Origin: Escherichia coli
GTDB taxonomy: Bacteria; Pseudomonadota; Gammaproteobacteria; Enterobacterales; Enterobacteriaceae
NCBI RefSeq assembly: GCF_965641715.1
Contig: NZ_OZ282453.1
Length of the DNA stretch: 64,000 nt
Direction: 5' to 3' (one strand)
In this document: positions 1 through 64,000 of the stretch, piece by piece
Layout: each line of letters begins with the position of its first letter
Position numbering within the stretch: the stretch's first letter is position 1
Position numbers and translations under genes: made by a program
Notes under the pieces: model-generated
What the model was told of the DNA's origin: nothing
The model's input: only the letters and a program-made list of their open reading frames with translations
Database searches by the model: none

Positions 1-203
1 GCTATATGGAAGCAGAAGCCGCCCGGCTGGGCCTCGGATTGGCCTATGTTCCTGTTGAACTGGTCGCGGATGATTTAGAACACGGTAAGCTTATCAGGGT
101 GTTGCAGCGTTACAGCCTGCGAATGGAGGGATTGTTTCTCTATTACCCTCATCGCAACGTCTCCCCCGCTCTGCGGATGGTCATTGATACATTGAAAATC
201 TGA
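1..203 (+). CDS. LysR-family regulator, C-terminal fragment (gene begins upstream of window)
   Basis: ORF 6..203 reads like the C-terminal effector-binding end of a LysR-type regulator; no start in window. Confidence 0.4.
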   Translation, partial: YMEAEAARLGLGLAYVPVELVADDLEHGKLIRVLQRYSLRMEGLFLYYPHRNVSPALRMVIDTLKI

Positions 204-903
204 ACGTTAACAACGACCGACTCTTCACTGTGCAATATTGTGTCAGGTAGTCACTCTGCGTTCAATTCCAGGGGCCGCTTTGAGCGAGAAAGAGCGGACT
301 TATCTGTACAAGGGGACTATCCAGCAATGGAGATCACCCAAAAGAAAAAACTACCTGGCTCCCTCAACAACCTTCATCCGGGAATTTAGCCTCAATCAAC
401 ATTTTTATATCTGTCAGGTTACTTCATTATGAAAACCGATCAATATCGTTGTTTTTGTTGCAATAGTAGAATACGCGTATTTATTCCTCCATTTCTATTA
501 ATAACGGCCATAAACTGTTCATTTCACTGATATTTAAAATATGCATCCTTTTCAAGCTGTTCAGCGGCGTAAGAAAACGTATTAAATATGAATTCGACGA
601 TTTAACCATTTCTGTCTGATTGGTAATCATCTGTGATTAATGCTGGTCTATTGATTACGCCAGCATTAACCGCTTAGGGATGTATTCTTCCTGTTGATAT
701 ACAGCCTCGAAAAAGAGAGAAAATAAAACTGTGTCCAATATTACTTTACTACTCCAGACCGAAGCATCGGTAGAATTAGCAGAACGACTGGTACAGAAGG
801 TGGGTATAGCGTCATTTGTCAGGTATTCCATTGCCTGACAAATGACAATTTTGAGTCAATAGACGTGCTTCTTGATCATGTCTTAAAAATTATACCATGA
901 GCC

Positions 904-1182
904 TTATGAAGCATTATTTTTACTGACTGGTGTTAACTTTGCTATCATATAAACTCTGTTCTTAAAAAACGCGCCCAGAATTTTATATGATTTCCCTTGT
1001 TTTTCTGCCTGTAAAGAAATTTCTTTTTCAGTGCTGTTAATGGTTGAACCGACGGCAGTAATCGTTTTGGCGACGCTACTGAATGATAATAAAGACAGTG
1101 CAACCACAACAATTAAAGAACAGATAGTATTCACGCTAATTCTCCTGACAATTGAGAGGATGAGTTTTATATATAAAGGCAT
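904..1182 (-). CDS. small secreted DUF1471-like (YhcN/BhsA-type) protein; true start probably internal
   Basis: hydrophobic N-terminal segment then short mature domain typical of small enterobacterial periplasmic stress proteins; AT-rich. Confidence 0.3.
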   Translation of the reverse strand: MPLYIKLILSIVRRISVNTICSLIVVVALSLLSFSSVAKTITAVGSTINSTEKEISLQAEKQGKSYKILGAFFKNRVYMIAKLTPVSKNNAS

Positions 1183-1347
1183 TAAACATGAGTCATGTTT
1201 ACTTCCTGTGAAAATAATCTTTCTGTAATTAAACCCTCATCTCCTTCGGGGTGAGCAATACATAATGCATCTTGCTATGAAAAACACAGGGATATATAAA
1301 TCTTCCTTCTGACCTATTTAATAAAACGTGAATGTAAAAATTATTCT

Positions 1348-2085
1348 TCAGTTTGCAGATGCAGTGGGTCTGATGGTAATTTCGGTTGTATCAACGCTTT
1401 CGGGAGATTCAATAATATGCCTTACCGCACGGGCAATATCCGCAGGTTGAAGTGCAACAGAACGGTAGGCGTCCATTGCCTTCATGGTTTCCACATGGGT
1501 AATGGTTGAAGCCAGTTCACTTTCGACAACGCCAGGATTTACGCAGGTCACACGGATTTTCGAGCTTTCCTGCCGTAAGCCATCAGAAATAGCCCGTACT
1601 GCAAATTTGGATGCACAATAGACTGCGCCTGTGGGCACAACAGAAAGGGCACCAATAGAACCAAGATTGATTATCTGACCGGAACCCTGTGCTTCCATCA
1701 CCGGAAGTACAGCGCCAATTCCCCACAGTACACCTTTGATATTCACGTCAATAGTGAGCTCCCATTCATCCTGTTTTCCTGCTGCAAGCGGTGAAAGCGG
1801 CATAACGCCCGCATTATTGATAAGAACATCAACTCGCCCCCAGCTATCCAGCGCTACTTGCACGAAATCTGCCATGGACTGTCGGTCTGTGACATCCAAC
1901 TCCCGAGCTTTAGCAATTCCTCCTGCGCGGCAAATTTCGGTTGCAATGGCTTCGATACGCTCAACTCTGCGTGCTCCCAGTAAAGTCTTTGCACCTGTCG
2001 TTCCCAGCTCTCTGGCAATACCTTCCCCAATACCACTTGATGCGCCGGTGATTAATATGACCTTATCCATTACGTTCTCCTTCAA
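1348..2085 (-). CDS. short-chain dehydrogenase/reductase (SDR) family oxidoreductase; likely start at MDKVILITG (2070)
   Basis: TGASSGIG Rossmann motif, NNAG, catalytic Y-x3-K (YCASK). Confidence 0.85.
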   Translation of the reverse strand: MKENVMDKVILITGASSGIGEGIARELGTTGAKTLLGARRVERIEAIATEICRAGGIAKARELDVTDRQSMADFVQVALDSWGRVDVLINNAGVMPLSPLAAGKQDEWELTIDVNIKGVLWGIGAVLPVMEAQGSGQIINLGSIGALSVVPTGAVYCASKFAVRAISDGLRQESSKIRVTCVNPGVVESELASTITHVETMKAMDAYRSVALQPADIARAVRHIIESPESVDTTEITIRPTASAN

Positions 2086-2168
2086 ATGTGTTCGGAGAGA
2101 GAATAGAACTTTATGATTGGTTCCAGTATCCTGCTTTCAATGTACTCAGTGGTTAGCGGCATTAAACA

Positions 2169-3068
2169 ATGAAAATCGATCTTAATCTTTTACCCATTTT
2201 TATCGCGGTAGCAGAAGAAAGTAATTTTAGTAAAGCCGCCGCACGACTGGGCGTTACCCGTTCAGCGGTCAGTCAGGGAATAAGACGCCTTGAAGATGCA
2301 TTCGGGACAATGCTTGTAATGCGGACCACGCGCTCAGTTAATTTGACGGAAGCGGGAGAACGGCTGCATAAATCGTTGTCATTACCTTTATCCGGTATTG
2401 AGACAGCGTTCGAAGAGATGGTTTCTGATCATGTACCACGTGGACTTCTCAGAATCGCAGTGACGTCAATAGCTGAAGAATTTCTTTCAGGTCCGCTAAT
2501 CGCTTCGTTTGCAGCAGCCAATCCAGCCGTTACGCTTGATATTGTTGTCACGGATGAGGAATTCGATATCGTGGCCGCAGGTTACGATGCTGGCGTAAGG
2601 CTCGGAGAGGTCATTGAAAAAGACATGATTGCTGTGCCCCTTACCGGCAGTCAGCGTGAAATGGTCGTTGCCTCTCCCTCCTATCTCGCAGCCAACAGCA
2701 CACCTGTTCATCCGCGTGAACTTGTGAATCATAAGTGTATCGGCTGGCGTCAGTCCCCGGAGGTTGCGCCTTATCGCTGGCCATTTGAAGAAAACGGGAG
2801 AGCTTTCGACCTTGCGATTGAACCGCAGATTACGACTAATGATCTGCGTCTGATGTTGAGGCTGGCTCTTGCCGGCGGAGGAATAACAATTGCCACTCAG
2901 GAAACTTTCAGGCCGTATATTGAAAGCGGTAAGCTTGTATCTCTGCTTGATGACTTTCTTCCACAATTTCCGGGCTTCTATCTGTATTTCCCACAGCGTC
3001 GCAATATTGCACCAAAGCTCCGCGCCCTGATTGACCACGTCAAGGAATGGCGGCAGCAATTGGCTTAA
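2169..3068 (+). CDS. LysR-type transcriptional regulator
   Basis: N-terminal HTH (FSKAAARLGVTRSAVSQGIRRLE) and LysR substrate-binding domain; divergent from the SDR gene. Confidence 0.85.
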   Translation: MKIDLNLLPIFIAVAEESNFSKAAARLGVTRSAVSQGIRRLEDAFGTMLVMRTTRSVNLTEAGERLHKSLSLPLSGIETAFEEMVSDHVPRGLLRIAVTSIAEEFLSGPLIASFAAANPAVTLDIVVTDEEFDIVAAGYDAGVRLGEVIEKDMIAVPLTGSQREMVVASPSYLAANSTPVHPRELVNHKCIGWRQSPEVAPYRWPFEENGRAFDLAIEPQITTNDLRLMLRLALAGGGITIATQETFRPYIESGKLVSLLDDFLPQFPGFYLYFPQRRNIAPKLRALIDHVKEWRQQLA

Positions 3069-3193
3069 ATGTCTGCACCTGCATTGCCTGATGTCAGAAC
3101 AGTATTTTGATTAATTGCCAGGGTTACAATGGCATAAATACGGCACAGGAGGAAACGTGGTGTATTTAAATATGGGGTAACTACTTGATTTAA

Positions 3194-3211
3194 ATGGTGC
3201 CGATAATAGGA
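3194..3211. repeat. attR of P4-like satellite: 18-bp direct repeat (atggtgccgataatagga) of the thrW 3' end
   Basis: identical 18-mer at 14821..14838 inside the tRNA-Thr 3' end. Confidence 0.6.
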
Positions 3212-3391
3212 ATAAAATAAAACAATAACATACTGAAAAATATACAAAAAAGAAACACACCGTTAAGTAATGCCCCCGAAAATGCCCCCATAATAGATGC
3301 CGCAGTAAGTCGACTTGTCCCAAGGACTGGTAAGTAATGTCAATAGCGGGAACAAAGAGACATTACTTACCGAGAATGGAATCCATTTAGG

Positions 3392-4621
3392 TTATGCTGG
3401 CCAATCCCACTGCTGATAGGCAGAGAATAGGCGCGTGAGCTCAGCAGGCGCAAGAATATCAACAATATTAGCTCTGTAGCTATGCGATTTACCTAATGGA
3501 ACATTTTCGAAATGATTAGCTTGATAAGGATTAAAATCGTGAAGCTCACCTAATGTTGAGATATCGGTATTAATAGTTTTAAGCCAAGAAACAAGAATTA
3601 CTTTTGCCCCTGTTCTCTGTATGTAAGCTCTTGCCGATTCAAAACTATAGCCTCGAGTTGTTATATCATCTATAAGAAGTACTGTTTTACCAGGGCCTAA
3701 AGGTGGTTTTTTATAGGTAGTTCTAGGATTTCTGTGTGGCTGAGAATTAAGACAAATTGTATTAAGTTGATTGCAATGGTCAATTGCAACTCCCTCATTT
3801 CTTGCTTTTTGAGATTTTTTGGAAGTCGTATGCCTTAAAATAAGATCTGGGATATACGTCTTGCGAAAACATTTTCCAAATATTGAAATCGCTTCATCCA
3901 TGATATTATTCCCATATCCTTGCTTATGCCCTGGATAAACACTAACATAATTAATCATCTTATGAATGCCACTAAAATAGAGACTGGATATTAAGGCACT
4001 CGTCCAAAATTCAGGATGGCCTAATCCATGTTTAGCAGCAGCACGAGCATCTTCAGAGTAAAGAGTATACTCTTCCTTCATGGTGCTGAAAGGAGCAAGT
4101 GCATAGAAATTAAAATCACCATCGTGAATTTCATGACACCAAAGATGCTCTCTTAAACAGAAGGTATCTATAAATCTAGCAATATCTTTAGGGGTTGAAA
4201 ACTCGAAACCATAATCTGTTTTGTCTGCCCACCATGTAGCTCTTAAAAAGAGCAACTCACCATTAACTGCTGTTTGCATGTCGTTTATCGAAGCACCAAT
4301 GTACAAAGTTTCTGTACTTTCCCAACCCATCAAATCAAGGACATATTTTGTAGCATCCGCAGTTGGCTTCCCTGGAATGCTCTTATCTTTCGCTCGACAA
4401 AGATATTTAAATTCTCCCCAATGCTTTTGTAACACATCCTCTAAAGGGGTTCTTTCATCTCCGACAACCCAACCCCTGTTAGTGAATACAACAAACTCGA
4501 TCTTTTTAGTTCTGAAATATCTAATTAATTTATCTACCTCTGCAAAGATTTCGCTATCGATCTTTCCCTTAGGCACAAGAATATCTTCAACACTAAGAAT
4601 CACACCCTTAATTTTGCTCAT
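3392..4621 (-). CDS. satellite cargo: protein with N-terminal Rossmann-like (possibly degenerate HAD-like) domain and C-terminal type I phosphoribosyltransferase domain; ShosT-like candidate
   Basis: PRTase signature VLLIDDITTRG near C-terminus; N-terminal YIGASINDMQTAVNG resembles HAD motif IV; AT-rich; 10-nt gap to upstream gene. Confidence 0.55.
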   Translation of the reverse strand: MSKIKGVILSVEDILVPKGKIDSEIFAEVDKLIRYFRTKKIEFVVFTNRGWVVGDERTPLEDVLQKHWGEFKYLCRAKDKSIPGKPTADATKYVLDLMGWESTETLYIGASINDMQTAVNGELLFLRATWWADKTDYGFEFSTPKDIARFIDTFCLREHLWCHEIHDGDFNFYALAPFSTMKEEYTLYSEDARAAAKHGLGHPEFWTSALISSLYFSGIHKMINYVSVYPGHKQGYGNNIMDEAISIFGKCFRKTYIPDLILRHTTSKKSQKARNEGVAIDHCNQLNTICLNSQPHRNPRTTYKKPPLGPGKTVLLIDDITTRGYSFESARAYIQRTGAKVILVSWLKTINTDISTLGELHDFNPYQANHFENVPLGKSHSYRANIVDILAPAELTRLFSAYQQWDWPA

Positions 4622-4631
4622 TTCATCTTCC

Positions 4632-5696
4632 TTAGAGATCTAAGCTCTGCTGTATCGGCTGTGCTTTTAAATCATGATTATTATTCAAAATATAATTACT
4701 CATCTCATTCAATTCAAAAGGCATTAAAAAAGATAAAGAATTTCTATTTTCTTCAGCAAACTTCAATTCTGGTCTACTTTCATACGTAGTAGGAAGATAT
4801 GGACTCGCTATCTTTTTTGCATACTTAAAAGCATAATCAACAGTATGTGATGTTCCACTTTTAATATTCCATTCGACTGGTATTAGTGAATCACATAAAG
4901 CAGCCTGGATTCTGTTACGCCTTACAAAATTTTCTGCGCTATATGTTTGTTCAGGTAGATACTCGGTAACGATAGCCCCACCATTAGAAACTATTGCTCG
5001 ATATAACTCTTTAGAACCTTTCGGATACTCGACAAAAATCCCATTACCCAATACCGCAATAGTTGGAATGCCATATCTCAGCGATTCATAATGACAACAT
5101 TGATCTATTCCTGTCGCCAAACCACTGACTGTTGAAACATCTTTAGAATATAGAGAAGAAACAATCAGTTTTACTAGAAAAATACCATCATCCGTTGGCT
5201 TTCGTGTCCCCACAATTGCAACAGATTTCTTATTAAGAAGTTCATAATTACCATGAACAAAAATCCAAAATGGCGGATCGCTTATGTTCTTTAATGATTG
5301 AGGAAATGTAGCCTGATCATAAAAGGTGAGCACAATACCATTTTTATTGAGTTCACGAGCTCTCTCCAGTCCCTTAGACCAAAGGTCTTGTTGAAATGTT
5401 TCCCAAGATATATTTTTAGGCAAGGAAACTCTTAGATATCCTGCCAAGGCATCAGCTGTATTATCTTTTAATATATTCTTAAATCCAATTTTGGATTGAT
5501 AGATTTTGCGAAGCGTCCAGTAACCAACCCCCTTTAGACAAGTTAAGGCAAGAAACGCAATAATTTCATTTTTCCAAAACTCTCTAACTTCAGTGTAATC
5601 TTTATATTCCATTTTACGTTTGCCTTTTAGATTACAACCCGTACTCAACACAAAAAATTTAGAAAATTGTTGCCAAAAGCATATTATAAATAGCAT
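4632..5696 (-). CDS. satellite cargo: DprA/Smf-like (SLOG-type Rossmann) protein; ShosA-like candidate; probable start at MEYKDY (5612)
   Basis: DprA core motifs VAIVGTRKPT, GLATGID, TIAVLGNGI, YPKGSKELYRAI, FVRRNRIQAAL; AT-rich. Confidence 0.55.
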   Translation of the reverse strand: MLFIICFWQQFSKFFVLSTGCNLKGKRKMEYKDYTEVREFWKNEIIAFLALTCLKGVGYWTLRKIYQSKIGFKNILKDNTADALAGYLRVSLPKNISWETFQQDLWSKGLERARELNKNGIVLTFYDQATFPQSLKNISDPPFWIFVHGNYELLNKKSVAIVGTRKPTDDGIFLVKLIVSSLYSKDVSTVSGLATGIDQCCHYESLRYGIPTIAVLGNGIFVEYPKGSKELYRAIVSNGGAIVTEYLPEQTYSAENFVRRNRIQAALCDSLIPVEWNIKSGTSHTVDYAFKYAKKIASPYLPTTYESRPELKFAEENRNSLSFLMPFELNEMSNYILNNNHDLKAQPIQQSLDL

Positions 5697-5980
5697 CTTA
5701 CCGCAGATTTGTGAAGCAACAACATCCCTAGGAGAAACCTTAACCTAGCGGGACAACTTACTGACCAATCCTCAGCTAGCTCATTGAATTGCCCCCATAT
5801 CGCACAGCCCCGCACGCCTGCCCGCTTCGCTTAACAGACTGGTTTTCATGCACCTCATAAATCGTCTCAGAAGCCACCAAACAAGGGCTTTCTCGTCAAA
5901 AATGGTGCATAAGACTCATGCGTTTTCATGCGCCATAGACATGCACTCATGCGCTCTCAGGCCAGCCAGGGAAAAGGTGT

Positions 5981-6005
5981 TAAAAATCCCGGTACTCGAC
6001 CGGGA
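5981..6005 (-). terminator. Rho-independent terminator downstream of delta/ogr-like gene
   Basis: stem tcccggtactcgaccggga followed by U-run on the minus-strand transcript. Confidence 0.5.
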
Positions 6006-6027
6006 TTACGTAGGCGTTTTTTTCTAA

Positions 6028-6309
6028 TCAGACAGGAATCTGCTGACGGCTTGACAGTTTTGACGCGGAGCCATAGCGATTGAGCGTTTGCTGTTGTTTT
6101 ACCGGGGTTTGTGATTTGTCTGGTTCCTGTTCATTGCGCCGGGGTTTCATGATTATCTTATCCACACTCTCCAGTGCCGTAAATGTGCAGGAACATTCCA
6201 GATTCTGGCACTGATACCACGAGCGTTTAACTGACGGAGCTTCATAGGCTGCTGTTCTGGCGTGTGCAACTGTACCGCATTCCGGACATTTAAGTGCCAT
6301 TAATATCAC
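6028..6309 (-). CDS. Ogr/Delta-family zinc-finger late transcription activator
   Basis: CPECG...HARTA...YQCQNLECSCTF matches the Ogr/Delta C4 zinc-finger pattern. Confidence 0.8.
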   Translation of the reverse strand: MILMALKCPECGTVAHARTAAYEAPSVKRSWYQCQNLECSCTFTALESVDKIIMKPRRNEQEPDKSQTPVKQQQTLNRYGSASKLSSRQQIPV

Positions 6310-6857
6310 TCCTGTATATCGTTAATGTCATTCAGGCGTTGCTGAAAACGCAGATGTTGTGCCGGGGTGTAAGAGCCCTGGCAATCACGAATCATACTGG
6401 GGTCAGGCATCAAACCGGATTCATCCAGGATCTCACGATAATCCCCGGCAATTTCAGGCGGTGTTATTGCCAGCTGGCGAACCAGAGCACTGCGTAATAT
6501 ACGGGACGCAACGTCAACCCCTCCGCGCCCCTTCAGGAACGGAGCCAGTGCAGATGTCAGGGCTGCCCCATTCGCCTGCATAAAATTGCTGAGAGCGGCT
6601 TCTGTGCAGGCCTCCATCAGTAAATGCTGCGAGTAAATGCATTCGCGCGCAGCACAGTTAATTTGCCATTTCAGCACATCCAGACGTTCCCGCAGGAATT
6701 CGAGCTGTCGGGCATAATCTGCTGGTTTTTCTGTGGCAGCGAGGAGAGATGTTATCTGTTGTTCAACGGCTTTTCGGCTCTCACTATGTCTGGCCCACAG
6801 AATACGGGCATTCCGAAAACTGGTAAGTACCTGGTCAGGTGTGCCTCGGGCCGTCAT
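6306..6857 (-). CDS. psu: Psu-like (polarity suppression / capsid decoration) protein
   Basis: 183 aa, recalled similarity to P4 Psu (KWQ.N.AA, FMQ.NGAAL.SALAP, FTPAQ); translationally coupled to sid and delta. Confidence 0.55.
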   Translation of the reverse strand: MTARGTPDQVLTSFRNARILWARHSESRKAVEQQITSLLAATEKPADYARQLEFLRERLDVLKWQINCAARECIYSQHLLMEACTEAALSNFMQANGAALTSALAPFLKGRGGVDVASRILRSALVRQLAITPPEIAGDYREILDESGLMPDPSMIRDCQGSYTPAQHLRFQQRLNDINDIQE

Positions 6858-7597
6858 ACTGCTTTCTCCTTCTCAGCAAGTTCCTGACGAACCTTTATTT
6901 TATGCATAGCTGCTGGAGAGAGTTGATTACTGAAATCCAGACGCGCCGCATAATCCGGGGCAACTCCCGCCAGTTTAAACACCGGGTCCTGTTCAGGCAT
7001 CGCATCGTTAGCCAGAGCCGGTCTGGTGATATGTTTATGAATAAAGTCTTTCAGCACTGTGTCCGGGTCATTAACTGAATTCACCACACCCACAACGGCA
7101 CTGGCTTCCCGGCCCATTGTGGATTTAAGCAGGCTCAGCGTCTGAATAAGCGCTTTTCCATGCGACTGCATAAAATCCTCCCAGATTTGTTTTGCGCGAA
7201 TATCCACAAGAATGTTATGCGCGTGGATATACTTTCCGGCTAATTCCGCAGCTTTCTGCGGCAAAAGTGCATTTTCGCTTTCCTGAGCCGCCAGCAGCTC
7301 ATCAAAATCCTCAAGCGTTTCTCGTCCCAGCGCAATTTCCGTGCGCAGTTTTTTCATTTCCTTTGAGACCACGCCCTGACTTTCACGAAACAGCGTGCGC
7401 CACTCCTCATTCAGTGTATTCGTCGTGGATTCCATTTCAGCGCGACGCTGGCGGATTGTCGCAATATTATCCGCTGCCGCTTTCTGCTGACGACGTGCTT
7501 CAAGCCATGCGTTTCTGGCTGTGTTCATGGTTTCCAGTGCCCGCTGCGTTACAGCCGGAAAAGTGGAAAGGTTGTTATTCACTGCGGTGTTGTTCAT
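6854..7597 (-). CDS. sid: Sid-like capsid size-determination (external scaffold) protein
   Basis: 247 aa helical protein first in the late operon upstream of psu/delta, size and position as P4 Sid. Confidence 0.5.
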   Translation of the reverse strand: MNNTAVNNNLSTFPAVTQRALETMNTARNAWLEARRQQKAAADNIATIRQRRAEMESTTNTLNEEWRTLFRESQGVVSKEMKKLRTEIALGRETLEDFDELLAAQESENALLPQKAAELAGKYIHAHNILVDIRAKQIWEDFMQSHGKALIQTLSLLKSTMGREASAVVGVVNSVNDPDTVLKDFIHKHITRPALANDAMPEQDPVFKLAGVAPDYAARLDFSNQLSPAAMHKIKVRQELAEKEKAV

Positions 7598-7631
7598 GAC
7601 TTCTCCTGTCGGGTTGGTTCGTTACGTCAAT

Positions 7632-7687
7632 TGTGTCGTGGCTGACACAAGCACACTATCGGTGCTCAGTGTGTGGTGGCTGGCACA
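7632..7687 (-). promoter_or_regulatory. Two TGT-N12-ACA dyads (Ogr/Delta-type activator sites) upstream of sid
   Basis: TGT(7632-7634)-N12-ACA(7647-7649) and TGT(7670-7672)-N12-ACA(7685-7687), 35-90 bp upstream of sid start. Confidence 0.45.
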
Positions 7688-7775
7688 ACGGGCGCTTGCG
7701 GTTATTCAGACGTGGCTATGAAAGCCAGCCAGATAAAAATGCCCACTGTTTCAGTCTGCTTTATGTCCCTGATGC

Positions 7776-7964
7776 GGTGGAACAGGTGAAACATGTGTTA
7801 CAGCTTTGTTTTATAAATCATTTATATACACTGCACCGGTGGAACATCGCGGGTAACAAGGTGGAACAGCGGATTGGCTGGCGTTACATCTGTTCCACCT
7901 CACTATTTCAGAAGGTGGAACAGGTTCAGCCCCTGTAAAATACGGTTGTTCCACCTGTTTCACC
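7776..7964. repeat. Iteron cluster: 6 perfect GGTGGAACA/TGTTCCACC 9-mers plus 2 variants in both orientations (crr/ori-like)
   Basis: copies at 7776, 7838, 7860, 7891(inv), 7914, 7947(inv); variants at 7785 and 7956; directly downstream of primase gene. Confidence 0.55.
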
Positions 7965-7998
7965 TGTTACCCTTAATAAATAAGACTCACGCAAAGCC

Positions 7999-10671
7999 TT
8001 AACCCGGCACCTCGCTGTTGAAGACATAGAGCCTGCGGGGATTCATCTCTGGCGGGCGAATGGTTGTCTGGAGTTTGCCATCAGTGGAGGGCAGCAGGTA
8101 TCCACGATCTGCGCACAGACGCGCCACCTTGCGCGGGTCAAATCCCCTGCAGATTTCTTTCCAGCCGGACGGCATGACATAAAACGTAGTGACAGCTTCC
8201 GTGCCCTGCGCGGTACTGCCTTTCTCCACCCTGCGCCAGCCCACCATATTGGCGGGGCGGTTGCGCTCGTCATACCAGTCTGCAAAGCGGCTGTACTGAT
8301 TCGCGGTAAAGAAACTGCGAACCTGCTCCAGTGCGGCGATATCTTCCTGATTGGCGGTGTGCCCGCGCTCTTTCAGCCATGCGTTCAGGCAGACGCGGGT
8401 TGCCCGCAATGCTTCACCCTCAGGCCAGCCGGTGATACCCTGACGGGTTGCCAGTTCACCTGCCATCGCCACCAGTGCAAAGCGGTTCACAGCCCGGCCC
8501 ACCTGATTGCCTGCATCTTTCGGAGTCAGGGCGGCAGCATATTCCTTCATCAGCGATTTTGCCTGTGCCGTTAGTCCGTTAAGATCAGCGGTCAGTGCTT
8601 TCAGCCACTCCCGGAACGGCGAACCGTAGTAGCAGGACGTGGCCCATTCAAGATGCTCTGCCAGAGCCTTGCCGCTGTCGAAGCCGTGCAGCTCCTCAAA
8701 AACGCCAAACTTCCCGGAATCGCTGGGGATCTGGATCATCCTGACTTCCATCCCGGCAAAAGTACGCTCACCGGCCTTTGCCGCATGTTCGGTCAGAGAT
8801 AACTCGCCAGTTGAAAAGAACAACAGGCGCCACTGCTTACGGGTACGCAGTTCACCGTCCGTACCGGCACGACCCTTGCCCTGACCGTTTGCCAGCATGT
8901 AGGCGATATTGCCTGCCTCGCGTCCGTCAACTTCCCGGATCTCATCAAGCATCATGGCGGCATCGTTGCGGCGGCTGGCACATCCCTCCAGCGCGTTGCC
9001 GGTGGCCCGCCATGTCTGCCAGTAGTCAGGCCCGCCGCAGACGGAGGTTGCCGCTTTCATGGTGGTGGTCTTACCGTCTGTCGATTCCCCTTTGAGGTGG
9101 TAGCCGCCGCCGTCCATACCAACCAGCCGTAACAGTGGTGCAGCAAAGGCCAGGCTGACAGCAAATGCCACGCGGGAGTTGCCGGTACAGTAGCGGGATA
9201 CGTTCTCCCGCCATTCCTCTGTTGTGCCCGACACGCGGAAATCACGCCCCTGCACGGAAGTGGTCTGGAGAATGACACCCTCTGCACCTTCACCGCTGAC
9301 CTCATCCTGCAGGACGTAAACCTGACCATGCCAGCCAGTACGGCTGACGCAGGTCACGCGACGTTCCGGTTTACACAGTGAGATATATTCCATCAGGCGT
9401 GCGCGTGCCTCACCGGTGGTGCTGATATAAGACAGCCCGTTAACAAGCAGTACCCGGCGCAGTTCCTCACCACTGCCGCTCAGCATTTCCATCGGCATCG
9501 CCCAGCGGCGACGCTCACCCCACGTATCTTCCCATTCCAGCAGTCGTCCGAAGTTACCGCCATCGGCATCGCAGGTGATTGCCGTCACGCGCAGCGGGCT
9601 GCATATTTTGACGTTCTGGATCTCCGTCTCACCGTTGCGCTGTACCTGCTTTTCATACCAGAGATATTCCTGGGTAAGACGGAACCCGTGCGGCAGTTGC
9701 GTGCGGCCTTCCCCGCACAGTACCAGACCGTTGCGAAAGGCTTCACGGGCACGGGTAATACCGTGCTCCCGATGAAAGTCATTCCAGTCAGCCTTAATCT
9801 CTCCTGGTGGCAGCGTCATCCAGCCGCCAACAGCTTTTGCCGCCCGTTCAGCAAAGGCTCTGCCGGGATTCTCCCCCCCGTCCTGAAAATCGTTATCACC
9901 GGCGATGATAATTTTTACCTCAGGCCAGCGTGCCCGCAGCGACTGCGCCACATTGGGCAGGTTGCCCGCAGATATGGCAGCCACTACGCATCCGGCAGTG
10001 AGCTGGCTTACCGTCAGCGCCGTAGCGTAACCTTCGGTAATCACCACCTGTACCGGTGGTTCAGACGGTAACGGGCTGAGCGACACAAACGCGCCTTTCA
10101 TCGTGCTGCCGGGCAGTATGCTTTTTTCACCCGTCGGGGCGATAAGCTGTGCACCGGTCACGGCTCCGGTGTTGGTCGTGAGTGGTAACAGCAGGGAACC
10201 AGCAGGAAAATCCTTACCGCTGATATGCTGCACGCTTCCGGTCAGAGAGGCCGGGTATCCGGCGAACCCTTTTCCTGCCAGATAGGCACTTTCTCCCGTG
10301 TGGCTCTCTTTCATCAGCGTCGCCACGGTAAGGCTCATGTCGCGTTTAGGGGCTTTTTGTCTGGCAGGCTTAACAGGCAGTTCCTGCACATCCGGCACAT
10401 TAAGCACCTGCGCCACCTGCTGCGCAGCCTTTCTGACGTTGTAGCCGGTTACGAGCTTAACCAGATCCAGACCGTCACCATTGCCACACTGGCTGCAGAT
10501 CCACGTCCCGCGCCCGTCAAGGTCATCGAGGCGAAAACGATCCTTGCCCCCACATTTCGGGCAGGGACCGTGCCTGCCGTTTTCAGGTACATCAATACGC
10601 AGCATATGCAGAATAACGGGCCATTTCCCCCGCGCGGCGGCTGAAATCTGCGTAACCGTCTGTATTGTCAT
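7999..10671 (-). CDS. P4 alpha-like primase/helicase (zinc finger + toprim + D5-type NTPase)
   Basis: N-terminal CPKCGG...CSQCG, Walker A GESTDGKTT, 890 aa. Confidence 0.8.
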   Translation of the reverse strand: MTIQTVTQISAAARGKWPVILHMLRIDVPENGRHGPCPKCGGKDRFRLDDLDGRGTWICSQCGNGDGLDLVKLVTGYNVRKAAQQVAQVLNVPDVQELPVKPARQKAPKRDMSLTVATLMKESHTGESAYLAGKGFAGYPASLTGSVQHISGKDFPAGSLLLPLTTNTGAVTGAQLIAPTGEKSILPGSTMKGAFVSLSPLPSEPPVQVVITEGYATALTVSQLTAGCVVAAISAGNLPNVAQSLRARWPEVKIIIAGDNDFQDGGENPGRAFAERAAKAVGGWMTLPPGEIKADWNDFHREHGITRAREAFRNGLVLCGEGRTQLPHGFRLTQEYLWYEKQVQRNGETEIQNVKICSPLRVTAITCDADGGNFGRLLEWEDTWGERRRWAMPMEMLSGSGEELRRVLLVNGLSYISTTGEARARLMEYISLCKPERRVTCVSRTGWHGQVYVLQDEVSGEGAEGVILQTTSVQGRDFRVSGTTEEWRENVSRYCTGNSRVAFAVSLAFAAPLLRLVGMDGGGYHLKGESTDGKTTTMKAATSVCGGPDYWQTWRATGNALEGCASRRNDAAMMLDEIREVDGREAGNIAYMLANGQGKGRAGTDGELRTRKQWRLLFFSTGELSLTEHAAKAGERTFAGMEVRMIQIPSDSGKFGVFEELHGFDSGKALAEHLEWATSCYYGSPFREWLKALTADLNGLTAQAKSLMKEYAAALTPKDAGNQVGRAVNRFALVAMAGELATRQGITGWPEGEALRATRVCLNAWLKERGHTANQEDIAALEQVRSFFTANQYSRFADWYDERNRPANMVGWRRVEKGSTAQGTEAVTTFYVMPSGWKEICRGFDPRKVARLCADRGYLLPSTDGKLQTTIRPPEMNPRRLYVFNSEVPG

Positions 10672-11051
10672 ACTTCCCCCTGATACAACGTCACACCAGT
10701 ACTGCAGAAGTCATCAAAGGTCGCCGGAAGCGTGCGGTACATCTCCGCCATTACTTCACAGCCGCGCGCGGTCAGTACCGGCGGCGCGGTCAGCAGTGAC
10801 GGCTCCAGCATGTCAGTCAGCAGTGCCAGCGCGGCAGCGGCGCCCTGTGCTTCGCCGTACTCGTTAATCAGTGCGCACTCGATATGCAGCGCAATGGCCA
10901 TTTCAATACGCTCCACCGTCAGGCTGTGCGGACCATACTGATCACTGCCAGTTTCGTTCAGCATTTTCTGCCGCCATGCTGAAGCAATAGCCCGCCGGTA
11001 AAGCGCGGTTGTCATTTCTGCCGGGAAAATGGAAACCTGCGGCTGGTTCAT
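10668..11051 (-). CDS. hypothetical satellite protein
   Basis: ORF translationally coupled (4-nt overlap) to primase gene. Confidence 0.4.
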   Translation of the reverse strand: MNQPQVSIFPAEMTTALYRRAIASAWRQKMLNETGSDQYGPHSLTVERIEMAIALHIECALINEYGEAQGAAAALALLTDMLEPSLLTAPPVLTARGCEVMAEMYRTLPATFDDFCSTGVTLYQGEV

Positions 11052-11332
11052 CTGGCACCTCCTTCAATCAGTGCACAGCTGTGCGCAATATCCGTCAAAT
11101 CTGCCCGCAGGTACTCCATCAGCGCGGCGACACCATGCGCACAGCCAGCGTCCAGTGCTCCGGCCTGAGACGGGTATTCAGAAAAGAGAAGCTGGAGCAT
11201 GTCGCAGGCATTTCTTGCGCGGGTCAGCTTTCCGAAACTGTCCTCTGACAACCCATAGGCAAAAGCACCGGTATTGTGTTTTTCAGGCAAAGTGTGGCCC
11301 TGAGCACCGTTGTGCCCGTTTGAAATATTCAT
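11048..11332 (-). CDS. hypothetical satellite protein
   Basis: ORF coupled by 4-nt overlap to downstream gene. Confidence 0.35.
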   Translation of the reverse strand: MNISNGHNGAQGHTLPEKHNTGAFAYGLSEDSFGKLTRARNACDMLQLLFSEYPSQAGALDAGCAHGVAALMEYLRADLTDIAHSCALIEGGAR

Positions 11333-11363
11333 CGTGGATTACTCCGTTTTCAGCGGTATTTTG

Positions 11364-11724
11364 TCAGAGAAACTTTGAATAGTGACCGTCGTCAGGCTCA
11401 GCAGAACGCCGTATGCTACGCTCCCGCCAGCGGATAAATAGCACAGACGGATGCAGTGTCAGCGGGCCGGAACCACTACCGCCTGCAGGAGCTGGTGCAG
11501 GCTTAAAGAGCGGTACATCAAACAGGCGCGTATACCGCTGTTCAAACCATGCCAGAGGGCAGGAAGAAAGCTGGTTGTCGCTGTCATGACGTATCAGCAC
11601 TTCACAGCTGAATTCAGGATTAACCAGCGCCACAGAGGGCGAGGCTTCAATTAATCGGATAATCGTGACCGTCCAGCCACGTTCATGCTGCCAGCGTTCG
11701 CCGGGGTGCGGATAATTACGCATG
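11364..11724 (-). CDS. hypothetical satellite protein (start MRNYPHPG at 11724)
   Basis: start ATG overlaps stop of upstream small ORF (ATGCGTAA). Confidence 0.35.
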
Positions 11725-11892
11725 TTCACCTCCGCAGGGAATGCGCCCGGCAAAGCTCAGTACATAATCCGGGGCAAGTCTTCGCCGCGCTGACCGCTCG
11801 TTATCTGCGGTGATCCTTAACATCACAGGACGGGCATTGCGTTGACTGCGGTTGATCGCCGCAAATAACCAGGTACACTTCTGTTTAGCCAT
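11716..11892 (-). CDS. small protein, possibly host cell division inhibitor Icd-like (58 aa)
   Basis: hand-translated MAKQKCTWLFAAINRSQRNARPVMLRITADNERSARRRLAPDYVLSFAGRIPCGGEHA; below the 60-aa cutoff of the ORF track. Confidence 0.35.
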   Translation of the reverse strand: MAKQKCTWLFAAINRSQRNARPVMLRITADNERSARRRLAPDYVLSFAGRIPCGGEHA

Positions 11893-11983
11893 CTTCGTTA
11901 CCTCTTATAACGGTTGGTTAAATGCCCGATTTGTGTTCCCGCACAATCGGGCATTGCTTTTACAAGCGAACTATACTTACAAT

Positions 11984-12027
11984 GGTAATTACCATGTAGT
12001 CATCATATTCCAGGGTAATTACCATGT
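11984..12027. promoter_or_regulatory. Tandem operator-like repeats GGTAATTACCATGT (each containing palindrome GGTAATTACC), 30 bp apart
   Basis: copies at 11984-11997 and 12014-12027; second overlaps the ATG of the small + strand ORF. Confidence 0.45.
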
Positions 12028-12197
12028 CAACACCACAAGAGAAACGTTCCCCACCATTCCAAATGCGTCTTACCGACGATTTTAGGTTGCAACTCGAAAA
12101 AGAAATGCGCAAAGATGGAGATAGCGCGTTGGCAACTTGGATTAAAAGAATTTTACGTAAAGAACTACAATCACGCGGGATTGACCCTAAAGGTTAA
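12024..12197 (+). CDS. small ribbon-helix-helix-like DNA-binding protein (57 aa)
   Basis: hand-translated MSTPQEKRSPPFQMRLTDDFRLQLEKEMRKDGDSALATWIKRILRKELQSRGIDPKG; strand-helix-helix pattern; only + strand gene in the satellite. Confidence 0.4.
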   Translation: MSTPQEKRSPPFQMRLTDDFRLQLEKEMRKDGDSALATWIKRILRKELQSRGIDPKG

Positions 12198-12229
12198 TCA
12201 GTTAAATATTACTAACTATCAATTAAGGC

Positions 12230-12520
12230 TTAGGGAGTAGGTGATAATCTATTCCCTTTATTAATTGCTCTTGCCTTATTTCTCATCCCCTCAAACTGTT
12301 GACCTGAGTTTTCTTCAAACCCATCTCGCCACTTATAATAATCAGCAGCGCGCCATCGGGACATCCGACCTATTTTTATAGGTTTTGGAAAGCGATTCAG
12401 AGAAATCAATCGATAAATCCATTTGTCACTTAATAAACAATCGGAAGTAATAAACTTCATATCGATCAGAGAATCCATTGAAGGTCGTTGCAAAGTAGTA
12501 TTATCATGTTTAGATAACAT
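12230..12520 (-). CDS. alpA: AlpA-family phage transcriptional regulator
   Basis: KFITSDCLLSDKWIYRLISLNRFPKPIKIGRMSRWRAADYYKWRDGF matches AlpA-type HTH proteins. Confidence 0.7.
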   Translation of the reverse strand: MLSKHDNTTLQRPSMDSLIDMKFITSDCLLSDKWIYRLISLNRFPKPIKIGRMSRWRAADYYKWRDGFEENSGQQFEGMRNKARAINKGNRLSPTP

Positions 12521-12645
12521 TCATCATTCTCCGTTTATCTAAGTCTATTGGCTTCAACACGGAAAATTAAAACATAGGTTATAAATGAGAAAAATGTGAC
12601 TAATGAAAAAAATCCAAAATCATTAGTCACAATAATTGTTAACAT

Positions 12646-13470
12646 TTAGTTAAACTTAATGTTTTTCATGCAACTACGTAGCAAGCTAACAACAGTATCA
12701 TAGCTCAAAGGTGGTTCTCCGGTCTTAGGCCAGAACTCACTGGCATGTTGAAAAAGATAATCAGCTATCGCTGCTGGACTCTCTCTTCTTAGCCTCATAT
12801 CACGATGATAGAGCGAAATAATAGCCATGAGTATTTCAGTTCGAGGAACAGCATGTTTTTGTTTTTGCGCCTCAGATTGTGATTTATATTTATTGGCGTT
12901 TTTTATCCGTTTTTGTTCGCATAAGACTATATCAATGAATTTTTGAATCTGTACCTTTGTAATCCACAAAACCTCAAAAAGATAATAATTTTCTTTTTCA
13001 TCATAATTTACATAAAGAATTACCTTACAATTTATATTAGGCGTACCCGCCAGTAGAAAATGAATAGGCCAGGAATCCGGTTGCCCCTCATGCTTAACTA
13101 ACAGATCTTTATATTCATAATCAACAGCCCATAAACCGGATATAAAGCATCGAATAAAACCATTTTTATCAATTAAATTATTTTCATCAGGGATTCTTAT
13201 AGAGCTTAAGTCTGACAACATAATATTGCCATTTCTATCTCGTGGTAAATATTTCAGATTAGATAAGAACTCATCCAGTTGACCATCAATCTTCAAACCA
13301 CATGAAACATCATACTCATCATCATGGAATTCCATGCATAGCTCTACATCTCGTTCTCTGGCAAACCAGAGTATATCCTTTTCACTACAACCAATTTTTT
13401 CTGAAGCTTCATCCAACTGGTAGTAATCTCTGAGCAGAGAATCAGTATTATTAATTTTTAAAATATTCAT
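12646..13470 (-). CDS. hypothetical AT-rich protein of unknown function, translationally coupled to integrase
   Basis: 274 aa; ATGA start/stop overlap with int; low GC relative to flanks; no motif recognised. Confidence 0.4.
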   Translation of the reverse strand: MNILKINNTDSLLRDYYQLDEASEKIGCSEKDILWFARERDVELCMEFHDDEYDVSCGLKIDGQLDEFLSNLKYLPRDRNGNIMLSDLSSIRIPDENNLIDKNGFIRCFISGLWAVDYEYKDLLVKHEGQPDSWPIHFLLAGTPNINCKVILYVNYDEKENYYLFEVLWITKVQIQKFIDIVLCEQKRIKNANKYKSQSEAQKQKHAVPRTEILMAIISLYHRDMRLRRESPAAIADYLFQHASEFWPKTGEPPLSYDTVVSLLRSCMKNIKFN

Positions 13471-14726
13471 TTATGAGTACCAATTAGCTCAGATAAATAA
13501 TTAGCATACCATTGCATCATTTCTCTTCTCCCTTCGAGATATTGGGCATGGTTATAAATTCCACGAATAGAGTTTTTGTCCGAATGAGCAAGCTGGGTTT
13601 CAATCCAAGCGCTGTTAAATCCTTTCTCATGTAGAATTGTACTCATCGTATGCCTGAAACCATGTCCCGTAACACGCCCTGCATATCCAATACGTTTAAA
13701 CACCTGATTGATGCTTGCTTCACTCATAAATTTGCTAGGATCGTTGCGTCCAGGGAACATCAGCGGGTAGTTCCCAGTTAGTTCTTTCAAACTTTTGAGA
13801 TGGGATAATGCTTGTTTTGGTAACGGGACAATATGGCTCCTACGCATTTTCATACGTTCTTTTGGGATCTCCCACACCGCATTATCAAAATCCACCTCTC
13901 GCCACTCACCTGCTCGTAGTTCTCCAGTTCGTAGACCTGTCAGGATAAGTAAATGCGCCCCCAACAATACAATTGGACTTCCTGAATAAGAATTAAGGGC
14001 ATTAAAGAACTCCGGTAGTTCGTTGGCTTTGAGGAATGGATAGTGGACTGCTTCATGTCCTTGCATCGCACTGGCAAGATCCGGTGCCGGATTGTAGATT
14101 GCCCTACCCGTTACGATGGCATAGCGAAAAACTTCACCGCATCGCTGACGGACTTTCTTCGCTTTCTCCATAGCGCCTCGAGCTTCTATCAACCTCAGAA
14201 CTTCAAGCAGTTCAAGGGGCTGAATATCAGCTATAGGTCTGTGCCCAATATGCGGAAAAATGTCTTTCTCAAATGCCTCAATGATGTCGGAAGCATAGCC
14301 CTCAGACCATTTGGATGATTTCATTTTGTGCCACTCTAACGCCACTTCTCTGAATGGGTTAAGTGTCTCAATCGCTGCGTTTAAAGCCTGCTTTTTGGCT
14401 TTTTTGACTTCGCCGGGATCTTCACCTGCTGCGAGTAGTTTCTTTGCGTCTTCTCGTTTTTGTCTGGCATCAGCAAGTGTGACTGTTGGATAAACACCAA
14501 AGGACAATCGTTTCTCTTTACCAGCAAAACGGTATTTCATACGCCAGTAACGCGAGCCATTAGGTTCGACCTGAAGGTATAGGCCACCTCCATCAAACAG
14601 CTTATAGCTCTTCTCTTTTCCTTTCGCAGCTTCAACCTTGCGGGCATTCAGCATCATTGGGGGCACATTTCCTAGACCGAACAGAACATGCCCCTGATTG
14701 TGCCCCCAACCGCGTGTTGATTTCAA
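13467..14726 (-). CDS. int: P4-type tyrosine integrase (probable start at MLNARKV, 14654)
   Basis: KEKSYKLFDGGGLYLQVEPNGSRYWRMKYRFAGKEK N-terminus and C-terminal HGFRHT...Y catalytic region; adjacent to tRNA-Thr. Confidence 0.9.
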   Translation of the reverse strand: MKSTRGWGHNQGHVLFGLGNVPPMMLNARKVEAAKGKEKSYKLFDGGGLYLQVEPNGSRYWRMKYRFAGKEKRLSFGVYPTVTLADARQKREDAKKLLAAGEDPGEVKKAKKQALNAAIETLNPFREVALEWHKMKSSKWSEGYASDIIEAFEKDIFPHIGHRPIADIQPLELLEVLRLIEARGAMEKAKKVRQRCGEVFRYAIVTGRAIYNPAPDLASAMQGHEAVHYPFLKANELPEFFNALNSYSGSPIVLLGAHLLILTGLRTGELRAGEWREVDFDNAVWEIPKERMKMRRSHIVPLPKQALSHLKSLKELTGNYPLMFPGRNDPSKFMSEASINQVFKRIGYAGRVTGHGFRHTMSTILHEKGFNSAWIETQLAHSDKNSIRGIYNHAQYLEGRREMMQWYANYLSELIGTHK

Positions 14727-14820
14727 GAGACAAGGGTTGACCTCAAACGTATGAAAACAACGTAATATATATGTTTTTAAATGATTTTGTTGATGTGGGT
14801 TGACTTGGGAAAACTAGGTG

Positions 14821-14838
14821 ATGGTGCCGATAATAGGA
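14821..14838. repeat. attL core: 18 bp at thrW 3' end, repeated at 3194..3211
   Basis: exact 18-mer match. Confidence 0.6.
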
Positions 14839-14897
14839 GTCGAACCTACGACCTTCGCATTACGAATGCGCTGCTCTACCAACTGAGCTATATCGGC
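14822..14897 (-). tRNA. thrW: tRNA-Thr (anticodon CGU)
   Basis: reverse complement reads GCCGATATAGCTCAGTTGGTAGAGCAGCGCATTCGTAATGCGAAGGTCGTAGGTTCGACTCCTATTATCGGCACCA. Confidence 0.9.
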
Positions 14898-15011
14898 CCT
14901 GAAAGGACATGTTCACGAACGTGAATCACGGTGGACAAGGGTAAAACTAACCGGGCGATGCGTCAATGGCCTTGTGAATCAAATGGCTACTTTTGCATCA
15001 CCCGGTTTTAT

Positions 15012-16265
15012 TTACGCACGAATGGTGTAATCACCAATGCCGATCCACTTGTAAGTGGTCAGTGCTTCCAGCCCCATTGGGCCACGCGCGTGGAGTTTTT
15101 GTGTGCTTACCGCCACTTCCGCACCCAGTCCAAACTGGCCGCCGTCGGTAAAACGCGTAGAGGCGTTAACGTAAACAGCGGACGAATCCACTTCGTTAAC
15201 AAAACGCTGGGCGTTGCGCATATCGCGGGTCAGGATCGCATCGGAGTGTTGTGTGCCGTGTTCACGAATATGGGCGATGGCATCGTCAAGATCGCTGACG
15301 ATTTTGACGTTCAAATCTAATGACAGAAACTCATCGTCATACTCTTCGGCTTTAACCGCCACCACCTTCGCGGGGCCTGCCTGCAACTGTGTCAGCGCAG
15401 CTGCATCTGCGTGTACTGTCACGCCGCTTTCCGCCATTTGTTTGCTTAATGCGGGCAGGAAGCTATCGGCGATGTTTTTATTCACCAGCAACGTTTCTAC
15501 CGTATTACATGTGCTCGGACGCTGAGTTTTCGCGTTGACGATCACTTTTAATGCTTCAGCGATCTCTGCACTTTCATCAACGTAAATATGGCATACGCCT
15601 ATACCACCTGTGATCACCGGGATCGTCGACTGTTCGCGGCACAGTTTATGCAAACCAGCCCCGCCGCGCGGGATCAGCATGTCGATGTATTTATCCATAC
15701 GCAGCATTTCACTGACCAGCGCACGGTCAGGATTATCAATCGCCTGCACGGCACCCGCCGGTAAGCCACAGGATTTCAGGGCGTCCTGAATCACCGCCAC
15801 CGTTGCAGCGTTAGTGCGACAGGTTTCTTTGCCACCGCGCAGGATCACCGCGTTACCTGTTTTCAGGCACAGCGAAGCGACATCAACCGTCACGTTCGGG
15901 CGCGCTTCATAAATCACGCCAATAACCCCCAGCGGTACGCGACGACGCTCAAGACGCAGGCCGCTGTCCAGTACGCCGCCATCGATTACCTGCCCCACCG
16001 GATCGGCGAGGTTGCACACCTGGCGCACATCATCGGCAATGCCTTTCAGCCGTGCGGGCGTCAGTGCCAGACGGTCAAGCATCGCTTCGCTAAGGCCATT
16101 GGCACGCGCGTCAGCAACATCCTGGGCGTTAGCGTTGAGGATGATTTCGCTTTGTGCTTCCAGTTCATCGGCGATTTTTTCCAGCACGCGATTTTTTTCG
16201 CGGCTGGAGAGTTGCGCTAATTTATACGAGGCTTGCTTCGCGGCAATGCCCATTTGTTCCAGCAT
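15012..16265 (-). CDS. proA: gamma-glutamyl phosphate reductase
   Basis: full-length match to ProA. Confidence 0.95.
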
Positions 16266-16276
16266 CGGCCAGCTCC

Positions 16277-17380
16277 TTAACGGGTAATCATGTCATCACG
16301 GTGAACGGCAACCGGGCCGTATTCATATCCCAGTATTGCATCAATTTCTTGCGAGTGGTGTCCGGCAATACGGCGTAATGCATCGCTGTTGTAACGACTG
16401 ACGCCGTGGGCGATATCGCGACCTTCGAGGTTACAAATGCGGATGACTTCACCACGCGAGAAATTGCCAGTCACGCTTTTAATGCCTTTCGGCAACAGGG
16501 AGCTGCCGCGTTCAAGAATGGCGGCAGTTGCCCCTTCATCTACCGTGATTTCACCCGCCGGCGGCGCACCGAAAATCCAGCGTTTACGGTTTTCAAGCGG
16601 AGTCGCCTGGGCATGGAACAGCGTACCGACGGAAATGCCTTCCATCACATCACCAATGACGCCCGGCTTGCTGCCCGCGGCAATAATGGTGTCGATACCC
16701 GCACGGCAAGCCACGTCCGCGGCCTGCAATTTGGTACTCATGCCGCCAGTTCCGAGGCCTGAAACGCTGTCACCGGCAATCGCGCGCAGTGCGTCATCAA
16801 TGCCGTAAACATCTTTAATCAGTTCTGCCTGCGGATTGCTGCGCGGGTCAGCGGTATACAAACCTTTTTGATCGGTCAGCAGCAACAGTTTATCGGCACC
16901 CGCCAGAATCGCCGCCAGCGCAGAAAGGTTGTCGTTATCGCCGACTTTAATCTCTGCCGTAGCGACAGCATCGTTCTCATTGATTACCGGAACGATATTG
17001 TTATCGAGCAACGCACGCAGGGTGTCGCGGGCGTTCAGGAAGCGTTCACGGTCTTCCATATCAGCACGAGTCAGCAGCATTTGCCCGACGTGAATGCCAT
17101 AAATCGAAAACAGCTGTTCCCACAGTTGAATCAGTCGACTCTGCCCTACCGCCGCCAGCAGTTGTTTCGAGGCGATAGTCGCTGGCAGTTCCGGGTAACC
17201 CAGGTGCTCACGTCCGGCGGCGATCGCGCCCGACGTCACAATAACAATCCGATGCCCGGCGGCATGTAACTGCGCGCACTGGCGAACAAGTTCAACGATA
17301 TGGGCACGGTTCAGACGGCGCGATCCGCCTGTTAGCACACTGGTGCCGAGTTTTACCACCAGCGTCTGGCTGTCACTCAT
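16277..17380 (-). CDS. proB: glutamate 5-kinase
   Basis: [19 protein letters not shown] start; ORF track extends upstream spuriously. Confidence 0.95.
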
Positions 17381-17568
17381 GATTCTCTGCCATTCAATTT
17401 TAGGAAAAATGATATCAAACGAACGTTTTAGCAGGACTGTCGTCGGTTGCCAACCATCTGCGAGCAAAGCATGGTGTTTTGTTGCGCGGGATCAGCAAGC
17501 CTAGCGGCAGTTGTTTACGCTTTTATTACAGATTTAATAAATTACCACATTTTAAGAATATTATTAAT

Positions 17569-17588
17569 CTGTAATATATCTTTAACAA
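17569..17588 (+). promoter_or_regulatory. Pho box (PhoB binding site) of phoE promoter
   Basis: ctgtaatatatctttaacaa ~80-100 bp upstream of phoE start. Confidence 0.5.
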
Positions 17589-17667
17589 TCTCAGGTTAAA
17601 AACTTTCCTGTTTTCAACGGGACTCTCCCGCTGAATATTCGCGCGTTAATTAAAATCAGGAATGAAA

Positions 17668-18723
17668 ATGAAAAAGAGCACTCTGGCATTAGTGGTGATG
17701 GGCATTGTGGCATCTGCATCCGTACAGGCCGCAGAAATATATAACAAAGACGGTAATAAACTGGATGTCTATGGCAAAGTTAAAGCCATGCATTATATGA
17801 GTGATAACGACAGTAAAGATGGCGACCAGAGTTATATCCGTTTTGGTTTTAAAGGCGAAACACAAATTAACGATCAACTGACTGGTTATGGTCGTTGGGA
17901 AGCAGAGTTTGCCGGTAATAAAGCAGAGAGTGATACTGCACAGCAAAAAACGCGTCTCGCTTTTGCCGGGTTGAAATATAAAGATTTGGGTTCTTTCGAC
18001 TATGGCCGTAACCTGGGCGCGTTGTATGACGTGGAAGCCTGGACCGATATGTTCCCGGAATTTGGTGGCGACTCCTCGGCGCAGACCGACAACTTTATGA
18101 CCAAACGCGCCAGCGGTCTGGCGACGTATCGGAACACCGACTTCTTCGGCGTTATCGATGGCCTGAACTTAACCCTGCAATATCAAGGGAAAAACGAAAA
18201 CCGCGACGTTAAAAAGCAAAACGGCGATGGCTTCGGCACGTCATTGACATATGACTTTGGCGGCAGCGATTTCGCCATTAGTGGGGCCTATACCAACTCA
18301 GATCGCACCAACGAGCAGAACCTGCAAAGCCGTGGCACAGGCAAGCGTGCAGAAGCATGGGCTACAGGTCTGAAATACGATGCCAATAATATTTATCTGG
18401 CAACTTTTTATTCTGAAACACGCAAAATGACGCCAATAACTGGCGGCTTTGCCAATAAGACACAGAACTTTGAAGCGGTCGCTCAATACCAGTTTGACTT
18501 TGGTCTGCGTCCATCGCTGGGTTATGTCTTATCGAAAGGGAAAGATATTGAAGGTATCGGTGATGAAGATATGGTCAATTATATCGATGTCGGGGCTACA
18601 TATTATTTCAACAAAAATATGTCAGCGTTTGTTGATTATAAAATCAACCAACTGGATAGCGATAACAAATTGAATATTAATAATGATGATATTGTCGCGG
18701 TTGGCATGACCTATCAGTTTTAA
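17668..18723 (+). CDS. phoE: phosphate-starvation outer membrane porin
   Basis: signal peptide [22 protein letters not shown]-terminal VGMTYQF. Confidence 0.95.
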
Positions 18724-18731
18724 TGATTATT

Positions 18732-18758
18732 GCCGGATGTGATGCATCCGGCATATTT
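18732..18758. terminator. hairpin terminator between convergent phoE and crl
   Basis: gccggatg..catccggc stem followed by T-rich tract. Confidence 0.5.
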
Positions 18759-18761
18759 CAC

Positions 18762-19220
<459 letters not shown>

Positions 19221-20465
19221 TTAACACAAACGTTTTTCGATCCATTCTGTGATTTCCTGAAGACCTTTGTCAAAATTCCGATACACCGGGTTAAATGGGA
19301 TCTCTAATAATTTACCGTCAGCAGATGATGAGGTGATTAAGCGTGAGTCCTCTTCCGGGCTGAACGGATCGTTCTTCCAGTAGCCTGATAACATTGGCGT
19401 TGGGCAGCGACGTCCCAGCAATCCTTGCACTTTTAATGAATAGCGATTCAGCTCCACGCGCAACGCTTCGTCGGAAGCATCATGCATCCCCAAACGACTG
19501 GCCAGAACGTCAAGATACATTTCCGGCACCTGTTGCTGGCACTTAAAATCACTCAACAGGGTATGAACTACCGGACCAAGACAGGCAACCGCTTTCAGAC
19601 GCGGCGATTCAAGGTATGCCAGACGCACGGCAACGTTAGCGCCGAAACGGAAACCAAAGGCCGCGACGCGAGTGTGATCCACCCACGGTACGTTAGGCAG
19701 TGCCTTTAAGACGTGCTGATGCAACAGGCTGGAGTCCTGGGTGAGCTTCCATTTTGAAGAAAAGCCCACCGACGGCATATCAATAGTCAGCATCGCAATG
19801 CCGCGCGGCGCAAAATAACGTTCATACAGGCTGTAATAGTCCGTCTGCATCGCATCCAGACCACCACACATTAATACCGTCGGGAACGGGCCATCGCCTT
19901 TCGGCATATGCAAAAAGCCGGTGATGGGCGCACCGCCAGGTACGGTAAACTCCATCTGCCGCATCGTGCCCGGTAGACGCTGAGCGGCCTCTTCATAGGC
20001 GCGGTTTGACAAAGCCTGCGCTTGCTCGGCCAGGTCATCTCCTTTCAGATGAGGATAGGCGGCAATGTTGTACAACGTAGCCGCATGCAGCCAGTGACGA
20101 CCACTGAGTTGCGGATCTTCTTCCGCACAGGCTTTTTGTTGCCACACCATCGCCTGGGTGGCCCACTCATAAATCCAGTTGCCGCCACGGTAGCCAATCA
20201 CCGTATCGTATAAATCATCGTCGGTACGTTCGGCATCGCTCATCACAATACGTGCCTGGACGTCGAGGATTTCGCGTGGGTCAATGCCGCGCCAGATCCA
20301 CATCAGACGGTTAATCATGCGATACCAGTGAGGGATGGTTTTACCATCAAGGGCCGACTGCACAGGCGGTTGTGCGCCGTGATTAAAGCGGCGGACTAGC
20401 GTCGAGGTTTCAGGATGTTTAAAGCGGGGTTTGAACAGGGTTTCGCTCAGGTTTGCCTGTGTCAT
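19221..20465 (-). CDS. frsA: esterase FrsA
   Basis: 414 aa alpha/beta hydrolase matching FrsA. Confidence 0.9.
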
Positions 20466-20556
20466 GGATGCAGCCTCCAGAATACTTACTGGAAACTATT
20501 GTAACCTGCCTGAAGTTAAAAAGAACAACGCCCGGCAATGCCAGGCGTTGAAAAGA

Positions 20557-21015
20557 TTAGCGACCGGAGATTGGCGGGACGAATACGACGCCCATATCCC
20601 ACGGCTGTTCGATCCAGGTATCTTGCGGGATATCAACAACATAATCATCAACCAGCGGACGACCAGCCGGTTTTGCAAAGATGGTGACAAAGTGCGCTTT
20701 TGGATACATTTCACGAATCGCAACCGCAGTACCACCGGTATCCACCAGGTCATCAATAACGATGAAGCCTTCGCCATCGCCTTCTGCGCGTTTCAGCACT
20801 TTAAGCTCGCGCTGGTTGTCGTGATCGTAGCTGGAAATACAAACGGTATCGACATGACGAATACCCAGTTCACGCGCCAGTAACGCACCCGGTACCAGAC
20901 CGCCACGGCTTACGGCAATAATGCCTTTCCATTGTTCAGAAGGCATCAGTCGGCTTGCGAGTTTACGTGCATGGATCTGCAACATGTCCCAGGTGACGAT
21001 GTATTTTTCGCTCAT
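20557..21015 (-). CDS. gpt: xanthine-guanine phosphoribosyltransferase
   Basis: 152 aa, [13 protein letters not shown]ase motif. Confidence 0.95.
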
Positions 21016-21275
21016 GTGAAGTGTCCCAGCCTGTTTATCTACGGCTTAAAAAGTGTTCGAGGGGAAAATAGGTTGCGCGAGATTATAGAGATCTGGCGCA
21101 CTAAAAACCAGTATTTCACATGAGTCCGCGTCTTTTTACGCACTGCCTCTCCCTGACGCGGGATAAAGTGGTATTCTCAAACATATCTCGCAAGCATGTC
21201 TTGTGTTGACAACATTTTCTGCTAACCCTGTGACCTGCAATACTGTTTTGCGGGTGATCGACAAGGAGACTTAAC

Positions 21276-22733
21276 GTGTCTGAACTGTCTCAATTATCTC
21301 CACAGCCGCTGTGGGATATTTTTGCCAAAATCTGTTCTATTCCTCACCCGTCCTATCATGAAGAGCAACTCGCTGAATACATTGTTGGTTGGGCAAAAGA
21401 GAAAGGTTTCCATGTCGAACGCGATCAGGTAGGTAATATCCTGATTCGTAAACCTGCTACAGCAGGTATGGAAAATCGTAAACCGGTCGTCTTGCAGGCC
21501 CACCTCGATATGGTGCCGCAGAAAAATAACGACACCGTGCATGACTTCACGAAAGATCCTATCCAGCCTTATATTGATGGCGAATGGGTTAAAGCGCGCG
21601 GCACCACGCTGGGTGCGGATAACGGCATTGGTATGGCCTCTGCACTGGCGGTTCTGGCTGACGAAAACGTGGTTCACGGTCCGCTGGAAGTGCTGCTGAC
21701 TATGACCGAAGAAGCCGGTATGGACGGTGCTTTTGGCTTACAGAGCAACTGGTTGCAGGCTGATATTCTGATTAACACCGACTCCGAAGAAGAAGGTGAA
21801 ATCTACATGGGTTGCGCGGGGGGTATCGACTTCACCTCCAACCTGCATTTAGATCGTGAAGCGGTTCCAGCTAGTTTTGAAACCTTCAAGTTAACCTTAA
21901 AAGGTCTGAAAGGCGGTCACTCCGGCGGTGAAATCCACGTTGGCCTCGGTAATGCCAACAAACTGCTGGTGCGCTTCCTGGCGGGTCATGCAGAAGAACT
22001 GGACCTGCGTCTTATCGATTTCAACGGCGGCACACTGCGTAACGCCATCCCGCGTGAAGCCTTTGCGACCATTGCTGTCGCAGCTGATAAAGTCGACGCC
22101 CTGAAATCTCTGGTGAATACCTATCAGGAGATCCTGAAAAACGAGCTGGCAGAGAAAGAGAAAAATCTGGCCTTGTTGCTGGACTCTGTAGCGAACGATA
22201 AAGCTGCCCTGATTGCGAAATCTCGCGATACCTTTATTCGTCTGCTGAACGCCACCCCGAACGGTGTGATCCGCAATTCCGACGTGGCAAAAGGTGTGGT
22301 CGAAACCTCCCTGAACGTCGGTGTGGTGACCATGACTGACAATAACGTAGAAATTCACTGCCTGATCCGTTCTCTGATCGACAGCGGTAAAGACTACGTG
22401 GTGAGCATGCTGGATTCGCTGGGTAAACTGGCTGGCGCGAAAACCGAAGCGAAAGGCGCATATCCTGGCTGGCAGCCGGACGCTAATTCTCCGGTGATGC
22501 ATCTGGTACGTGAAACCTATCAGCGTCTGTTCAACAAAACGCCGAACATCCAGATTATCCACGCGGGCCTGGAATGTGGTCTGTTCAAAAAACCGTATCC
22601 GGAAATGGACATGGTTTCTATCGGGCCAACAATCACCGGTCCACACTCTCCGGATGAGCAAGTTCACATCGAAAGCGTAGGTCATTACTGGACACTGCTG
22701 ACTGAACTGCTGAAAGAAATTCCGGCGAAGTAA
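21276..22733 (+). CDS. pepD: cytosol non-specific dipeptidase (Xaa-His dipeptidase)
   Basis: 485 aa M20 peptidase, GTG start. Confidence 0.95.
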   Translation: MSELSQLSPQPLWDIFAKICSIPHPSYHEEQLAEYIVGWAKEKGFHVERDQVGNILIRKPATAGMENRKPVVLQAHLDMVPQKNNDTVHDFTKDPIQPYIDGEWVKARGTTLGADNGIGMASALAVLADENVVHGPLEVLLTMTEEAGMDGAFGLQSNWLQADILINTDSEEEGEIYMGCAGGIDFTSNLHLDREAVPASFETFKLTLKGLKGGHSGGEIHVGLGNANKLLVRFLAGHAEELDLRLIDFNGGTLRNAIPREAFATIAVAADKVDALKSLVNTYQEILKNELAEKEKNLALLLDSVANDKAALIAKSRDTFIRLLNATPNGVIRNSDVAKGVVETSLNVGVVTMTDNNVEIHCLIRSLIDSGKDYVVSMLDSLGKLAGAKTEAKGAYPGWQPDANSPVMHLVRETYQRLFNKTPNIQIIHAGLECGLFKKPYPEMDMVSIGPTITGPHSPDEQVHIESVGHYWTLLTELLKEIPAK

Positions 22734-22745
22734 TTATTTGATTTG

Positions 22746-22781
22746 CTGCCGGATGGCGTTTAATCGCCTTCCGGCAGTTTC
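22746..22781. terminator. hairpin terminator downstream of pepD
   Basis: ctgccggatggcg..cgccttccggcag imperfect palindrome then TTTC. Confidence 0.45.
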
Positions 22782-22789
22782 ATCCTTCA

Positions 22790-23158
22790 TTATCCTTCGA
22801 TAAATGCCATCCCTGTAAACGTTCGTCGCGGGTTGCCACGTTCAATCTGGTGATGGAACATTCGCCGCTGCGATTTCAGCGCCGCGCTATTTTCCTGTTG
22901 CTGTTGCTCCAGCTTCCAGGCAATCAGCAATCGCGCCAGCCGTTTGTTAGCATGCTGGCTGCGTTCTGACTGAACCTTCACGCTAATCCCGGTTGCCAGA
23001 TGCGTGGCGCGTACCGCCGAGTCGGTTTTATTGACATGTTGACCGCCCGGCCCCGACGAACGCAGCGTGTCAGGATAACGCCCGGCTTCGGTTTCCAGCA
23101 CCGTTACCGCGACGTCTTGTCGGGTAAAAACGACCAACAGAGAAGAACGCTGCGCCAA
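22790..23158 (-). pseudogene. prfH: peptide chain release factor homolog RF-H, 5'-truncated fragment
   Basis: GGQ motif [11 protein letters not shown] present but protein only 122 aa; upstream rtcB-like fragment in another frame. Confidence 0.7.
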
Positions 23159-23324
23159 TCGGGTAGCCGCGTCCGGGGTGTAAATCTGGCATCCCCACTA
23201 CGCGCTGCATGTTGGGTAAATTTGCCGTGGTGTGTAATTGTTGGATCGCTAAACTCTCGATCCACAGGTCATCAGATGCGATGGTAAATACCGCATCGGA
23301 TAAGGGACGAATATATTTGCCCAT
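23140..23324 (-). pseudogene. ykfJ: RtcB-like ligase N-terminal fragment (ykfJ-type remnant)
   Basis: [57 protein letters not shown] then frame lost; boundaries approximate. Confidence 0.5.
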
Positions 23325-23641
23325 GTACCATTCCATTTATACTCGTCATACTTCAAGTTGCATGTACTGCGACTGCGTTCGTTCACCCCAGTCACTTACT
23401 TATGTAAGCTCCTGGGGATTCACTCGCTTGTCGCCTTCCTGCAACTCGAATTATTTAGAGTATATAAATATAAAAATCAGGAAATGGCAGACGAATCCAG
23501 GGCAAGAAAAAAAGAATTAATCCTGGAAAGGTCTGCAAAGAGTCATTGATAAAGGATTTGTCATGATTTACCTCCTTGCAGTTTGTGGAATAAGAAAACG
23601 CGCACATACCAGGCGGGCGTTATTTTCATTGCAAGCTGGAT

Positions 23642-24094
23642 TTAATGTTGCGGTTTATATCGCATATAAAAATTAGTAAACCAAGCTCCACGGCATTCAA
23701 CGCGCTGCTGCTTAACTGTCTGAAAACCATAACGTTCAAAAAAGGGTTTTGCGGTTATGCTGGCGTCCACCGTAAGTTCGGATTCAGACTTAATCAAAGG
23801 TTTTAACAAAGCGCTGGCAACCCCACGGCGGGTGTATTCAGGGTCAACAAATAACATATCGATATAATGTTCAATGCGGGAAATAAAACCAACCGGTTGT
23901 GCATTAATGACTGCAACCCGCACTTGTGATTTCGCGAGTTTCTCCTTCCAGCGAGATTCGTCAATCTGCGCCCAGGCGGCAATTTGTTGTGGTGAATAAT
24001 GCTGACTGGCGGTCATCATAACCGCTCTAATGAAAATAGCGCATAGTTGCTGAAAATCGCCAGGCTGATAGTTTCTTATTTGTATGTTATTCAT
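23642..24094 (-). CDS. yafP: GNAT-family acetyltransferase
   Basis: MNNIQIRNYQPGDFQQLCAIF start matches YafP; ORF track adds spurious upstream codons. Confidence 0.85.
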   Translation of the reverse strand: MNNIQIRNYQPGDFQQLCAIFIRAVMMTASQHYSPQQIAAWAQIDESRWKEKLAKSQVRVAVINAQPVGFISRIEHYIDMLFVDPEYTRRGVASALLKPLIKSESELTVDASITAKPFFERYGFQTVKQQRVECRGAWFTNFYMRYKPQH

Positions 24095-24125
24095 AATGTA
24101 AGTTTTGTTTTGAATACCCGCATCC

Positions 24126-24419
24126 TTATTCCTTAAAGTCATTGAAATCATCATCCGTCATATCATTAAGATATTGTTCAGCGCGGCGTGTAATTTCCTC
24201 TAATCTTGCAGCACTTGGACGGAAGCGCGCCTTTATGGGCTTTTTCTCCTCTTGTTCAGCAAGCATGTCCATTAACGCTTCGAATGCGCTGGCACTTAAG
24301 AGATATCCTGCGGGGCGATTATTAGAAAGAACCGCAACCGGTTGATCAATAAAGTATTTAGCTGGGTTTTTACGTAACTCAGTAATATTGACCGATTTTT
24401 CAGCGAGAATTCGATGCAT
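24126..24419 (-). CDS. yafN: antitoxin YafN (Phd/YefM family)
   Basis: 97 aa match to YafN. Confidence 0.9.
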   Translation of the reverse strand: MHRILAEKSVNITELRKNPAKYFIDQPVAVLSNNRPAGYLLSASAFEALMDMLAEQEEKKPIKARFRPSAARLEEITRRAEQYLNDMTDDDFNDFKE

Positions 24420-24470
24420 ACAGTGATCCCCTCATAATAATGCACACTAGAATAGACATAATAGTATACA

Positions 24471-25526
24471 TCATAATCCCAGCACCAGTTGTCTTTCCAT
24501 TTGAGGGTCAAGCAACGTCACATGCAGCCCCACCAGTCGCACACCGCGCCCACCGCGGCGTTCATCCCAGGTTTTACGCGCGGTGGCGATTAGATCAGCT
24601 TTATTCAGCCGCGGCCAGACGTGCTCCTGGGTGGTTTGCTGAAAATCGTCGAACTTTAATTTCACCCCCTGGCGAGCAATCAGTAAATCAGGTTTTACCT
24701 TTGCCAGACGGCGTTCAAGTTCCGGATACAGCCGCTCGATAATCGCTTCACATTCAGACCAGTGATGAATATCTTCCGCCATCGTGCGTTCCACGCCGAC
24801 GGATTTTCGTAACCGTTCGCTGTTAACATCGCGCTCGTCAATCCCCTGACTACGCTCCCACAAAATGCGGCCAAATTTGCCAAAGCGTTTAAGCAGAATC
24901 ACCAGATCACACTTTTGTACATCACCGCAGGTCCGCAGCCCCATCGCTTCCAGTTTTGCCGCCGAGACTTTGCCGACGCCGGGGATTTTTGCCAGCGGTA
25001 AGGTTTGCAGAAATGCCGGAACTTCTGCCGGAGTAATCACAAACTGGCCGTTGGGTTTATTCATGTCGGAGGCGATTTTGGCGAGAAACTTTACTGGTGC
25101 CACGCCCGCAGACGCCGTCAGTTGCAGCTCGCTGAAAATCGTCTGGCGGATTTCCTGGGCGATGAGGGTCGCAGAACCGTGGCAATGGACGCTGTCGGTG
25201 ACATCGAGATAAGCCTCATCCAGTGACAACGGCTCAATGCGCGAGGTGTAGCGCGAGAAGATTTCACGGATATGATTTGAGGCTTCTTTGTAGGCGTCAA
25301 AGCGCCCCGGAAGCAAGGTGAGATGTGGGCATAATTTGAGCGCCATCCCTGTCGGCATAGCGCTGCGTACGCCAAATTTACGCGCGGGATAATTGGCGGT
25401 GCTGATCACCCCCCGACGTTCGCGGCTGCCGCCAATAGCAATAGGGATATCGCGCAGGGCGGGATTGTCGCGCATCTCCACTGCGGCGAAAAAGCAGTCC
25501 ATATCCACATGAATGATTTTACGCAT
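24471..25526 (-). CDS. dinB: DNA polymerase IV
   Basis: 351 aa Y-family polymerase. Confidence 0.95.
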
Positions 25527-25540
25527 TACTCACCTCTCAA

Positions 25541-25560
25541 CACTGGTAAAGTATACAGTG
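25541..25560 (-). promoter_or_regulatory. LexA (SOS) box upstream of dinB
   Basis: minus-strand cactgtatactttaccagtg = CTG-N10-CAG, 15-34 nt upstream of dinB ATG. Confidence 0.7.
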
Positions 25561-25596
25561 ATTTCAGGGTTTGAGAAATGCGTAAAGATTCAGCAT

Positions 25597-26300
25597 TTAG
25601 CGCGTTCGCTGCGAAAGCACCTGCTGCTTATCCAGCTTTTGCACCAGCGGCTGCACCACTTTATCCCCATGCTGACCAAAGTATTGATACAGCGTATCGG
25701 ACGCACTTTTGGTCAGCACCATAATCTCAATACGCCGATTGCCCGCGCTTTGCGGATTTTTGGCATCCAGCAGCATCTGGTCAGCCATTGCGCTTACCTG
25801 CATCACTTTATCTTCCGGCATTCCGGCCTCTTCCAGCACCCGACGAGCCGAAAGCGCGCGATCGCCCGAAAGGTTCCAGTTGTTGTAGATATTGTTTTTG
25901 TAGGCCATCGCATCGGTATGCCCGGTAATAATAATTTTGTTATCGAGCGAGTCGAACACTGGCGCGAGCTCCACCAGCAGCGTTTTAAAGAACGGCATAA
26001 TCTGCGCGCTGCCGCGTTCAAACATATTGCGGTTCTGGTCGTCTTTAATCAGCACGCGTAATCCCTGCGGGACAATCTCCATCTCCAGATTCGCTTCCAT
26101 ATGCGCATCACGGGCAATGGTGTTGATACTGGTTGCCAACTCGCCAAGCTCGGTGGCGGATTTCTTCTTCAGCAGCGCCGTTTTCTCATTCACATCACGC
26201 GCTTTTTTCTCCGTCTCTTCCGGCACCGCCACGGTGGCAGGTTTTGGCGGATGAGACGGGCTGATTTTATTTAACGGCGACAGCCCACCACCGTTAAAAA
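25597..26300 (-). pseudogene. lafU: lateral flagellar motor protein LafU (MotB-like) 3' fragment
   Basis: OmpA-like C-terminus with NRRIEIMVL; 5' end replaced at junction ~26300-26330; upper boundary approximate. Confidence 0.6.
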
Positions 26301-26326
26301 TCGACTGCCCGTGCAGCGCGGCGATA

Positions 26327-28066
26327 ATGCTTTCACGCTCGGATTTACTGACGCTGTTGACAATCAACTTTATCGTCGTCACCAAAGGGGCCGAGCGTAT
26401 TTCCGAGGTTTCTGCCCGCTTTACCCTGGACGCGATGCCCGGCAAACAGATGGCGATTGACGCTGACCTTAACGCCGGGTTGATCAACCAGGCGCAGGCG
26501 CAAACCCGGCGTAAAGATGTCGCCAGCGAGGCCGATTTCTACGGCGCGATGGACGGGGCGTCGAAGTTTGTGCGCGGGGATGCCATCGCCGGGATGATGA
26601 TTCTGGCGATCAACCTGATCGGTGGTGTCTGTATCGGGATCTTCAAATACAACCTGAGCGCTGACGCTGCCTTCCAGCAATATGTGCTGATGACCATCGG
26701 CGACGGGCTGGTGGCGCAGATCCCTTCCCTGCTGCTCTCCACCGCGGCGGCGATTATCGTCACCCGCGTCAGCGACAACGGCGATATCGCCCATGACGTA
26801 CGCCACCAACTGCTGGCAAGCCCGTCGGTGCTCTACACCGCTACCGGAATTATGTTTGTGCTGGCGGTAGTGCCGGGGATGCCCCACCTGCCGTTTTTGC
26901 TGTTCAGCGCCCTGCTTGGCTTTACCGGCTGGCGGATGAGCAAACGCCCGCAGGCGGCGGAGGCGGAAGAGAAAAGCCTCGAAACGCTGACCCGTACCAT
27001 CACCGAAACCAGCGAGCAACAGGTCAGTTGGGAGACTATTCCGCTGATCGAGCCTATCAGTTTAAGCCTCGGCTACAAGCTGGTGGCGCTGGTGGACAAA
27101 GCCCAGGGCAACCCGCTCACCCAGCGTATTCGCGGCGTGCGACAGGTGATATCCGACGGCAACGGCGTGCTGCTGCCGGAGATCCGCATTCGGGAAAACT
27201 TCCGCCTTAAGCCCAGTCAGTACGCTATTTTCATCAACGGCATTAAGGCCGATGAAGCAGATATTCCGGCGGATAAACTGATGGCCCTGCCCTCCAGCGA
27301 AACCTACGGCGAGATAGACGGCGTGCTGGGGAACGACCCGGCGTACGGGATGCCGGTGACCTGGATCCAGCCCGCGCAGAAGGCGAAGGCACTAAATATG
27401 GGGTATCAGGTGATCGACAGCGCCAGCGTGATTGCCACCCATGTGAATAAGATTGTACGCAGCTATATTCCTGATTTGTTTAACTATGACGACATCACAC
27501 AGTTGCATAACCGTTTGTCGTCGATGGCACCGCGCCTGGCGGAGGATTTAAGCGCGGCGCTGAATTACAGCCAGTTGCTGAAAGTGTACCGCACACTACT
27601 GACCGAAGGCGTTTCCCTGCGCGACATCGTCACCATCGCCACCGTGCTGGTCGCCAGTAGCGCGGTGACCAAAGATCACATTCTGCTGGCGGCCGATGTG
27701 CGCCTGGCGCTGCGGCGCAGCATTACTCATCCGTTCGTTCGCAAACAGGAGCTGACGGTGTATACGCTGAATAATGAGCTGGAAAATCTGCTCACCAACG
27801 TAGTGAATCAGGCGCAACAGGGCGGCAAAGTGATGCTCGACAGCGTGCCGGTCGACCCGAATATGCTCAACCAGTTCCAGAGCACGATGCCGCAGGTGAA
27901 GGAGCAGATGAAAGCGGCGGGGAAAGATCCGGTGCTGCTGGTGCCGCCGCAGTTGCGTCCTTTGCTGGCGCGCTATGCAAGGTTGTTTGCGCCGGGGCTG
28001 CATGTGCTGTCGTATAACGAAGTGCCGGACGAGCTGGAGTTGAAGATTATGGGGGCCTTGAGTTGA
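26327..28066 (+). pseudogene. lfhA: lateral flagellar export protein LfhA (FlhA-like), promoterless 5'-truncated fragment
   Basis: begins inside the FlhA motif FTLDAMPGKQMAIDADLNAGLI..FYGAMDGASKFVRGDAIAG; lacks N-terminal TM segments. Confidence 0.65.
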
Positions 28067-28096
28067 TTGAGGAGGCTATATAAGGGCCAGGACCGT

Positions 28097-28185
28097 CCCC
28101 TCGCCCCTTTGGGGAGAGGGTTAGGGTGAGGGGAAAGTGCGCGCTGAGCCCCTCACCCCGGCCCTCTCCCCAAAGGGGCGAGGGA
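28097..28185. repeat. REP-type imperfect palindrome (two ~36-bp inverted arms)
   Basis: ccctcgcccctttggggagagggttagggtgagggg ... cccctcaccccggccctctccccaaaggggcgaggg. Confidence 0.6.
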
Positions 28186-28227
28186 GAAAATCGTGTACGA
28201 CTTTAGCTTTTTCGCGGTATTGCCGTC

Positions 28228-28977
28228 CTACAAAATCGTCTCTTCCGTCAAAATCCGCCGCGCGCCTAAAAAATGATCCTGCCAGAAAGGTTCAGCTAAC
28301 CGACTTACCCGAATGGTTTCCCCGGTGCGCGGTGACTCAATAAACTGACCGTCGCCCAGATACACCCCCATATGGTCGGCAATCTCGCGGCTGTGGATAT
28401 GGAAAAACAGCAAATCTCCCCGGCGCAGGTCGTTATTCGCCACAATCGTTGCCCGATGGTAGTGATACATCTCATTAGCCGTACGCGGGAGCTTCGCCTC
28501 GAGGATCTTGTTGTAGGCATAAAAAACCAACCCGCTACAGTCAAAGCCTTTATCAGGCCGCGTGCCGCCCCAGACGTAAGGCTTGCCAAGCTGCTGCTCC
28601 AGGCGGTGAATCGCCACTTCGGTGATGTTATGCAGATGGTCGCTGCTTAAAAAGTGGTTATTTTCCGCCAGCGCCTGCCAGCGTCTGTCACTCGCCTTGA
28701 GCGGCGCAGGAAACCATTCTGGATGCTGTTTTATCTGTTCGCGGTTGTGCTGGCGCAGCGCCCTTCTGCTTTCGGCATTGCCTTCCACAATATAGCTGGC
28801 CTGCTTTTTCAGATGGGTTTGGTACTGTTTTAATAAACGCGCACGGTTTTGCATCCGCTGGCGGGCGGCGTAGCTGAAAGAGATATGTGATGTGGTGGCG
28901 CAGGCAAATGAAGAAAACGGCAAGCAAAGCAACAGTAATCCCGACAACACAAAAGAGGGAATCGACGGCAAAGACAT
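28228..28977 (-). CDS. yafL: NlpC/P60-family lipoprotein endopeptidase
   Basis: lipoprotein signal and C-terminal NlpC/P60 region (YVWGG...DCSGLV...H). Confidence 0.85.
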   Translation of the reverse strand: MSLPSIPSFVLSGLLLLCLPFSSFACATTSHISFSYAARQRMQNRARLLKQYQTHLKKQASYIVEGNAESRRALRQHNREQIKQHPEWFPAPLKASDRRWQALAENNHFLSSDHLHNITEVAIHRLEQQLGKPYVWGGTRPDKGFDCSGLVFYAYNKILEAKLPRTANEMYHYHRATIVANNDLRRGDLLFFHIHSREIADHMGVYLGDGQFIESPRTGETIRVSRLAEPFWQDHFLGARRILTEETIL

Positions 28978-29154
28978 TCTCAATAATGGCTGGTCATGCA
29001 TTGATGTTGCAGTGTATCCTGGCCCGTACCTGAACAAACTTAATAAACCATTATTATAAAATTAATAAATATATTTCAGTTTATTATGTAAAAACATCCG
29101 TTTATTAAATTACTCATGGATTGTCGCTGTTGCTCATTTGAGCTACAATTCAAG

Positions 29155-29170
29155 CTGAATAAATATACAG
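29155..29170 (+). promoter_or_regulatory. LexA (SOS) box upstream of dinJ
   Basis: CTGaataaatataCAG, 17 nt upstream of dinJ ATG. Confidence 0.6.
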
Positions 29171-29186
29171 CACAGGAGATACCCCA

Positions 29187-29447
29187 ATGGCTGCTAACGC
29201 GTTTGTTCGCGCCCGAATCGATGAAGATCTGAAGAATCAGGCGGCGGACGTACTGGCCGGGATGGGGCTGACCATCTCTGACCTGGTTCGCATAACCCTC
29301 ACAAAGGTCGCGCGTGAAAAGGCATTGCCGTTTGATTTACGCGAGCCTAATCAATTAACCATTCAATCAATCAAAAACAGCGAAGCTGGCGTTGATGTTC
29401 ATAAGGCCAAAGACGCCGATGATTTATTTGATAAATTAGGAATTTAA
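29187..29447 (+). CDS. dinJ: antitoxin DinJ (RelB family)
   Basis: 86 aa match to DinJ. Confidence 0.9.
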   Translation: MAANAFVRARIDEDLKNQAADVLAGMGLTISDLVRITLTKVAREKALPFDLREPNQLTIQSIKNSEAGVDVHKAKDADDLFDKLGI

Positions 29448-29449
29448 AT

Positions 29450-29730
29450 ATGATTCAAAGGGATATTGAATACTCGGACAATTTTCAAAGGATGTAAAAC
29501 TTGCACAAAAGCGTCATAAGGATATGAATAAATTGAAATATCTTATGACGCTTCTTATCAATAATACTTTACCGCTTCCAGCTGTTTATAAAGACCACCC
29601 GCTGCAAGGTTCATGGAAAGGTTATCGCGATGCTCATGTCGAACCGGACTGGCTCCTGATTTACAAACTTACCGATAAACTTTTACGATTTGAGAGAACT
29701 GGAACTCACGCGGCGCTCTTTGGGTAAAGC
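29450..29730 (+). pseudogene. yafQ: toxin YafQ, frameshifted near the 5' end
   Basis: ATG at 29450 gives MIQRDIEYSDNFQRM then TAA; the YafQ body (MNKLKYLMTLL...) continues from 29524 in a different frame. Confidence 0.65.
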
Positions 29731-29882
29731 CCGCTTCCGATGAAATTTGTAAACCCTGCGCCGACAGGCTTGCGTAAAACTCTTTTGGTGATAATGTGAG
29801 CCTTCCAAATCCAGACTATTCCGATTTGGGATCCATTTTGCCGTCCTGGCGTGTGTAACCGTTTTATCAAGGAATAAGCAGT

Positions 29883-30623
29883 ATGCGTAAAATCGCATTA
29901 ATTCTTGCGATGTTGTTGATCCCGTGCGTTTCGTTTGCCGGTTTGCTGGGCAGCAGTAGCTCGACCACGCCAGTGAGCAAAGAGTATAAGCAGCAGTTGA
30001 TGGGATCCCCTGTCTACATCCAGATCTTCAAGGAAGAACGTACGCTCGATCTCTACGTCAAAATGGGCGAGCAATATCAACTGCTCGACAGCTATAAAAT
30101 CTGTAAATATTCCGGCGGCTTAGGGCCAAAACAGCGTCAGGGCGATTTCAAAAGCCCGGAAGGGTTTTATAGCGTCCAGCGTAATCAGTTAAAACCAGAC
30201 AGCCGTTACTACAAAGCGATTAATATTGGTTTCCCCAATGCCTATGACCGTGCGCATGGTTATGAAGGGAAATACCTGATGATCCACGGCGATTGTGTTT
30301 CCATCGGCTGCTACGCGATGACCAATCAGGGCATTGACGAGATTTTCCAGTTCGTTACTGGCGCACTGGTATTTGGTCAGCCGAGCGTGCAAGTGAGCAT
30401 TTACCCGTTCCGCATGACCGACGCTAATATGAAGCGCCACAAATATTCCAACTTTAAGGACTTCTGGGAGCAACTGAAGCCGGGTTACGACTACTTTGAG
30501 CAAACCCGTAAGCCACCGACCGTTTCTGTGGTCAATGGTCGTTACGTGGTCAGCAAGCCGTTAAGCCACGAAGTTGTGCAACCACAGCTGGCATCAAACT
30601 ACACGCTCCCCGAGGCAAAATAA
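29883..30623 (+). CDS. yafK: L,D-transpeptidase-like periplasmic protein
   Basis: signal peptide plus YkuD-like domain. Confidence 0.85.
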
Positions 30624-31361
30624 GCGCCATTCGCCTGGCATAATTTTTTGCCAGGTTTCATTGCCCGTCAGCGGCTGTGTCGCAATCACCGTGACCACAT
30701 CATTCGGTGTGGTCTGCGAGCTGAAGTCGATTTCCACATCCTGATCCAGCAACGTTGCCACGCCAAACGGCGCGCGGCGGGTGATCCAGTGTAAATTAGT
30801 CGAGCAATACGCCATTACATAGCGCCCGTCCGAAAGCAGCATGTTGAAAACGCCCTTCGCCCGCAGTTCATCCGCCAGTGAGGCGATATATTTAAACACT
30901 GCCGCCATGTTGCCCGGCGTGCGCGGGTAACGCTGCGTTAATTTATGCAGCAGCCAGCAAAAGGCTTTTTCGCTGTCGGTTTCACCGACCGGGCGGAAGT
31001 TGCCGGTTTCCAGTGATTTGTAGCCCGTCAGTTGCCCGTTATGGGCATAAGTCCAGTTACGCCCCCATAACTCGCGGGTAAACGGGTGAGTATTTTCCAG
31101 CGCCACCTCGCCCCGATTAGCCTGGCGAATATGAGCCACCACCGAACAAGATTTTATCGGGTAGTCCTGGACCAGTTTGGCGATAGGTGAGTTAAAGCTG
31201 GGTTGCGGATCTTTAAATGTGCGACAGCCTTTACCTTCGTAAAAGGTAATGCCCCAGCCATCTTTATGTGGCCCGGTTCCACCACCACGCTGCACCAGAC
31301 CGGTGAAACTAAAGCAGATATCGGTAGGGACGTTGGCGCTCATCCCGAGCAATTCGCACAT
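30594..31361 (-). CDS. yafJ: class II glutamine amidotransferase
   Basis: [12 protein letters not shown] start with N-terminal catalytic Cys. Confidence 0.85.
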
Positions 31362-31384
31362 GGGTAACCTCCACAACAGCGGGA

Positions 31385-31565
31385 GCGCATGGCCCCCGGC
31401 GAAGATTGATTTAAGAATTTTCAGGTCGGATGCGGCGTGAACGCATTATTCGGCCTACGGTTCGCGTACAGATTTGTAGGCATGATAAGACGCGTCAGCG
31501 TCGCATCAGGCATCAGCGCACAAATGCCGGATGCGGCGTAAACGTCTTATCCGGCCTACGCCAGA
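31385..31565. repeat. REP/BIME cluster (about 3 REP units in alternating orientation)
   Basis: gccggatgcggcgtgaacgc..., gtaggcatgataagacgcgtcagcgtcgcatcaggcat, gccggatgcggcgtaaacgtcttatccggcctacg. Confidence 0.8.
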
Positions 31566-31566
31566 C

Positions 31567-32145
31567 TTACTTAACCATCTCTTTTTCAATCAACTGGATC
31601 AGGATATGGATCACTTTAATGTGAATCTCCTGAATGCGGTCGGCATAACCAAAGTGCGGTACGCGAATTTCGATATCCGCCGTGCCAGCCATTTTGCCGC
31701 CGTCTTTACCGGTCAGGGTGATCACTTTCATTCCCTTCTCACGCGCCGCTGCGATCGCTTTGATCACGTTTGCAGAGTTACCGGAGGTGGAGATCCCCAG
31801 CAGTACATCGCCTTCGCGACCTACCGCTTCAACGTAACGGGAGAAAATATCATTGAAACCGAAATCGTTACCGACGCATGAAATATGACTAACGTCAGAA
31901 ATAGCAATCGCCGGGTAGCCCGGACGGTTTTCACGGTAGCGACCGGTCAACTCTTCGGCAAAGTGCATAGCGTCGCAATGGGAACCGCCGTTGCCGCAGG
32001 AAAGCACTTTGCCACCGGCTTTAAAGCTGTCTGCTAACAGGACCGCCGCGCGCTGAATGGCGTGAATATTGGCGTCATCTTTTAAAAAGTTAGCCAGCGT
32101 TTCCGCCGCTTCGTTCAGTTCGTTACGAATAAGATCCTGGTACAT
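31567..32145 (-). CDS. gmhA: phosphoheptose isomerase
   Basis: [20 protein letters not shown] start, SIS domain. Confidence 0.95.
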
Positions 32146-32384
32146 GAGGATATCCTTCAGCATAAATGTAATAGACAAAATGCAGTGTACCGGATACCGC
32201 CAAAAGCGAGAAGTACGGGCAGGTGCTATGACCAGGACTTTTTGACCTGAAGTGCGGATAAAAACAGCAACAATGTGAGCTTTGTTGTAATTATATTGTA
32301 AACACATTGCTAAATGTTTTTACATCCACTACAACCATATCATCACAAGTGGTCAGACCTCCTACAAGTAAGGGGCTTTTCGTT

Positions 32385-34829
32385 ATGATGATTTTGAGTA
32401 TTCTCGCTACGGTTGTCCTGCTCGGCGCGTTGTTCTATCACCGCGTGAGCTTATTTATCAGCAGTCTGATTTTGCTCGCCTGGACAGCCGCCCTCGGCGT
32501 TGCTGGTCTGTGGTCGGCGTGGGTACTGGTGCCTCTGGCCATTATCCTCGTGCCATTTAACTTTGCGCCTATGCGTAAGTCGATGATTTCCGCGCCGGTA
32601 TTTCGCGGTTTCCGTAAGGTGATGCCGCCGATGTCGCGCACTGAGAAAGAAGCGATTGATGCGGGCACCACCTGGTGGGAGGGCGACTTGTTCCAGGGCA
32701 AGCCGGACTGGAAAAAGCTGCATAACTATCCGCAGCCGCGCCTGACGGCTGAAGAGCAAGCGTTTCTCGACGGCCCGGTAGAAGAAGCCTGCCGGATGGC
32801 GAATGATTTCCAGATCACCCATGAACTGGCGGATCTGCCGCCGGAGTTGTGGGCGTACCTTAAAGAGCATCGCTTCTTCGCGATGATTATCAAAAAAGAG
32901 TACGGCGGACTGGAGTTCTCAGCTTATGCCCAGTCTCGCGTGCTGCAAAAACTCTCCGGCGTGAGCGGGATCCTGGCGATTACCGTCGGCGTGCCGAACT
33001 CATTAGGCCCGGGCGAGCTGCTGCAACATTACGGCACTGACGAGCAGAAAGATCACTATCTGCCGCGTCTGGCGCGTGGTCAGGAAATCCCTTGCTTTGC
33101 ACTAACCAGCCCGGAAGCGGGTTCCGATGCGGGCGCGATTCCGGACACCGGGATTGTCTGCATGGGCGAATGGCAGGGCCAGCAGGTGCTGGGGATGCGT
33201 CTGACCTGGAACAAACGCTACATTACGCTGGCACCGATTGCGACCGTGCTGGGTCTGGCGTTTAAACTCTCCGACCCGGAAAAATTACTCGGCGGTGCAG
33301 AAGATTTAGGCATTACCTGTGCGCTGATCCCGACCACCACGCCGGGCGTGGAAATTGGTCGTCGCCACTTCCCGCTGAACGTACCGTTCCAGAACGGACC
33401 GACGCGCGGTAAAGATGTCTTCGTGCCGATCGATTACATCATCGGCGGGCCGAAAATGGCCGGGCAAGGCTGGCGGATGCTGGTGGAGTGCCTCTCGGTA
33501 GGCCGCGGCATCACACTGCCTTCCAACTCAACCGGCGGCGTGAAATCGGTAGCGCTGGCAACCGGCGCGTATGCTCACATTCGCCGTCAGTTCAAAATCT
33601 CTATCGGTAAGATGGAAGGGATTGAAGAGCCGCTGGCGCGTATTGCCGGGAACGCTTATGTAATGGATGCTGCGGCATCGCTGATTACCTACGGCATAAT
33701 GCTCGGCGAAAAACCTGCCGTGCTGTCGGCTATCGTTAAGTATCACTGTACCCACCGCGGGCAGCAGTCGATTATTGATGCGATGGATATTACCGGCGGT
33801 AAAGGCATTATGCTCGGGCAAAGCAACTTCCTGGCGCGAGCTTACCAGGGCGCACCGATTGCCATCACCGTTGAAGGGGCCAACATTTTGACCCGCAGCA
33901 TGATGATCTTCGGGCAGGGAGCGATTCGTTGCCATCCGTATGTGCTGGAAGAGATGGAAGCGGCGAAGAACAATGACGTCAACGCGTTCGATAAACTGTT
34001 GTTCAAACATATCGGTCACGTCGGTAGCAACAAAGTTCGCAGCTTCTGGCTGGGCCTGACGCGCGGTTTAACCAGCAGCACGCCAACCGGCGATGCCACT
34101 AAACGCTACTATCAGCACCTGAACCGCCTGAGCGCCAACCTCGCCCTGCTTTCTGATGTCTCGATGGCAGTGCTGGGCGGCAGCCTGAAACGTCGTGAGC
34201 GTATCTCGGCACGTCTGGGGGATATTTTAAGCCAGCTCTACCTCGCCTCCGCCGTTCTGAAACGTTATGACGACGAAGGCCGTAATGAAGCCGACCTGCC
34301 GCTGGTGCACTGGGGCGTACAGGATGCGCTGTATCAGGCAGAACAGGCGATGGACGATTTACTGCAAAACTTCCCGAACCGCGTGGTTGCCGGGCTGCTG
34401 AATGTGGTGATCTTCCCGACCGGACGTCATTATCTGGCACCGTCTGACAAGCTGGATCATAAGGTGGCGAAGATTTTACAAGTGCCGAACGCCACTCGCT
34501 CACGTATTGGTCGGGGTCAGTACCTGACGCCGAGCGAGCATAATCCGGTTGGTTTACTGGAAGAGGCGTTGGTGGATGTGATTGCCGCCGACCCGATTCA
34601 TCAGCGGATCTGTAAAGAGCTGGGTAAAAATCTGCCATTTACCCGTCTGGATGAACTGGCGCACAACGCGCTGGCGAAGGGGCTGATTGATAAAGATGAA
34701 GCCGCTATTCTGGTGAAAGCGGAAGAAAGCCGTCTGCGCAGTATTAACGTTGATGACTTTGATCCGGAAGAGCTGGCGACGAAGCCGGTAAAGTTGCCGG
34801 AGAAAGTGCGGAAAGTTGAAGCCGCGTAA
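32385..34829 (+). CDS. fadE: acyl-CoA dehydrogenase FadE
   Basis: [14 protein letters not shown] start; 814 aa. Confidence 0.95.
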
Positions 34830-34838
34830 TTGAATAAC

Positions 34839-34862
34839 GGAGCCGAAAGGCTCCGTTTCTTT
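34839..34862. terminator. bidirectional hairpin terminator between fadE and ivy
   Basis: ggagccgaaaggctcc followed by gtttcttt. Confidence 0.6.
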
Positions 34863-34871
34863 ATCCGCTAA

Positions 34872-35345
34872 TTATTTAAAATTAAAGCCATCCGGATGGT
34901 TTTCCAGGCTGCCGGTCAACGCCGCGAACAGCACCGTTTTACCATCAATCGAAAGCGCATCGTTCACATTCAGCCAGGTGAGTTTCTCTTGCGACGTTTT
35001 CTCATCAATAGTCGAGAACAGCCCCGTCATCTGATTAGATTTCTCGGACCACATCACAGCGATACGTTGCGAGCCACAGTCATGCGGTTTGCACGCGCTC
35101 ATCACCTGATACGTCTCATCTCCCAACGTTACGGTTTGTGCGGGAGTATAAGTACCGCCTTTCATCACCCATGCAGGTAGCTTATGCCCTTGCACCATCT
35201 GATTAAACGCAGCTTTGGTGGTTTCGCCCTTTGCCAGGCTGCTAATGGTTAAATCATCCTGCGCCATTGCACTGGTGGCGATGACCAGAGCGGCGACTGT
35301 CGTTATTGCCTTAAACATCATTCCTCCCGAGCTTATCCTGCCCAT
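34872..35345 (-). CDS. ivy: inhibitor of vertebrate lysozyme
   Basis: 157 aa with signal peptide and CKPHDCG loop. Confidence 0.9.
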   Translation of the reverse strand: MGRISSGGMMFKAITTVAALVIATSAMAQDDLTISSLAKGETTKAAFNQMVQGHKLPAWVMKGGTYTPAQTVTLGDETYQVMSACKPHDCGSQRIAVMWSEKSNQMTGLFSTIDEKTSQEKLTWLNVNDALSIDGKTVLFAALTGSLENHPDGFNFK

Positions 35346-35498
35346 GTTATTAACCTCCTAAAGCCTGGCGATAACACGATAATTTGCAAATCAGATATTT
35401 CCAATATCAGCATTTGTTATCAATTTATTCTGCGCTAAGGCAACTGCCTGATAAGGTGTTAAAGTTATAAAACCCTTCGCATAAAGGAGTTGTACACC

Positions 35499-36269
35499 GT
35501 GCCTGGTTTGAAGATTACGCTTTTGCAGCAACCACTGGTGTGGATGGATGGTCCTGCCAACCTGCGCCATTTTGATCGTCAACTGGAAGGTATTACCGGG
35601 CGCGATGTGATCGTTCTACCGGAGATGTTTACCAGCGGCTTTGCCATGGAAGCGGCAGCTTCGTCGCTAGCGCAAGATGACGTAGTGAACTGGATGACAG
35701 CTAAAGCGCAGCAGTGCAATGCGCTGATTGCAGGCAGTGTTGCATTACAAACGGAGTCTGGTTCTGTTAACCGCTTTTTGCTGGTTGAGCCGGGCGGCAC
35801 GGTACATTTTTATGATAAGCGTCATCTGTTCCGCATGGCAGATGAGCATCTACATTATAAACCGGGCAATGCGCGAGTGATTGTGGAATGGCGCGGCTGG
35901 CGTATTTTGCCGCTGGTGTGCTACGACTTACGTTTTCCTGTGTGGTCGCGCAATCTCAACGATTATGACCTCGCCCTGTACGTCGCCAACTGGCCTGCTC
36001 CGCGCTCTCTGCACTGGCAGGCATTGCTGACGGCCCGCGCGATTGAGAATCAGGCGTATGTGGCGGGATGCAATCGCGTCGGCAGCGATGGCAACGGCTG
36101 CCATTATCGCGGTGACAGCCGGGTGATTAATCCACAAGGCGAGATTATCGCTACTGCCGACGCGCATCAGGCAACGCGCATTGATGCGGAGCTGTCGATG
36201 GTGGCATTGCGGGAATATAGAGAAAAGTTTCCGGCATGGCGGGATGCGGATGAGTTTAGGTTGTGGTGA
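35499..36269 (+). CDS. yafV: nitrilase-superfamily omega-amidase
   Basis: GTG start [19 protein letters not shown]. Confidence 0.85.
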
Positions 36270-36289
36270 GTGGGTGTTGTGTTTAGGGC

Positions 36290-36480
36290 AGGGGAGAGTC
36301 GGGGAAGACTACGAAAGCCCGCTCTCCTGCGACCACTTTTATCATAGGAGTGTGGAAGTGCTTTACCATCAATCGCGATGACGTCTTTGTCATTTGATGA
36401 ATGGCAGTCACGCATCCAGTTAATAAAGCACTCGTGAAATTATACTGAACGGATACAAGACATAACTCTAATTATGGTGT
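36290..36480 (-). mobile_element. ISAs1-family (H-repeat) transposase fragment, copy B
   Basis: minus-strand [28 protein letters not shown]; homologous to 38230-38430. Confidence 0.6.
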
Positions 36481-36539
36481 CGTGAACAGGATTACCATTT
36501 TCAAAATTACAATATTATTTGCAGTAATTATGTTATTAA

Positions 36540-37052
36540 TCATTGTGATATTTCCATCTCTGTGATTAATACCGGATAAGCATTTAATTGCAGAGTTTGC
36601 ACGAAATTATCGCAGATAACTGGCAATAACAATAACCCATCAGCCCGCTGCTGTAATACCTCCATTCGTTCTACTGATTCAACATTAACAACCAAACCAA
36701 GGGCATTTAGCGATTTAAGGATCTCCAGATGTTCACTCATCCAGCGCAGAGAAAAAGGATCATCACCAATTATAAAAACAGGCCCCCAGCCGGTTAATAA
36801 CTGGCGTTTCATTACGGAACCAGGATGAAGTCGAGTACATATTACAGGAAATACCCCCTGTTGCGATGGTTCCGATGATGTGGATAATTCAGAAATATTT
36901 TCCATTGTTAGTGAAGAATTAACATGCATTAATAATGGTGAAACAACCTCACTTTCCTTGCTAGTAATGGCTGCACTAATCTGAAAGGAAAATAACAATA
37001 TTATTACGTATAAACTCATTTTTAACATAACACATTCAATCCGTTTATTCAT
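36540..37052 (-). CDS. hypothetical secreted protein (signal peptide), unknown function
   Basis: hydrophobic N-terminus LYVIILLFSFQISAA; AT-rich; between ISAs1 fragments. Confidence 0.4.
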   Translation of the reverse strand: MNKRIECVMLKMSLYVIILLFSFQISAAITSKESEVVSPLLMHVNSSLTMENISELSTSSEPSQQGVFPVICTRLHPGSVMKRQLLTGWGPVFIIGDDPFSLRWMSEHLEILKSLNALGLVVNVESVERMEVLQQRADGLLLLPVICDNFVQTLQLNAYPVLITEMEISQ

Positions 37053-37118
37053 GTTATAGAATAATGATGCTATAAATCATCATTAATGTTCAATTATTTA
37101 ATCACACAATTTAAAAAA

Positions 37119-37622
37119 TCATTGACCAATGTGAATTGGCAATGTACCACTCAAGTTAAAATCACTGAATATTTTATCAATTTCTCTTGCAGTTTCTATA
37201 TATTTAACCTCTTTCGTACTTGCATTATAAATAGCCCAAGCCTCGGGATGGGATGTTCCACCAAACCTTACAAAAAAACTTGATTTCATATTATTATATA
37301 AATTAACATCAGGAAAAGGATCTTCTCCAAAATTAGTAGTATTGAATAATGAAAGTTCGTATCGCTTAGAAAATTCTGTTGGTAGGATAGCTTCACTGCC
37401 ATCAATAGCATTCATCCAGAGTTTGTTACCATTATATTCCAACAATAATCTCTGTTTTGCATGTGTCTTATCTCGTTCTTTAACGACAGCGAATACCTTT
37501 TTAACAACTTGCTGTGCGGATGGTCCTATTGTATTACCAAAAGCTGGCAACCCGATTTTGCCATAAACACTCTCCTGAATGAAATAAATATCCGTTTTAT
37601 CGGCCTCGACAATATCTACCAT
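37119..37622 (-). CDS. hypothetical protein, unknown function (possible orphan immunity protein)
   Basis: AT-rich 167-aa ORF between ISAs1 fragments. Confidence 0.35.
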   Translation of the reverse strand: MVDIVEADKTDIYFIQESVYGKIGLPAFGNTIGPSAQQVVKKVFAVVKERDKTHAKQRLLLEYNGNKLWMNAIDGSEAILPTEFSKRYELSLFNTTNFGEDPFPDVNLYNNMKSSFFVRFGGTSHPEAWAIYNASTKEVKYIETAREIDKIFSDFNLSGTLPIHIGQ

Positions 37623-37850
37623 TTATCCCTCCAAACAAGACCTGACTCCAGGACAAGAGCATAGTGTGTAGTAAACACTTCATGCTCTTGCCCTGACCAT
37701 TGAAATAACAACTTTCGTTTGTTTACTGTACGCTGTCTAAATAGCTGCGTGGAATAAAGTTGCACTTTTTATCATCCCTTGCAGAACAAGATTACGAAAG
37801 CCCGCCCCCGCAAGGACTGACGCGAGGTAGTCTCTGTCCGCAGCTGCTTT

Positions 37851-38430
37851 TCACATCTTACATCTTGCCCCTGCCTTGATTATCTTATCTTTCGTTAAAA
37901 TATTAATAGCGATCTTCCGTATCCCTGAAAATAATTCTGCTGCATTTCCTCTTCTTATTTTGAAGTCGTCTTTATTCATTACCACGTCCAGATGCCAGTG
38001 CAATTTATTCTCCACTTGCCAGTGATTTCGGTTCGCTGTGGCGAACTTCTCTGCGGTTAAATCAGCAGAAATGCTATAATATCTGACCGTCATTTCGGGA
38101 TTTTTCTTTTGTTCTGCTATTATTGAGCGAAATGAGACTGCCATGCATAATTTCTTCAGCCCTTTCCATTCAAACGTAAAATCAATAAATTCATCAGAGA
38201 CATGCAAACAATATGAAGACGGGTTTTAATGACATAAATTGCTCCCTTGTGACGACTTTTATCATAAGAGTGCCGGAGCGTTTTTCCATCAATTGTAATG
38301 ACGTCTTTATCATCTGAAGAATGACAGTCACGCATCCAGTTAATAAAGCACTCATGAAATTTTTCAGGACTGATACAGGATACAACTCTGGCAATGATAT
38401 CGTGAACAGGAATACCATTTTCAAAATCAC
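37851..38430 (-). mobile_element. ISAs1-family (H-repeat) transposase remnant, copy A (internally deleted/frameshifted)
   Basis: C-terminal part intact (ORF 37851..38207); N-terminal part ([23 protein letters not shown]) in another frame at 38230-38430. Confidence 0.7.
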
Positions 38431-38772
38431 CATATCACTTCAAAAAATCGGGATGTGTTTCCCCAAATCCTCTATATCTTCCCAGCATTATGCACCAGAA
38501 ATAACGGCGCAAATAGTTAACAGATAGAATATCTGGCAATTTATGTTCCACTTTCCAGGCTTGCCTGTAATCGGGGATAATAGAAATATGTTCCATCAAT
38601 TTTTTAAGTTCCATTTTGCCCCCCTTAATTATGCAATGAGTATTTGATCATGTATAAGCAATGAAAAACAGCTTTAGGTAATAAGGAACACCTCAATTAT
38701 TGAACATAAAATGCGAATTATTTAGTACAAAAAAAGCAGCATTACGTGATTTTTCCCTGGGAGTACAGTGTG

Positions 38773-38824
38773 AAGTTTCCGGCATGGCGGGATGCGGATG
38801 GGTTTGAACTGGGGTGATTAGGCA
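38773..38824. repeat. Imperfect duplicate of the yafV 3' end (matches 36225..36276)
   Basis: 28-bp exact core aagtttccggcatggcgggatgcggatg plus diverged flank. Confidence 0.6.
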
Positions 38825-38871
38825 CTACATGTCTACATTTTCCCGGTCACCACCCCCTCAATCTTATGAAC

Positions 38872-40965
38872 TTAACCTCGGCTCACCGTTTTCGATTCCA
38901 TCCAATAAATGACCCGGTTGGATGTGGGCTGATCGCCAACAACTTTGCCATCTGCAGAGATTAGCTTCAGCTCTTTATTAGCCTCATCACCGAAGTAAAT
39001 CATGCGGTAGCGAAAATAACCGCCCCAGGGTTCGCGTCCACCCAGCGAACTTTGCATAAACCAGGCGCGGGAGTCGTGAACCTGGTCATCATAGAGAGCC
39101 AGTAATTCAGCGCAGGGCTGAGTACGCGTTCCCGTTCCCAGTGAATCAATAAAAAATTGTGGATAGAGTCCGTCTCCCATAGCCTTAATTTGCTGATATT
39201 CTTTTGCTTCATCATCGCCATTAATCAGATACACCGGATATTTAGGAATGACATCCACAAGAATCTGAATGGCTTTCTCCATGACGCTGCCGTTAATATC
39301 GCGCGTCCATCCTTTATAATCGCTCTGAAATTCTCGGGCTGCCTCTCGCAACTGATACTGAGCATTGGTTGGGTCAAGGATAGGAATGCCCTGATTACTT
39401 TCATCAAGTGTGCCATTCCCTTTCTGCTTGTTCGCCCGCTCTTTTTCAATATTTTCCATTTGTTCTTTACGCGCTTTAGCCTCTTTATCAAGTCCATCTT
39501 TATCCAGCTGTGGCGCCTTAATATAAAAAGGTTGCACAAGAAGGCTGTTATTCGCATAGCGACCGATACGCCAGGCGGTGATCCAGCCGATCTGATCGCT
39601 AATTGCGCTTTCAAGAACCTGGGCAAGTTGATAGGAGTGATAATCTTCCCTCGTATCAATCATTTCTTCTGTACCCTGCAAGGTGGTGTTCAGCAGCGTT
39701 TGTCGCCAGATGTTGAAGCGTTTTGTTAATGAATTAGCAATCGTAAATTCCTTTACGCTAGAAGGACTCATAATTCGCAGAGGCGACACACCTTTTATTA
39801 ATGGAGTAACAAATTTAGAATAAACAGCAAGTGGTGCTCCTGAATCAAATGCAGCAAGATACATATCATGCAGTGCTATCTGAGAAAGAATTTCGCCTGA
39901 GTCACCACAGGACTTCCCCTGATCGCGAACGGGATAGCCACCACCGACATCAGAGTGCATCCCCGGATAGATAATTTCCTCTGCATTTAAAGGATAATTT
40001 CCGTCTGGACGACGGATTGAATCCAGCGGAAAGCACAGCCGCTGCTCATGCGCGGCAACGAAGTGGCGGCAGCATTTAATCAGGCCGGGAAACTGCCTCT
40101 CATCAGGGAGTTGCTGAGTACTATCGGCCCATCCCATATGACCGGCAGCGCCCGGTAAAACATGCGCCGCCCCCACAGAAGCTACGGTATCCAGCAGCCC
40201 CAAAAACTCAATACTGACAGCTAACCCGGCCAGCATCACCTGTTGCTCCTGCGGGCAAGCTAACTGAGTCAACCAGTTAACAAAAGTTCGTGCTTCCGCT
40301 GCGCCACGGGAAAATCCGTAGATAAACAGCTTTACGTTTAGCAGGCGCGGACTGGCTTGCTCTAACAGTCCCTGTAATTTTTCCAGGTAGGGGTTAATCA
40401 CATTGCGACGATTCACTTCACCAGTCATAGGCCAGGGAGCGCGCATAAGAGGAATGTGCTCTTTTGCCACATTATCATCCAGTCGCTTATGGGAAGGGTC
40501 AATGGAATAGCTCAGGGCATCCACGAGGCGTAATAATGCCCAATTAATTCGATCTTCACCACCAGTAGCGAACTCCAGCCCGCTGTTGCTGTAATCCATT
40601 TCACCTATCTTGGGAAATGGTGTGCCTACACCCGGTATATAGTAGTTAAAATATCCCTGTTCTTCTGCGTTCTGATAGGTCGTATGAAACAGTTTGGCAA
40701 TATTGATTGGGTGTCCAGGAGTGTCATTATATTCATTATTATTTGTACCATCAAAAAACAGACTAATATGCAGACTTTGATTACACGTAAAGCCAATTCT
40801 AAATCCAGCCTGTTTACTACAGTTGGTTTTGTGCTCTTCTGTTTTATTGATTTGTTTTAGGTAGTTCGCGTTTACCTGCGCTTCAGATAATATTAATCGC
40901 CCATTTTCAGGAAACGCTGGGGGGGCATAACACGGAAAAGCCAGACCACTTATTTCGCTGGACAT
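38872..40965 (-). CDS. tle1: T6SS phospholipase effector, Tle1 family
   Basis: 697 aa; lipase motif GFSRGA (GxSxG); sits after adaptor gene in vgrG island. Confidence 0.7.
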   Translation of the reverse strand: MSSEISGLAFPCYAPPAFPENGRLILSEAQVNANYLKQINKTEEHKTNCSKQAGFRIGFTCNQSLHISLFFDGTNNNEYNDTPGHPINIAKLFHTTYQNAEEQGYFNYYIPGVGTPFPKIGEMDYSNSGLEFATGGEDRINWALLRLVDALSYSIDPSHKRLDDNVAKEHIPLMRAPWPMTGEVNRRNVINPYLEKLQGLLEQASPRLLNVKLFIYGFSRGAAEARTFVNWLTQLACPQEQQVMLAGLAVSIEFLGLLDTVASVGAAHVLPGAAGHMGWADSTQQLPDERQFPGLIKCCRHFVAAHEQRLCFPLDSIRRPDGNYPLNAEEIIYPGMHSDVGGGYPVRDQGKSCGDSGEILSQIALHDMYLAAFDSGAPLAVYSKFVTPLIKGVSPLRIMSPSSVKEFTIANSLTKRFNIWRQTLLNTTLQGTEEMIDTREDYHSYQLAQVLESAISDQIGWITAWRIGRYANNSLLVQPFYIKAPQLDKDGLDKEAKARKEQMENIEKERANKQKGNGTLDESNQGIPILDPTNAQYQLREAAREFQSDYKGWTRDINGSVMEKAIQILVDVIPKYPVYLINGDDEAKEYQQIKAMGDGLYPQFFIDSLGTGTRTQPCAELLALYDDQVHDSRAWFMQSSLGGREPWGGYFRYRMIYFGDEANKELKLISADGKVVGDQPTSNRVIYWMESKTVSRG

Positions 40966-41504
40966 GTTGCTGGTTCCTTCATCTCGCGGGGTTCTTTGAT
41001 GGGATAATTCGGTGTGCCATACTTCTGGCAGACGGTTGTCACTTTAATCTGATTACACGTTAGAAAATGAACGGTCAGGCCACAAAGCTCAGCATCGTAT
41101 TCCGGGATATCAACAATTGCGGTATGTTGAATGTAACTTTCTTTTAGTTTTTTCTCCCAGGCCTGATATTTATCCCAATCCTTATAGAGTGGTGGCGGAG
41201 GTACTGTATTTGGGGTAATTTCCCATTCAACCTGGGCTTTTAATCCAGAATGCCACTTATCTGGCAGCATAACGCAACAATATCCTCCACCGTCTCCGAA
41301 TGGACCAATATTTGGTCCGCCGTAACCATTGATGTGTATATAATTTATATCCTTATCCGTATGATTTATCCCATTAATATCCACAGCAGTGTAATCACCG
41401 CTATTTTTTGCCATTGAACAGCCTGATACTGCAAATAAAATCATTAGAGAATAACATTTGAAAATCGTTCTCATACTGATACTTTTCCTTATTTTGCTGG
41501 ACAT
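40950..41504 (-). CDS. lipoprotein, candidate Tle1 immunity protein
   Basis: lipobox LFAVSGC; overlaps tle1 start by 16 nt. Confidence 0.4.
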   Translation of the reverse strand: MSSKIRKSISMRTIFKCYSLMILFAVSGCSMAKNSGDYTAVDINGINHTDKDINYIHINGYGGPNIGPFGDGGGYCCVMLPDKWHSGLKAQVEWEITPNTVPPPPLYKDWDKYQAWEKKLKESYIQHTAIVDIPEYDAELCGLTVHFLTCNQIKVTTVCQKYGTPNYPIKEPREMKEPATCPAK

Positions 41505-41817
41505 GTTGCTGGTTCTTTTACTTTGAGAGATTTTAATTGATGGGTATTGTTTCTACGACAATAAAGTTTTGACAAAGAAGCAAATAAAATGCATATCTTT
41601 CGATTGTCACACATTGGAATATCGACAGAGCATTGATGATATTACGCAAAATATATTGCAGCCAAGTGAACTGACATTACGATCGAACACAAATGCAACA
41701 TGATGGATACTACCATTACATGTCGAGCTTGATTTTCCGTTTATTTCACGATTATCTCTTGATATTAACAGCTACGGACTTTTAAACAGATAAATCTCCC
41801 CGTACATCACCACAATA

Positions 41818-42588
41818 TTATCCTTCGAAGTCCCGCAAAGCTCCGAAATATTTCGCGTCATTGGCTCTGAAAGCAATATCAAGACAGTGGGCAAAATAGC
41901 TTTCCTGACTGAGTTCACTGACTGCTTTCTCCTTCATCAGGACTTCAGCGTCGCAGATACAGCCCATCAATCCCACCTGTACATCATCCACCCGATTCAT
42001 CTCCGGGTTGTCAGTAAGCCTGCGTTCTGGTGAAAAACTTCCTGATTTCCAGTTAATCTCACCATCACGGTCTAACCAGCTCCAGAACAACGCAATATCA
42101 GTAAATGTCGCCTGCTGCTCGTTAGTCAAAACATGTGTGAACAGTAAAGGGAACACCCGATTATCATAGTAACGCAGCAATCCGGTCTGTTCTTCCCACT
42201 GAACCTGTGACAATACCTGAAGATGCCGCCCCAGCAGGTCGAATGTAAGAGGGGATATCAACAAAGTAAGACGCGGCGTATCAGCAAATGACGCCATCAG
42301 TTGTGCCAGAAATTTGCGATGGCTACTGAGCGCAAAGTACAGGCGTAACACTACAGGGGAATACTCCATCGTCTCAGCTTCAGGCGTTCCTTCAAACAGG
42401 GCATACCAGTGAATGGCTGGCCACAGATGAAGTATCTCATTTTGCAAAGGTTGGTCGGTTCCAGCCTGGTCAACAAGCACATCTATGTAATCCAAACCAG
42501 CGGCAGAACAGAATGATTCAGCCTGCTTCAGCCAGATAATATATTTGTCTTGATCGGTAGCGCGTGGCGATACTGTTATCATCGTCAT
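41818..42588 (-). CDS. T6SS effector adaptor/chaperone (DUF4123-like)
   Basis: 256 aa; positioned between vgrG remnant and effector. Confidence 0.45.
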   Translation of the reverse strand: MTMITVSPRATDQDKYIIWLKQAESFCSAAGLDYIDVLVDQAGTDQPLQNEILHLWPAIHWYALFEGTPEAETMEYSPVVLRLYFALSSHRKFLAQLMASFADTPRLTLLISPLTFDLLGRHLQVLSQVQWEEQTGLLRYYDNRVFPLLFTHVLTNEQQATFTDIALFWSWLDRDGEINWKSGSFSPERRLTDNPEMNRVDDVQVGLMGCICDAEVLMKEKAVSELSQESYFAHCLDIAFRANDAKYFGALRDFEG

Positions 42589-42594
42589 TCTCCC

Positions 42595-43010
42595 TTATCC
42601 ACGAGGCGCAAAAGCGGCGGCGGCTTCCTGCGCCCTTTTCAGGCACTCCTTACACACCGATTTTTCTGGCGCTTCCTCACCCTCATCGTTGTTATCATTC
42701 TGATCGGACGATGCATTACTATCATTTTGCTCAGCCGCTAAACTTTTATCATCTGCCAGCGCTTTCAGAACCGCCGGTTGCAGCGTCGGCACCGGCGTTC
42801 CCGGACTACCGCCGCTATTGAGATTGATTTTCGGCCCGACGATGTCCACGCCCCCTGAATGGATGACCACAAACGAACCGCCCACCTTCAGGCTTATCCG
42901 GCTGCTGCTCTCCAGCACCACATCGCCCTCCACCTTTAACCACGCCACCGCAGTCAATGGCATCACCGGTTCTGGCGGTAGGTTTATCGTCGATAAAGGC
43001 GGAAGAGGTG
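42595..43010 (-). pseudogene. Chimeric PAAR 3' fragment fused to vgrG 3' fragment (recombination scar)
   Basis: PAAR motif SSAFIDDKPTARTGDAIDCGGVV in one frame, then vgrG C-terminus VLESSSRISLKVGGSFVVIHSGGVDIVGPKINLN in another; junction ~42940. Confidence 0.65.
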
Positions 43011-43082
43011 TTTCCGGCTCTTAAGAAATATTTACGCACATGCACCAGCATTACAGAAAATAAAACCTGCGATACATTTTAA

Positions 43083-43859
43083 TCAATAAGGTTGCTTTAC
43101 CAAGCTTCCATCGATATTGATGGAAAATTCATTAGACCTAATATGAACAGAATGTTGCTCATCATCTTTATCTAATATTTGATTAACAAAAAAAAACGTA
43201 TTTTTATCAAATTCATAATTATCACATCCCTCTCCACTAAATGATATAGCTCTAAAATCATATTCATTACATGAGTATCTTTTCATCAAAATAGAGAGGA
43301 ATGTTTCATTAATTGATTTTAATACAAACCATTTTCTCCTAACAAGTTTGTAGTTTAATGTTTTTATATGATAATTATTTAAACTGGGGAGAAATGAATG
43401 CATATCATTCAATTTTACATCAAAAGATATTTTTTTACCTGCCGTAATTTCCACCCATCGGCTCAAATTCAAATCAAGCTCAAAGGGACAAAAGCCTCCT
43501 AGATAGTCTAAGCTAATATTTCCTGATGTAATCAAGAATTCGTCATCACACAAAGCATCAAATACATCTCCATTTCCTTTTTGGAAGTTCTTTGGATAAT
43601 ATATTCTGGGGAGAAAATACGATTTAGTACTACTGTTATAAAAAGTTATAGTAGCTAAAATATTTTCAGCATGTGGCTTAACCACCAATTTAACAACAAC
43701 ATCATTTGTTAATTCATTACTTATATTTTCCTCTGGCGCTAAATTATGGCTAAGATAAATAATTGGTTTCCCATTGTCACTTCTTCGTTCAAAACCGAAT
43801 CTGTATTTTTTTACAAAAAGATTCTCATTATCTATTGCAATTGCAATAGATAATGGCAA
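43083..43859 (-). CDS. hypothetical protein, candidate immunity for upstream HExxH effector
   Basis: AT-rich 258-aa ORF directly downstream of putative effector; no signal peptide seen. Confidence 0.35.
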   Translation of the reverse strand: MPLSIAIAIDNENLFVKKYRFGFERRSDNGKPIIYLSHNLAPEENISNELTNDVVVKLVVKPHAENILATITFYNSSTKSYFLPRIYYPKNFQKGNGDVFDALCDDEFLITSGNISLDYLGGFCPFELDLNLSRWVEITAGKKISFDVKLNDMHSFLPSLNNYHIKTLNYKLVRRKWFVLKSINETFLSILMKRYSCNEYDFRAISFSGEGCDNYEFDKNTFFFVNQILDKDDEQHSVHIRSNEFSINIDGSLVKQPY

Positions 43860-43924
43860 AAAACAAAGAAAAAAAAACCATCAGTACAACATAATTTAGA
43901 TTATAGAAAGCCAACCTCTTCATC

Positions 43925-44728
43925 TTATTTCCCCGTCAACTCATCAAAACATTTTTCTATCTCTTTTATTTTATCCTCTACTTTTTTTGCTAACATATTC
44001 TCATCTTGAGCTTCAATATCTTCATCATTTAATTTTATATAAAAATATCTTTCAACATTATATGCATTCTCAAATAACTGATCTTTACGCAATGTAACCA
44101 GATCATTAGCCACTGAAACATGTTTCTCATAGCTAACTTCATCCTTATTACTTGTTGCGAACTTATTAATACCCGTATAATCCTGAGTCCACATACCACC
44201 TTTTTGATTGTCACCCCAATACCAAAATATATGGGACATTTCATGGCAAAGTGTACTTACATGAGAGTCTCTACCTGTAACCGACTGTTTTATACCATGT
44301 CTGTATTCAAAATGCGCTCCGATATTTACAATGTAAGGAGGATCAAGATGTGGACTAATAAAAGCAGCAAATTCATTGCAGTTCGTATAATCTTTATAGC
44401 TTTCGATCGTCAAACCATTTGCAATCGTCATTATTCGTCTGATGCCATCCATTATGAATAGTCTCGCTTGCATTCGTTTCCCAGTATCTTCCCCAACTTT
44501 TCTGATTTTTATAATGTCCTCGCCTTTAAGGCCAAAAACTTTAATAAAATCTCGTTGTTGTTCCCCCTCCCATGACATAATATCATCTGCTCTTTTCAAT
44601 AAAACCATTTTCTGTGCTTTACAAGCCTTACTCATCATTATTTTAAATTTATTTGTAATTTTTTGCGGTACTACACATACTTGCGACTCGGGTTGTGAAG
44701 TCCCACTAGTATTATTATTCCCTGCCAT
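43925..44728 (-). CDS. putative zincin-like (HExxH) metallopeptidase toxin, T6SS effector candidate
   Basis: HEMSH motif (LCHEMSHIFWYWG); start MAGNNNTSG overlaps vgrG stop; AT-rich; ORF track extension to 45103 is spurious. Confidence 0.45.
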   Translation of the reverse strand: MAGNNNTSGTSQPESQVCVVPQKITNKFKIMMSKACKAQKMVLLKRADDIMSWEGEQQRDFIKVFGLKGEDIIKIRKVGEDTGKRMQARLFIMDGIRRIMTIANGLTIESYKDYTNCNEFAAFISPHLDPPYIVNIGAHFEYRHGIKQSVTGRDSHVSTLCHEMSHIFWYWGDNQKGGMWTQDYTGINKFATSNKDEVSYEKHVSVANDLVTLRKDQLFENAYNVERYFYIKLNDEDIEAQDENMLAKKVEDKIKEIEKCFDELTGK

Positions 44729-47114
44729 AATGCCCCTCCGGCTCAATATAAAAAGCATCCGAAAATAACAATTGGACTTTAATTTCCTGTGCTGTATCTG
44801 TATAAAATATTTCTGTATATCCCTCTCTGTCTGTTTCACCACGCGTCTGTGTGCCATCCTCAAAAAAGGCAATATACTGCGTCTCTGAATACGGTATCCC
44901 GTCATCGTCCGTAAAATGGAACTGGAGGGTATATTTTTCAGGATCATCTTCATCGTCACCGCCATCACCTCCTCCGTCACTCCCTGCGGGATTGCCACTA
45001 TCCTCTCCGGAGTCATCACTGCCATCATCACTGCTCTCATCCTCCGGAGCCTCCAGCACCGCCGGCTGCATCGTCCCCACCGGTGTCCCCGCACTGCCCC
45101 CACCGTTCAGGTTTATCTTCGGCCCGGCAATATCCACTCCGCCCGGCTGAATGACGATAAACGAGCCACCCACCTTCAGGCTTATCCGGCTGCTGCTCTC
45201 CAGCACGATATCCCCGTCCACTTTTATCCCCAGCGCGCCACTCACCTTCTCCGCCAGGTCCCCCTTCACCTCCAGGCTGTGCTTCCCCTCCACCAGGCTG
45301 ATGTGGTTACCCGTCGTCTTATGCTCCTGCTTCCCTTTCACCGTCACCCTACGGTCATTTCTGACGTACAGACCGTCATCGTGACTCACGCTCACCGTCC
45401 GGTCATTTGTCACCTTCAGCGTCTGGTCGTTACGTACCGTTATGCTCCGGTCGTTCGCCACCGTGATACTCTGGTCGTGGCCTCCTTCTTTTCTGGTCCC
45501 GACCTCAACCGTCTGCCCCTTCACCACCGTTATCTTCTGGTCGTTACCAATGGTCTCCGTATGGTCATGTTTCACATCCGTTGTCCGGTCGTTGAGCACC
45601 TCCGTATCCATGTTCTTCTGCGCATGGATATACACCTGCTCATTACTGGTGGCGTCCTCAAAGCGCAACTCGTTAAATCCGCTTCCTTTATAGGTCTTCG
45701 ACCGTATCGTCATCTGCGTCTTCGTCCCCGGCAGGCTCCCCGGCGAACGGTTGTCCTCATGGTACGTCCGGCCCATGACCAGCGGCTGGTCCGGGTCTCC
45801 GTTCAGGAAGTCAACAATCACCTCCTGACCCACCCGCGGTATCGCCAGGTTACCAAACCCCGGCCCCGCCCACGCCTGTGATACCCGCACCCAGCATGAA
45901 CTCGCCTCCGTCATCCCGTGATAACGGTCCCAGTGGAACTTCACCCGTACCCGGCCATGTTCGTCGCAGAATATCTCCTCACCCTTCGGCCCGGTGACAA
46001 TGGCGCTCTGCGGCCCGTCCACCTTCGGTTTGCTTTGCAGCCGTGGACGCCACGTCCGGTCCGCCGGTATCACCTCTAACTGATTTCCCAGCGTGGTTCC
46101 TCTCCCCTGGCTGCCGTGCAGCGCCTGCGGCTGGCTTCCTGACAGTATGCTCTGTACCACCTGCCATTCACGGTTCAGCATCTTCTGCGGATGCCCCGTC
46201 AGCGTAAACCGCGTTCCCGGCCACAGCCTCGGCGAATTACTCTGCCCTGTGGCCTTTTCCGCATCACTGCGCAGGCTCTCCATCTGGTACAGCGTGAAAT
46301 CCTTGCCGTGCTGCTCATCCTTGAACCTTCCCGGATAATCAAATATCTCGTACTGCGCCAGCTGTCCGTTCAGGTTCTCACCCTGCTGCTCATACATCCC
46401 CGGCCAGTCCGGCACCTTAAACGTGTAATCCTGGCTCTGCACCGACGACGGGCGGACATGCGCCTCATAACGGAACATACTGAGACACTCCGTCTCCGCT
46501 CCTGCCGATGTGTCCGGGTTAAACGGAAGCTCTCCCGCCTGTGACAGCCCCGCCACATCGTCGCACAGCGTCAGCTTCTGCTCCGGACTGTCCGCCGCAA
46601 ACCGCTCAAAGAAGAAAATTCCTTCTTCCGCCCACAGCCGAGCCAGAAACGCCAGGTCGCTCTCCCCGTACTGGACACAGAACTCCCGCGCCGGATGGTC
46701 TTCATAAAACAGCGGAGTCCACTCCGTGACGCCGTTCTCGTTCAGTAACGTGGCCGATATCGTCCGGATATCCTGCTGCTGAAAAATACGAAAGTTCTGC
46801 CGCAGCCCGCACCGCCATAACGGCGGCTCAATACGCAGGTGATAACGCATCTGCCAGCCGTTGTTCTCCTGCATGCCAAAGCCCGCCACCACGCCGGTGA
46901 CATAACGCTGCGCCACCGCGCCCTGCCAGATGGCCAGCGTCGCCTTCTTCTCCAGCAGCATCTCCGCCGTCTGCATAAAAGAGTCGCTGGCAACATCCAC
47001 ACTCATCACAAACGGATAAGACTGGTTCTGGATTAACCTGAAATTCACCACTGCAAAGGTGTCCGGCTCCTGGCCGTCAATCTCCAGCGTAAAGCGCAGA
47101 CCGTTTAAGGACAT
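44715..47114 (-). CDS. vgrG: T6SS spike protein VgrG with acidic linker and C-terminal extension domain
   Basis: 799 aa; repeated octapeptide region; Asp/Gly-rich linker then ~70-aa C-terminal domain. Confidence 0.9.
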   Translation of the reverse strand: MSLNGLRFTLEIDGQEPDTFAVVNFRLIQNQSYPFVMSVDVASDSFMQTAEMLLEKKATLAIWQGAVAQRYVTGVVAGFGMQENNGWQMRYHLRIEPPLWRCGLRQNFRIFQQQDIRTISATLLNENGVTEWTPLFYEDHPAREFCVQYGESDLAFLARLWAEEGIFFFERFAADSPEQKLTLCDDVAGLSQAGELPFNPDTSAGAETECLSMFRYEAHVRPSSVQSQDYTFKVPDWPGMYEQQGENLNGQLAQYEIFDYPGRFKDEQHGKDFTLYQMESLRSDAEKATGQSNSPRLWPGTRFTLTGHPQKMLNREWQVVQSILSGSQPQALHGSQGRGTTLGNQLEVIPADRTWRPRLQSKPKVDGPQSAIVTGPKGEEIFCDEHGRVRVKFHWDRYHGMTEASSCWVRVSQAWAGPGFGNLAIPRVGQEVIVDFLNGDPDQPLVMGRTYHEDNRSPGSLPGTKTQMTIRSKTYKGSGFNELRFEDATSNEQVYIHAQKNMDTEVLNDRTTDVKHDHTETIGNDQKITVVKGQTVEVGTRKEGGHDQSITVANDRSITVRNDQTLKVTNDRTVSVSHDDGLYVRNDRRVTVKGKQEHKTTGNHISLVEGKHSLEVKGDLAEKVSGALGIKVDGDIVLESSSRISLKVGGSFIVIQPGGVDIAGPKINLNGGGSAGTPVGTMQPAVLEAPEDESSDDGSDDSGEDSGNPAGSDGGGDGGDDEDDPEKYTLQFHFTDDDGIPYSETQYIAFFEDGTQTRGETDREGYTEIFYTDTAQEIKVQLLFSDAFYIEPEGHYGRE
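45650..47114. repeat. ~1.5 kb direct repeat, vgrG 5' region copy 1
   Basis: near-identical to 51535..52995 (1 mismatch in the ~130 bp compared by eye); boundaries approximate. Confidence 0.7.
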
Positions 47115-47132
47115 AAATACCTCTCAGACATA

Positions 47133-47417
47133 TCAGCCTATATTTACCGTACCGCCACCAATGACCACACCACCACAGTCGATGGCATCACCGGTTCTGG
47201 CGGCGGGCAGGCCGTCAATAAAGACGGTTGAAGAACCTCTGGCGATTTTACGGGGATGAGGTGGATGCTTCGGTTTAGCATGCGGCGTCAGCGGATCTCC
47301 CTGGCGAGCAGCAGGTAATCCATCAATAAATACCGTGGATGAAGCCGCAATGATGACTGTCTCACGGTAGCCATCATGCTGAGTACCTTTGTCGTTTAAT
47401 CTGGCAGCTAAAGGCAT
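47133..47417 (-). CDS. PAAR-domain protein
   Basis: two PAAR motifs (STVFIDGLPAARQGD / STVFIDGLPAARTGDAIDCGG). Confidence 0.8.
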   Translation of the reverse strand: MPLAARLNDKGTQHDGYRETVIIAASSTVFIDGLPAARQGDPLTPHAKPKHPPHPRKIARGSSTVFIDGLPAARTGDAIDCGGVVIGGGTVNIG

Positions 47418-47527
47418 AATTCCTCCTGTTCAGAATATCAGCGACAAAAAATTTAAAAAACGGTAAGGTGCTTAACTCAGCAATAATCACCTTACCGGAC
47501 ATCCTGATTTGTAGCCCAACAGGTTAA

Positions 47528-48538
47528 TCAAGTAACAGGGATAAACTGACCATCAATCAGCGAAAATACCGGAGCGTAATACCCCATACGCTCTTCACCA
47601 CTTTCATCTGTAAAACGGTAAGTCAGTGGGGAATACGTTGGCATTGATTTATTATATAATTGCACCATACGCCCATTATTCATAACCCGGACGGCATAAT
47701 CGTTCCACCTGATAGGCAGTATTTTGGCTTTTCCACCCTCAAGGTTATCTTTCGGAAAGTGGGAGAGTAATATGTCATCCTCAGAGTCACCGGTTGTGGC
47801 TGACCATGCCTTCAGCGCCTCTGTGTTATATAACTTAAGACGTGCTCTGTCCCCGCTGTTAATAATTGTTGCCATTTCGGTATAGGTGGCTTTTAACTTC
47901 CGTAGCTGCTCGTCGCTTCCGGTATAGGGGGTTGCCCGCGTCCAGGCCCATTCAGGAAGCCCCGTCACCGTGACTTTTTGTGTAAACTGATACACCTTCA
48001 TCCCTTTCGGAAAATAGGTTTCATCAAAATAATCTGGATCTATAAATCCTGGCTCCGCCTGCTCTGCCAGGATCTCTTTCCTGATAACGGGATGCACGCT
48101 GTCTGACCGGGCTTCAGGTATGCCCTGCTGGTTGATGGTCACTTTTATCGAAGAAAGCAGGGTTTCTTCCTGTTTAATAAAACGAACCAAATCCAGGCTG
48201 CACCCTGCTTTTTGGAAAAAACGCCCCCGTTCTTCCGTACTGGCAGGCTTGTCAGAAAACCATCCTAACGCCCCGATTTCCAGACTGATTTCATTTTCTC
48301 CATTCGCCATCAGCATCATGGCATTGGTGCTGGATATGGCCCCGGTGGAATCACCATTCTCTCGCCATGCGTTCATTCGGTTACTGAAGCCGAGGACACC
48401 GTTGGTTTTGATGGCACAATATGATTCCTCAATATTAAACTTACTGCGGATTTTTTGTGGATTTTCACCCGAGTACAATCCTGCTCCCATAATACCTCCT
48501 GACAGTAAAATAACCGATATTAAATGTTTTACCTTCAT
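47528..48538 (-). CDS. secreted protein of unknown function, candidate periplasmic immunity protein
   Basis: N-terminal signal peptide; follows putative effector. Confidence 0.4.
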   Translation of the reverse strand: MKVKHLISVILLSGGIMGAGLYSGENPQKIRSKFNIEESYCAIKTNGVLGFSNRMNAWRENGDSTGAISSTNAMMLMANGENEISLEIGALGWFSDKPASTEERGRFFQKAGCSLDLVRFIKQEETLLSSIKVTINQQGIPEARSDSVHPVIRKEILAEQAEPGFIDPDYFDETYFPKGMKVYQFTQKVTVTGLPEWAWTRATPYTGSDEQLRKLKATYTEMATIINSGDRARLKLYNTEALKAWSATTGDSEDDILLSHFPKDNLEGGKAKILPIRWNDYAVRVMNNGRMVQLYNKSMPTYSPLTYRFTDESGEERMGYYAPVFSLIDGQFIPVT

Positions 48539-48604
48539 AATTATTTTCTCTTAAAAGGAAAAGACTCTCATTATATTGAGTGATTTTAATTGCTGTAATA
48601 TCAC

Positions 48605-50176
48605 TTAATAATCCATGCCTATTGTCCACGTTGTCACTGGCTTCGGCGGTATTACTTTTTTCTCTACCGTGCGTTCTTTACCGTATAAATTAACCCGCAA
48701 TGGTGAATCTTTTATCTCCATAGGATCACATAACTGCCACTCAACGGTATCTTTCTTCTCGGGTTTCTCACTCTTTTCTTTCCCCTTTCCCTTCCCTTTA
48801 CTTTCACCATAAGATACATCCGCCTTAAATTCGAACTTTCCTTTAATGCCGTCATGAAATAATGCCAGGTCCAGTCCGTCATCATGTGAATCGAATCCAA
48901 AGCCAGCTTTCGCCTCTATAGAAGCGGTCGCTTCTGCGGTCAGTTGTACAACAAAAACATTCGCCTCAAACGTCGCACTCACCACACCTTTTAAACCGAG
49001 CTTGATGTTACTTTCCTTTACATTAAACTCCCATTTTTTATCCTTTTCAGCGTATACTGCGCCAAGATCAAGATTAATCTCCGCTGAAATCTCGATATAG
49101 CATTCAACACTGGCTCCGTTTTTACGGAGATATTCACGACATCTGTTGACCAATGACTCGACTTTACAGTATGCACATATAAATGAAATAATATCGAATC
49201 TGAACGACGCTTCAAAAAATGGGGCACCAAACAAACCATAAAAATGACAGGGGCCATCCTGGATATCGGTATATTGATAGGCATACGATATACCCAGTTT
49301 AACGGGTTCTATTTTTGCACTGAACAATGCATATTTGCGCGTACCATTATTATTGTCAGGATCTGGCGCAAAATATTTATTGACATTCTTGACCAGAGAG
49401 TCAATTCTTCCTATCTGTTCCAGTTGCTTTGTTTGTCGAAGTTTTTTTATCTCTTTTTCATATTCACTTGTGTGTTCAACATTAGCTATTTTTACGCCAA
49501 AATCGACAGTCAGGGAAGTCTTGTTTATCCACTCAAACTCAGCAGTGGTATTTGTCCAGCCGCTACGGAGTTTATTTTTATCCCTGGGCTTGGTGTTCTC
49601 CATTGCGTCCCTGGCTTTTATTCTTTCGTCACGCCGCTCTTTTACTGTTCGCGTCTGTTTTGATGACGAAATCTCATAGCTGAACCCTGTAGTAAACCTA
49701 ATTTCCATTGTAGGATAAACATCAATTTCAACATAATTGCCACATTCGTAACAACTGTCAATTCTGACTGAATAATGGGCAGGTTCATAATGATTCTTAA
49801 GTGGAGAGGATATTGCCCCCAAATAATCCCATGGTACGCGAAATGTACCCATAGCAATTATTTCACCTTCAGACAAGTTATCATCCAAAGTGACCTTATT
49901 AGGTATTCCGAAAGGTTGCAGTATCTTATGATTATTTTCTGATTCTTCCTCTAACCATGCCTCATGTGTTCCACTTTTATCGCACTGGTAGGTAATGGTA
50001 ATTATACCATCACATCCGGAACCATCATCCAGTAGCTTAAAACGCGCCACTCCTTCTTTTGACCAGAAATGTTTCTCGCCGGCCTCTGGAAAATCACTAA
50101 TAACATCAAAAATACATGGATCAGGTATGCCGCATTCCACACAGGGCTTTCCGGCTGTCGAAGATGGAGATGTCAT
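48605..50176 (-). CDS. large protein of unknown function, candidate T6SS effector
   Basis: 523 aa, follows DUF4123-like adaptor; Cys-rich N-terminus (CVECG..DPC), Lys/Gly-rich C-terminal tract; AT-rich. Confidence 0.4.
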   Translation of the reverse strand: MTSPSSTAGKPCVECGIPDPCIFDVISDFPEAGEKHFWSKEGVARFKLLDDGSGCDGIITITYQCDKSGTHEAWLEEESENNHKILQPFGIPNKVTLDDNLSEGEIIAMGTFRVPWDYLGAISSPLKNHYEPAHYSVRIDSCYECGNYVEIDVYPTMEIRFTTGFSYEISSSKQTRTVKERRDERIKARDAMENTKPRDKNKLRSGWTNTTAEFEWINKTSLTVDFGVKIANVEHTSEYEKEIKKLRQTKQLEQIGRIDSLVKNVNKYFAPDPDNNNGTRKYALFSAKIEPVKLGISYAYQYTDIQDGPCHFYGLFGAPFFEASFRFDIISFICAYCKVESLVNRCREYLRKNGASVECYIEISAEINLDLGAVYAEKDKKWEFNVKESNIKLGLKGVVSATFEANVFVVQLTAEATASIEAKAGFGFDSHDDGLDLALFHDGIKGKFEFKADVSYGESKGKGKGKEKSEKPEKKDTVEWQLCDPMEIKDSPLRVNLYGKERTVEKKVIPPKPVTTWTIGMDY

Positions 50177-50197
50177 ATAATCTATCCGTTTGTCTTT

Positions 50198-51040
50198 TTA
50201 TTGCGGGATAAATCCCAGTTCCTGTTGTGCAAGTTCATGTACCCGAATATGTCCCGGGTATGACTGATTGCTGAGTTGTTCATACCAGTCATCCGGAATA
50301 TATCTGAGATCGATTATATTTTTTTTCAGTAATATAAGCGTCATTGTTCTGACGGAACGATCATCTGCTATATTTAATGACTGGCAAAAAGAGAAATAAT
50401 CTTCTGCCAGAATTCGGGATGATTCAGCTTTTGATAAATCATCCCATCCGTCTTTATCTACATTTTCTTCGATAAATGCAGATAATATATCAAGATAATT
50501 ATCCCGTGCCTTTCGTTCCAGTTGGCTATATTGTCTGTAACTCAGCGTCAGTTGTGATGGCCGTTCTGCCCTTATATTCATAGTTTCTGCGGGACGGACG
50601 GAAGAAAAATTATCCTCACGACATTCTTCACCATAGCGGGTACTTAGCTGTCTGACGGGGCTGATAAAAGAAAGAAGCTGGCGGGGGGTCAGAACTTCCG
50701 CTAATACCCATATATTCCGGGGATCATAAAATCGCATGAGAACAGGTTTCTCCTGTTCGGGGATCATAACCCACAGATAACGTCTGAAGTGTTGCTGTAG
50801 CTCACGTATGGATGACTCAGAAGTAAGATATATTCCCCACGGCGACGCCTTATCACTCAGCCATGCTTCAACTTCCGGAACAACCTCCACGAGATAAGGG
50901 GCCAGCGCGACCAGATCCGGTTGTATGGGTTCTGCATACAGACAACAGTGCGGGGGATTCACCTCGTTCAGAAAATCCAGCAATCCTTCCTCCACAGCGC
51001 CATCCACAATGGCGTACTGCACGGGTGCCGTTTCCATCAC
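50198..51040 (-). CDS. T6SS effector adaptor/chaperone (DUF4123-like)
   Basis: N-terminal YAIVDGA; overlaps vgrG2 stop. Confidence 0.5.
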   Translation of the reverse strand: MMETAPVQYAIVDGAVEEGLLDFLNEVNPPHCCLYAEPIQPDLVALAPYLVEVVPEVEAWLSDKASPWGIYLTSESSIRELQQHFRRYLWVMIPEQEKPVLMRFYDPRNIWVLAEVLTPRQLLSFISPVRQLSTRYGEECREDNFSSVRPAETMNIRAERPSQLTLSYRQYSQLERKARDNYLDILSAFIEENVDKDGWDDLSKAESSRILAEDYFSFCQSLNIADDRSVRTMTLILLKKNIIDLRYIPDDWYEQLSNQSYPGHIRVHELAQQELGFIPQ

Positions 51041-52995
51041 TTATCCTCCTTCGGACAATGCGACACGAACATCGAACCACTTCCGGCTGCGGCTTTCAGG
51101 ATCACCGGGCGCATCGGCAGGATCACATCCCCCGGACTGCCCCCGCCGTTAAGATTGATTTTCGCGCCCTTAATATCCACGCCGCCGGAATGGATCACCA
51201 CAAATGAACCGCCCACCCGCAGACTGATTTTGCTGTCGCTCTGTAAAACAATATCGCCCTGTACGCTGATACCCAGCGCGCCGCTTATTTTCTGTGCCAG
51301 ATCGCCTTTCACCTCCAGTCCCTGATTGCCCTCTGTCAGGCTGACGTGGTCTTTGGTGGTTTTATGGTCCTGTTTACCTTCAACCGTCACTTTCCGGTCA
51401 TTTGCCACCACCAGGGATTCATCATGCCCGATGCTGACCGTCCGGTCATAGTTGACCCGCTTATCCTTGCTGTTCAGCACAACGACCTGCATATTTTTCT
51501 GTGCGTGCAGATAAATTTCTTCCTTGTCCGTGGCGTCCTCAAACCGCAGTTCGTTAAATCCGCTTCCTTTATAGGTCTTTGACCGTATCGTCATCTGCGT
51601 CTTCGTCCCCGGCAGACTCCCCGGCGAACGGTTGTCCTCATGGTATGTCCGGCCCATGATTATCGGCTGGTCCGGGTCTCCGTTCAGGAAGTCAACAATC
51701 ACCTCCTGACCCACCCGCGGTATCGCCAGGTTACCGAACCCCGGCCCCGCCCACGCCTGCGATACCCGCACCCAGCATGAACTCGCCTCCGTCATCCCGT
51801 GATAACGGTCCCAGTGGAACTTCACCCGTACCCGGCCATGTTCGTCGCAGAATATCTCCTCACCCTTCGGCCCGGTCACAATGGCACTCTGCGGCCCGTC
51901 CACCTTCGGTTTGCTTTGCAGCCGTGGACGCCACGTCCGGTCTGCCGGTATCACCTCTAACTGATTTCCCAGCGTGGTTCCCCTCCCCTGGCTGCCGTGC
52001 AGCGCCTGCGGCTGGCTTCCTGACAGTATGCTCTGTACCACCTGCCATTCACGGTTCAGCATCTTCTGCGGATGCCCCGTCAGCGTAAACCGCGTTCCCG
52101 GCCACAGCCTCGGCGAATTACTCTGCCCTGTGGCCTTTTCCGCATCACTGCGCAGGCTCTCCATCTGGTACAGCGTGAAATCCTTGCCGTGCTGCTCATC
52201 CTTGAACCTTCCCGGATAATCAAATATCTCATACTGCGCCAGCTGTCCGTTCAGGTTCTCACCCTGCTGCTCATACATCCCCGGCCAGTCCGGCACCTTA
52301 AACGTGTAATCCTGGCTCTGCACCGACGACGGGCGGACATACGCCTCATAACGGAACATACTGACACACTCTGTCTCCGCTCCTGCCGATGTGTCCGGGT
52401 TAAACGGAAGCTCTCCCGCCTGTGACAGCCCCGCCACATCGTCGCACAGCGTCAGCTTCTGCTCCGGACTGTCCGCCGCAAACCGCTCAAAGAAGAAAAT
52501 TCCCTCCTCCGCCCACAGCCGCGCCAGAAACGCCAGGTCCGACTCCCCGTACTGCACACAGAACTCCCGCGCCGGATGGTCCTCATAAAACAGCGGCGTC
52601 CACTCCGTGACGCCGTTCTCGTTCAGTAACGTGGCCGATATCGTCCGGATATCCTGCTGCTGGAAGATACGGAAGTTCTGCCGCAGCCCGCACCGCCATA
52701 ACGGCGGCTCAATACGCAGGTGATAACGCATCTGCCAGCCATTGTTCTCCTGCATACCAAAACCCGCCACCACGCCGGTGACATAACGCTGCGCCACCGC
52801 GCCCTGCCAGATGGTCAGCGTCGCCTTCTTCTCCAGCAGCATCTCCGCCGTCTGCATAAAAGAGTCGCTGGCAACATCCACACTCATCACAAACGGATAT
52901 GACTGGTTCTGGATTAACCTGAAATTCACCACTGCAAAGGTGTCCGGCTCCTGGCCGTCAATCTCCAGCGTAAAGCGCAGACCGTTTAAGGACAT
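51037..52995 (-). CDS. vgrG: T6SS spike protein VgrG (short form, no C-terminal extension)
   Basis: 652 aa; N-terminal region near-identical to the 799-aa vgrG. Confidence 0.9.
   Translation of the reverse strand: MSLNGLRFTLEIDGQEPDTFAVVNFRLIQNQSYPFVMSVDVASDSFMQTAEMLLEKKATLTIWQGAVAQRYVTGVVAGFGMQENNGWQMRYHLRIEPPLWRCGLRQNFRIFQQQDIRTISATLLNENGVTEWTPLFYEDHPAREFCVQYGESDLAFLARLWAEEGIFFFERFAADSPEQKLTLCDDVAGLSQAGELPFNPDTSAGAETECVSMFRYEAYVRPSSVQSQDYTFKVPDWPGMYEQQGENLNGQLAQYEIFDYPGRFKDEQHGKDFTLYQMESLRSDAEKATGQSNSPRLWPGTRFTLTGHPQKMLNREWQVVQSILSGSQPQALHGSQGRGTTLGNQLEVIPADRTWRPRLQSKPKVDGPQSAIVTGPKGEEIFCDEHGRVRVKFHWDRYHGMTEASSCWVRVSQAWAGPGFGNLAIPRVGQEVIVDFLNGDPDQPIIMGRTYHEDNRSPGSLPGTKTQMTIRSKTYKGSGFNELRFEDATDKEEIYLHAQKNMQVVVLNSKDKRVNYDRTVSIGHDESLVVANDRKVTVEGKQDHKTTKDHVSLTEGNQGLEVKGDLAQKISGALGISVQGDIVLQSDSKISLRVGGSFVVIHSGGVDIKGAKINLNGGGSPGDVILPMRPVILKAAAGSGSMFVSHCPKEDK
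51535..52995. repeat. ~1.5 kb direct repeat, vgrG 5' region copy 2
   Basis: near-identical to 45650..47114. Confidence 0.7.
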
Positions 52996-53169
52996 AATGA
53001 CCTCCCTGATTTATTCACGGACCAAATGATTCTCACCATGCAGCAAAGGGTGCCAGTGCAGCGTTACACTCATCTTTACATTTTCAGGTACGCTACCGCC
53101 CGGGTTTCCGGCATCCGCCATCTCCCTCATGAAAGCGTAACTCCTTACTGACACTCATTTTTTACACGT

Positions 53170-53204
53170 ACAAAAACAACATCCTGCACGAAGGCAGGAT
53201 GTTG
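53170..53204 (-). terminator. Rho-independent terminator downstream of hcp
   Basis: stem caacatcctgc/gcaggatgttg followed by UUUUUG on minus-strand transcript. Confidence 0.6.
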
Positions 53205-53215
53205 TTGACTCAGAT

Positions 53216-53734
53216 TTATGCTTCCAGCGGTGCACGCCAGTCATCGGCACCAGAAGTACCGGATTTGATGTGCTCCCACTCAACCTTACGGTATGCCAGT
53301 GATACTGCGAGCAATTGCGTAAACTCACGCTGTGCAGGGTCCTGGCAGTGCGGCATGTGCAGGTTCATGTCCACAATCGTCGCGTCAGTAAGACGTGTGG
53401 TGAAGTAGTGCTCCTGCTTGCCTTCAACTGAAGTACGCCACCAGTGCAGCTCCACTTTCGGCAGCATTTCACCGGAGGCCAGCGCGTTGTACAGCAGCGG
53501 AACGGCTTTGTTCAGCGCCACGGTGAAAATGAACGGTTTGTGCGCGCGCTGCCCGGAAGGTTGACCAGACTGTGGATCGGTTGGAACAGTAACGTTATGC
53601 AGAAACTCCTGCACCAGCATTTCATCTTCGTGTCCCTGCACGTAGATATTGCCGACAGAATCTGCGGTGAAAGCACCGGCAGTGATGTTCCCCTGGGTCT
53701 GACCTGTAATTGAAATGTAACATGGGGTTGGCAT
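53216..53734 (-). CDS. hcp: T6SS tube protein Hcp (TssD)
   Basis: 172 aa MPTPCYISITGQTQGNITAG; good RBS. Confidence 0.9.
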   Translation of the reverse strand: MPTPCYISITGQTQGNITAGAFTADSVGNIYVQGHEDEMLVQEFLHNVTVPTDPQSGQPSGQRAHKPFIFTVALNKAVPLLYNALASGEMLPKVELHWWRTSVEGKQEHYFTTRLTDATIVDMNLHMPHCQDPAQREFTQLLAVSLAYRKVEWEHIKSGTSGADDWRAPLEA

Positions 53735-54437
53735 TTATGAACTCCTTGTGAAATTATCAACTGCTGTTTTACGAACAACCCGTCGTTAATCCCCGACGGG
53801 TTAGAGTGTGATGCGGCTCACATCAGGAACCACACCCTTTTCTTTATTCGAGTTACAGGCACACGTAATTAGCACCTACTGAAAAACTCTTTTATGGTGT
53901 TTAAATATATTTTTAGTCAATTTCAGAACACGGTCACATAAGCTAAAAATATATCAACTTCAACAGCAGAATTATCCATAACGTATCTTCCCCCCCCATA
54001 AAAATCCACAGCCGCGTCAAAAACAAATTATTACGACACTTACTCCGCCATCGTTCCAGCACGCAATTAAGACATTCCTTAAAGGAATTTCTTATGATGT
54101 ATTGCCAGCAATTAATTAATTGATAAAACCATACATAAAACTTATTAATCAATTTAATAAATGCATATAAATCAATATATTATGGTATTTTATTAACCGT
54201 AAAATCATATTCATCAAGTCTATAAATACCAAAATTTATTTCACTATAATATATTAGCAAGGAAGAATACATCTCTTTCTAAAATATAAATAGTTCTTTT
54301 AATATTTTATTTCATGAGTAGAATACTGATCACAACAGAAGGAAGGTTACATTATCTAACTGCCACTGAAACGGTATCTTCGGTATTTTTATGCAGTACG
54401 AAAATGCTGTGCTCATGGCCTGAACGGGAACATTTTT

Positions 54438-54941
54438 ATGAGCAAAATGAACAACAATGGCGGCAGTGTCGCGCCGAAAGAAAGAATCAGCGTTCGGTAT
54501 ACACCAAAAGTTGATGGGGTGGCTGCTGATATCGAATTGCCGCTGAATTTATTGATCACCGGCAATCTGAAAGGGAAACCAGATAACACGCCGTTGGACG
54601 AGCGAACTGCCATTGCTATCAACCGCTATAACCTCAACGCAGTCATTTCAGAAGCTGACATTGAACGGGAGTTTGTTGTTCCGGCTGAACTCAGTGACGC
54701 TCCCAATGAGCAAATGTACGTCAACCTGAAAGTCAAATCTATGGATGACCTTTCTCCGGACCATATTGCCAGCCAGGTACCAGAAATAAAACGTCTTCTC
54801 GAATTGCGTGAAGCTCTGGTCGCACTTAAGTCTCCACTAGGCAATATTCCGGCCTTCCGCGCACAACTTCAGGCGCTACTGGAAAACGAAGACAGCCGCG
54901 AGCAGCTGATCCATGAACTGGGTATCGCCGTTCAGAAATAA
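54438..54941 (+). CDS. tssB: T6SS sheath small subunit TssB
   Basis: 167 aa, first gene of structural operon. Confidence 0.85.
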   Translation: MSKMNNNGGSVAPKERISVRYTPKVDGVAADIELPLNLLITGNLKGKPDNTPLDERTAIAINRYNLNAVISEADIEREFVVPAELSDAPNEQMYVNLKVKSMDDLSPDHIASQVPEIKRLLELREALVALKSPLGNIPAFRAQLQALLENEDSREQLIHELGIAVQK

Positions 54942-54963
54942 TTTTCACAGAAGGATTTTCAGT

Positions 54964-56448
54964 ATGTCAGTAAAGGAAGATATTGCTCCCGTCAGCGCGT
55001 CGCAAACCGCCGCGCCCCCATCTCTGCTTGATGAAATCATGGCGCAAACCCGCGTCCAGCCTAAATCAGAAAGCTACGATATCACCCGCCAGGGCGTGAG
55101 CGCCTTTATTGCCGCCATGTTACAGGGCGACAGTAGCGCTGAACCTATCAATATCCTGGCCGTTGACGCCATGATTGCTGATATTGATGCCCGAACCAGC
55201 AGGCAGATGGATGCCATTATTCATGCCCCGGAGTTTCAGGAACTGGAATCCCTGCTGCGCTCGCTGAAGCTGCTGGTTGAACGCGCGGATACACGGGAAA
55301 ACATCAAGGTCCATTTCCTGAATGTCACTCAGGAAGAACTGCTGGATGATTTCGAATTTGCACCTGAAATCACGCAGTCTGCATATTACAAGCATGTATA
55401 TTCAAGCGGTTACGGACAATTTGGCGGTGAGCCAGTGGCGGCGGTAATCGGCAACTTTGCCTTTAAGAACACCACGCCGGATATGAAGTTGCTGAAATAT
55501 ATCAGCCAGGTCAGTGCGATGGCGCACAGCCCGTTCCTCTCATCAGTATCATCCGAATTTTTCGGTCTGGACTCATGGACAGAGTTACCGGGGATTAAAG
55601 AACCAGGAGCCATCTTTGAAGGCCCGGCCTATTCCCGCTGGCGTGCCTTGCGTGAATCAGAAGATTCACGCTACCTGGGGCTGACCGCCCCCCGGTTCCT
55701 GCTGCGTCACCCTTACTCGCCGGATGAGAACCCAGCCAGGACCTTCCGTTACCATGAAGACGTCAGCCAGAGTCACGAGTCTTATTTGTGGGGGAACACC
55801 TCGTTTTTACTAGCTGCGAACCTGGCTGAAAGTTTTGCTAAATATCGCTGGTGTCCCAATATCATTGGCCCTTCCAGCGGCGGCGCAGTCAAAGACCTCC
55901 CGGTGCATCTGTATGAATCCATGGGGCAAATGCAGGCAAAAATTCCGACTGAAGTGTTGATCACTGACCGGAGAGAGTATGAGCTGGCGGAAGAAGGCTT
56001 TATCACACTGACCATGCGTAAAGGGTCTGATAATGCGTGCTTTTTCTCGGCCAACTCGGTGCAGAAACCCAAAACATTCCCCAAAACCCCCGAAGGCAAG
56101 GCTGCGGAGACCAACTATAAACTCGGCACCCAGCTACCATACTTATTTGTTATCAGTAGGTTAGCGCATTACATCAAGGTAATTCAGCGCGAACAGCTTG
56201 GCTCATGGAAAGAACGCAGTGACCTGGAGCGCGAGCTGAACACCTGGATTCGCCAGTATGTGGCCGACCAGGAGAATCCGCCTGCCGAAGTCCGCAGCCA
56301 CCGGCCATTACGTCAGGCGAAGATCGAGGTACTTGATGTGGATGGTGAGCCAGGCTGGTACCAGGTCGCGATTTCTGTCAGACCGCATTTTAAATACATG
56401 GGTGCCAGTTTCGACCTGAGCTTGGTCGGACGACTGGATAAGGAATAA
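54964..56448 (+). CDS. tssC: T6SS sheath large subunit TssC
   Basis: 494 aa from MSVKEDIAPV. Confidence 0.9.
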   Translation: MSVKEDIAPVSASQTAAPPSLLDEIMAQTRVQPKSESYDITRQGVSAFIAAMLQGDSSAEPINILAVDAMIADIDARTSRQMDAIIHAPEFQELESLLRSLKLLVERADTRENIKVHFLNVTQEELLDDFEFAPEITQSAYYKHVYSSGYGQFGGEPVAAVIGNFAFKNTTPDMKLLKYISQVSAMAHSPFLSSVSSEFFGLDSWTELPGIKEPGAIFEGPAYSRWRALRESEDSRYLGLTAPRFLLRHPYSPDENPARTFRYHEDVSQSHESYLWGNTSFLLAANLAESFAKYRWCPNIIGPSSGGAVKDLPVHLYESMGQMQAKIPTEVLITDRREYELAEEGFITLTMRKGSDNACFFSANSVQKPKTFPKTPEGKAAETNYKLGTQLPYLFVISRLAHYIKVIQREQLGSWKERSDLERELNTWIRQYVADQENPPAEVRSHRPLRQAKIEVLDVDGEPGWYQVAISVRPHFKYMGASFDLSLVGRLDKE

Positions 56449-56452
56449 TCAG

Positions 56453-56878
56453 ATGCAAAGACGGGATTCAGGGCCAACCAGCAGTCTTTTTGAACGTATC
56501 CGTGAGGCGGCCAACCCACCTTCATACCAGAATCCAAAAGAAGCACTGATACGTTCCATCAGACGTAACCTGCGACAGGTCCTGAATACCCGCTCCGGCA
56601 GTTGTTATGGCTCACCAGAGCTGGGGATTACTGATTTAAATGATGAATCGCTGGCCTCCAGCGATTTCAGACGAGAAATCCGTAAGTCCATTAGCCAGTG
56701 CATTTTACATTACGAACCTCGTATTACCGATGTTGTTGTTACGGCTGCGGCACCGGATGAATACGCCCCTGTGGAACTACGTTTTCATATTGTGGCTACG
56801 GTCGATGTCAGCGAAACCAGGGGAGTGTTTGAATTTGACATTTTGCTGGACAATCATCAACGCTATTGTGTGGAGTGA
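56453..56878 (+). CDS. tssE: T6SS baseplate protein TssE (gp25-like)
   Basis: 141 aa, position after tssC. Confidence 0.8.
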   Translation: MQRRDSGPTSSLFERIREAANPPSYQNPKEALIRSIRRNLRQVLNTRSGSCYGSPELGITDLNDESLASSDFRREIRKSISQCILHYEPRITDVVVTAAAPDEYAPVELRFHIVATVDVSETRGVFEFDILLDNHQRYCVE

Positions 56879-58725
56879 TCTCTGTGGCTTTTGAAGAACG
56901 TTACTACCGCGAAGAGCTGGATTATCTTCGCCAGCTTGGCAAACTGCTGGCGCAGGAAAAACCACATCTGGCCCACTTTCTGGCCGAGAAAGAGGGTGAT
57001 CCGGACGTGGAGCGTCTGATGGAAGCCTTTGCCTTTATGTCCGGTAGCCTGCGTCAGAAACTTGAGGACGAATTCCCCGAATTCACCCATGGGCTAATCC
57101 GTATGCTGTGGGCAAACTATTTACGCCCAGTTCCGGCCATGACGGTTATTGCCTATGAACCCAAAACCGATCAGTTAAAAGTCCCTGTTCAAGTCTGCCG
57201 TAATGAACTGATCAGAAGCCGCTCAGAAAAGTCCGCCCTGGCTGCTCAGAAGGTGCTGTCTGACAATCATGATAAAATCGTTTCTTCCGTAGCCTGTCAT
57301 TTCACGCTGGCGCGCGATATCTGGCTGCAACCACTGCGCATTCTCGACACCCGCAACGCCAGCAGCCTGAAAGAAGGCATCATAGATATCAGTTTTACCG
57401 CAGATAACAATGTCTCCCCCGCCATGCTTGACCTGAACAAAATAACGTTCTGGCTGGGTAATGAAGACGATTATACCCGACACCAGCTTTATCTGTGGTT
57501 TTGCGAATGCCTGATGGATGCGGAACTGATTGCCGGAGAGTACCGCCTGCCGCTGCCGGATCTGTGGCTGGAGGCCGCCGGGTTTGAAAACCAGGACGCC
57601 CTGCTGCCGTGGCCGAAAAATGTCCACAGCGGCTATCGGGTACTCCAGGAATATTTCTGCTATCCCGAAGCCTTCTTCTTTTTTCATCTGCGCGATGTTG
57701 CGCCGCTACCAGACGATTTCCCGGTCAGCGCGTTTACGCTGCGCCTGCACTTTAACCGCCCGTTACCTGCCGACATCAAGCTGCGTCAGGACTCAATGCG
57801 TCTGCACTGTACGCCAGCCATTAACCTGTTTACGCATTATGCGGAACCCGTCAGGCCTGATGGACGGATAGCGGAATACCCGCTGCGCGCCAGCCACCGG
57901 CATCCCGACGCTTATGACATTTTTCAGATAAGCACAGTCACCAGCAAAGTCAAAGTTTCAGGTACTGAATCCAACCCTGGCAGCCAGGCGCGTGTCTGGC
58001 CCGAATTTGAAAGTTTCCAGCACCAGATGGAGTACAGCCGCCAGCGGGAAGTCGTCTACTGGCATCACCGGACTAAAACATCCCTGTTTCACCGCGGGCT
58101 TGAACATAGTATCGCCTTTGTCCATGCGGACGGCAGCATTCCGGACAGCTCACGGTTTAATGATGATGTGATCACCACGTCATTAATCTGTACCAACCGT
58201 ATGATCCCTGCTCGGCTGCATATCGGCGATATCTGCGTGGCCGTCAACAAAAACCCGGCGGTGGCCTCATTTCATAATGTCACACGCCCAACGCAGCCGC
58301 TCTGGCCAGTCACGGACGGCGACATGCACTGGTCGCTGATTTCCGCGATGAACCTGAACTACCTCTCCCTGCTGGACAGGGAGACACTGATCCAGATCCT
58401 GCGGACCTTCGACCTGCCAGGCGCTCACCATCCGCAGCGGGCCAGACTGTCGCGCCAGAAACTGGATGCCATAGAAAAACTCGAAACCAAACCTGTTGAC
58501 AGGTTGTTTAAAGGCGTGCCGGTTCGCGGGCTGGCGACCACGCTGTGGATACGTCCCGATCCATTTATCTGCGAAGGTGAAATTTATCTTCTTGGTACAG
58601 TGCTCTCGCACTTTTTTGCTCTCTACGCCAGCATCAATTCGTACCACTGTCTGAAAATTATCAACACGGAAAGTCAGGAGGCCTGGGAATGGCAGGAGAA
58701 AATGGGTCAGCACGCCCTTATATAG
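56866..58725 (+). CDS. tssF: T6SS baseplate protein TssF
   Basis: 619 aa; start may be an internal GTG. Confidence 0.8.
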   Translation: MCGVISVAFEERYYREELDYLRQLGKLLAQEKPHLAHFLAEKEGDPDVERLMEAFAFMSGSLRQKLEDEFPEFTHGLIRMLWANYLRPVPAMTVIAYEPKTDQLKVPVQVCRNELIRSRSEKSALAAQKVLSDNHDKIVSSVACHFTLARDIWLQPLRILDTRNASSLKEGIIDISFTADNNVSPAMLDLNKITFWLGNEDDYTRHQLYLWFCECLMDAELIAGEYRLPLPDLWLEAAGFENQDALLPWPKNVHSGYRVLQEYFCYPEAFFFFHLRDVAPLPDDFPVSAFTLRLHFNRPLPADIKLRQDSMRLHCTPAINLFTHYAEPVRPDGRIAEYPLRASHRHPDAYDIFQISTVTSKVKVSGTESNPGSQARVWPEFESFQHQMEYSRQREVVYWHHRTKTSLFHRGLEHSIAFVHADGSIPDSSRFNDDVITTSLICTNRMIPARLHIGDICVAVNKNPAVASFHNVTRPTQPLWPVTDGDMHWSLISAMNLNYLSLLDRETLIQILRTFDLPGAHHPQRARLSRQKLDAIEKLETKPVDRLFKGVPVRGLATTLWIRPDPFICEGEIYLLGTVLSHFFALYASINSYHCLKIINTESQEAWEWQEKMGQHALI

Positions 58726-59738
58726 CGGTAAAACCGCCGTTATCGGCGGATGTGCGCAACTGCAATTTCTATGTGCTGATGGAGGCGCTGTACCGTCGGT
58801 ATGGCGCTCCGGGCCAGGATATTTCCCTGCGTACCGAGCCAGCCCAAGAGATCGTGCGTTTCAGCTCTGACGCCAATATCGGTTTTCCGGGTACGGACCT
58901 GAGTGTGCTTTCCCGTAGCCAGAACGGACAGTATGTACTGCAAACCCGTTTCCTGGGCTTTTCCGGCAGCCAGTCGCCGCTACCGGGCTATTATCTGGAT
59001 CAGATGGCGCAGGAGTCCGCACAGAACGAAGACGGCCTGAAAGAATTTCTCGATCTGTTCAGCCACCGCTGGACGCAGTTTGCCTACCATGCCTGGCGCA
59101 AATACCGCTACTACATCTGCTTTCGTAACGGCGGTAATGACACCTTTTCACAGCGCATGTACGCACTGGTCGGACTGGGTAATCAGAGCGTGCGTGACAG
59201 GCTTGCCATTAACCACAGCAAAATGCTGGCCTACGCCGGAATTCTGGCGACACCTGGCCGCGCGCCGGAGGTTATCTGTAATCTGGTGTCGCACTGTTTC
59301 GATTTGCCGGATGTCACCATTGAACGCTGGCAACTGCGTAAAGTCGCCATTGATCCGGCACACCAGAACCGGCTGGGTGTACGTAATCCGAAAGGAAAAA
59401 CGGCTGGACATATTCCGGGACGCTCCATACTCGGCGTTAATTTTACCCTCGGCGCACGGGTACCGGATCGCAGCGGAAAATTCCTGTTGCAGATTGGCGG
59501 CCTGTCGCGGGAGCGTTATCTCTCATTTTTACCCGATGGCGAAAATCACCTGCCTCTGACCATGTTCCTTTCCTTTATTCTGCGCGACCAGTTTGCCTGG
59601 GATTTACGGCTGTGCCTGGCACCACAGCAGGCTAAAGGGATGCGCCTTGGCGATCCGGCCAGCTCCCGCCTCGGCAGAACCAGCTTTATTGGTCAGCCGA
59701 AAGTACCGCCCGCCATCACCATCCGAATCAGGGAATAA
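58689..59738 (+). CDS. tssG: T6SS baseplate protein TssG
   Basis: 349 aa, overlaps tssF end. Confidence 0.8.
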   Translation: MAGENGSARPYIAVKPPLSADVRNCNFYVLMEALYRRYGAPGQDISLRTEPAQEIVRFSSDANIGFPGTDLSVLSRSQNGQYVLQTRFLGFSGSQSPLPGYYLDQMAQESAQNEDGLKEFLDLFSHRWTQFAYHAWRKYRYYICFRNGGNDTFSQRMYALVGLGNQSVRDRLAINHSKMLAYAGILATPGRAPEVICNLVSHCFDLPDVTIERWQLRKVAIDPAHQNRLGVRNPKGKTAGHIPGRSILGVNFTLGARVPDRSGKFLLQIGGLSRERYLSFLPDGENHLPLTMFLSFILRDQFAWDLRLCLAPQQAKGMRLGDPASSRLGRTSFIGQPKVPPAITIRIRE

Positions 59739-59742
59739 TTCT

Positions 59743-61035
59743 ATGGAACCACTTATGGCTGAGGAAAAACAGCAATCCCGCCAGGCCTCACTGACTTTAC
59801 AGGTGATGAATGGCAACGAACTGGAAAGCGGACGCGCCGCAAAATGCCTGTTCAGCGAAAACGGCGGTGATATTGGTCATACGCCGGAATGTCACTGGCA
59901 GGTACAGGATCGGGCGGGAAGCATTGCTGCGCGTGCCTGTACCGTTATCCGGCACGACGGAGCCTATTGCCTGCGGTGCCTGACGCCGGGACTGATGATT
60001 AATCTGGCCCCGGTTTCTTCCGATGCGCTCATCCGCCTGCGCCAAGGGGATGAGATCCAGCTCGGTGCACTGGCGTTGAAAGCGTTTCTGCATGACGGCG
60101 CGGCTGTCACCTACGACGAGCGGATGGCAACCCCGGAAACGATTGTGATGAACCGCGACAGTCTGGCGGACACCCTGCTGACCACCGAGGGACAACCGTC
60201 CTATCCGGGAATGCCGTTCCAGCATCAGCTTGCCCCCACGGTGGCGCACGGTTTTTCCAGCGATCCGCTCCAGGCACTCCAGACGGAAAGCCTGATGGTG
60301 GCAGATGATCCGATCGCACCACGCGTTTCCCGGCCCGTCGCCCCCGCCTCCGAACTGACAGGTGCAAACGGGATCAATACGCCGTTTATGGATCTGCCGC
60401 CCGGCAATGCCCGTTATGAGGACGACGATGAATTTTCTGCCATGGCGCAGTACCACCTGGCCGTGACCCCGCTGCTGCGCGGTATGGAGTGCCCGCTGAC
60501 GCTGCACGATTCTCAGGATGCGGATGAGTTTCTCGAAGAGGCCGGACGGGCGTTGCAGTCTGCCATTAAGGGATTGCTGAGCCTGCAACAACAACAGAAC
60601 AGCCTGTCGGATAAACATCTGCGTCCACTGGAAGACAACCCGCTTCGCCTTGATATGGACTACGCCACTGCGCTGAACGTCATGTTCGCTGAGGGTAAAA
60701 GTCCGGTACATCTCGCAGCACCCGCGGCCATCGGCGAAAGCCTGCGCAACATCCGGCATCATGAAGAGGCTAACCGGGCGGCGATTGTGGAAGCGTTGCG
60801 TGTCATGCTGGAGGCCTTCTCGCCGGGCAACCTGATGCGCCGCTTTGCGCAATACCGCCGCAGCCATGAACTGCGCCAGAAAATGGACGACGCCTGGGCA
60901 TGGCAGATGTACAGCAACTATTACGATGAGCTGGCCTCCAGCCGACAGCAAGGATTTGAAATGCTGTTCAATGAAGTTTATGCCCAGGTCTATGACCGGG
61001 TGCTGCGAGAAAAACAGCGGGAGCCGGAAGCATGA
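59743..61035 (+). CDS. tagH: FHA-domain T6SS-associated protein (TagH/Fha)
   Basis: start MEPLMAEEK; FHA-like N-terminal region; ORF track adds upstream codons. Confidence 0.7.
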   Translation: MEPLMAEEKQQSRQASLTLQVMNGNELESGRAAKCLFSENGGDIGHTPECHWQVQDRAGSIAARACTVIRHDGAYCLRCLTPGLMINLAPVSSDALIRLRQGDEIQLGALALKAFLHDGAAVTYDERMATPETIVMNRDSLADTLLTTEGQPSYPGMPFQHQLAPTVAHGFSSDPLQALQTESLMVADDPIAPRVSRPVAPASELTGANGINTPFMDLPPGNARYEDDDEFSAMAQYHLAVTPLLRGMECPLTLHDSQDADEFLEEAGRALQSAIKGLLSLQQQQNSLSDKHLRPLEDNPLRLDMDYATALNVMFAEGKSPVHLAAPAAIGESLRNIRHHEEANRAAIVEALRVMLEAFSPGNLMRRFAQYRRSHELRQKMDDAWAWQMYSNYYDELASSRQQGFEMLFNEVYAQVYDRVLREKQREPEA

Positions 61036-61556
61036 ACGGCAAAGCGTTTCTGGCCTGCGTTCTGATGAGCGTCGTATTAACTGGCTGTGAAACAGCGAAA
61101 AAAATCAGCCAGGTGATCCGCAATCCGGATATTCAGGTCGGAAAGCTGATGGATCAGTCAACCGAGCTAACCGTCACGCTGCTGACCGAGCCGGACAGCA
61201 ACCTGACGGCGGACGGCGAAGCTGCGCCGGTGGATGTCCAACTGGTTTACCTGAGCGACGACTCCAAATTCCAGGCCGCCGACTACGACCAGGTTGCCAC
61301 CACCGCGCTGCCCGACGTGCTGGGGAAAAACTATATCGATCATCAGGACTTCAACCTGTTGCCGGACACCGTAAAAACACTGCCGCCGATCAAGCTGGAT
61401 GAGAAAACCAGTTATATCGGTGTCATTGCCTATTTTTCAGACGACCAGGCCACAGAATGGAAACAAATTGAGCCGGTAGAAAGTATCGGCCACCACTATC
61501 GCCTGCTGGTGCACATCCGCGCCAGTGCGATTGAGATGAAAAAAGAGGAAAACTGA
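61032..61556 (+). CDS. tssJ: T6SS outer-membrane lipoprotein TssJ
   Basis: lipobox VLTGC. Confidence 0.8.
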   Translation: MNGKAFLACVLMSVVLTGCETAKKISQVIRNPDIQVGKLMDQSTELTVTLLTEPDSNLTADGEAAPVDVQLVYLSDDSKFQAADYDQVATTALPDVLGKNYIDHQDFNLLPDTVKTLPPIKLDEKTSYIGVIAYFSDDQATEWKQIEPVESIGHHYRLLVHIRASAIEMKKEEN

Positions 61557-61558
61557 CG

Positions 61559-62905
61559 ATGGCAACAATGAAAAACAAGGTGATCTGGCAGGAAGGGCTG
61601 TTTGCCCTGCCGCAGCATTTTCAGCAACAGCAGCGTCACTGCGAGTACCTGCTGACCCGTCGTCTGGATGCACTGGGTGATTTTTTCTGGGGCTTTACGG
61701 AACTCTCCATCAATACCGAACTGCTTGCTCAGGGCAAAATTATGATTGACCGTGCGGCGGGCTGCATGCCTGACGGCACCGTATTCAGTATTCCCGACCA
61801 GGATCTGCTGCCGGAACCTTTCCAGCCGGGAACCCTTTCATCGAAAGAGAGCCACAGTATTTATCTGGCGCTGCCGGTGATAAGCGACGTGATCAATGAA
61901 ATCCAGGGGTTGCACAGCGCCGGTCAGGGTACGGAGCGTTACCGCCTCACCCATACCCGCGTCCGTGATTTTCACACTGACGAAGGCGACGAACAGCCAG
62001 TCGGTCTGGGACAGTTGATCCCCAGGATAGTCAGCGGCGCAGATGATCTCAGCGCGATGGTGACTCTCCCCCTGTGCCGTATCCTCAATAAAAATGCCAC
62101 CGGCGCGCTGGTGCTGGACAACACCTTTATTCCCACCATTCAGGCCGTCCGTGTCAGCGGGTTGCTCGGGGCATTCTCCGGCGAGGTGCAGGGACTGCTT
62201 GCCACCCGCGCCGCTGACCTGGCCGGGCGCATTGGTTCGCCTGAACAGAGCGGGATCGCCGATGTAGCCGAATTTATGATGTTGCAGATGCTTAACCGCC
62301 ATCAAATGCAGTTCACGCATCGTTCCCAACTGCACACGCTGCATCCGGAAGCCTTCTACCGGGATCTGGTGGGGCTGCTGGGAGAACTGATGACCTTTAC
62401 CGAAGGTAATCGCCTGCCCTGCACCGTGGAGCCATATAATCACAGGGATCTTACCGCGACCTTCACCAGAACCGTGATCCCGGAACTGCGGCGCGCGCTC
62501 AATACCGTACTGGTGCCGCGTGCGCAGAATCTGCCGCTGTTCTTTTCAGAGGGGACCTGGATCGCCACCATCAACGATCCCACACTGTTGCAGTCCTGCA
62601 AGCTGGTACTGGCAGTGCGCGCCAGGATGCCCTACGACCAGGTACAACGCCAGTTCATCCAGCAGTCGAAAGTGGCCGCTACCGACAAAATCCGCAGCGT
62701 GGTCAGCGTGCAGGTGCCGGGTATTCCGCTGCACACGCTTACCGCTGCGCCGCGTCAGTTGCCCTGGCATGAAGGTTATGTTTACTTCGAACTGGAAAAA
62801 GGCACCCCAGCCTGGCAGGACGTGATAAAAGCGGGCGCGCTGGCGCTGCATATCTCCGGCACCTTCCCCGATCTGAACCTTCAGCTCTGGGCGATAAGGG
62901 GATAA
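61559..62905 (+). CDS. tssK: T6SS baseplate protein TssK
   Basis: 448 aa, N-terminus VIWQEGLFALPQHFQQQ. Confidence 0.85.
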   Translation: MATMKNKVIWQEGLFALPQHFQQQQRHCEYLLTRRLDALGDFFWGFTELSINTELLAQGKIMIDRAAGCMPDGTVFSIPDQDLLPEPFQPGTLSSKESHSIYLALPVISDVINEIQGLHSAGQGTERYRLTHTRVRDFHTDEGDEQPVGLGQLIPRIVSGADDLSAMVTLPLCRILNKNATGALVLDNTFIPTIQAVRVSGLLGAFSGEVQGLLATRAADLAGRIGSPEQSGIADVAEFMMLQMLNRHQMQFTHRSQLHTLHPEAFYRDLVGLLGELMTFTEGNRLPCTVEPYNHRDLTATFTRTVIPELRRALNTVLVPRAQNLPLFFSEGTWIATINDPTLLQSCKLVLAVRARMPYDQVQRQFIQQSKVAATDKIRSVVSVQVPGIPLHTLTAAPRQLPWHEGYVYFELEKGTPAWQDVIKAGALALHISGTFPDLNLQLWAIRG

Positions 62906-62909
62906 GTGA

Positions 62910-63683
62910 ATGAGCGATATCAGCGATATGGGTGAACCGTCGGTTTTTCCCATGGAGCCGGAGAGCGGAACATCAGGACGTCAGTACCGTCTCGCCCTTC
63001 GCGGCAACAGCCTGAACCCAATGATTGACGCCGCCACGCCGTTGCTCGGCATGGTGATGCGTCTGTCCACCATGAACAGCCAGGCCATGCCAGAACATCT
63101 GTTTGCCCAGGTGGTAACCGATGTCCAGGCCGTAGAACAACTACTCCAGGAACAGGGATACGAACCGGGCGTCATTGTTTCGTTCCGCTACATTCTCTGC
63201 ACGTTTATTGACGAAGCGGCGCTGGGCAACGGCTGGTCCAACAAAAACGAATGGATCAAACAGTCGCTGCTGGTTCATTTTCATAACGAAGCCTGGGGCG
63301 GCGAGAAAGTGTTTATCCTGCTCGAACGCCTTATCCGGGAGCCGATACGTTACCAGGATCTGCTGGAATTTTTATACCTTTGTTTTTCGCTCGGCTTTCG
63401 CGGGCGCTACAAGGTTGCCATTCAGCAACAGGATGAATTTGAGCGGATCTACCAGCGCCTGCACCATGCCCTGCACAAACTGCGCGGCGATGCGCCATTT
63501 CCGCTGCTTCACCAGAAGAACAACATACAGGGTGGGCGTTATCAGTTAATCCGGCGGCTGACCATCAGGCATGTAATGTGCGGAGGTCTTGTTGTGCTGG
63601 CCGTATTTTATCTGTTTTATCTGCTGCGTCTGGACAGCCAGACACAGGATATTCTGCATCAGCTCAATAAATTACTCCGATAA
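62910..63683 (+). CDS. tssL: T6SS membrane protein TssL (DotU family)
   Basis: 257 aa with C-terminal TM segment. Confidence 0.8.
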   Translation: MSDISDMGEPSVFPMEPESGTSGRQYRLALRGNSLNPMIDAATPLLGMVMRLSTMNSQAMPEHLFAQVVTDVQAVEQLLQEQGYEPGVIVSFRYILCTFIDEAALGNGWSNKNEWIKQSLLVHFHNEAWGGEKVFILLERLIREPIRYQDLLEFLYLCFSLGFRGRYKVAIQQQDEFERIYQRLHHALHKLRGDAPFPLLHQKNNIQGGRYQLIRRLTIRHVMCGGLVVLAVFYLFYLLRLDSQTQDILHQLNKLLR

Positions 63684-63692
63684 GGACATCTT

Positions 63693-64000
63693 ATGATCCA
63701 GATTGATTTAGCCACGCTGGTAAAGCGGCTTAACCCCTTTGCAAAACAGGCGCTGGAAATGGCTGCCTCGGAGTGTATGAGCCAGCAGGCCAGTGAGATC
63801 ACCGTTGCCCATGTGCTGTTACAGATGCTGGCAATCCCGCGCAACGACGTAAGGGTGATTGCCGAACGCACAGGCATCAGTGCGGAGGATTTACGCCAGG
63901 CGCTGACCGTGGAGAGTTATCCCGGCGGACGTTCCGCCGATGGCTATCCCAGCTTCTCCCCGATGCTGGTCGAATGGCTCAAGGAGTCATGGCTGCTGGC
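63693..64000 (+). CDS. clpV: T6SS ATPase ClpV (TssH), N-terminal fragment; continues past window
   Basis: hand-translated MIQIDLATLVKRLNPFAKQALEMAASECMSQQASEITVAHVLLQML (Clp N-domain). Confidence 0.7.
   Translation, partial: MIQIDLATLVKRLNPFAKQALEMAASECMSQQASEITVAHVLLQMLAIPRNDVRVIAERTGISAEDLRQALTVESYPGGRSADGYPSFSPMLVEWLKESWLL

What the first reader, a model, noticed from the sequence alone, without database searches (positions are those of the whole stretch)
11364..11892. Overlapping small genes upstream of the primase block, including a possible Icd-like division inhibitor
A 58-aa ORF (MAKQKCTWLFAAINRS...) stops within ATGCGTAA, where the next gene starts. From memory the small protein resembles the Icd-like proteins annotated in P4-type prophages. 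It is not in the ORF track.
Basis: inference. Interest (0 to 1): 0.3.

Follow-up and report, generated by a model that had tools for sequence, protein, structure and literature searches.

The report
Satellite Kil/Icd gene with antisense RNA
The 58-codon gene is real and already annotated as an "Icd-like" gene (it is the counterpart of the Kil toxin of satellite phage P4), but opposite its start lies a conserved, unannotated small antisense RNA resembling the SymR antitoxin, which probably keeps the gene and the replication operon behind it switched off.

Summary
A 58-aa ORF (11716-11892, minus strand) ends in ATGCGTAA, where a 119-aa ORF (11364-11723) starts. Both show third-codon-position substitution patterns typical of real genes.

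The 58-aa protein scores 84 bits against NCBIfam phage_ICD_like (cutoff 25), and RefSeq already annotates it that way. More precisely, it is the orthologue of P4 Kil (53% identity). It has the same position as first cistron of the operon that ends in the primase, and the same 8-nt overlap with the next gene. As posed, the finding is therefore ordinary.

The regulation differs from P4 and P1. The C4/CI and IsrK/seqA immunity RNAs are absent. Instead there is a divergent Arc-like repressor gene, two palindromic operators on a near-consensus promoter, and a predicted ~75-nt cis-antisense RNA (11887 to about 11961, plus strand) covering the Icd-like SD and AUG.

The antisense RNA is supported by:
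- covariation (10 of 15 terminator-stem pairs change on both sides);
- strand-specific G·U pairs (43 versus 9);
- an in-register promoter kept inside the coding sequence in 21 loci;
- reciprocal sub-threshold matches with SymR, in the same 5' register.

No expression data were available. Toxicity, translational block and polarity are inferred.

The parts
11716..11892 (-). Icd-like / Kil-orthologue gene (58 aa), first cistron of the satellite's early (replication) operon
   Evidence: NF033153 at 84 bits. 53% identity to P4 Kil. Codon-position substitution pattern 2/4/25 and 5/6/23. In-frame TAA 15 nt upstream, so no Eta-like extension. AF2 pLDDT 87.8 with a beta-beta-alpha-beta fold.
11900..11906 (-). 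Shine-Dalgarno sequence (AAGAGGT) of the Icd-like gene. It sits in the loop of a small hairpin (CGUUA/UAACG).
   Evidence: Sequence. Conserved GAGG in all leaders.
11716..11723 (-). ATGCGTAA stop/start overlap that couples the Icd-like gene to the next gene
   Evidence: P4 kil/epsilon has GTGCGTAA. Family C-termini '..GG.HA*' encode the SD and ATG of the next gene.
11727..11733 (-). GGAGGTG Shine-Dalgarno sequence of the 119-aa gene, embedded in the last codons of the Icd-like gene
11364..11723 (-). 119-aa gene of unknown function at the position P4 epsilon occupies. It has a small beta-rich N-domain (DUF1653/DUF4222-like), a disordered linker and a conserved C-terminal motif.
   Evidence: phrog_30862 at 1.5e-78. 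Codon pattern 5/6/24. No similarity to epsilon. AF2 pLDDT 70.9. Foldseek matches to DUF1653/DUF4222 proteins.
11887..11961 (+). Predicted ~75-nt cis-antisense RNA (SymR-like). The 5' end lies 3 nt beyond the Icd-like start codon. Hairpin 1 (about 11895-11913) carries the anti-SD CCUC in its loop. This is followed by the UUGGUUA box (11914-11920), a terminator-like hairpin (11921-11955) and a U-run (11958-11961).
   Evidence: Rfam SymR at 31.6 bits, E=0.0016. Covariation. Strand test. Model R1 at 93 bits here and 52-56 bits in out-of-sample loci. Fold z-score -4.97.
11852..11879 (+). Predicted antisense promoter inside the Icd-like coding sequence: -35 TTGATC (11852-11857), 16-nt spacer, -10 TACACT (11874-11879), then 7 nt to the A at 11887
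   Evidence: Conserved in register in 19 leaders and in L113; L114 has an extended -10 instead. Codon 6 varies only in its middle base (TGT/TTT/TCT). Absent from P4 kil. The K-12 symR promoter has the same geometry.
12002..12030 (-). Early-operon promoter: TTGACA (12030-12025), 17 nt, TATGAT (12007-12002)
   Evidence: 11 of 12 consensus matches. Equivalent promoters in homologous loci.
11984..12027 (.). Two identical palindromic operators GGTAATTACCATGT (11984-11997 and 12014-12027), lying at about +1 and at -35 of the early promoter
   Evidence: Every homologous locus has its own pair of repeats at the same places, and these change together with the divergent repressor sequence.
12024..12197 (+). 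Divergent 57-aa probable Arc/Mnt-type ribbon-helix-helix repressor. Its start codon lies inside the -35 of the early promoter.
   Evidence: PHROG Arc-like at E=0.0021. Profile A5 hits Arc 1b28 over full length at E=0.03, Mnt at 0.36 and HP0222 at 0.58. The support is weak but consistent.
7999..11332 (-). Rest of the operon: 94-aa gene (11048-11332), DUF5375 gene (10668-11051) and TOPRIM/DUF927 primase (7999-10671)
   Evidence: Same order as P4 orf151, orf106 (DUF5375) and alpha.

Best explanation
The window carries a P4-like satellite prophage integrated at tRNA-Thr. The 58-aa ORF is its Kil/Icd-like gene. This is a small, probably toxic protein that forms the first translated cistron of the early operon: Icd-like, then a 119-aa gene, a 94-aa gene, DUF5375 and the primase. 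It is translationally coupled to the next gene through the ATGCGTAA overlap, with the next gene's SD inside its own last codons.

In P4 and P1, translation of this cistron is controlled by a processed trans-acting RNA (CI/C4). This lineage appears to use two other layers:

1. A divergently encoded Arc-like repressor binds two palindromic operators placed at -35 and +1 of a near-consensus promoter.
2. A ~75-nt cis-antisense RNA is made from a promoter inside the Icd-like coding sequence. It starts 3 nt past the start codon, presents the anti-SD in a hairpin loop, and ends in a terminator-like hairpin. By pairing with the leader it should block ribosome binding to the Icd-like gene, as SymR does for symE.

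By analogy with P4 kil and P1 icd, the block would also reduce expression of the downstream replication genes.

What is shown: the ORFs are real, family membership and P4 synteny hold, C4/IsrK are absent, the RNA structure is conserved with covariation and strand-specific G·U pairs, and a promoter-like element is conserved in register.

What is inferred: that the RNA is transcribed, that it blocks translation, polarity on downstream genes, toxicity of the protein, and binding of the repressor to the operators.
For: Gene identity:
- NF033153 scores 84 bits, and P4 Kil and P1 Icd pass the same model.
- 53% identity to P4 Kil.
- Synteny with P4: kil, 8-nt overlap, epsilon, orf151, orf106 (DUF5375), alpha.
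- Purifying selection acts in frame.

No RNA immunity of the P4/P1 type:
- Rfam finds C4 (74.9 bits) and isrK (60.8 bits) in P4.
- It finds neither in the window, even at E<=10, nor in L113/L114 nor in 11 other loci.

Repressor and operators:
- The promoter matches the consensus at 11 of 12 positions.
- Two identical palindromes lie at -35 and +1.
- At least 9 operator types change together with the repressor sequence.
- The repressor profile resembles Arc/Mnt.

Antisense RNA:
- 86.8% of cells are paired, and 14 pairs change on both sides (10 of 15 in the terminator stem).
- 0 of 500 shuffles reach the observed values, and slid-register controls give 34-44% paired.
- The antisense fold is more stable in 18 of 19 leaders (mean ddG -5.1 kcal/mol; G·U pairs 43 versus 9). 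The difference exceeds the composition controls in 19 of 19.
- The promoter TTGAT(C/T)-16-TA.A.T-7-AGCCAU is conserved in register even where the encoded peptide changes.
- Model R1 finds the element in two loci not used to build it, at 56 and 52 bits in the same register.
- Rfam SymR hits the window at E=0.0016. R1 hits the true K-12 SymR over its full length, starting exactly at the annotated 5' end, at 28.2 bits.
- The symR promoter has the same -10, 7 nt, AG.CAU geometry.

Precedents:
- SymR overlaps the symE RBS and start codon and blocks translation (PMC4147584).
- Translation of P4 kil/eta prevents termination (PMC10111431, citing Forti 1999).
- The P1 record notes that icd is 'apparently required for expression of ant'.
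Against: - No transcript data were available, so the RNA is a prediction.
- The antisense promoter matches only 8 of 12 consensus positions and fell below the scan threshold.
- Its conservation is partly confounded by coding constraint.
- The 19 leaders are related, so the shuffle and Wilcoxon figures overstate independence.
- Composition alone gives a ddG of -1.5 kcal/mol.
- About a quarter of the operator types lack a U-run after the hairpin, so the 3' end, and whether the RNA is a discrete sRNA, is uncertain in those.
- Both SymR matches are far below Rfam's gathering score (31.6 versus 61 bits), and other variants match only weakly or not at all.
- The Icd-like ORF shows no rut-like C>G bias, so Rho-dependent polarity has no direct support here.
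- The RHH assignment rests on E-values of 0.002-0.03.
- Toxicity is extrapolated from P1 Icd, P4 Kil and an ECOR61 prophage protein (bioRxiv 10.1101/2023.04.06.535777).
Confidence: 0.6

Rival explanations
1. The plus-strand transcript is mainly the 5' leader of the repressor mRNA and not a free-standing sRNA. On this view the promoter inside the Icd-like gene is the repressor (maintenance) promoter. It faces the early promoter, as Pc/Pe do in P2 or pL/pR in 186. The hairpin acts as an attenuator, and control works through convergent transcription (interference) as much as through base pairing.
For: - No convincing sigma-70 promoter for the RHH gene lies in the intergenic region.
- Several operator types lack a U-run after the hairpin, so read-through into the RHH gene is expected.
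- The hairpin sequence type travels with the operator/RHH type when modules are exchanged behind an identical Icd-like protein.
Against: - Most types have a U-run right after a very stable hairpin.
- The element resembles the discrete 77-nt SymR in length and register.
- The two readings are not mutually exclusive.
Confidence: 0.25
2. There is no antisense RNA. The conserved hairpin and ACCAA box are elements of the sense mRNA leader (a stabiliser, processing site or translational structure), and the promoter-like hexamers in the coding sequence are by-products of conserved codons. The locus is then simply an Icd-like toxin gene repressed by a protein repressor.
For: - The sense leader also folds better than shuffles (z-score -3.84).
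- The ACCAA box could pair with the AUGGCU start region.
- The promoter is weak by consensus.
- TTGA arises from the conserved Ile-Asn codons.
Against: - G·U pairs number 43 on the antisense strand and 9 on the sense strand, where the same positions are C·A mismatches.
- The antisense fold is more stable in 18 of 19 leaders and beyond composition.
- The -10 is kept as TA.A.T while the overlapping codons change amino acid (C/F/S, N-S-I, N-S-T).
- There are reciprocal hits with SymR in the same register.
Confidence: 0.12
3. The Icd-like gene and its antisense RNA form a self-contained type I toxin-antitoxin (addiction or abortive-infection) module. It stabilises the satellite or kills infected cells, and has no role in gating the replication operon.
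For: - The architecture is that of SymE/SymR (PMC4147584).
- P4 Kil kills on overexpression (PMC10111431).
Against: - The gene is translationally coupled to the next gene through a family-wide overlap.
- It always heads the primase operon.
- In P4 and P1 its translation is what controls downstream expression.
Confidence: 0.2
4. The 58-codon ORF is only a leader cistron. Its translation matters but its product has no function.
For: In P4 and P1 the act of translating kil/icd controls read-through.
Against: - Strong purifying selection acts on the protein (22 synonymous versus 7 non-synonymous codon changes).
- The fold prediction is confident.
- The domain is conserved in 171 cluster representatives, many as the C-terminal module of longer proteins.
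Confidence: 0.05

Closest known systems
P4 Kil (the last 65 codons of eta, formerly the 'cI/ash ORF') in the left operon of satellite phage P4
   Same: - 53% identity.
- First translated cistron after the early promoter.
- 8-nt (A/G)TGCGTAA overlap with the next gene.
- Followed by two small genes, DUF5375 and the primase.
- AlpA/Vis-like gene and integrase lie upstream.
   Different: - Here the gene stands alone, with an in-frame stop 15 nt upstream, and is not nested in an Eta-like ORF.
- No CI (C4) RNA and no seqA (IsrK) element precede it.
- A divergent Arc-like repressor, two operators and an antisense promoter are present instead.
- The two downstream small proteins are unrelated to epsilon and orf151.
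P1 Icd in the immI operon (c4-icd-ant), founder of NCBIfam NF033153
   Same: - Same NCBIfam family.
- A small first cistron whose translation is controlled by an antisense RNA acting at its ribosome-binding region.
- Overlaps the start of the next gene.
   Different: - No direct pairwise similarity.
- P1 uses the processed trans-acting C4 RNA with a/b target sites, and the downstream gene is an antirepressor.
- Here the RNA is cis-encoded on the opposite strand and the downstream genes are replication genes.
SymE/SymR type I toxin-antitoxin locus of E. coli K-12 (Rfam RF01809)
   Same: - The antisense RNA starts 3 nt beyond the start codon of the target gene (AG.CAU).
- The promoter lies inside the target coding sequence with a -10, then 7 nt, then A.
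- Length is about 75-77 nt, with two hairpins.
- The inter-hairpin box is UUG.UUAG and the apical motif is GUGUUG..GCAC.
- Covers the SD and AUG.
- Reciprocal covariance-model hits.
   Different: - Scores are well below Rfam's gathering threshold (31.6 and 28.2 bits).
- The target protein is unrelated: SymE is a 113-aa AbrB-like protein.
- symE is LexA-controlled and monocistronic, while this target heads a satellite replication operon.
P2 C/Cox and 186 CI/Apl switches (convergent promoters, repressor bound to two repeats at the early promoter)
   Same: - A small repressor gene transcribed towards the early promoter from the opposite side.
- Two operator repeats flank the early promoter.
- Many immunity types arise by module exchange.
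   Different: - The repressor here is Arc/Mnt-like.
- The convergent promoter lies inside the first early gene.
- The overlap encodes a structured RNA.

Membership tests
NCBIfam NF033153 phage_ICD_like (Icd-like protein) | Whole-protein score at or above the curated cutoff of 25 bits | tested here: met
   84 bits, residues 6-52 on profile positions 1-47 of 48. P1 Icd scores 52.6 bits and P4 Kil 76.1 bits.
NCBIfam NF033153 phage_ICD_like (Icd-like protein) | Inhibition of host cell division or killing on expression (the property that gives the family its name) | not testable with these tools
   Known only for P1 Icd, P4 Kil and an ECOR61 prophage protein (PMC10111431). No data exist for this protein.
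P4 Kil orthologue (first cistron of the P4-like left operon) | Sequence similarity to P4 Kil | tested here: met
   25 of 47 residues identical, E=4e-16
P4 Kil orthologue (first cistron of the P4-like left operon) | Position: downstream of the AlpA/Vis gene and the early promoter, overlapping the next gene by 8 nt, upstream of DUF5375 and the primase | tested here: met
P4 Kil orthologue (first cistron of the P4-like left operon) | Nested as the C-terminal part of a longer Eta ORF | tested here: not met
   An in-frame TAA lies 15 nt upstream of the ATG, and the upstream DNA is occupied by the divergent RHH gene.
C4/CI RNA immunity (P1 immI, P4 immunity, N15 CA) | C4-family RNA (RF01695) and its target elements (isrK/seqA RF01394, c4-a1b1 RF03163) upstream of the icd/kil gene | tested here: not met
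   Found in P4 at 74.9, 60.8 and 44.1 bits. No hit in the window at gathering threshold or at E<=10, nor in 13 related loci.
Rfam RF01809 SymR | Covariance-model score at or above the gathering score (61 bits) | tested here: not met
   31.6 bits, E=0.0016 at 11887-11958 on the plus strand. L106 scores 25.8 bits, and the other variants fall below E=1.
Rfam RF01809 SymR | Cis-antisense to the SD and start codon of the target gene, with the 5' end 3 nt beyond the start codon and the promoter inside the target coding sequence | tested here: met
   Geometry. Model R1 aligns to the true SymR from its annotated 5' end. Transcription itself was not tested.
Type I toxin-antitoxin system | Antisense RNA that represses translation of a toxic protein | not testable with these tools
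   Complementarity is complete by construction, because the RNA is cis-encoded. Repression and toxicity need experiments.
Ribbon-helix-helix (Arc/Mnt) repressors (the divergent 57-aa protein) | Match to an RHH profile or to solved RHH proteins over the beta-strand and two helices | tested here: inconclusive
   PHROG Arc-like at E=0.0021. Profile A5 hits Arc 1b28 at E=0.03 over its full length, Mnt at 0.36 and HP0222 at 0.58. No Pfam hit above threshold.
P4 epsilon (helper derepression protein), considered for the 119-aa protein | Sequence similarity to epsilon | tested here: not met
   BLASTP E=19. Only the position in the operon is shared.

The most novel reading that the evidence does not exclude
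A clade of P4-like satellites has replaced the trans-acting CI/C4 immunity RNA with a cis-antisense RNA that is evolutionarily related to the SymR antitoxin. The Kil/Icd-like gene would then be a type I toxin whose antisense RNA also gates satellite replication. The same promoter may drive the repressor gene through terminator read-through. SymE/SymR in the K-12 immigration-control region would be a domesticated relative of this mobile regulatory module.
Probability: 0.3. Interest if true: 0.65.

Novelty: new variant of a known kind. Interest (0 to 1): 0.45.

Why it matters

The useful results are two. First, it can now be identified as the Kil cistron of a P4-like satellite. Second, this lineage lacks the textbook RNA immunity of P4. 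It carries instead an unannotated, structurally conserved antisense RNA, present in about 6% of complete E. coli genomes and in Klebsiella, Enterobacter, Salmonella, Citrobacter and Pantoea.

If the RNA is real, three things follow:
- A new RNA family is added to Rfam-type annotation.
- We would see how satellites keep a toxic first cistron and their replication genes silent without CI RNA.
- A satellite control element would be linked to the SymR antitoxin.

It also offers a simple experimental handle (synonymous -10 mutations) for de-repressing such satellites, which often carry defence cargo. This one carries Shosta.

Tried and rejected
- **C4/CI or IsrK RNA upstream of the gene.** I searched at the gathering threshold and at E<=10. 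Both are absent, while the P4 positive control works.
- **Direct homology to P1 Icd.** There is no BLASTP alignment, only the shared profile.
- **The 119-aa and 94-aa proteins as epsilon and orf151 homologues.** No similarity was found.
- **Defence-system models for the small proteins.** No PADLOC hits.
- **Fold of the 119-aa protein.** Only DUF1653/DUF4222-type phage domains of unknown function matched.
- **N-terminal extensions of longer family members.** No Pfam domain except Phage_ASH in one case.
- **Rho-utilisation-like C>G bias in the Icd-like ORF.** None was seen.
- **A sigma-70 promoter for the RHH gene in the intergenic region.** None reached the scan threshold.
- **The 16-nt direct repeat 11831-46 / 11948-63 and the inverted repeat I2.** These are not conserved in other loci and are treated as chance.
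- **The genome contigs pattern scan.** It returned only two loci. About 72 of the 85 viral contigs pattern hits were chance matches without an Icd-like ORF.
- **The primary P4 papers (PMC176756, PMC94026).** These are not held in the library, so the facts on P4 kil/eta are taken from PMC10111431 and from the P4 record.
Full report
**1. The observation**

The window is E. coli chromosome. It is 100% identical over 2 kb to strain PSJ-36. It carries a P4-like satellite prophage inserted at tRNA-Thr next to proA.

On the minus strand the element reads:
- integrase (13467-14726);
- a 274-aa hypothetical gene;
- an AlpA-like gene (12230-12520);
- a 58-aa ORF (11716-11892);
- a 119-aa ORF (11364-11723);
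- a 94-aa ORF (11048-11332);
- a DUF5375 gene (10668-11051);
- a TOPRIM/DUF927 primase (7999-10671);
- then sid-position, psu and ogr/delta-like genes.

The 58-aa ORF ends in ATGCGTAA (11723-11716). In that sequence the ATG starts the 119-aa ORF, and a GGAGGTG Shine-Dalgarno sequence lies four bases upstream.

Both ORFs are real genes. Against the Klebsiella and Enterobacter copies, substitutions fall 2/4/25 and 5/6/23 on codon positions 1/2/3 for the 58-aa ORF and 5/6/24 for the 119-aa ORF. The pattern vanishes in the other frames. The junction ATGCGTA(A/G) is conserved.

**2. What the 58-aa protein is**

It matches NCBIfam NF033153 'host cell division inhibitor Icd-like protein' at 84 bits against a cutoff of 25. 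RefSeq annotates it under that name (WP_001118612.1).

The nearest characterised relative is not P1 Icd, with which there is no pairwise alignment. P1 Icd does pass the same model at 52.6 bits. The nearest relative is the C-terminal 65 residues of the old P4 'cI/ash ORF', which is P4 Kil: 53% identity, E=4e-16, 76 bits on NF033153.

According to PMC10111431, which summarises Forti et al. 1999:
- Kil is the truncated form of Eta, translated from the constitutive promoter.
- It functions in cell killing.
- Translation of this region prevents premature termination of the left operon.

The P1 record notes that icd is 'apparently required for expression of ant'.

Synteny is exact. P4 has kil, an 8-nt overlap (GTGCGTAA), epsilon, orf151, orf106 (DUF5375) and alpha. 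The window has Icd-like, an 8-nt overlap, the 119-aa gene, the 94-aa gene, DUF5375 and the primase. The two middle proteins are unrelated to epsilon and orf151.

A deep search finds 171 cluster representatives of the module. Most carry it as the C-terminal part of 150-680-aa proteins, which is Eta-like. Here an in-frame TAA 15 nt upstream makes the gene stand-alone.

Family C-termini commonly read '..GG.HA*'. This is the coding image of GGAGG..cATGcgTAA, so coupling to the next gene is a family trait.

AlphaFold gives a confident beta-beta-alpha-beta fold (pLDDT 87.8) with no informative structural neighbour.

**3. What is different here: the regulation**

In P4, Rfam finds the CI RNA (C4, 74.9 bits) and seqA (isrK, 60.8 bits) between the promoter and kil. 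In the window neither is found, even at E<=10.

Instead, the 131-bp interval upstream of the gene holds a near-consensus minus-strand promoter: TTGACA, 17 nt, TATGAT, matching 11 of 12 positions. Two identical palindromes, GGTAATTACCATGT, lie at its -35 and at about +1.

A divergent 57-aa gene (12024-12197, plus strand) has its ATG inside the -35. Its product looks like an Arc/Mnt-type ribbon-helix-helix protein:
- PHROG Arc-like, E=0.002;
- a family profile hits Arc over its full length at E=0.03, and also Mnt and HP0222.

This support is weak but consistent.

Related loci from Klebsiella, Enterobacter, Salmonella, Citrobacter, Pantoea and metagenomes keep the architecture. They carry at least nine different pairs of operator repeats, and these change together with the small divergent protein. 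One identical Icd-like protein sits behind four different operator modules. This is the pattern expected of exchangeable protein-repressor immunity types.

**4. A conserved antisense RNA**

A permissive Rfam scan gave one notable hit: SymR (RF01809) at 11887-11958 on the plus strand, 31.6 bits, E=0.0016, below the gathering score of 61. This position is antisense to the SD and start codon of the Icd-like gene. Five lines of evidence make it more than a curiosity.

(i) *Covariation.* A hairpin at 11921-11955 is conserved in 19 unique leaders, with at least six unrelated stem sequences. On the antisense alignment:
- 86.8% of cells are paired;
- 14 pairs change on both sides, 10 of the 15 in this stem;
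- none of 500 column shuffles reaches the observed values;
- slid registers give 34-44% paired.

(ii) *Strand.* The hairpin is more stable on the plus (antisense) strand in 18 of 19 leaders, with a mean ddG of -5.1 kcal/mol. G·U pairs number 43 on that strand against 9 on the sense strand, where the same positions are C·A mismatches. Composition explains only -1.5 kcal/mol, and all 19 observed values lie beyond their shuffle mean. The sequences are related, so these numbers are not independent tests.

(iii) *Promoter.* Inside the coding sequence, all 19 leaders keep TTGAT(C/T) (TTGAAC in L007), 16 nt, TA(C/A/G)A(C/A)T, 7 nt, then the A of AGCCAU. In the window these are 11852-11857, 11874-11879 and 11887.
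- Codon 6 varies between Cys, Phe and Ser as TGT/TTT/TCT. Only the base opposite the least important -10 position changes.
- Where the peptide is N-S-I, the -10 is TAGAAT.
- P4 kil has nothing comparable.

(iv) *Out-of-sample loci.* A covariance model built from 17 leaders (R1) finds the element in two more distant loci that were not used to build it. L114 scores 56.4 bits and L113 52 bits, with Icd-like proteins 53-60% identical. Both hits are on the antisense strand in the same register. L113 has TTGATT-16-TACACT-7-AGCCAU and a new compensated stem. L114 has an extended -10, TGGTACTAT. Neither locus has C4.

(v) *Reciprocity with SymR.* R1 hits the genuine K-12 SymR over its full length at 28.2 bits (E about 2e-5, rough). 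The hit starts exactly at the annotated 5' end, L112:2836. The next best unrelated hit scores 12 bits, and P4 and P1 immI give nothing. SymR also starts 3 nt beyond its target's start codon. Its promoter reads TAGAAT, 7 nt, AGUCAU, against TAGAAT, 7 nt, AGCCAU in L108.

The predicted RNA is about 75 nt (11887 to about 11961). It has:
- a first hairpin that shows the anti-SD CCUC in its loop;
- a conserved UUGGUYA box, which can pair with the 5' AGCCA (invariant, so untestable by covariation);
- a terminator-like hairpin;
- in about three quarters of the operator types, a U-run.

**5. How it most likely works**

*Shown:* the anatomy described above.

*From established knowledge:*
- SymR overlaps the symE RBS and start codon and acts by blocking translation (PMC4147584).
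- In P4 and P1, translation of kil/icd is the step controlled by the immunity RNA, and it is needed for downstream expression (PMC10111431).

*Inferred:*
- In the prophage state the Arc-like repressor shuts the early promoter.
- Any escaping mRNA is bound by the antisense RNA, so the Icd-like cistron is not translated.
- Because the next gene is coupled to it, and possibly because untranslated RNA is terminated, the replication genes stay off.
- When the promoter is de-repressed, mRNA outnumbers the antisense RNA and the operon, toxin included, is expressed.

I found no rut-like C>G bias in the ORF, so Rho-dependent polarity is only an analogy.

An important variant is that the antisense promoter also feeds the repressor gene by read-through. 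No good promoter for that gene was found, and some operator types lack the U-run. That would make this a convergent-promoter switch like those of P2 and 186.

Toxicity of the protein is extrapolated from P1 Icd, from P4 Kil, and from an Icd-like protein proposed as the cell-death effector of an ECOR61 prophage system that includes a primase (bioRxiv 10.1101/2023.04.06.535777).

**6. The second gene**

The 119-aa protein belongs to a narrow enterobacterial family of hypothetical proteins (phrog_30862). It models as a small beta-rich N-domain, a disordered linker and a conserved C-terminal motif. The N-domain resembles DUF1653/DUF4222 phage domains of unknown function.

It sits where P4 has epsilon, the helper-derepression protein, but shares no sequence with it. 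An epsilon-like role is a guess based on position only.

**7. Comparison, novelty and verdict**

As posed, the finding is correct and already known: it is an annotated Icd-like gene in a P4-like satellite. It is best filed as a P4 Kil orthologue. That filing fails one feature (nesting in Eta) and lacks the C4/IsrK RNA module that accompanies kil/icd in P4, P1 and N15.

The regulatory module found here is an Arc-like repressor, paired operators and a SymR-like cis-antisense RNA. I found no report of it in the paper library, and RefSeq lists no ncRNA at this position. The module occurs in 332 of 5,426 complete E. coli genomes.

I rate it a new variant of a known kind: antisense control of a toxic first cistron. 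Interest is moderate, and it depends on showing that the RNA is made.

Noticed in passing
window 3392-5612 (-): The satellite's cargo between the ogr/delta-like gene and the left end is a Shosta anti-phage system. ShosT (phosphoribosyltransferase, 3392-4621) scores 314 bits and ShosA (DprA-like, 4632-5612) scores 301 bits in PADLOC. RefSeq names them only 'phosphoribosyl transferase' and 'DNA-processing protein DprA'.
   Followed up: partly
window 12646-13470 (-): A 274-aa AT-rich ORF lies between the integrase and the AlpA-like gene, and its end overlaps the integrase start. It has no Pfam, NCBIfam, PHROG or PADLOC match. Equivalent but differently sized ORFs (290-326 aa) occupy this slot in related satellites, so it may be a second variable cargo position.
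   Followed up: no
L098, L099, L100, L102 (700 bp upstream of the Icd-like gene): One identical 59-aa Icd-like protein (P0014) sits behind four different repressor/operator modules. The exchange boundary falls at the hairpin/ACCAA box, and the hairpin sequence type travels with the operator type. At least nine operator types were seen in all.
   Followed up: partly
L002 (P4) 8168-8584: The Pfam family Phage_ASH and the PHROG label 'transcriptional repressor' for these proteins go back to the old P4 'cI/ash ORF'. That region overlies the CI RNA gene (C4, 8420-8507), and its real protein product is Eta/Kil. The 'repressor' label on Icd-like proteins in phage records is therefore a historical artefact.
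   Followed up: partly
window 31479-31556 (-): A naRNA4 (CssrE, REP-derived nucleoid-associated RNA) match above the Rfam gathering score: 74.1 bits against 59.5.
   Followed up: no
window 12232-12257 (+): A terminator-like hairpin with a T-run lies directly after the divergent repressor gene and overlaps the 3' end of the AlpA-like gene on the other strand.
   Followed up: no
window 11831-11846 and 11948-11963 (+): A 16-nt direct repeat (CGGGCATTGC...) links the inside of the Icd-like ORF with the 3' arm of the leader hairpin. It is not conserved in other loci and is probably chance.
   Followed up: yes
L010 (Salmonella CP073333) 3001-3168: The Icd-like gene there is frame-shifted (MAKQKCTAICCDQPQ...) and the junction with the next gene is disrupted, yet the antisense element still scores 71 bits with R1. 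This looks like a decaying copy that keeps the RNA.
   Followed up: partly

What the first reader, a model, noticed from the sequence alone, without database searches (positions are those of the whole stretch)
11984..12197. Small ribbon-helix-helix-like ORF on the opposite strand with two palindromic operator-like repeats over its start
A 57-aa ORF not in the ORF track (below the length cutoff) is the only + strand gene in the satellite. Two copies of GGTAATTACCATGT, each containing a 10-bp palindrome, lie 30 bp apart, the second overlapping the ATG. This is the pattern of an autoregulated small repressor and could be part of the satellite immunity or lysogeny switch.
Basis: seen in the sequence. 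Interest (0 to 1): 0.45.

Follow-up and report, generated by a model that had tools for sequence, protein, structure and literature searches.

The report
Small repressor switch of a phage satellite
A conserved 57-residue DNA-binding protein of the ribbon-helix-helix kind, with two palindromic binding sites and a neighbouring antisense RNA not found in Rfam, most likely keeps the replication genes of a P4-like phage satellite switched off, a job that P4 itself does with an RNA.

Summary
GGTAATTACCATGT occurs at 11984-11997 and 12014-12027. The 10-bp palindrome occurs nowhere else in the 64 kb. The 57-aa ORF (12024-12197, +) is a real gene under purifying selection, conserved across Enterobacterales and Pasteurellaceae, and unnamed in Pfam and NCBIfam.

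A near-consensus promoter on the minus strand (TTGACA-17-TATGAT) drives the icd-like to primase operon. One palindrome sits in its spacer and the other at its start site. This geometry is kept in all 19 representative loci scored, and the palindrome sequence changes together with the protein's N-terminal arm and strand.

A weaker plus-strand promoter abuts the first palindrome, so self-regulation is plausible.

Just upstream lies a conserved, structured ~77-nt plus-strand RNA. It is antisense to the ribosome-binding site and start codon of the operon's first gene and has no Rfam family.

P4 has neither the protein nor this RNA. The window has none of P4's CI/C4 RNA.

Best reading: a protein-plus-antisense-RNA immunity or replication-control cassette. 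All evidence is computational.

The parts
12024..12197 (+). 57-aa ribbon-helix-helix protein gene (MSTPQEKRSPPFQMRLTDDFRLQLEKEMRKDGDSALATWIKRILRKELQSRGIDPKG): predicted strand 11-14, helix 18-31, G-D-S turn, helix 36-50
11982..11997 (.). Operator O1: palindrome GGTAATTACC at 11984-11993 (14-bp symmetry 11982-11995; direct-repeat copy 11984-11997). It lies between the two -10 hexamers and over both predicted start sites.
   Evidence: Conserved position about -40 from the ATG in other loci.
12014..12027 (.). Operator O2: palindrome GGTAATTACC at 12014-12023 (repeat copy to 12027). It lies in the spacer of the minus-strand promoter and overlaps the SD and ATG of the 57-aa ORF.
   Evidence: Conserved at -10 from the ATG in other loci.
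12002..12030 (-). Early promoter of the icd-like to primase operon: -35 TTGACA 12030-12025, 17-bp spacer, -10 TATGAT 12007-12002. Predicted start about 11995-11997.
   Evidence: Promoter scan, 11 of 12. Same position and 9-11 of 12 matches in all 19 representative loci scored.
11954..11983 (+). Candidate promoter of the 57-aa gene: -35 TTGCTT 11954-11959, 18-bp spacer, -10 TACAAT 11978-11983, abutting O1. Predicted start about 11988-11991.
   Evidence: Read from the sequence. It was below the scan threshold (8 of 12). The script listed an equal-scoring alternative for the window (CGGGCA-18-TATACT); the assignment here rests on homology to L004 (TTGCTT-18-TACAAT). Homologous TTGnTT-16..18-TAnnnT ends at -41/-42 in 12 of the 18 other loci scored.
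11853..11965 (+). Candidate cis-antisense small RNA with its promoter: -35 TTGATC 11853-58, -10 TACACT 11875-80, RNA about 11886-11963. It has two stem-loops (the first carries anti-SD CCUC in its loop, the second is a terminator followed by a U-run). It is complementary to the 5' UTR, SD and AUG of the icd-like gene.
   Evidence: Alignment of 29 loci. 13 of 21 pairs show compensatory changes. 96.1% paired against 85.0% in shuffles, 0 of 500. 83 G.U cells on + against 8 on -. TAnnnT at a fixed offset in 29 of 29 loci. Covariance model hit 11884-11969, 80 bits. MFE -29.9 kcal/mol, z -6.1. Rfam gives only sub-threshold symR.
11716..11892 (-). First gene of the controlled operon: 58-aa Icd-like cell-division inhibitor. 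It is followed by ORFs of 129, 94 and 127 aa and the 890-aa primase (7999-10671).
   Evidence: NCBIfam NF033153, 84 bits against a cut-off of 25. Annotation.
12232..12257 (+). Terminator-like hairpin 35 nt after the stop codon of the 57-aa gene, inside the 3' end of the convergent alpA/vis-like gene (12230-12520, -).
   Evidence: Terminator scan. ORF list.

Best explanation
The 57-aa protein is a ribbon-helix-helix (Arc/Mnt/CopG-type) dimer. It binds the two palindromes O1 and O2.

The two sites bracket the -10 hexamer of the strong minus-strand promoter. That promoter drives the satellite's early operon: the Icd-like division inhibitor, three small ORFs and the alpha-type primase. Occupied operators would exclude RNA polymerase and keep the integrated satellite quiet, giving immunity or replication control.

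O1 also covers the predicted start of the protein's own weaker promoter, which faces the early promoter head-on. The repressor would therefore limit its own synthesis.

A second layer is a ~77-nt plus-strand RNA encoded just upstream. It is perfectly complementary to the leader, ribosome-binding site and start codon of the first operon gene, and would block translation of transcripts that escape.

Shown by computation: the gene is real and conserved; the fold; the positions of sites and promoters; covariation of operator with protein; the RNA structure and its strand. Inferred: DNA binding, repression, autoregulation, RNA expression, and the biological role.
For: Fold:
- The linked-dimer AF2 model has strand 11-14 and helices 18-31 and 36-50 in both halves, with pLDDT about 88-94 there.
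- Foldseek puts F-plasmid relaxosome chains first (one of them, 9f0x_E, is named TraY), then AvtR.
- A G-D-S turn lies between the helices.

The gene is real:
- 85 clusters, most of them 57 aa, in many genera.
- dN/dS is about 0.1.

Target:
- Promoter TTGACA-17-TATGAT on the minus strand.
- It keeps a fixed position relative to the ORF start in all 19 representative loci scored.
- O2 is in the spacer and O1 at +1.

Specificity covariation:
- KRSP(P/Q)(F/Y)QMRL goes with GGTAATTACC.
- KRSPQFPMRL goes with GGTATATACC.
- K(T/S)xQYQ(I/L)RL goes with TGTAATTACA.
- RGNPPFQFRL goes with GTGTAATTACAC.
- In the hhalign register to Arc, the Q13-to-P change falls at the Arc Asn11 position and coincides with a change of the central bases.

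Module behaviour:
- L054-L056 carry a similar operon (95-97% identical primase; Icd-like protein 98-100% in L054/L055, 71% in L056) but a different protein and operator.
- In most of the 267 E. coli genomes whose match to this locus is only partial, homology to this locus ends inside the RNA hairpin.
- Right-hand neighbours vary, and some loci have no AlpA homologue detectable nearby.

RNA layer.
Against: - There is no experimental evidence of any kind: no binding, transcript or phenotype data.
- The sequence-level link to known RHH families is weak. Pfam gives nothing. PHROG 228 'Arc-like repressor' scores E 0.002. hhalign to Arc and Mnt gives E 0.002-0.004 with low probability.
- The AF2 monomer model gave one long helix. 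The RHH fold appears only in an artificial linked dimer.
- The protein's own promoter is weak by consensus (8 of 12) and was not reported by the scan.
- The 30-bp centre-to-centre spacing is wider than in Arc or Mnt operators, so the stoichiometry is unknown.
- Operator covariation could in principle track another co-inherited protein.
- One locus (L037) has the cassette together with C4 and isrK RNAs, so the cassette is not simply a substitute for the P4 RNA immunity.
Confidence: 0.7

Rival explanations
1. Same molecular mechanism, different biological role. The RHH protein and the countertranscript RNA form a copy-number or replication-control circuit for the plasmid or replicative state of the satellite, like CopG plus RNAII of plasmid pMV158, rather than a lysogeny immunity switch.
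For: The controlled operon ends in a primase or replicase in every locus that shows one. The pairing of an RHH protein with a cis-antisense RNA over the translation start of the downstream operon matches the CopG/RNAII logic (my knowledge of pMV158). P4-type elements can replicate as plasmids (stated in PMC8628076).
Against: The protein is transcribed against the operon, not within it as copG is. The operon also carries an Icd-like toxin gene, which fits a 'keep everything off' immunity role. All loci examined are chromosomally integrated next to integrases.
Confidence: 0.15
2. The palindromes are bound by another factor: the adjacent AlpA/Vis-like protein, a helper-phage protein or a host protein. 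The 57-aa protein would then do something else.
For: P4 Vis is a DNA-binding regulator of P4 promoters (my knowledge; annotated as 'excisionase and transcriptional regulator'). An alpA-like gene lies next to the ORF in the window. In the comparison with L054-L056 the swap of module includes the alpA/int side as well.
Against: The GGTAATTACC operator and its position are kept in loci where tblastn finds no homologue of the window's AlpA, or where the integrase or unrelated genes follow directly. The operator class follows residues of the small protein's arm and strand. Short perfect palindromes fit a symmetric RHH dimer.
Confidence: 0.08
3. The core function is a toxin-antitoxin-like addiction module. 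The Icd-like protein is the toxin, the antisense RNA is a type I antitoxin (SymR/SymE-like), and the RHH protein is only an accessory regulator.
For: The first operon gene is Icd-like. The RNA covers its SD and AUG. Repeated sub-threshold symR hits fall at the homologous spot in four loci.
Against: The symR scores are 26-32 bits against a gathering score of 61. In many loci the first gene of the operon is not Icd-like, or a primase follows closely, yet the RNA and RHH are kept. The operators sit on the promoter of the whole operon.
Confidence: 0.05
4. The ORF is a chance reading frame and the repeats are only promoter elements.
For: The ORF is short, has no Pfam or NCBIfam family, and has no strong promoter of its own.
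Against: It is conserved at 57 aa across genera, with dN/dS about 0.1 and a third-position excess of variable sites. It gives a confident RHH model.
Confidence: 0.02

Closest known systems
Phage P22 immI region: Mnt and Arc (RHH repressors) with sar antisense RNA controlling the antirepressor operon
   Different: There is no significant sequence similarity. Here two separate 10-14-bp palindromes lie 30 bp apart, instead of one 17-21-bp operator. The host element is a satellite and the operon encodes a division inhibitor and a primase. The details of P22 are from my own knowledge and were not tested here.
Plasmid pMV158 CopG (RHH) plus countertranscript RNAII control of repB
   Same: Dual control of a replication gene: an RHH transcriptional repressor and a cis-antisense RNA over the translation start.
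   Different: copG lies in the same operon as repB. Here the RHH gene faces the operon through head-on promoters. There is no sequence match to the CopG/RHH_1 Pfam family. The comparison rests on my own knowledge.
Satellite phage P4 immunity (CI RNA / C4 family with the seqA leader, isrK)
   Same: Same place in the element, between the vis/alpA gene and the early operon leading to the alpha primase. Same presumed task of keeping that operon silent in the prophage.
   Different: P4 uses an RNA that causes premature termination. Rfam finds C4 and isrK in P4 but not in the window. P4 has no homologue of the 57-aa protein and no match to the antisense RNA model.
Phage P2 immunity switch (C repressor, face-to-face Pe/Pc promoters, two operators flanking the -10 of Pe)
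   Same: Head-on promoters whose predicted start sites lie about 5-10 bp apart, and two repeated operators bracketing the -10 of the early promoter.
   Different: P2 C is not an RHH protein and its operators are direct repeats. The comparison is from my own knowledge and concerns circuit layout only.
YlcI/YnfO family (NCBIfam NF041551), small proteins of unknown function in prophages and P4-like satellites
   Same: It occupies the same slot. It is joined to a similar icd-to-primase operon and the same antisense RNA in at least one E. coli genome and probably in many, with its own upstream repeats. Distant members of the 57-aa family hit its model below the cut-off.
   Different: The window protein does not match the model at E <= 1. 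hhalign gives E 0.017. The repeats there are three direct copies of TGAATCGCAC, not palindromes.

Membership tests
Ribbon-helix-helix (Arc/MetJ/CopG) superfamily | Strand-helix-helix topology of about 45 residues | tested here: met
   The linked-dimer AF2 model has E11-14, H18-31 and H36-50 in both halves, pLDDT about 88-94.
Ribbon-helix-helix (Arc/MetJ/CopG) superfamily | Intertwined dimer with a two-stranded antiparallel ribbon | tested here: met
Ribbon-helix-helix (Arc/MetJ/CopG) superfamily | G-x-(S/T/N) turn at the start of the second helix | tested here: met
   D31-G32-D33-S34. Within A1, G32 and D33 are at least 90% conserved; in the 47-sequence A2 set, D31 and G32 are invariant.
Ribbon-helix-helix (Arc/MetJ/CopG) superfamily | Match to an existing RHH sequence profile (Pfam Arc, RHH_1 and others) | tested here: not met
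   Pfam: no domain with E <= 0.001. The PDB profile search finds only designed helical repeats. PHROG 228 'Arc-like repressor' scores E 0.002.
Ribbon-helix-helix (Arc/MetJ/CopG) superfamily | Sequence-specific binding to symmetric or repeated operator sites | not testable with these tools
   Indirect only: two palindromes at conserved positions, whose sequence covaries with the arm and strand residues.
P4-type RNA immunity (C4/CI RNA with isrK/seqA leader) | C4-family RNA and isrK-type leader downstream of the early promoter | tested here: not met
   Rfam finds both in P4 and in L037, but nothing in the window at the gathering score or at E <= 1.
SymR (Rfam RF01809) type I antitoxin RNA | Score at or above the Rfam gathering threshold | tested here: not met
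   31.6 bits in the window and 26.7-30.1 bits in three other loci, against a gathering score of 61.
SymR (Rfam RF01809) type I antitoxin RNA | Cis-encoded RNA overlapping the SD and start codon of a toxin gene on the other strand | tested here: met
   The predicted RNA at 11886-11963 (+) overlaps the start (11892) and leader of the Icd-like gene. Neither expression nor toxicity was tested.
YlcI/YnfO family (NF041551) | Score above the curated cut-off (30 bits) | tested here: not met
   The window protein gives no hit at E <= 1. Two distant family members score 22.3 and 18.7 bits.
P4-like satellite (context of the finding) | Integrase, alpA/vis, alpha primase, psu, and an ogr/delta zinc-finger gene in one cluster next to a tRNA gene | tested here: met
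   RefSeq annotation of a 99.9% identical locus. tRNA-Thr at 14822-14897. tblastn links to P4 int, alpha, delta and psu. The gene order differs from P4.

The most novel reading that the evidence does not exclude
The small RHH gene, its two operators, the head-on promoters and the adjacent antisense RNA form one portable 'immunity cassette'. It sets heteroimmunity groups among P4-like and PICI-like satellites of Enterobacterales and Pasteurellaceae. It is exchanged by recombination at a junction inside the RNA hairpin, and alternative small proteins (for example the YlcI/YnfO family) plug into the same slot. The antisense RNA would be a new RNA family, and the cassette a protein-based alternative, or addition, to the RNA immunity known from P4.
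Probability: 0.45. Interest if true: 0.65.

Novelty: new variant of a known kind. Interest (0 to 1): 0.55.

Why it matters
P4 is the textbook satellite, and its prophage immunity is RNA-based. Surveys of P4-like elements (PMC8628076, PMC10085698) define them by seven core genes and do not describe this gene; I found no paper on it.

If the cassette works as proposed, many P4-like and PICI-like satellites silence their replication and derepression genes with a small protein repressor plus a cis-antisense RNA. The specificity of that repressor can be read from a few residues and a 10-bp site.

That would give three things:
- a simple way to sort satellites into immunity groups;
- a handle for asking how a helper phage lifts repression;
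- a compact set of orthogonal repressor-operator pairs.

It would also give a likely function to a family of 'hypothetical proteins', and perhaps to the YlcI/YnfO family.

Tried and rejected
- Pfam scan of the protein: nothing.
- NCBIfam: nothing.
- PADLOC: nothing.
- PDB sequence-profile search: only designed helical repeat proteins, which I judged spurious helix-loop-helix similarity.
- AF2 on the monomer alignment: one long helix at pLDDT 73. I rejected this as uninformative for an obligate dimer and replaced it with a linked-dimer alignment.
I used it only for the register.
- Rfam on the region and on eight related loci: no family above threshold, only weak symR.
- tblastn against phage genomes: P4 has no homologue. 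The close hit is the 15-kb Pasteurella element Pmp8, and three further records match weakly (37% identity, E 5e-5).
- Literature searches for an RHH or Arc-like repressor in P4-like satellites or PICIs: none found. The hits read (PMC10111431, PMC8628076, PMC11773190) do not mention it.
- The idea that the direct repeats are P4-like seqA/seqC RNA target sites was dropped. They are 30 bp apart, flank no RNA gene, and no C4 RNA is present.
- The idea that the hairpin at 11921-11955 is a terminator or leader structure of the minus-strand mRNA was rejected. G.U pairs and the U-run are on the plus strand.

Full report
**Context.**
- The window from about 3.4 kb to 14.7 kb is a P4-like satellite integrated at tRNA-Thr (14822-14897), next to proA.
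- A 99.9% identical RefSeq locus is annotated as follows: integrase, a hypothetical 274-aa protein, an AlpA-type helix-turn-helix regulator, the 57-aa ORF (hypothetical protein WP_021537047.1), an Icd-like division inhibitor, two hypothetical proteins, a DUF5375 protein, a TOPRIM/DUF927 primase, a hypothetical protein, Psu, and an Ogr/Delta zinc-finger protein.
- These are followed by a DprA-like and a phosphoribosyltransferase gene.
- All are on the minus strand except the 57-aa ORF.

**Observation.**
- GGTAATTACCATGT occurs at 11984-11997 and 12014-12027.
- The 10-bp palindrome GGTAATTACC occurs exactly only there in 64 kb. With one mismatch allowed there are 6 sites against 1.58 expected (0 of 100 shuffles reach 6).
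- The second copy contains the ATG (12024) of a 57-codon ORF ending at 12197.

**The ORF is a real gene.**
- A search of 5.8 billion proteins found 85 clusters, most of them 57 aa. They come from Escherichia, Citrobacter, Salmonella, Klebsiella, Erwinia, Pantoea, Yersinia, Serratia, Xenorhabdus, Photorhabdus, Providencia, Gilliamella, Pasteurella and others. Most carry the label 'hypothetical protein' and a few 'Arc family DNA-binding protein'.
- The family is narrow: 20 representatives at 50% identity.
- Invariant or nearly invariant residues include R15, R21, Q23, L24, E25, D31, G32, D33, A37, W39, K41, K46, E47, L48, R51 and G52.
- Among 18 full-length coding sequences, the median pN is 0.16 against pS 0.79. 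dN/dS is 0.09-0.18 where it can be computed. Variable columns by codon position number 33/22/53.

**Fold.**
- Pfam, NCBIfam and PADLOC give nothing. PHROG 228 'Arc-like repressor' scores E 0.002.
- The monomer AF2 model was a single long helix. This is expected to be unreliable for an obligate dimer.
- I therefore aligned 47 homologues, each fused to itself through an 18-residue Gly/Ser linker, as in single-chain Arc.
- The resulting model has strand 11-14, helix 18-31 and helix 36-50 in both halves. pLDDT is about 88-94 in the structured blocks and pTM is 0.70.
- Foldseek agrees. Its top hits are F-plasmid relaxosome chains, one of which (9f0x_E) names TraY, followed by AvtR.
- The sequence lines up with Arc without gaps (PQFNLRW/PPFQMRL, ENGRS/KDGDS). 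hhalign finds this register, though with a weak score.
- I conclude that this is a new sequence family within the RHH superfamily.

**What the palindromes control.**
- The promoter scan finds one strong site in the region, and it is on the minus strand: -35 TTGACA (12030-12025), 17 bp, -10 TATGAT (12007-12002), 11 of 12 matches.
- O2 therefore fills the spacer of that promoter. O1 lies over its predicted start (about 11995-11997).
- The first codons of the ORF (ATG TCA A) are the complement of the -35.
- This promoter heads the icd-like to primase operon.
- A scan of one genome per species returned 58 related loci.
- In all 19 representative loci scored, the promoter is at the same place relative to the ORF: TTGACA starting at +6, a 17-18-bp spacer, and a -10 ending at -22 or -23, with 9-11 of 12 matches.
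- A weaker plus-strand promoter, TTGCTT (11954-59)-18-TACAAT (11978-83), abuts O1. For the window the script listed an equal-scoring alternative hexamer pair, so this assignment rests on homology to L004. TTGnTT-16..18-TAnnnT ends at -41/-42 in 12 of the 18 other loci scored.
- The two promoters face each other, with start sites a few bases apart and O1 between their -10 hexamers.

**The operators belong to this protein.**
- In the related loci the two sites keep their positions, O2 at -10 and O1 about 30-35 bp upstream.
- Their sequence changes with the N-terminal arm and strand of the protein, as the table shows.

| Arm and strand of the protein | Operator |
|---|---|
| KRSP(P/Q)(F/Y)QMRL | GGTAATTACC (O1 often GGTCGTTACC or GGTCATTACC) |
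| KRSPQFPMRL | GGTATATACC |
| K(T/S)xQYQ(I/L)RL | TGTAATTACA |
| RGNPPFQFRL | GTGTAATTACAC |

- In the Arc register, position 13 corresponds to Arc Asn11 at the dyad (my knowledge of the Arc-operator complex). The Q13-to-P class is the one whose central bases change (AATT to ATAT).
- Changes in the arm (SP to TD) go with the outermost base (G to T).
- Loci L054-L056 share the operon with the window (primase 95-97% identical; Icd-like protein 98-100% in L054/L055 and 71% in L056) but carry a different protein class and different operators.
- The genes to the right of the small gene vary: AlpA-like, Bro-N-like, toxin-antitoxin genes, or the integrase directly.
- tblastn finds homologues of the window's AlpA in only four loci. 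This argues against AlpA as the binder.

**A second layer noticed next to the finding.**
- Between the start of the first operon gene and the small gene's promoter, nearly every locus has a conserved ~80-nt element.
- In an alignment of 29 loci, RNAalifold predicts an outer stem, a stem-loop whose loop carries CCUC (the complement of the operon's SD), and a long hairpin followed by a U-run. Of 21 pairs, 13 show compensatory changes.
- 96.1% of cells are paired, against 85.0% in shuffles (0 of 500). The covariation score is 0.388 against 0.169. Slid controls pair at 30-52%.
- The structure belongs to the plus strand. There are 83 G.U cells on plus against 8 that would be G.U on minus, and 96.1% against 83.7% paired.
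- In the window the plus strand folds at -29.9 kcal/mol (z -6.1) and the minus strand at -25.0 kcal/mol (z -3.65).
- A TAnnnT hexamer lies exactly 7 nt upstream of AGCCAT in 29 of 29 distinct loci, against a background of 1.7%. This holds although the region codes for different N-termini.
- A plus-strand promoter is therefore conserved, with a start near 11886-11887.
- A covariance model built from the alignment hits once in the window (11884-11969, 80 bits). It also hits, always on the same strand and upstream of the small gene, 23 loci not used to build it. It finds nothing in P4.
- Rfam has no family for it, only sub-threshold symR hits at the same spot in four loci.
- The RNA would pair with the whole leader, SD and AUG of the Icd-like gene.

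**Comparison with P4 and others.**
- P4 (NC_001609) has no homologue of the protein. In the corresponding interval it has the C4/CI RNA and the isrK-type leader. The window has neither.
- The cassette is not strictly an alternative to the RNA immunity. A Pasteurella testudinis locus has the small gene, the antisense RNA, and also C4 and isrK.
- The 15-kb Pasteurella element Pmp8 has the small gene in the same divergent position before an Icd-domain gene and a primase.
- In E. coli, 332 of 5426 complete genomes match this locus, but only 65 match over its full length. In most of the other 267, homology stops at window 11918-11952, inside the RNA hairpin.
- One such genome has, in the same slot, a 61-aa YlcI/YnfO-family protein with an RHH-like pattern and three upstream TGAATCGCAC repeats. 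The antisense RNA is kept there.
- The region therefore behaves as an exchangeable specificity module.

**Mechanism and confidence.**
- I put 0.7 on this reading: an RHH dimer binds O1 and O2, shuts the early promoter and probably limits its own promoter. The antisense RNA acts as a translational back-up.
- Whether the biological role is prophage immunity or copy-number control (as with CopG/RNAII) cannot be decided here. The two are not exclusive.
- How a helper phage lifts repression is unknown.
- Read-through from the convergent alpA gene, and a role for the conserved C-terminal tail (RGIxPKG), are speculation.

**Verdict.** The finding is real and more interesting than first described, but it is a variant of well-known regulatory logic. 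Interest is 0.55. It is a new variant of a known kind.

Noticed in passing
window 11853-11965 (+): A conserved, structured ~77-nt plus-strand RNA candidate with its own conserved -10. It is antisense to the leader, SD and start codon of the Icd-like gene and has no Rfam family (only weak symR similarity). The covariance model R1 finds it in 23 further loci, always upstream of the small RHH gene.
   Followed up: yes
window 3392-5696 (-): The two genes at the far end of the satellite are ShosT (phosphoribosyltransferase, PADLOC E 3e-94) and ShosA (DprA-like, E 3e-90). This is a Shosta anti-phage defence system in the satellite's variable hotspot.
   Followed up: partly
L062 2685-3066 (E. coli 675SK2), junction at window about 11918-11952: In most of the 267 E. 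coli genomes whose match to this locus is only partial, homology ends inside the RNA hairpin. The one examined has a different small plus-strand gene there (YlcI/YnfO family, 61 aa, RHH-like pattern) with three direct repeats TGAATCGCAC. This looks like an exchangeable immunity module and hints at a function for the YlcI/YnfO family.
   Followed up: partly
window 6028-14726: The gene order (int, 274-aa ORF, alpA, RHH, icd..., alpha, 247-aa ORF, psu, ogr/delta) is all on one strand. It differs from P4, where sid-delta-psu are divergent from the alpha operon and int lies beyond the hotspot.
   Followed up: no
window 12646-13470 (-): A 274-aa ORF between the integrase and alpA has no match in PHROGs, NCBIfam or PADLOC. 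Its function is unknown.
   Followed up: no
L037 3507-3723 (Pasteurella testudinis): This locus has the small RHH gene and the antisense RNA, and also C4 and isrK RNAs downstream in the same operon. The protein cassette and the P4-type RNA immunity can therefore coexist.
   Followed up: no
L026, L027, L028, L030 (Photorhabdus): Two copies of the antisense RNA element lie about 1.2 kb apart on the same strand. In these loci the small ORF seems to start at a non-ATG codon or to be N-terminally altered.
   Followed up: no
window 6822-6831 and 10036-10045: One-mismatch copies of the operator palindrome (GGTAAGTACC, GGTAATCACC) lie inside the satellite, at the psu/247-aa ORF junction and inside the primase gene. 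They may be chance.
   Followed up: no
window 31479-31556 (-): Rfam match to naRNA4 (nucleoid-associated RNA, REP-derived), 74.1 bits, in the chromosomal part of the window.
   Followed up: no

What the first reader, a model, noticed from the sequence alone, without database searches (positions are those of the whole stretch)
12646..13470. Orphan AT-rich 274-aa gene translationally coupled to the satellite integrase
Its ATG overlaps the int stop (ATGA), it is markedly more AT-rich than int and alpA on either side, and no conserved motif is recognisable. The int-alpA interval is a second position where satellites carry variable cargo; this could be a single-gene defence or abortive-infection protein, or a regulator.
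Basis: inference. Interest (0 to 1): 0.55.

Follow-up and report, generated by a model that had tools for sequence, protein, structure and literature searches.

The report
Integrase-overlapping partner gene of a P4-like satellite
The 274-codon gene is real and belongs to a large uncharacterised family that always sits just after a mobile element's integrase gene, usually overlapping it, and before its alpA gene; this matches the "integrase-overlapping gene" (iolg) reported as needed for excision of small Vibrio phage satellites, so it is more likely an integrase partner than a defence gene.

Summary
The ORF at 12646-13470 (-) is real. Its ATG overlaps the int stop codon (ATGA), no ribosome-binding site precedes it, and dN/dS is about 0.10.

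It is not an orphan. It has 55-60% identical relatives in Pantoea, Erwinia and Citrobacter, about 46 remote clusters, and 197 AlphaFold-database hits, all uncharacterised. In every genomic context I read, the order is P4-type int, then this gene, then a small AlpA-like gene, on one strand.

The same family supplies 14 of 20 genes just downstream of int (12 of the 14 overlapping it by ATGA) in elements integrated at the end of fis. I retrieved those with the att repeat of PICMI satellites. In PICMI, such a gene (iolg) was reported as necessary for helper-induced excision.

Alleles reassort between conserved flanks: Int is 94-96% identical where this protein is 28-33% identical. In distant relatives the Rfam int-alpA RNA lies between int and this gene.

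There is no match to Pfam, PADLOC, PHROGs, NCBIfam, PDB sequences or phage records. The satellite's canonical hotspot already carries ShosTA.

Best reading: an iolg-type Int/AlpA accessory protein (confidence 0.5). The defence reading is unsupported.

The parts
12646..13470 (-). ORF274 (called X below), an iolg-type integrase-overlapping gene. The model shows an N-terminal beta-alpha-alpha-beta-beta winged-helix-like domain (aa 14-62, acidic), a variable alpha/beta middle domain (63-190), a basic linker, and a C-terminal helical domain (about 205-270).
13467..13470 (-). ATGA overlap of the int stop codon and the ORF274 start codon. No Shine-Dalgarno sequence lies upstream, so translational coupling is inferred.
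   Evidence: The same -4 geometry is seen in L016, L010 and L007, and in 17 of 20 fis-att elements.
13467..14726 (-). P4-type tyrosine integrase. The longest ORF starts at 14726; related RefSeq records annotate the start equivalent to 14657.
14822..14897 (-). tRNA-Thr(CGT). Its 3' end (14822-14839) is the attL core of the satellite.
14764..14793 (-). Sigma-70-like site (TCAACA-18-TATATT) between the tRNA and int; a candidate int-ORF274 promoter. It is a consensus match only.
12583..12631 (-). Terminator-like hairpin directly after the ORF274 stop (TGTGACTAATGA-N13-TCATTAGTCACA followed by a T-run). A stem-loop is present at the same place in most, though not all, related loci, with different sequences.
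12527..12566 (-). Conserved inverted repeat in the alpA leader. It pairs the alpA Shine-Dalgarno sequence (GGAG) with an upstream CTCC/TCCG.
12230..12520 (-). alpA/vis-like gene (96 aa), the third member of the int-X-alpA module.
3195..3212 (-). attR: a 17/18 repeat of the tRNA-Thr 3' end. The satellite spans about 3195-14839 (11.6 kb).

Best explanation
ORF274 is an 'integrase-overlapping gene' (iolg-type) protein, a non-enzymatic accessory of the satellite's site-specific recombination module. It is transcribed with int from the att-proximal promoter and translated by coupling to int (ATGA). The transcript ends at the hairpin after the ORF, so ORF274 is made whenever, and roughly as much as, Int is made. 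alpA downstream is controlled separately, with its own leader hairpin. By analogy with PICMI115, Int and this protein are present constitutively, and helper-induced AlpA completes a complex that excises the element. The winged-helix-like N-terminal domain and the basic C-terminal helical domain are the likely docking modules, for DNA or for Int/AlpA. The fast-diverging middle domain would set specificity. Shown here: gene structure, coupling geometry, purifying selection, strict synteny, family membership, allele reassortment. Inferred: co-expression, participation in excision, what each domain binds.
Against: I could not obtain the sequence of the PICMI115 prototype IOLG, so homology to the tested protein is unproven. 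The fis-att element I checked (L208) has a DUF927 replicase, which is not one of the primase types in the PICMI model. The published iolg deletion was complemented only with int/iolg together, and the authors themselves write 'probably IOLG', so a polar effect on int is not excluded. P4 excises with Int and Vis alone and has no such gene, so the function is not universal. X alleles reassort independently of Int (Int 94-96%, X 28-33%), which is unexpected for an obligate Int-docking partner. The N-terminal domain is acidic (pI 4.3). It is not significantly related to AlpA or HTH_17 by profile comparison.
Confidence: 0.5

Rival explanations
1. It is the element's sensor or regulator. A DNA-binding regulator sits in the int-alpA control region. 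Its variable middle domain recognises a helper-phage or host signal and sets the lysogeny/induction switch (alpA or int expression). This would be functionally like SaPI Stl or the LuxR-family regulator of PIME1 elements.
For: It has a winged-helix-like N-terminus and a basic C-terminal helical domain. The middle domain is far more variable than the termini: mean pairwise identity 0.15 against 0.32 and 0.36, with length 133-194 aa. Discrete alleles are exchanged between near-identical flanks, as with immunity regions. In PIME1 a regulator gene in the regulatory region, oriented divergently from alpA, is essential for excision (preprint 10.64898/2026.01.12.698999).
Against: It is co-directional with int and separated from alpA by a terminator-like hairpin, not divergent from the regulated operon. 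I could define no operator. The palindrome after the stop behaves like a terminator: its structure recurs while its sequence varies. The putative recognition helix is acidic. A separate Arc-like repressor gene faces a strong promoter-like site (11 of 12 consensus matches) further downstream. [quoted passage not shown]
Confidence: 0.2
2. It is accessory cargo that acts against other phages or elements. This would be a single-gene defence, superinfection-exclusion or helper-interference protein parked next to int.
For: The region is AT-rich. The slot is variable across elements. Alleles are swapped by recombination. The gene is absent from many P4-like satellites. IS1 interrupts it in three genomes, so it is dispensable for the host.
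Against: Neither X nor 7 other family members has a significant PADLOC match. There is no enzymatic or toxin-like domain. The family was seen only immediately downstream of a P4-type int gene, with an alpA-like gene after it wherever enough sequence was held, which is not how free-standing defence genes are distributed. Known P4 defence hotspots lie elsewhere. This satellite already carries ShosTA at the canonical site. dN/dS gives no sign of positive selection within an allele class.
Confidence: 0.15
3. It is a lysogeny-establishment or other moron-type function co-expressed with Int. Examples would be transient repression of replication during integration, or modulation of host factors, with no direct role in recombination chemistry.
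For: It is co-expressed with int. P4 also has an unrelated gene of similar size (cII, 264 aa) directly downstream of int on the same strand.
Against: P4 cII is unrelated (hhalign probability 0.1%), and one relative (L004) carries both. I have no positive evidence for this reading.
Confidence: 0.1

Closest known systems
IOLG / iolg (integrase overlapping gene) of PICMI satellites of Vibrionaceae (Barcia-Cruz et al. 2024, PMC10803314)
   Same: Its start overlaps the int stop by ATGA. It lies between int and alpA on the same strand. It has no known domain. It is highly diverse (13 families in PICMI). X-family proteins are the genes just downstream of int in 14 of 20 fis-att elements retrieved with the PICMI att repeat, 12 of them overlapping int by ATGA.
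   Different: The host element here is an 11.6-kb P4-like satellite of E. coli with sid/psu/delta and a DUF927 primase, integrated at tRNA-Thr rather than fis. I did not compare sequences with the PICMI115 prototype. No excision phenotype is known for this gene.
P4 Vis / AlpA / TorI-type recombination directionality factors (HTH_17 / Xis winged helix)
   Different: It is three times larger and has three domains. The putative recognition helix is acidic. Pfam and hhalign relations are not significant. A genuine AlpA gene is already present downstream.
LuxR-family regulator of PIME1 integrative mobilizable elements (bioRxiv 10.64898/2026.01.12.698999)
   Same: It is a non-integrase gene in the element's regulatory region, next to alpA, that is required together with int and alpA for excision.
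   Different: It is an unrelated family, divergently oriented, and a recognisable transcription factor.
Rfam RF02996 int-alpA RNA motif
   Same: In distant X-family loci the motif fills the int-to-X spacer. It starts 7-9 nt after the int stop in four of five loci (96 nt in L013) and ends 16-22 nt before the X start.
   Different: It is absent from the window, where direct ATGA coupling replaces it. Rfam lists it as an sRNA gene, not as a leader.
P4 cII (264 aa, directly downstream of P4 int)
   Same: Same relative position, strand and size.
   Different: No detectable homology. P4 cII has its own Pfam family (PF26915), which X does not match.

Membership tests
iolg (integrase overlapping gene, defined by position in PICMI) | Start codon overlaps the int stop by 1, 4 or 13 nt, with ATGA most frequent | tested here: met
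   ATGA at 13467-13470; definition from PMC10803314
iolg (integrase overlapping gene, defined by position in PICMI) | Lies between int and alpA on the same strand, with unknown function | tested here: met
   no Pfam, PADLOC, PHROG or NCBIfam hit
iolg (integrase overlapping gene, defined by position in PICMI) | Sequence relation to int-overlapping genes of elements that use the PICMI att site (3' end of fis) | tested here: met
   14 of 20 int-downstream ORFs match the X-family HMM, E 5e-57 to 4.5e-14. The element checked (L208) has DUF927, so it is not a canonical PICMI.
iolg (integrase overlapping gene, defined by position in PICMI) | Homology to the experimentally tested PICMI115 IOLG | not testable with these tools
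   The supplements give locus tags only, and no look-ups remained.
iolg (integrase overlapping gene, defined by position in PICMI) | Required for helper-induced excision | not testable with these tools
   Needs genetics. Literature evidence exists for PICMI115 only.
HTH_17 / MerR / Xis-type winged-helix DNA-binding domain | Significant profile match (Pfam HTH_17 or MerR, or to AlpA sequences) | tested here: not met
   Best Pfam i-Evalue 0.011 in 2 of 22 members; hhalign against an AlpA alignment gives probability 0.4%
HTH_17 / MerR / Xis-type winged-helix DNA-binding domain | Beta-alpha-alpha-beta-beta fold similar to solved members | tested here: inconclusive
Known anti-phage defence systems (PADLOC-DB) | Match to any defence-protein model | tested here: not met
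   No match for X. Of 7 other family members, 6 have no match and 1 has only a chance-level match (E 0.044). The neighbouring ShosTA scores E 1e-90, showing the library works on this element.
P4 cII (PF26915) | Sequence similarity | tested here: not met
   hhalign probability 0.1%; no Pfam hit
SaPI Stl-like master repressor | Transcribed divergently from the operon it represses; binds an operator and a helper protein | tested here: not met
   It is co-directional with alpA and separated by a terminator-like hairpin. Binding is not testable here.

The most novel reading that the evidence does not exclude
The X/iolg proteins are a general, so far unrecognised third component of P4-type Int + AlpA recombination modules across Proteobacteria. 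The orphan Rfam 'int-alpA RNA' would then be the leader, or the int-to-X spacer element, of this gene rather than a free sRNA. The hypervariable middle domain would be a private specificity determinant. It would keep co-resident elements that share nearly identical Int, AlpA and att sites from excising, or being excised by, each other or the wrong helper.
Probability: 0.2. Interest if true: 0.75.

Novelty: new member of a known kind. Interest (0 to 1): 0.5.

Why it matters
[quoted passage not shown] This finding places a homologous, ATGA-coupled gene in a P4-like satellite of E. coli. There, P2/P4 genetics, att assays and biochemistry are routine, so the question becomes directly testable.

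It also shows three further things:
- The gene family reaches well beyond Vibrio.
- Its alleles reassort between conserved int and alpA flanks.
- In distant relatives a curated orphan RNA motif (int-alpA, RF02996) sits exactly between int and this gene, which gives that motif a candidate target.

Practically, it warns against scoring every AT-rich unknown gene next to an integrase as a defence candidate.

Tried and rejected
- **Family and structure searches that found nothing.** Pfam, PADLOC, PHROGs and NCBIfam on X and relatives. PDB sequence searches with full-length, N-terminal and C-terminal profiles gave only chance hits such as antibody heavy chains and haemagglutinin. Foldseek against BFVD gave nothing below E 0.05. 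tblastn against 50,697 phage records gave no match.
- **Genes in the same position, tested as relatives.** YfjH of CP4-57 (between intA and alpA, opposite strand) is unrelated. P4 cII is unrelated. The 212-aa gene in the leuX-type module is unrelated.
- **Searches limited by the tools.**
  - The genome-contig scan with the broad alignment A2 failed for lack of a conserved stretch. With A3 it gave only 2 loci.
  - A second homologue search with A2 added little because of the word index.
- **Extending the family to the metagenomic slot ORFs.** Iterative HMM extension of the C-terminal domain did not grow beyond L130 and L145. Only a weak enrichment of an [RK]HA motif supports further remote relatives (8 of 56, against 1.7 +/- 1.2 in shuffles).
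- **The hairpin after the stop codon as an operator.** I considered this and rejected it in favour of a terminator, because a stem-loop recurs at that place across loci while its sequence does not.
- **Co-variation of the Int C-terminus with X.** Only the last roughly 10 Int residues differ; the rest of the divergence is synonymous.
- **Literature.** The EcCIMP1 PICI paper and the jumbo-phage genomic-island paper held nothing relevant.

Full report
**What is at the coordinates.** The window carries an 11.6-kb P4-like satellite integrated at tRNA-Thr(CGT), next to proA, proB and phoE.
- The attL core is the tRNA 3' end at 14822-14839. A 17/18 repeat at 3195-3212 is attR.
- Reading on the minus strand, the order is: int, ORF274, alpA-like, a divergent 57-aa Arc-like gene, icd-like, three small ORFs including DUF5375, a Toprim/DUF927 primase, a sid-like gene, psu and delta.
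- After delta comes ShosA/ShosT, at the canonical defence hotspot.
- ORF274 (12646-13470, minus strand) is intact. Its ATG overlaps the int TGA as ATGA, and the 30 nt upstream hold no Shine-Dalgarno sequence.
- GC is 34.3% for the ORF, 45.3% for int, 36.8% for alpA and 59% for the primase. The AT-rich block therefore includes alpA and the intergenic region, not the ORF alone.
- Between E. coli and Citrobacter alleles, dN/dS is about 0.10 (int 0.05, alpA 0.08). For the more diverged pairs it is 0.03-0.08 in the terminal domains and 0.13-0.20 in the middle. This is a real protein under purifying selection.

**It is not an orphan.**
- The DNA occurs in 65 of 5426 complete E. coli genomes, always on the chromosome and annotated as hypothetical.
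- Proteins 55-60% identical occur in Pantoea, Erwinia and Citrobacter.
- A profile search of 1.8 billion representative proteins finds 46 clusters, nearly all 250-330 aa.
- Foldseek finds 197 AFDB50 entries with E up to 0.001. The 50 listed come from Enterobacterales, Aeromonas, Vibrio and Shewanella, and nearly all are named uncharacterised.
- The alignment has conserved N- and C-terminal blocks and a very variable middle. Mean pairwise identity is 0.32, 0.15 and 0.36, and middle length is 133-194 aa.

**Structure.**
- The AlphaFold2 model (pLDDT 80.5) has three parts:
  - a beta-alpha-alpha-beta-beta N-terminal domain;
  - an alpha/beta middle domain;
  - a low-confidence basic linker followed by a C-terminal helical domain.
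- Profile tests for HTH_17 or AlpA relatedness are not significant.
- The N-terminal domain is acidic (pI 4.3), whereas the linker and C-terminus are basic. DNA binding by the N-terminus is therefore only a possibility.
- No catalytic signature is conserved.

**Genomic context.** Every context I could read has a P4-type integrase (Arm-DNA-bind_3 + Phage_int_M + Phage_integrase), then X, then a small AlpA/HTH_17-like gene, all on one strand. This holds with Int identity as low as 27-47%.
- Spacing between the int stop and the X start is -11 to +3 nt in 12 of 16 related loci.
- L027 and L028 carry the identical X protein, in the same int-X arrangement, joined to different replication modules (D5_N/DUF5906 against DUF927).
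- The family is absent from 50,697 phage records and has no significant BFVD match.

**Allele reassortment.**
- E. coli elements L019 and L020 have Int 96% and 94% identical to the window's, and AlpA 73% identical. Their X proteins are only 28% and 33% identical, yet they are clear family members.
- Between L019 and L020 the flanks are 97-100% identical in DNA while X is 53-71% identical.
- The reverse also occurs: between the window and L031, int has dS 0.98 and X has dS 0.31.
- X alleles therefore form discrete classes that are exchanged by recombination in the conserved flanks.
- In the loci read, the allele class tracked the backbone type (sid/psu/delta type against a type that encodes a P2-like capsid gene) more than it tracked Int.
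- A satellite with the same backbone (primase 98.9% identical in DNA) at leuX has another integrase. In the same slot it carries an unrelated AT-rich 212-aa gene of PHROG 30524.

**Transcript architecture.**
- A 12-bp stem followed by a T-run comes right after the X stop (12583-12631). A stem-loop recurs at that place in most related loci with different sequences, as expected of a terminator.
- A second inverted repeat (12527-12566) pairs the alpA Shine-Dalgarno sequence. It shows what look like compensatory differences between loci, such as TCCGT/ACGGA against TCCTCT/AGAGGA.
- int-X thus looks like a bicistronic unit, with alpA controlled separately.

**The RNA link.**
- In the distant X loci with 91-183-nt int-to-X spacers (L011-L014, L025), the spacer is the Rfam int-alpA RNA (RF02996; 46.9-64.5 bits against a gathering score of 35.8). 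It ends 16-22 nt before the X start. The window lacks it.
- A metagenome scan with the motif core gave 120 loci, 74 of them with the full outer stem. All 20 loci I re-checked, 19 from those 74 and one without the stem, scored above the Rfam gathering score.
- In those loci int ends 6-20 nt upstream in nearly all cases where it was detectable. An ORF of at least 100 aa starts within about 40 nt downstream in 63 of 74. An alpA-like gene follows at +456 to +1210 nt.
- The slot ORFs are extremely diverse. The 63 ORFs fall into 46 BLAST clusters, and only 1 of 33 representatives has any Pfam hit.
- Only 3 to 5 of them are recognisable X-family members.

**The literature match.** Barcia-Cruz et al. 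2024 (PMC10803314) describe iolg in PICMI115 of Vibrio.
- It is a gene of unknown function that overlaps int by ATGA and lies in a six-gene element that also encodes alpA.
- Its deletion abolished helper-induced excision, packaging and transduction, and int/iolg in trans complemented the deletion.
- Of 35 PICMI subfamilies, 21 have such a gene (overlap 1, 4 or 13 nt), in 13 sequence families.
- The authors propose that Int and IOLG are constitutive and AlpA is phage-induced, and that the three proteins form the excision complex.

**My test of the link.** I scanned viral contigs with the PICMI att repeat, which is the 3' end of fis.
- 20 integrases had a downstream ORF, and 17 of those ORFs overlapped int by 4 nt.
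- 14 of the 20 matched the X-family HMM (E 5e-57 to 4.5e-14). 13 of these matches run through the N-terminal and middle domains. The C-terminal region seems to show a related NRxAxIKALL theme.
- The element I checked has a DUF927 replicase, so these are fis-integrated relatives rather than canonical PICMIs.
- I could not obtain the PICMI115 protein itself.
- No other paper in the library mentions iolg.
- The 2026 survey of P4 hotspots lists no int-alpA hotspot.

**Verdict.**
The 'orphan' label is wrong. The defence interpretation is unsupported.
- The best-supported reading is an iolg-type Int/AlpA accessory protein acting in excision or integration (confidence 0.5).
- The rivals are a sensor or regulator of the int/alpA switch (0.2), anti-phage or exclusion cargo (0.15), and another Int-co-expressed function (0.1).
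- It is a new member of a recently described but mechanistically unexplained kind.
- The extension to P4-like satellites, the allele reassortment and the association with the int-alpA RNA did not turn up in any paper my searches found.

Noticed in passing
window 3392-5696 (-): The satellite's canonical hotspot, after delta and before attR, carries a ShosTA defence system: ShosA at 4632-5696 (PADLOC E 3e-90) and ShosT at 3392-4621 (E 3e-94). Sister satellites carry Drt3a/b, retron St85 or an AAA ATPase there (L023, L024, L022).
   Followed up: partly
window 12527-12566 (-): A conserved inverted repeat in the alpA leader sequesters the alpA Shine-Dalgarno sequence. Related loci keep the pairing with different sequences (TCCGT/ACGGA, TCCTCT/AGAGGA, CCGCCGT/ACGGGGG). 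It may be a translational control element or a protein-binding site for alpA.
   Followed up: partly
L011 1456-1523, L012 1076-1143, L013 6914-6982, L014 1438-1504, L025 1677-1755, and 74 metagenome loci (L034-L152): Rfam int-alpA RNA (RF02996, listed as an sRNA) lies just after the int stop and just before a hyperdiverse ORF of about 130-350 aa that precedes alpA. The position suggests a cis-acting leader or spacer element rather than a free sRNA.
   Followed up: partly
window 12002-12197: A 57-aa Arc-like ribbon-helix-helix ORF (12024-12197, +; PHROG 228, E 0.002) faces a near-consensus promoter TTGACA-17-TATGAT (12030..12002, -) that points into the icd/primase operon. This may be the satellite's immunity switch. 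The ORF is 86-89% conserved in the Pantoea and Erwinia relatives.
   Followed up: no
L022 3565-4203 and L024 3559-4197 (E. coli, leuX-integrated sister satellites): With a different integrase, the slot after int holds an unrelated AT-rich (31% GC) 212-aa protein of PHROG 30524 (unknown function), 30 nt after the int stop. A 376-nt non-coding gap follows before alpA.
   Followed up: partly
NZ_LR134220.1, NZ_LS483296.1, NZ_CP138407.1 (hits H1, H2, H16): IS1 is inserted within ORF274 in three E. coli genomes: the 825-nt query is split over about 1.6 kb. The gene is therefore dispensable for the host.
   Followed up: no
L013 9296-9506: A distant int-X-alpA element also carries a P1/P7-type C4 antisense RNA (71.5 bits). 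An a1/b1 target match and an isrK match lie next to it, both below their Rfam gathering scores. This suggests antisense-RNA immunity in that element.
   Followed up: no
L155, L191, L204, L205, L223, L235 (fis-att elements): A second family of int-overlapping genes (280-290 aa, starting MxKxINSKxDLPKxF...) is not matched by the X-family HMM. It seems to resemble the slot ORF of metagenome locus L146.
   Followed up: no
L008, L019, L017: Satellite-like elements with the same type of int-X-alpA module encode a P2-like major capsid gene and an Icd/Ash-like gene. L008 and L019 also carry a DUF927 primase. They lack sid and psu, so this is a different satellite architecture.
   Followed up: no
window 11887-11958 (+): There is a sub-threshold Rfam match to the SymR antitoxin RNA (31.6 bits against a gathering score of 61; E 0.003). 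It lies antisense to the leader between the strong promoter and icd. It is probably chance.
   Followed up: no

Follow-up and report, generated by a model that had tools for sequence, protein, structure and literature searches.

The RtcB2–PrfH module counters cleavage of the 16S rRNA of the colicin E3/CdiA type. PrfH enters the A site of ribosomes in which the 16S rRNA has been cut between A1493 and G1494, where its GGQ motif (with Q122) hydrolyses the peptidyl-tRNA, and RtcB2 (with H294 as the catalytic residue) then religates the rRNA in the 30S subunit that has been freed (PMC9304027). In the domain map of PrfH, residues 2–98 and 180–204 belong to the rRNA-recognition part and residues 108–161 form the GGQ domain (Tian et al. 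2022, PMC9304027). The cryo-EM structure shows that R83, H85, H86, R88, K89 and N90 bind the 3'-phosphate of the cleaved A1493, helix 18 and the protein S12, and mutants of Q122 of PrfH and of H294 of RtcB2 (H294N) were made in the same study (PMC9304027).

In some strains of Escherichia coli this operon is damaged. A deletion of about 1000 nt was found in K-12 MG1655, W3110, Sakai and EDL933, the genes being intact in CFT073, 042 and UTI89 (Baranov et al. 2006, PMC1586002), and the deletion of K-12 is likewise mentioned by Tian et al. 2022 (PMC9304027). The operon of BW25113 is truncated and non-functional, and the intact operon guards ATCC 25922 against colicin E3 (PMC9223846). Knockouts of the remnants in K-12 (BW25113) have no colicin E3 phenotype, and K-12 is sensitive to colicin E3 unless it is given an intact operon (PMC9223846). 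The K-12-type pseudogene pair is therefore already known, its deletion having been described in 2006.

The locus described here is part of a stretch of 64,000 nucleotides of E. coli DNA, which in its full length is referred to as the window. With very little doubt, the region between pepD and yafP is a non-functional remnant of rtcB2-prfH, the operon having been destroyed by two nested deletions. It is a pseudogene pair of the known K-12 "ykfJ/prfH" type, shortened by a rarer deletion of 189 bases.

Organization of the locus and reliability of the sequence

The gene order is gpt-pepD-[remnant]-yafP-yafN-dinB, with the remnant on the minus strand (Table 1). The region was compared by megablast with 5426 complete E. 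coli genomes, nearly all of which were matched, in several structural classes. The loci chosen for comparison were those of UTI89 (intact), a K-12-type strain, PS10-3 (the best structural match) and six further variants. The intact operon of UTI89 (rtcB2 of 1140 nt and prfH of 615 nt, overlapping by ATGA) served as the reference, and its coordinates are given below in the numbering of the UTI89 locus, L003.

Two overlapping open reading frames of the minus strand run over the remnant, one of 88 aa (23336..23070) and one of 122 aa (23158..22790). The ATG at 23324 is the annotated start of rtcB2 and maps, in the alignment, to the rtcB2 start of UTI89 (L003 2533), and the TAA at 22792-22790 is the stop codon of prfH. 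The first codon bases of the rtcB frame fall on coordinates that are 2 mod 3, and those of the prfH frame on coordinates that are 1 mod 3.

The window agrees at 100% identity with two independent NCBI assemblies (over 7458 bp) and with a Logan contig (over 5137 bp). The structure of the remnant is therefore not an assembly error, and this source of it is ruled out.

Table 1. Features of the rtcB2-prfH remnant and of its surroundings, in coordinates of the window
Feature	Coordinates	Strand	Basis or remark
pepD	21276-22733	+	Neighbour of the rtcB2-prfH remnant
Hairpin in the convergent pepD/prfH spacer	22741..22777	.	Minimum free energy -25.2 kcal/mol, z = -6.9 versus shuffles
prfH remnant, whole	22790-23117	-	Fused out of frame to the rtcB2 piece; GGQ kept
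prfH piece 2, intact residues 117-204 and stop	22790..23056	-	Pfam RF-1, translation, domain map of Tian et al. 2022
Deletion 2 junction, lone surviving repeat copy ACGCTGCGTTCG	23057..23068	-	Alignments
prfH piece 1, 49 nt between the deletions, about PrfH residues 33-49	23069..23117	-	Alignments
Deletion 1 junction, within an imperfect 8-nt microhomology	23118..23125	-	Alignments; break 23118/23117
rtcB2 5' remnant (K-12 'ykfJ'), start and codons 1-69 of 379	23118..23324	-	Alignment to UTI89 rtcB2
ERIC (IRU) repeat directly upstream of the rtcB2 start	23342..23465	-	Primer sites, Rfam
yafP	23642-24094	-	Neighbour of the rtcB2-prfH remnant

The remnants of rtcB2 and prfH

When read from the ATG at 23324, the 88-aa frame has the sequence MGKYIRPLSD...GRFYP, which is the N-terminus of RtcB2. 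Past codon 69 this frame stays open, out of frame, in DNA that is derived from prfH, and it reaches a stop at 23070-23072. The Pfam RtcB profile (PF01139) is matched with 23 bits (E 5.4e-5) over profile positions 1–33 of 426 only, and a full RtcB domain is not found; a fragment would be expected to fall short of the gathering score of 27, as this one does, and the intact RtcB2 of UTI89 reaches 249 bits. The DNA of the rtcB remnant agrees with the K-12-type remnant at 223 of 224 positions and with the 5' end of the intact UTI89 rtcB2 at 218 of 224, by which a chance resemblance is excluded. The same 207 nt carry the RefSeq label 'RtcB family protein, incomplete' in PS10-3 and in the K-12-type strain, and YkfJ is the UniRef name of an 88-aa member of the same 90%-identity cluster. 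With codons 70–379 deleted, the catalytic His294 of RtcB2 (residue number from PMC9304027) is absent.

The prfH remnant still encodes about residues 31–49 and 113–204 of PrfH. Linker 2 and the C-terminal strand region lie in its second piece, together with most of the GGQ domain, whose GGQ codons are located at 23047-23039. The 122-aa frame, which ends in ...GMAFIEG*, is recognized by the Pfam RF-1 profile (PF00472) with 86.5 bits (E 1.6e-24), well above the gathering score of 35. The rRNA-recognition part is disrupted, residues 1 to about 30 and 50–112 being deleted.

Inspection of the sequence at the locus reveals no ATG or Shine-Dalgarno sequence ahead of the prfH frame, which opens with TTG or GTG only, and a start of its own that overlaps the rtcB2 stop (ATGA) is not present. 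A promoter and terminator scan finds no promoter-like site on the minus strand, with no more sites than in shuffled sequence.

A deletion of 1027 bp shared with K-12 and O157:H7

In the alignment with the intact operon of UTI89, neither gene of the window is full length, and a single segment of 1027 bp (L003 2740-3766) is found to be missing. This segment, deletion 1, contains rtcB2 codons 70–379, the ATGA stop/start overlap (L003 3669-3672) and roughly the first 30 codons of prfH. The original prediction, made from the sequence alone, had been that an RtcB-like N-terminal fragment at 22790-23324 runs into a 5'-truncated prfH with a GGQ motif in a different frame, and that an internal deletion removed most of the ligase gene together with the prfH start. 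The alignment bears this out: both pieces are present at exactly these coordinates on the minus strand, the start and about 30 codons of prfH are absent, the two frames differ as described above, and one deletion accounts for the loss from both genes.

The junction lies in a microhomology which reads ACCCGACA in the window, ACCCGGCA in the intact rtcB2 and (A/G)CCCGACA in the intact prfH. The endpoints are the same in the K-12-type strain, O157:H7 Z1813, s3502, JS316, CNR85I8, PS10-3 and the window. With a query that spans the junction, TTTTTACCCG[G/A]CAAGACGTCG is found in 2689 of the 5426 complete E. coli genomes, K-12 W3110 and O157:H7 included.

The window thus carries the K-12-type deletion allele, in which the loss of 1027 bp at the yafP-pepD locus places codon 69 of rtcB2 next to about codon 31 of prfH. 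The surrounding synteny is also shared, with pepD/gpt/frsA on one side and yafP/dinB on the other. The ykfJ/prfH pair of K-12 (b0235/b0236), and that of Sakai and EDL933, occupies this same locus with the same deletion and endpoints; in K-12, as here, 69 codons of rtcB are left and the two pieces are shifted in frame in the same way. The intact RtcB2-PrfH of ATCC 25922, UTI89 and CFT073 is encoded by orthologous DNA, to which the retained parts are 97–98% identical. Of the intact PrfH, the GGQ motif (Q122) and the greater part of the GGQ domain are conserved in the window, whereas RtcB2 residues 70–379, the prfH start and most of the rRNA-recognition domain are missing from it.

Deletion 1 fused codon 69 of rtcB2 with about codon 31 of prfH at ACCCG[G/A]CA, and the position of the junction in this microhomology points to illegitimate recombination or replication slippage. 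It took the catalytic core of RtcB2, with His294, and the prfH start, leaving the pieces in different frames. For the two deletions, we infer a mechanism that makes use of microhomology or slippage.

A second, in-frame deletion of 189 bp within prfH

Compared with K-12 and O157:H7, the window has in addition an in-frame deletion of 189 bp and a patch of substitutions. This second deletion, which is absent from K-12 and O157:H7, had been missed in the original prediction. Deletion 2 removes PrfH residues 50–112 (63 codons, L003 3816-4004), and the contact residues R83, H85, H86, R88, K89 and N90 are all within this segment. It runs between two 12-bp direct repeats, ACGCTGCGTTCG, which encode TLRS at residues 50 and 113 of the intact PrfH and of which one copy is left. 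It is contiguous in 32 of the 5426 complete genomes (33 when TR01 is counted).

The same 189 bp have been lost independently in an otherwise intact operon. In the Logan contig L016 (SRR16945664, 3001-3426), which was found by an exact-protein look-up, rtcB2 is identical to that of UTI89 and the prfH N-terminus is intact, but the same 63 codons are missing and there is no patch; the PrfH product (P0015) has 141 aa. This type of allele, an intact operon with the 189-bp loss, was not found among the 5426 complete genomes. The independent loss in L016 identifies the pair of TLRS repeats as a recurrent deletion hotspot, and such a recurrence fits slippage between short direct repeats.

Further decay is also seen in other lineages. 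On the deletion 1 allele of JS316 and CNR85I8 a different, frameshifting deletion of 169 bp has removed the GGQ motif, and in 2012C-4606 rtcB is frameshifted.

A more complex arrangement is observed in the O157:H7 strain TR01 (L011, NZ_CP033605.1, 2996-3517), in which the segment with the patch and the junction occurs twice, on either side of 106 nt from the middle of the 189-bp segment. These 106 nt are identical to O157:H7 Z1813, and the flanks are of the deleted type. TR01 was considered as a tandem-repeat precursor of deletion 2, and this was rejected; the pattern is the one expected of a reference-guided consensus built from reads of the deleted allele. This suggests, but does not prove, that the double junction is an artefact of reference-guided assembly of a 189-bp-deleted allele and not a biological intermediate. 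Deletion 2 is probably present in TR01 as well.

A patch of seven substitutions next to deletion 2

The 49 nt between the two deletions contain seven substitutions within 17 nt (23074-23090). This piece is identical to that of PS10-3 at 49 of 49 positions, to the K-12-type piece at 42 of 49 and to UTI89 at 41 of 49. The changes are ACA>ACC, ACG>GCC, GGC>GGG, CGC>CGT, TAC>TAT and TCT>CCT, in six consecutive codons; five of the seven are at third codon positions, and the amino acid changes are T44A and S48P. The 23-mer with the patch is GAAGCCGGGCGTTATCCTGACAC, and the continuation of the undeleted prfH is GCTGCGTTC(G/A)GC. K-12 and O157:H7 do not have the patch.

Simple slippage, as considered above for the 189-bp loss, does not account for the patch. 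It was examined as filler DNA copied from elsewhere, and no other copy of the 23-mer (with up to three mismatches) is found in the window or in the intact locus. Nor is it convincing as a mosaic built from the DNA upstream of each repeat, since only three of six differences, judged by eye, fit. Our best guess, unproven, is that a diverged, coding prfH outside the sampled sequences donated the patch as a short conversion tract.

It is possible, though less likely than not, that the patch and deletion 2 were generated in one event, in which a tract of a diverged and still coding prfH was recombined into the locus, its left end being paired correctly and its right end at the second TLRS repeat, so that the 63 codons were lost. 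In the complete genomes the patch and deletion 2 always occur together, and they do so on at least two flanking backgrounds. Apart from the patch and deletion 2, the window does not differ from O157:H7 Z1813 between 23641 and 22905, and in PS10-3 the same patch and deletion 2 are found on another background. The same cassette on different backgrounds means either that it has moved between them or that its flanks have been overwritten by recombination. The clustering of the changes in six consecutive codons, mostly at third positions, is also in agreement with a coding donor, as is the finding that a Citrobacter-like prfH has the patch states ACC, GGG, TAT and CCT at the same codons and that orthologues in neighbouring genera have Ala and Pro at the patch positions.

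Against a single event stands the donor search. The exact 23-mer and a degenerate pattern coding for the peptide (16 residues) each have no match in 100,044 GTDB species representatives, the exact 23-mer has none in JGI metagenomes, and no donor is found among the intact E. coli alleles or among the plasmid-borne copies of prfH, all of which are K-12-like or undeleted F'-type or chromosomal pieces. Furthermore, the excess of third-position changes reaches a p of only about 0.045 in a binomial estimate, and L016 has deletion 2 without the patch. The more far-reaching proposal, that one homology-facilitated illegitimate recombination with a diverged, so far unsampled prfH left the patch as its footprint and that the cassette then spread among E. 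coli backgrounds by short-tract recombination, is unlikely.

The variable base at the deletion 1 junction

The carriers of deletion 1 differ at base 23120, which is A in the window, s3502 and O157:H7 Z1813, and G in the K-12-type strain, JS316, CNR85I8 and PS10-3. Of the two copies of the microhomology, that of prfH agrees with the A state and that of rtcB with the G state. Crossovers 3 nt apart would be expected to give this result, and in this way deletion 1 of the window could have arisen independently of the K-12 event at the same microhomology. Such a second origin is distinctly unlikely: every carrier has the same 1027-bp length and identical flanks, the difference is more simply explained by one G-to-A change or by the segregation of one heteroduplex, and such sites are shuffled by recombination among E. 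coli lineages. The window and PS10-3, moreover, both have deletion 2 and yet differ at this base. Deletion 1 is an old allele that K-12 and O157:H7 have in common and that about half of the complete E. coli genomes carry.

Flanking elements and differences in the neighbourhood

The strong hairpin between the convergent pepD and prfH (Table 1) is conserved in every strain that was aligned and, to judge from its sequence, probably represents a REP-like element or a terminator shared by the two genes. On the other side of the remnant, the ERIC element contains an exact ERIC1R site (23402-23423) and an ERIC2 site with one mismatch (23380-23401). In the Rfam search the element is matched by V_AS5 with 48.9 bits, which is below the gathering score of 96, and there is no match besides this one. 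The element is full length in the window and in the K-12-type strain, is shortened by 72 bp in four strains and is lacking in UTI89, a polymorphism that is thus independent of the deletions.

Further differences are observed beyond the remnant. In the window the toxin gene yafO is deleted (24095-24125, between yafP and yafN at 24126..24419 on the minus strand). About 376-379 bp are missing in comparison with K-12-type loci, with a TTAT-like microhomology, and about the first 26 nt are left. The antitoxin gene yafN of the yafNO toxin-antitoxin pair is intact and orphaned. In PS10-3 and 09-00049, yafN and yafO are both missing and dinB abuts yafP. At 28062-28222 of the window, the REP-associated tyrosine transposase gene rayT is absent; in the K-12-like strain LR-64-2 it is found at L012 14859-15356. 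In the window the site holds 161 nt of REP-like inverted repeats; LR-64-2 has 896 nt at this place.

Over the 20 kb from 14000 to 34000 of the window, the best identity among the 5426 RefSeq complete E. coli genomes is 98.0%, with blocks that range from 96.8% to 98.8%. The lineage may therefore be one with few representatives among these complete genomes, the region may be a mosaic, or both. A Shigella origin was considered in view of this low identity and set aside: no IS1 end was found, and NCBI assigns the exact PepD, YkfJ-like and PrfH-remnant proteins to E. coli.

Functional consequences

The catalytic His294, the prfH start and about residues 1–30 and 50–112 of PrfH are all gone, so that neither step of the published mechanism is possible. 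We infer a loss of function of the remnant from these losses, from the lack of an ATG and a Shine-Dalgarno sequence at the prfH frame and from the remnant of K-12, which is less decayed and shows no phenotype when it is knocked out. From its sequence, the strain is predicted to be without RtcB2-PrfH protection against 16S rRNA cleavage of the colicin E3/CdiA-CT type, like K-12.

Stand-alone peptidyl-tRNA hydrolases of the ArfB type have an independently translated GGQ domain and use a C-terminal tail to probe the empty mRNA channel. ArfB (YaeJ), a stand-alone ribosome rescue factor, is likewise a small protein that consists essentially of an RF-1/GGQ domain and a C-terminal extension. The likeness of the prfH fragment to ArfB is one of size and domain content only, the fragment being a deletion product without a start or ribosome-binding site of its own, and its C-terminal part is presumably the end of the recognition domain of PrfH and not an ArfB-type tail.

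It is highly improbable that the remnants are alive, either the 88-aa YkfJ or the GGQ-only PrfH fragment (103–122 aa) being expressed in a new role, for example as a stand-alone peptidyl-tRNA hydrolase like ArfB: both frames are open, the GGQ domain that gives the RF-1 match is almost intact, the rtcB2 start codon and upstream region are kept and the deletion 1 allele persists in about half of the complete genomes, but the prfH frame, lacking ATG and Shine-Dalgarno sequence, is out of frame with the sole retained start, the further decay differs by lineage (the 189-bp deletion, or the 169-bp deletion that takes the GGQ motif), GGQH to GGQN and other substitutions occur in cluster members, the rRNA-recognition residues are deleted and the BW25113 knockouts of the K-12 remnants have no colicin E3 phenotype (PMC9223846). 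Expression of the GGQ-only fragment as an ArfB-like factor is less likely than the spread of the patch cassette.

For the annotation, the non-functional remnant means that two pseudogene fragments are to be recorded here, and not two open reading frames; beyond annotation this is of little importance. If the patch cassette has indeed spread among E. coli backgrounds, the locus would be a natural and datable marker of the horizontal movement of pseudogene alleles. For the population genetics of E. coli, one old deletion breaks the operon in about half of the complete genomes, its lineage-specific decay goes on, and the TLRS repeat pair in prfH is a recurrent hotspot of the 189-bp deletion.
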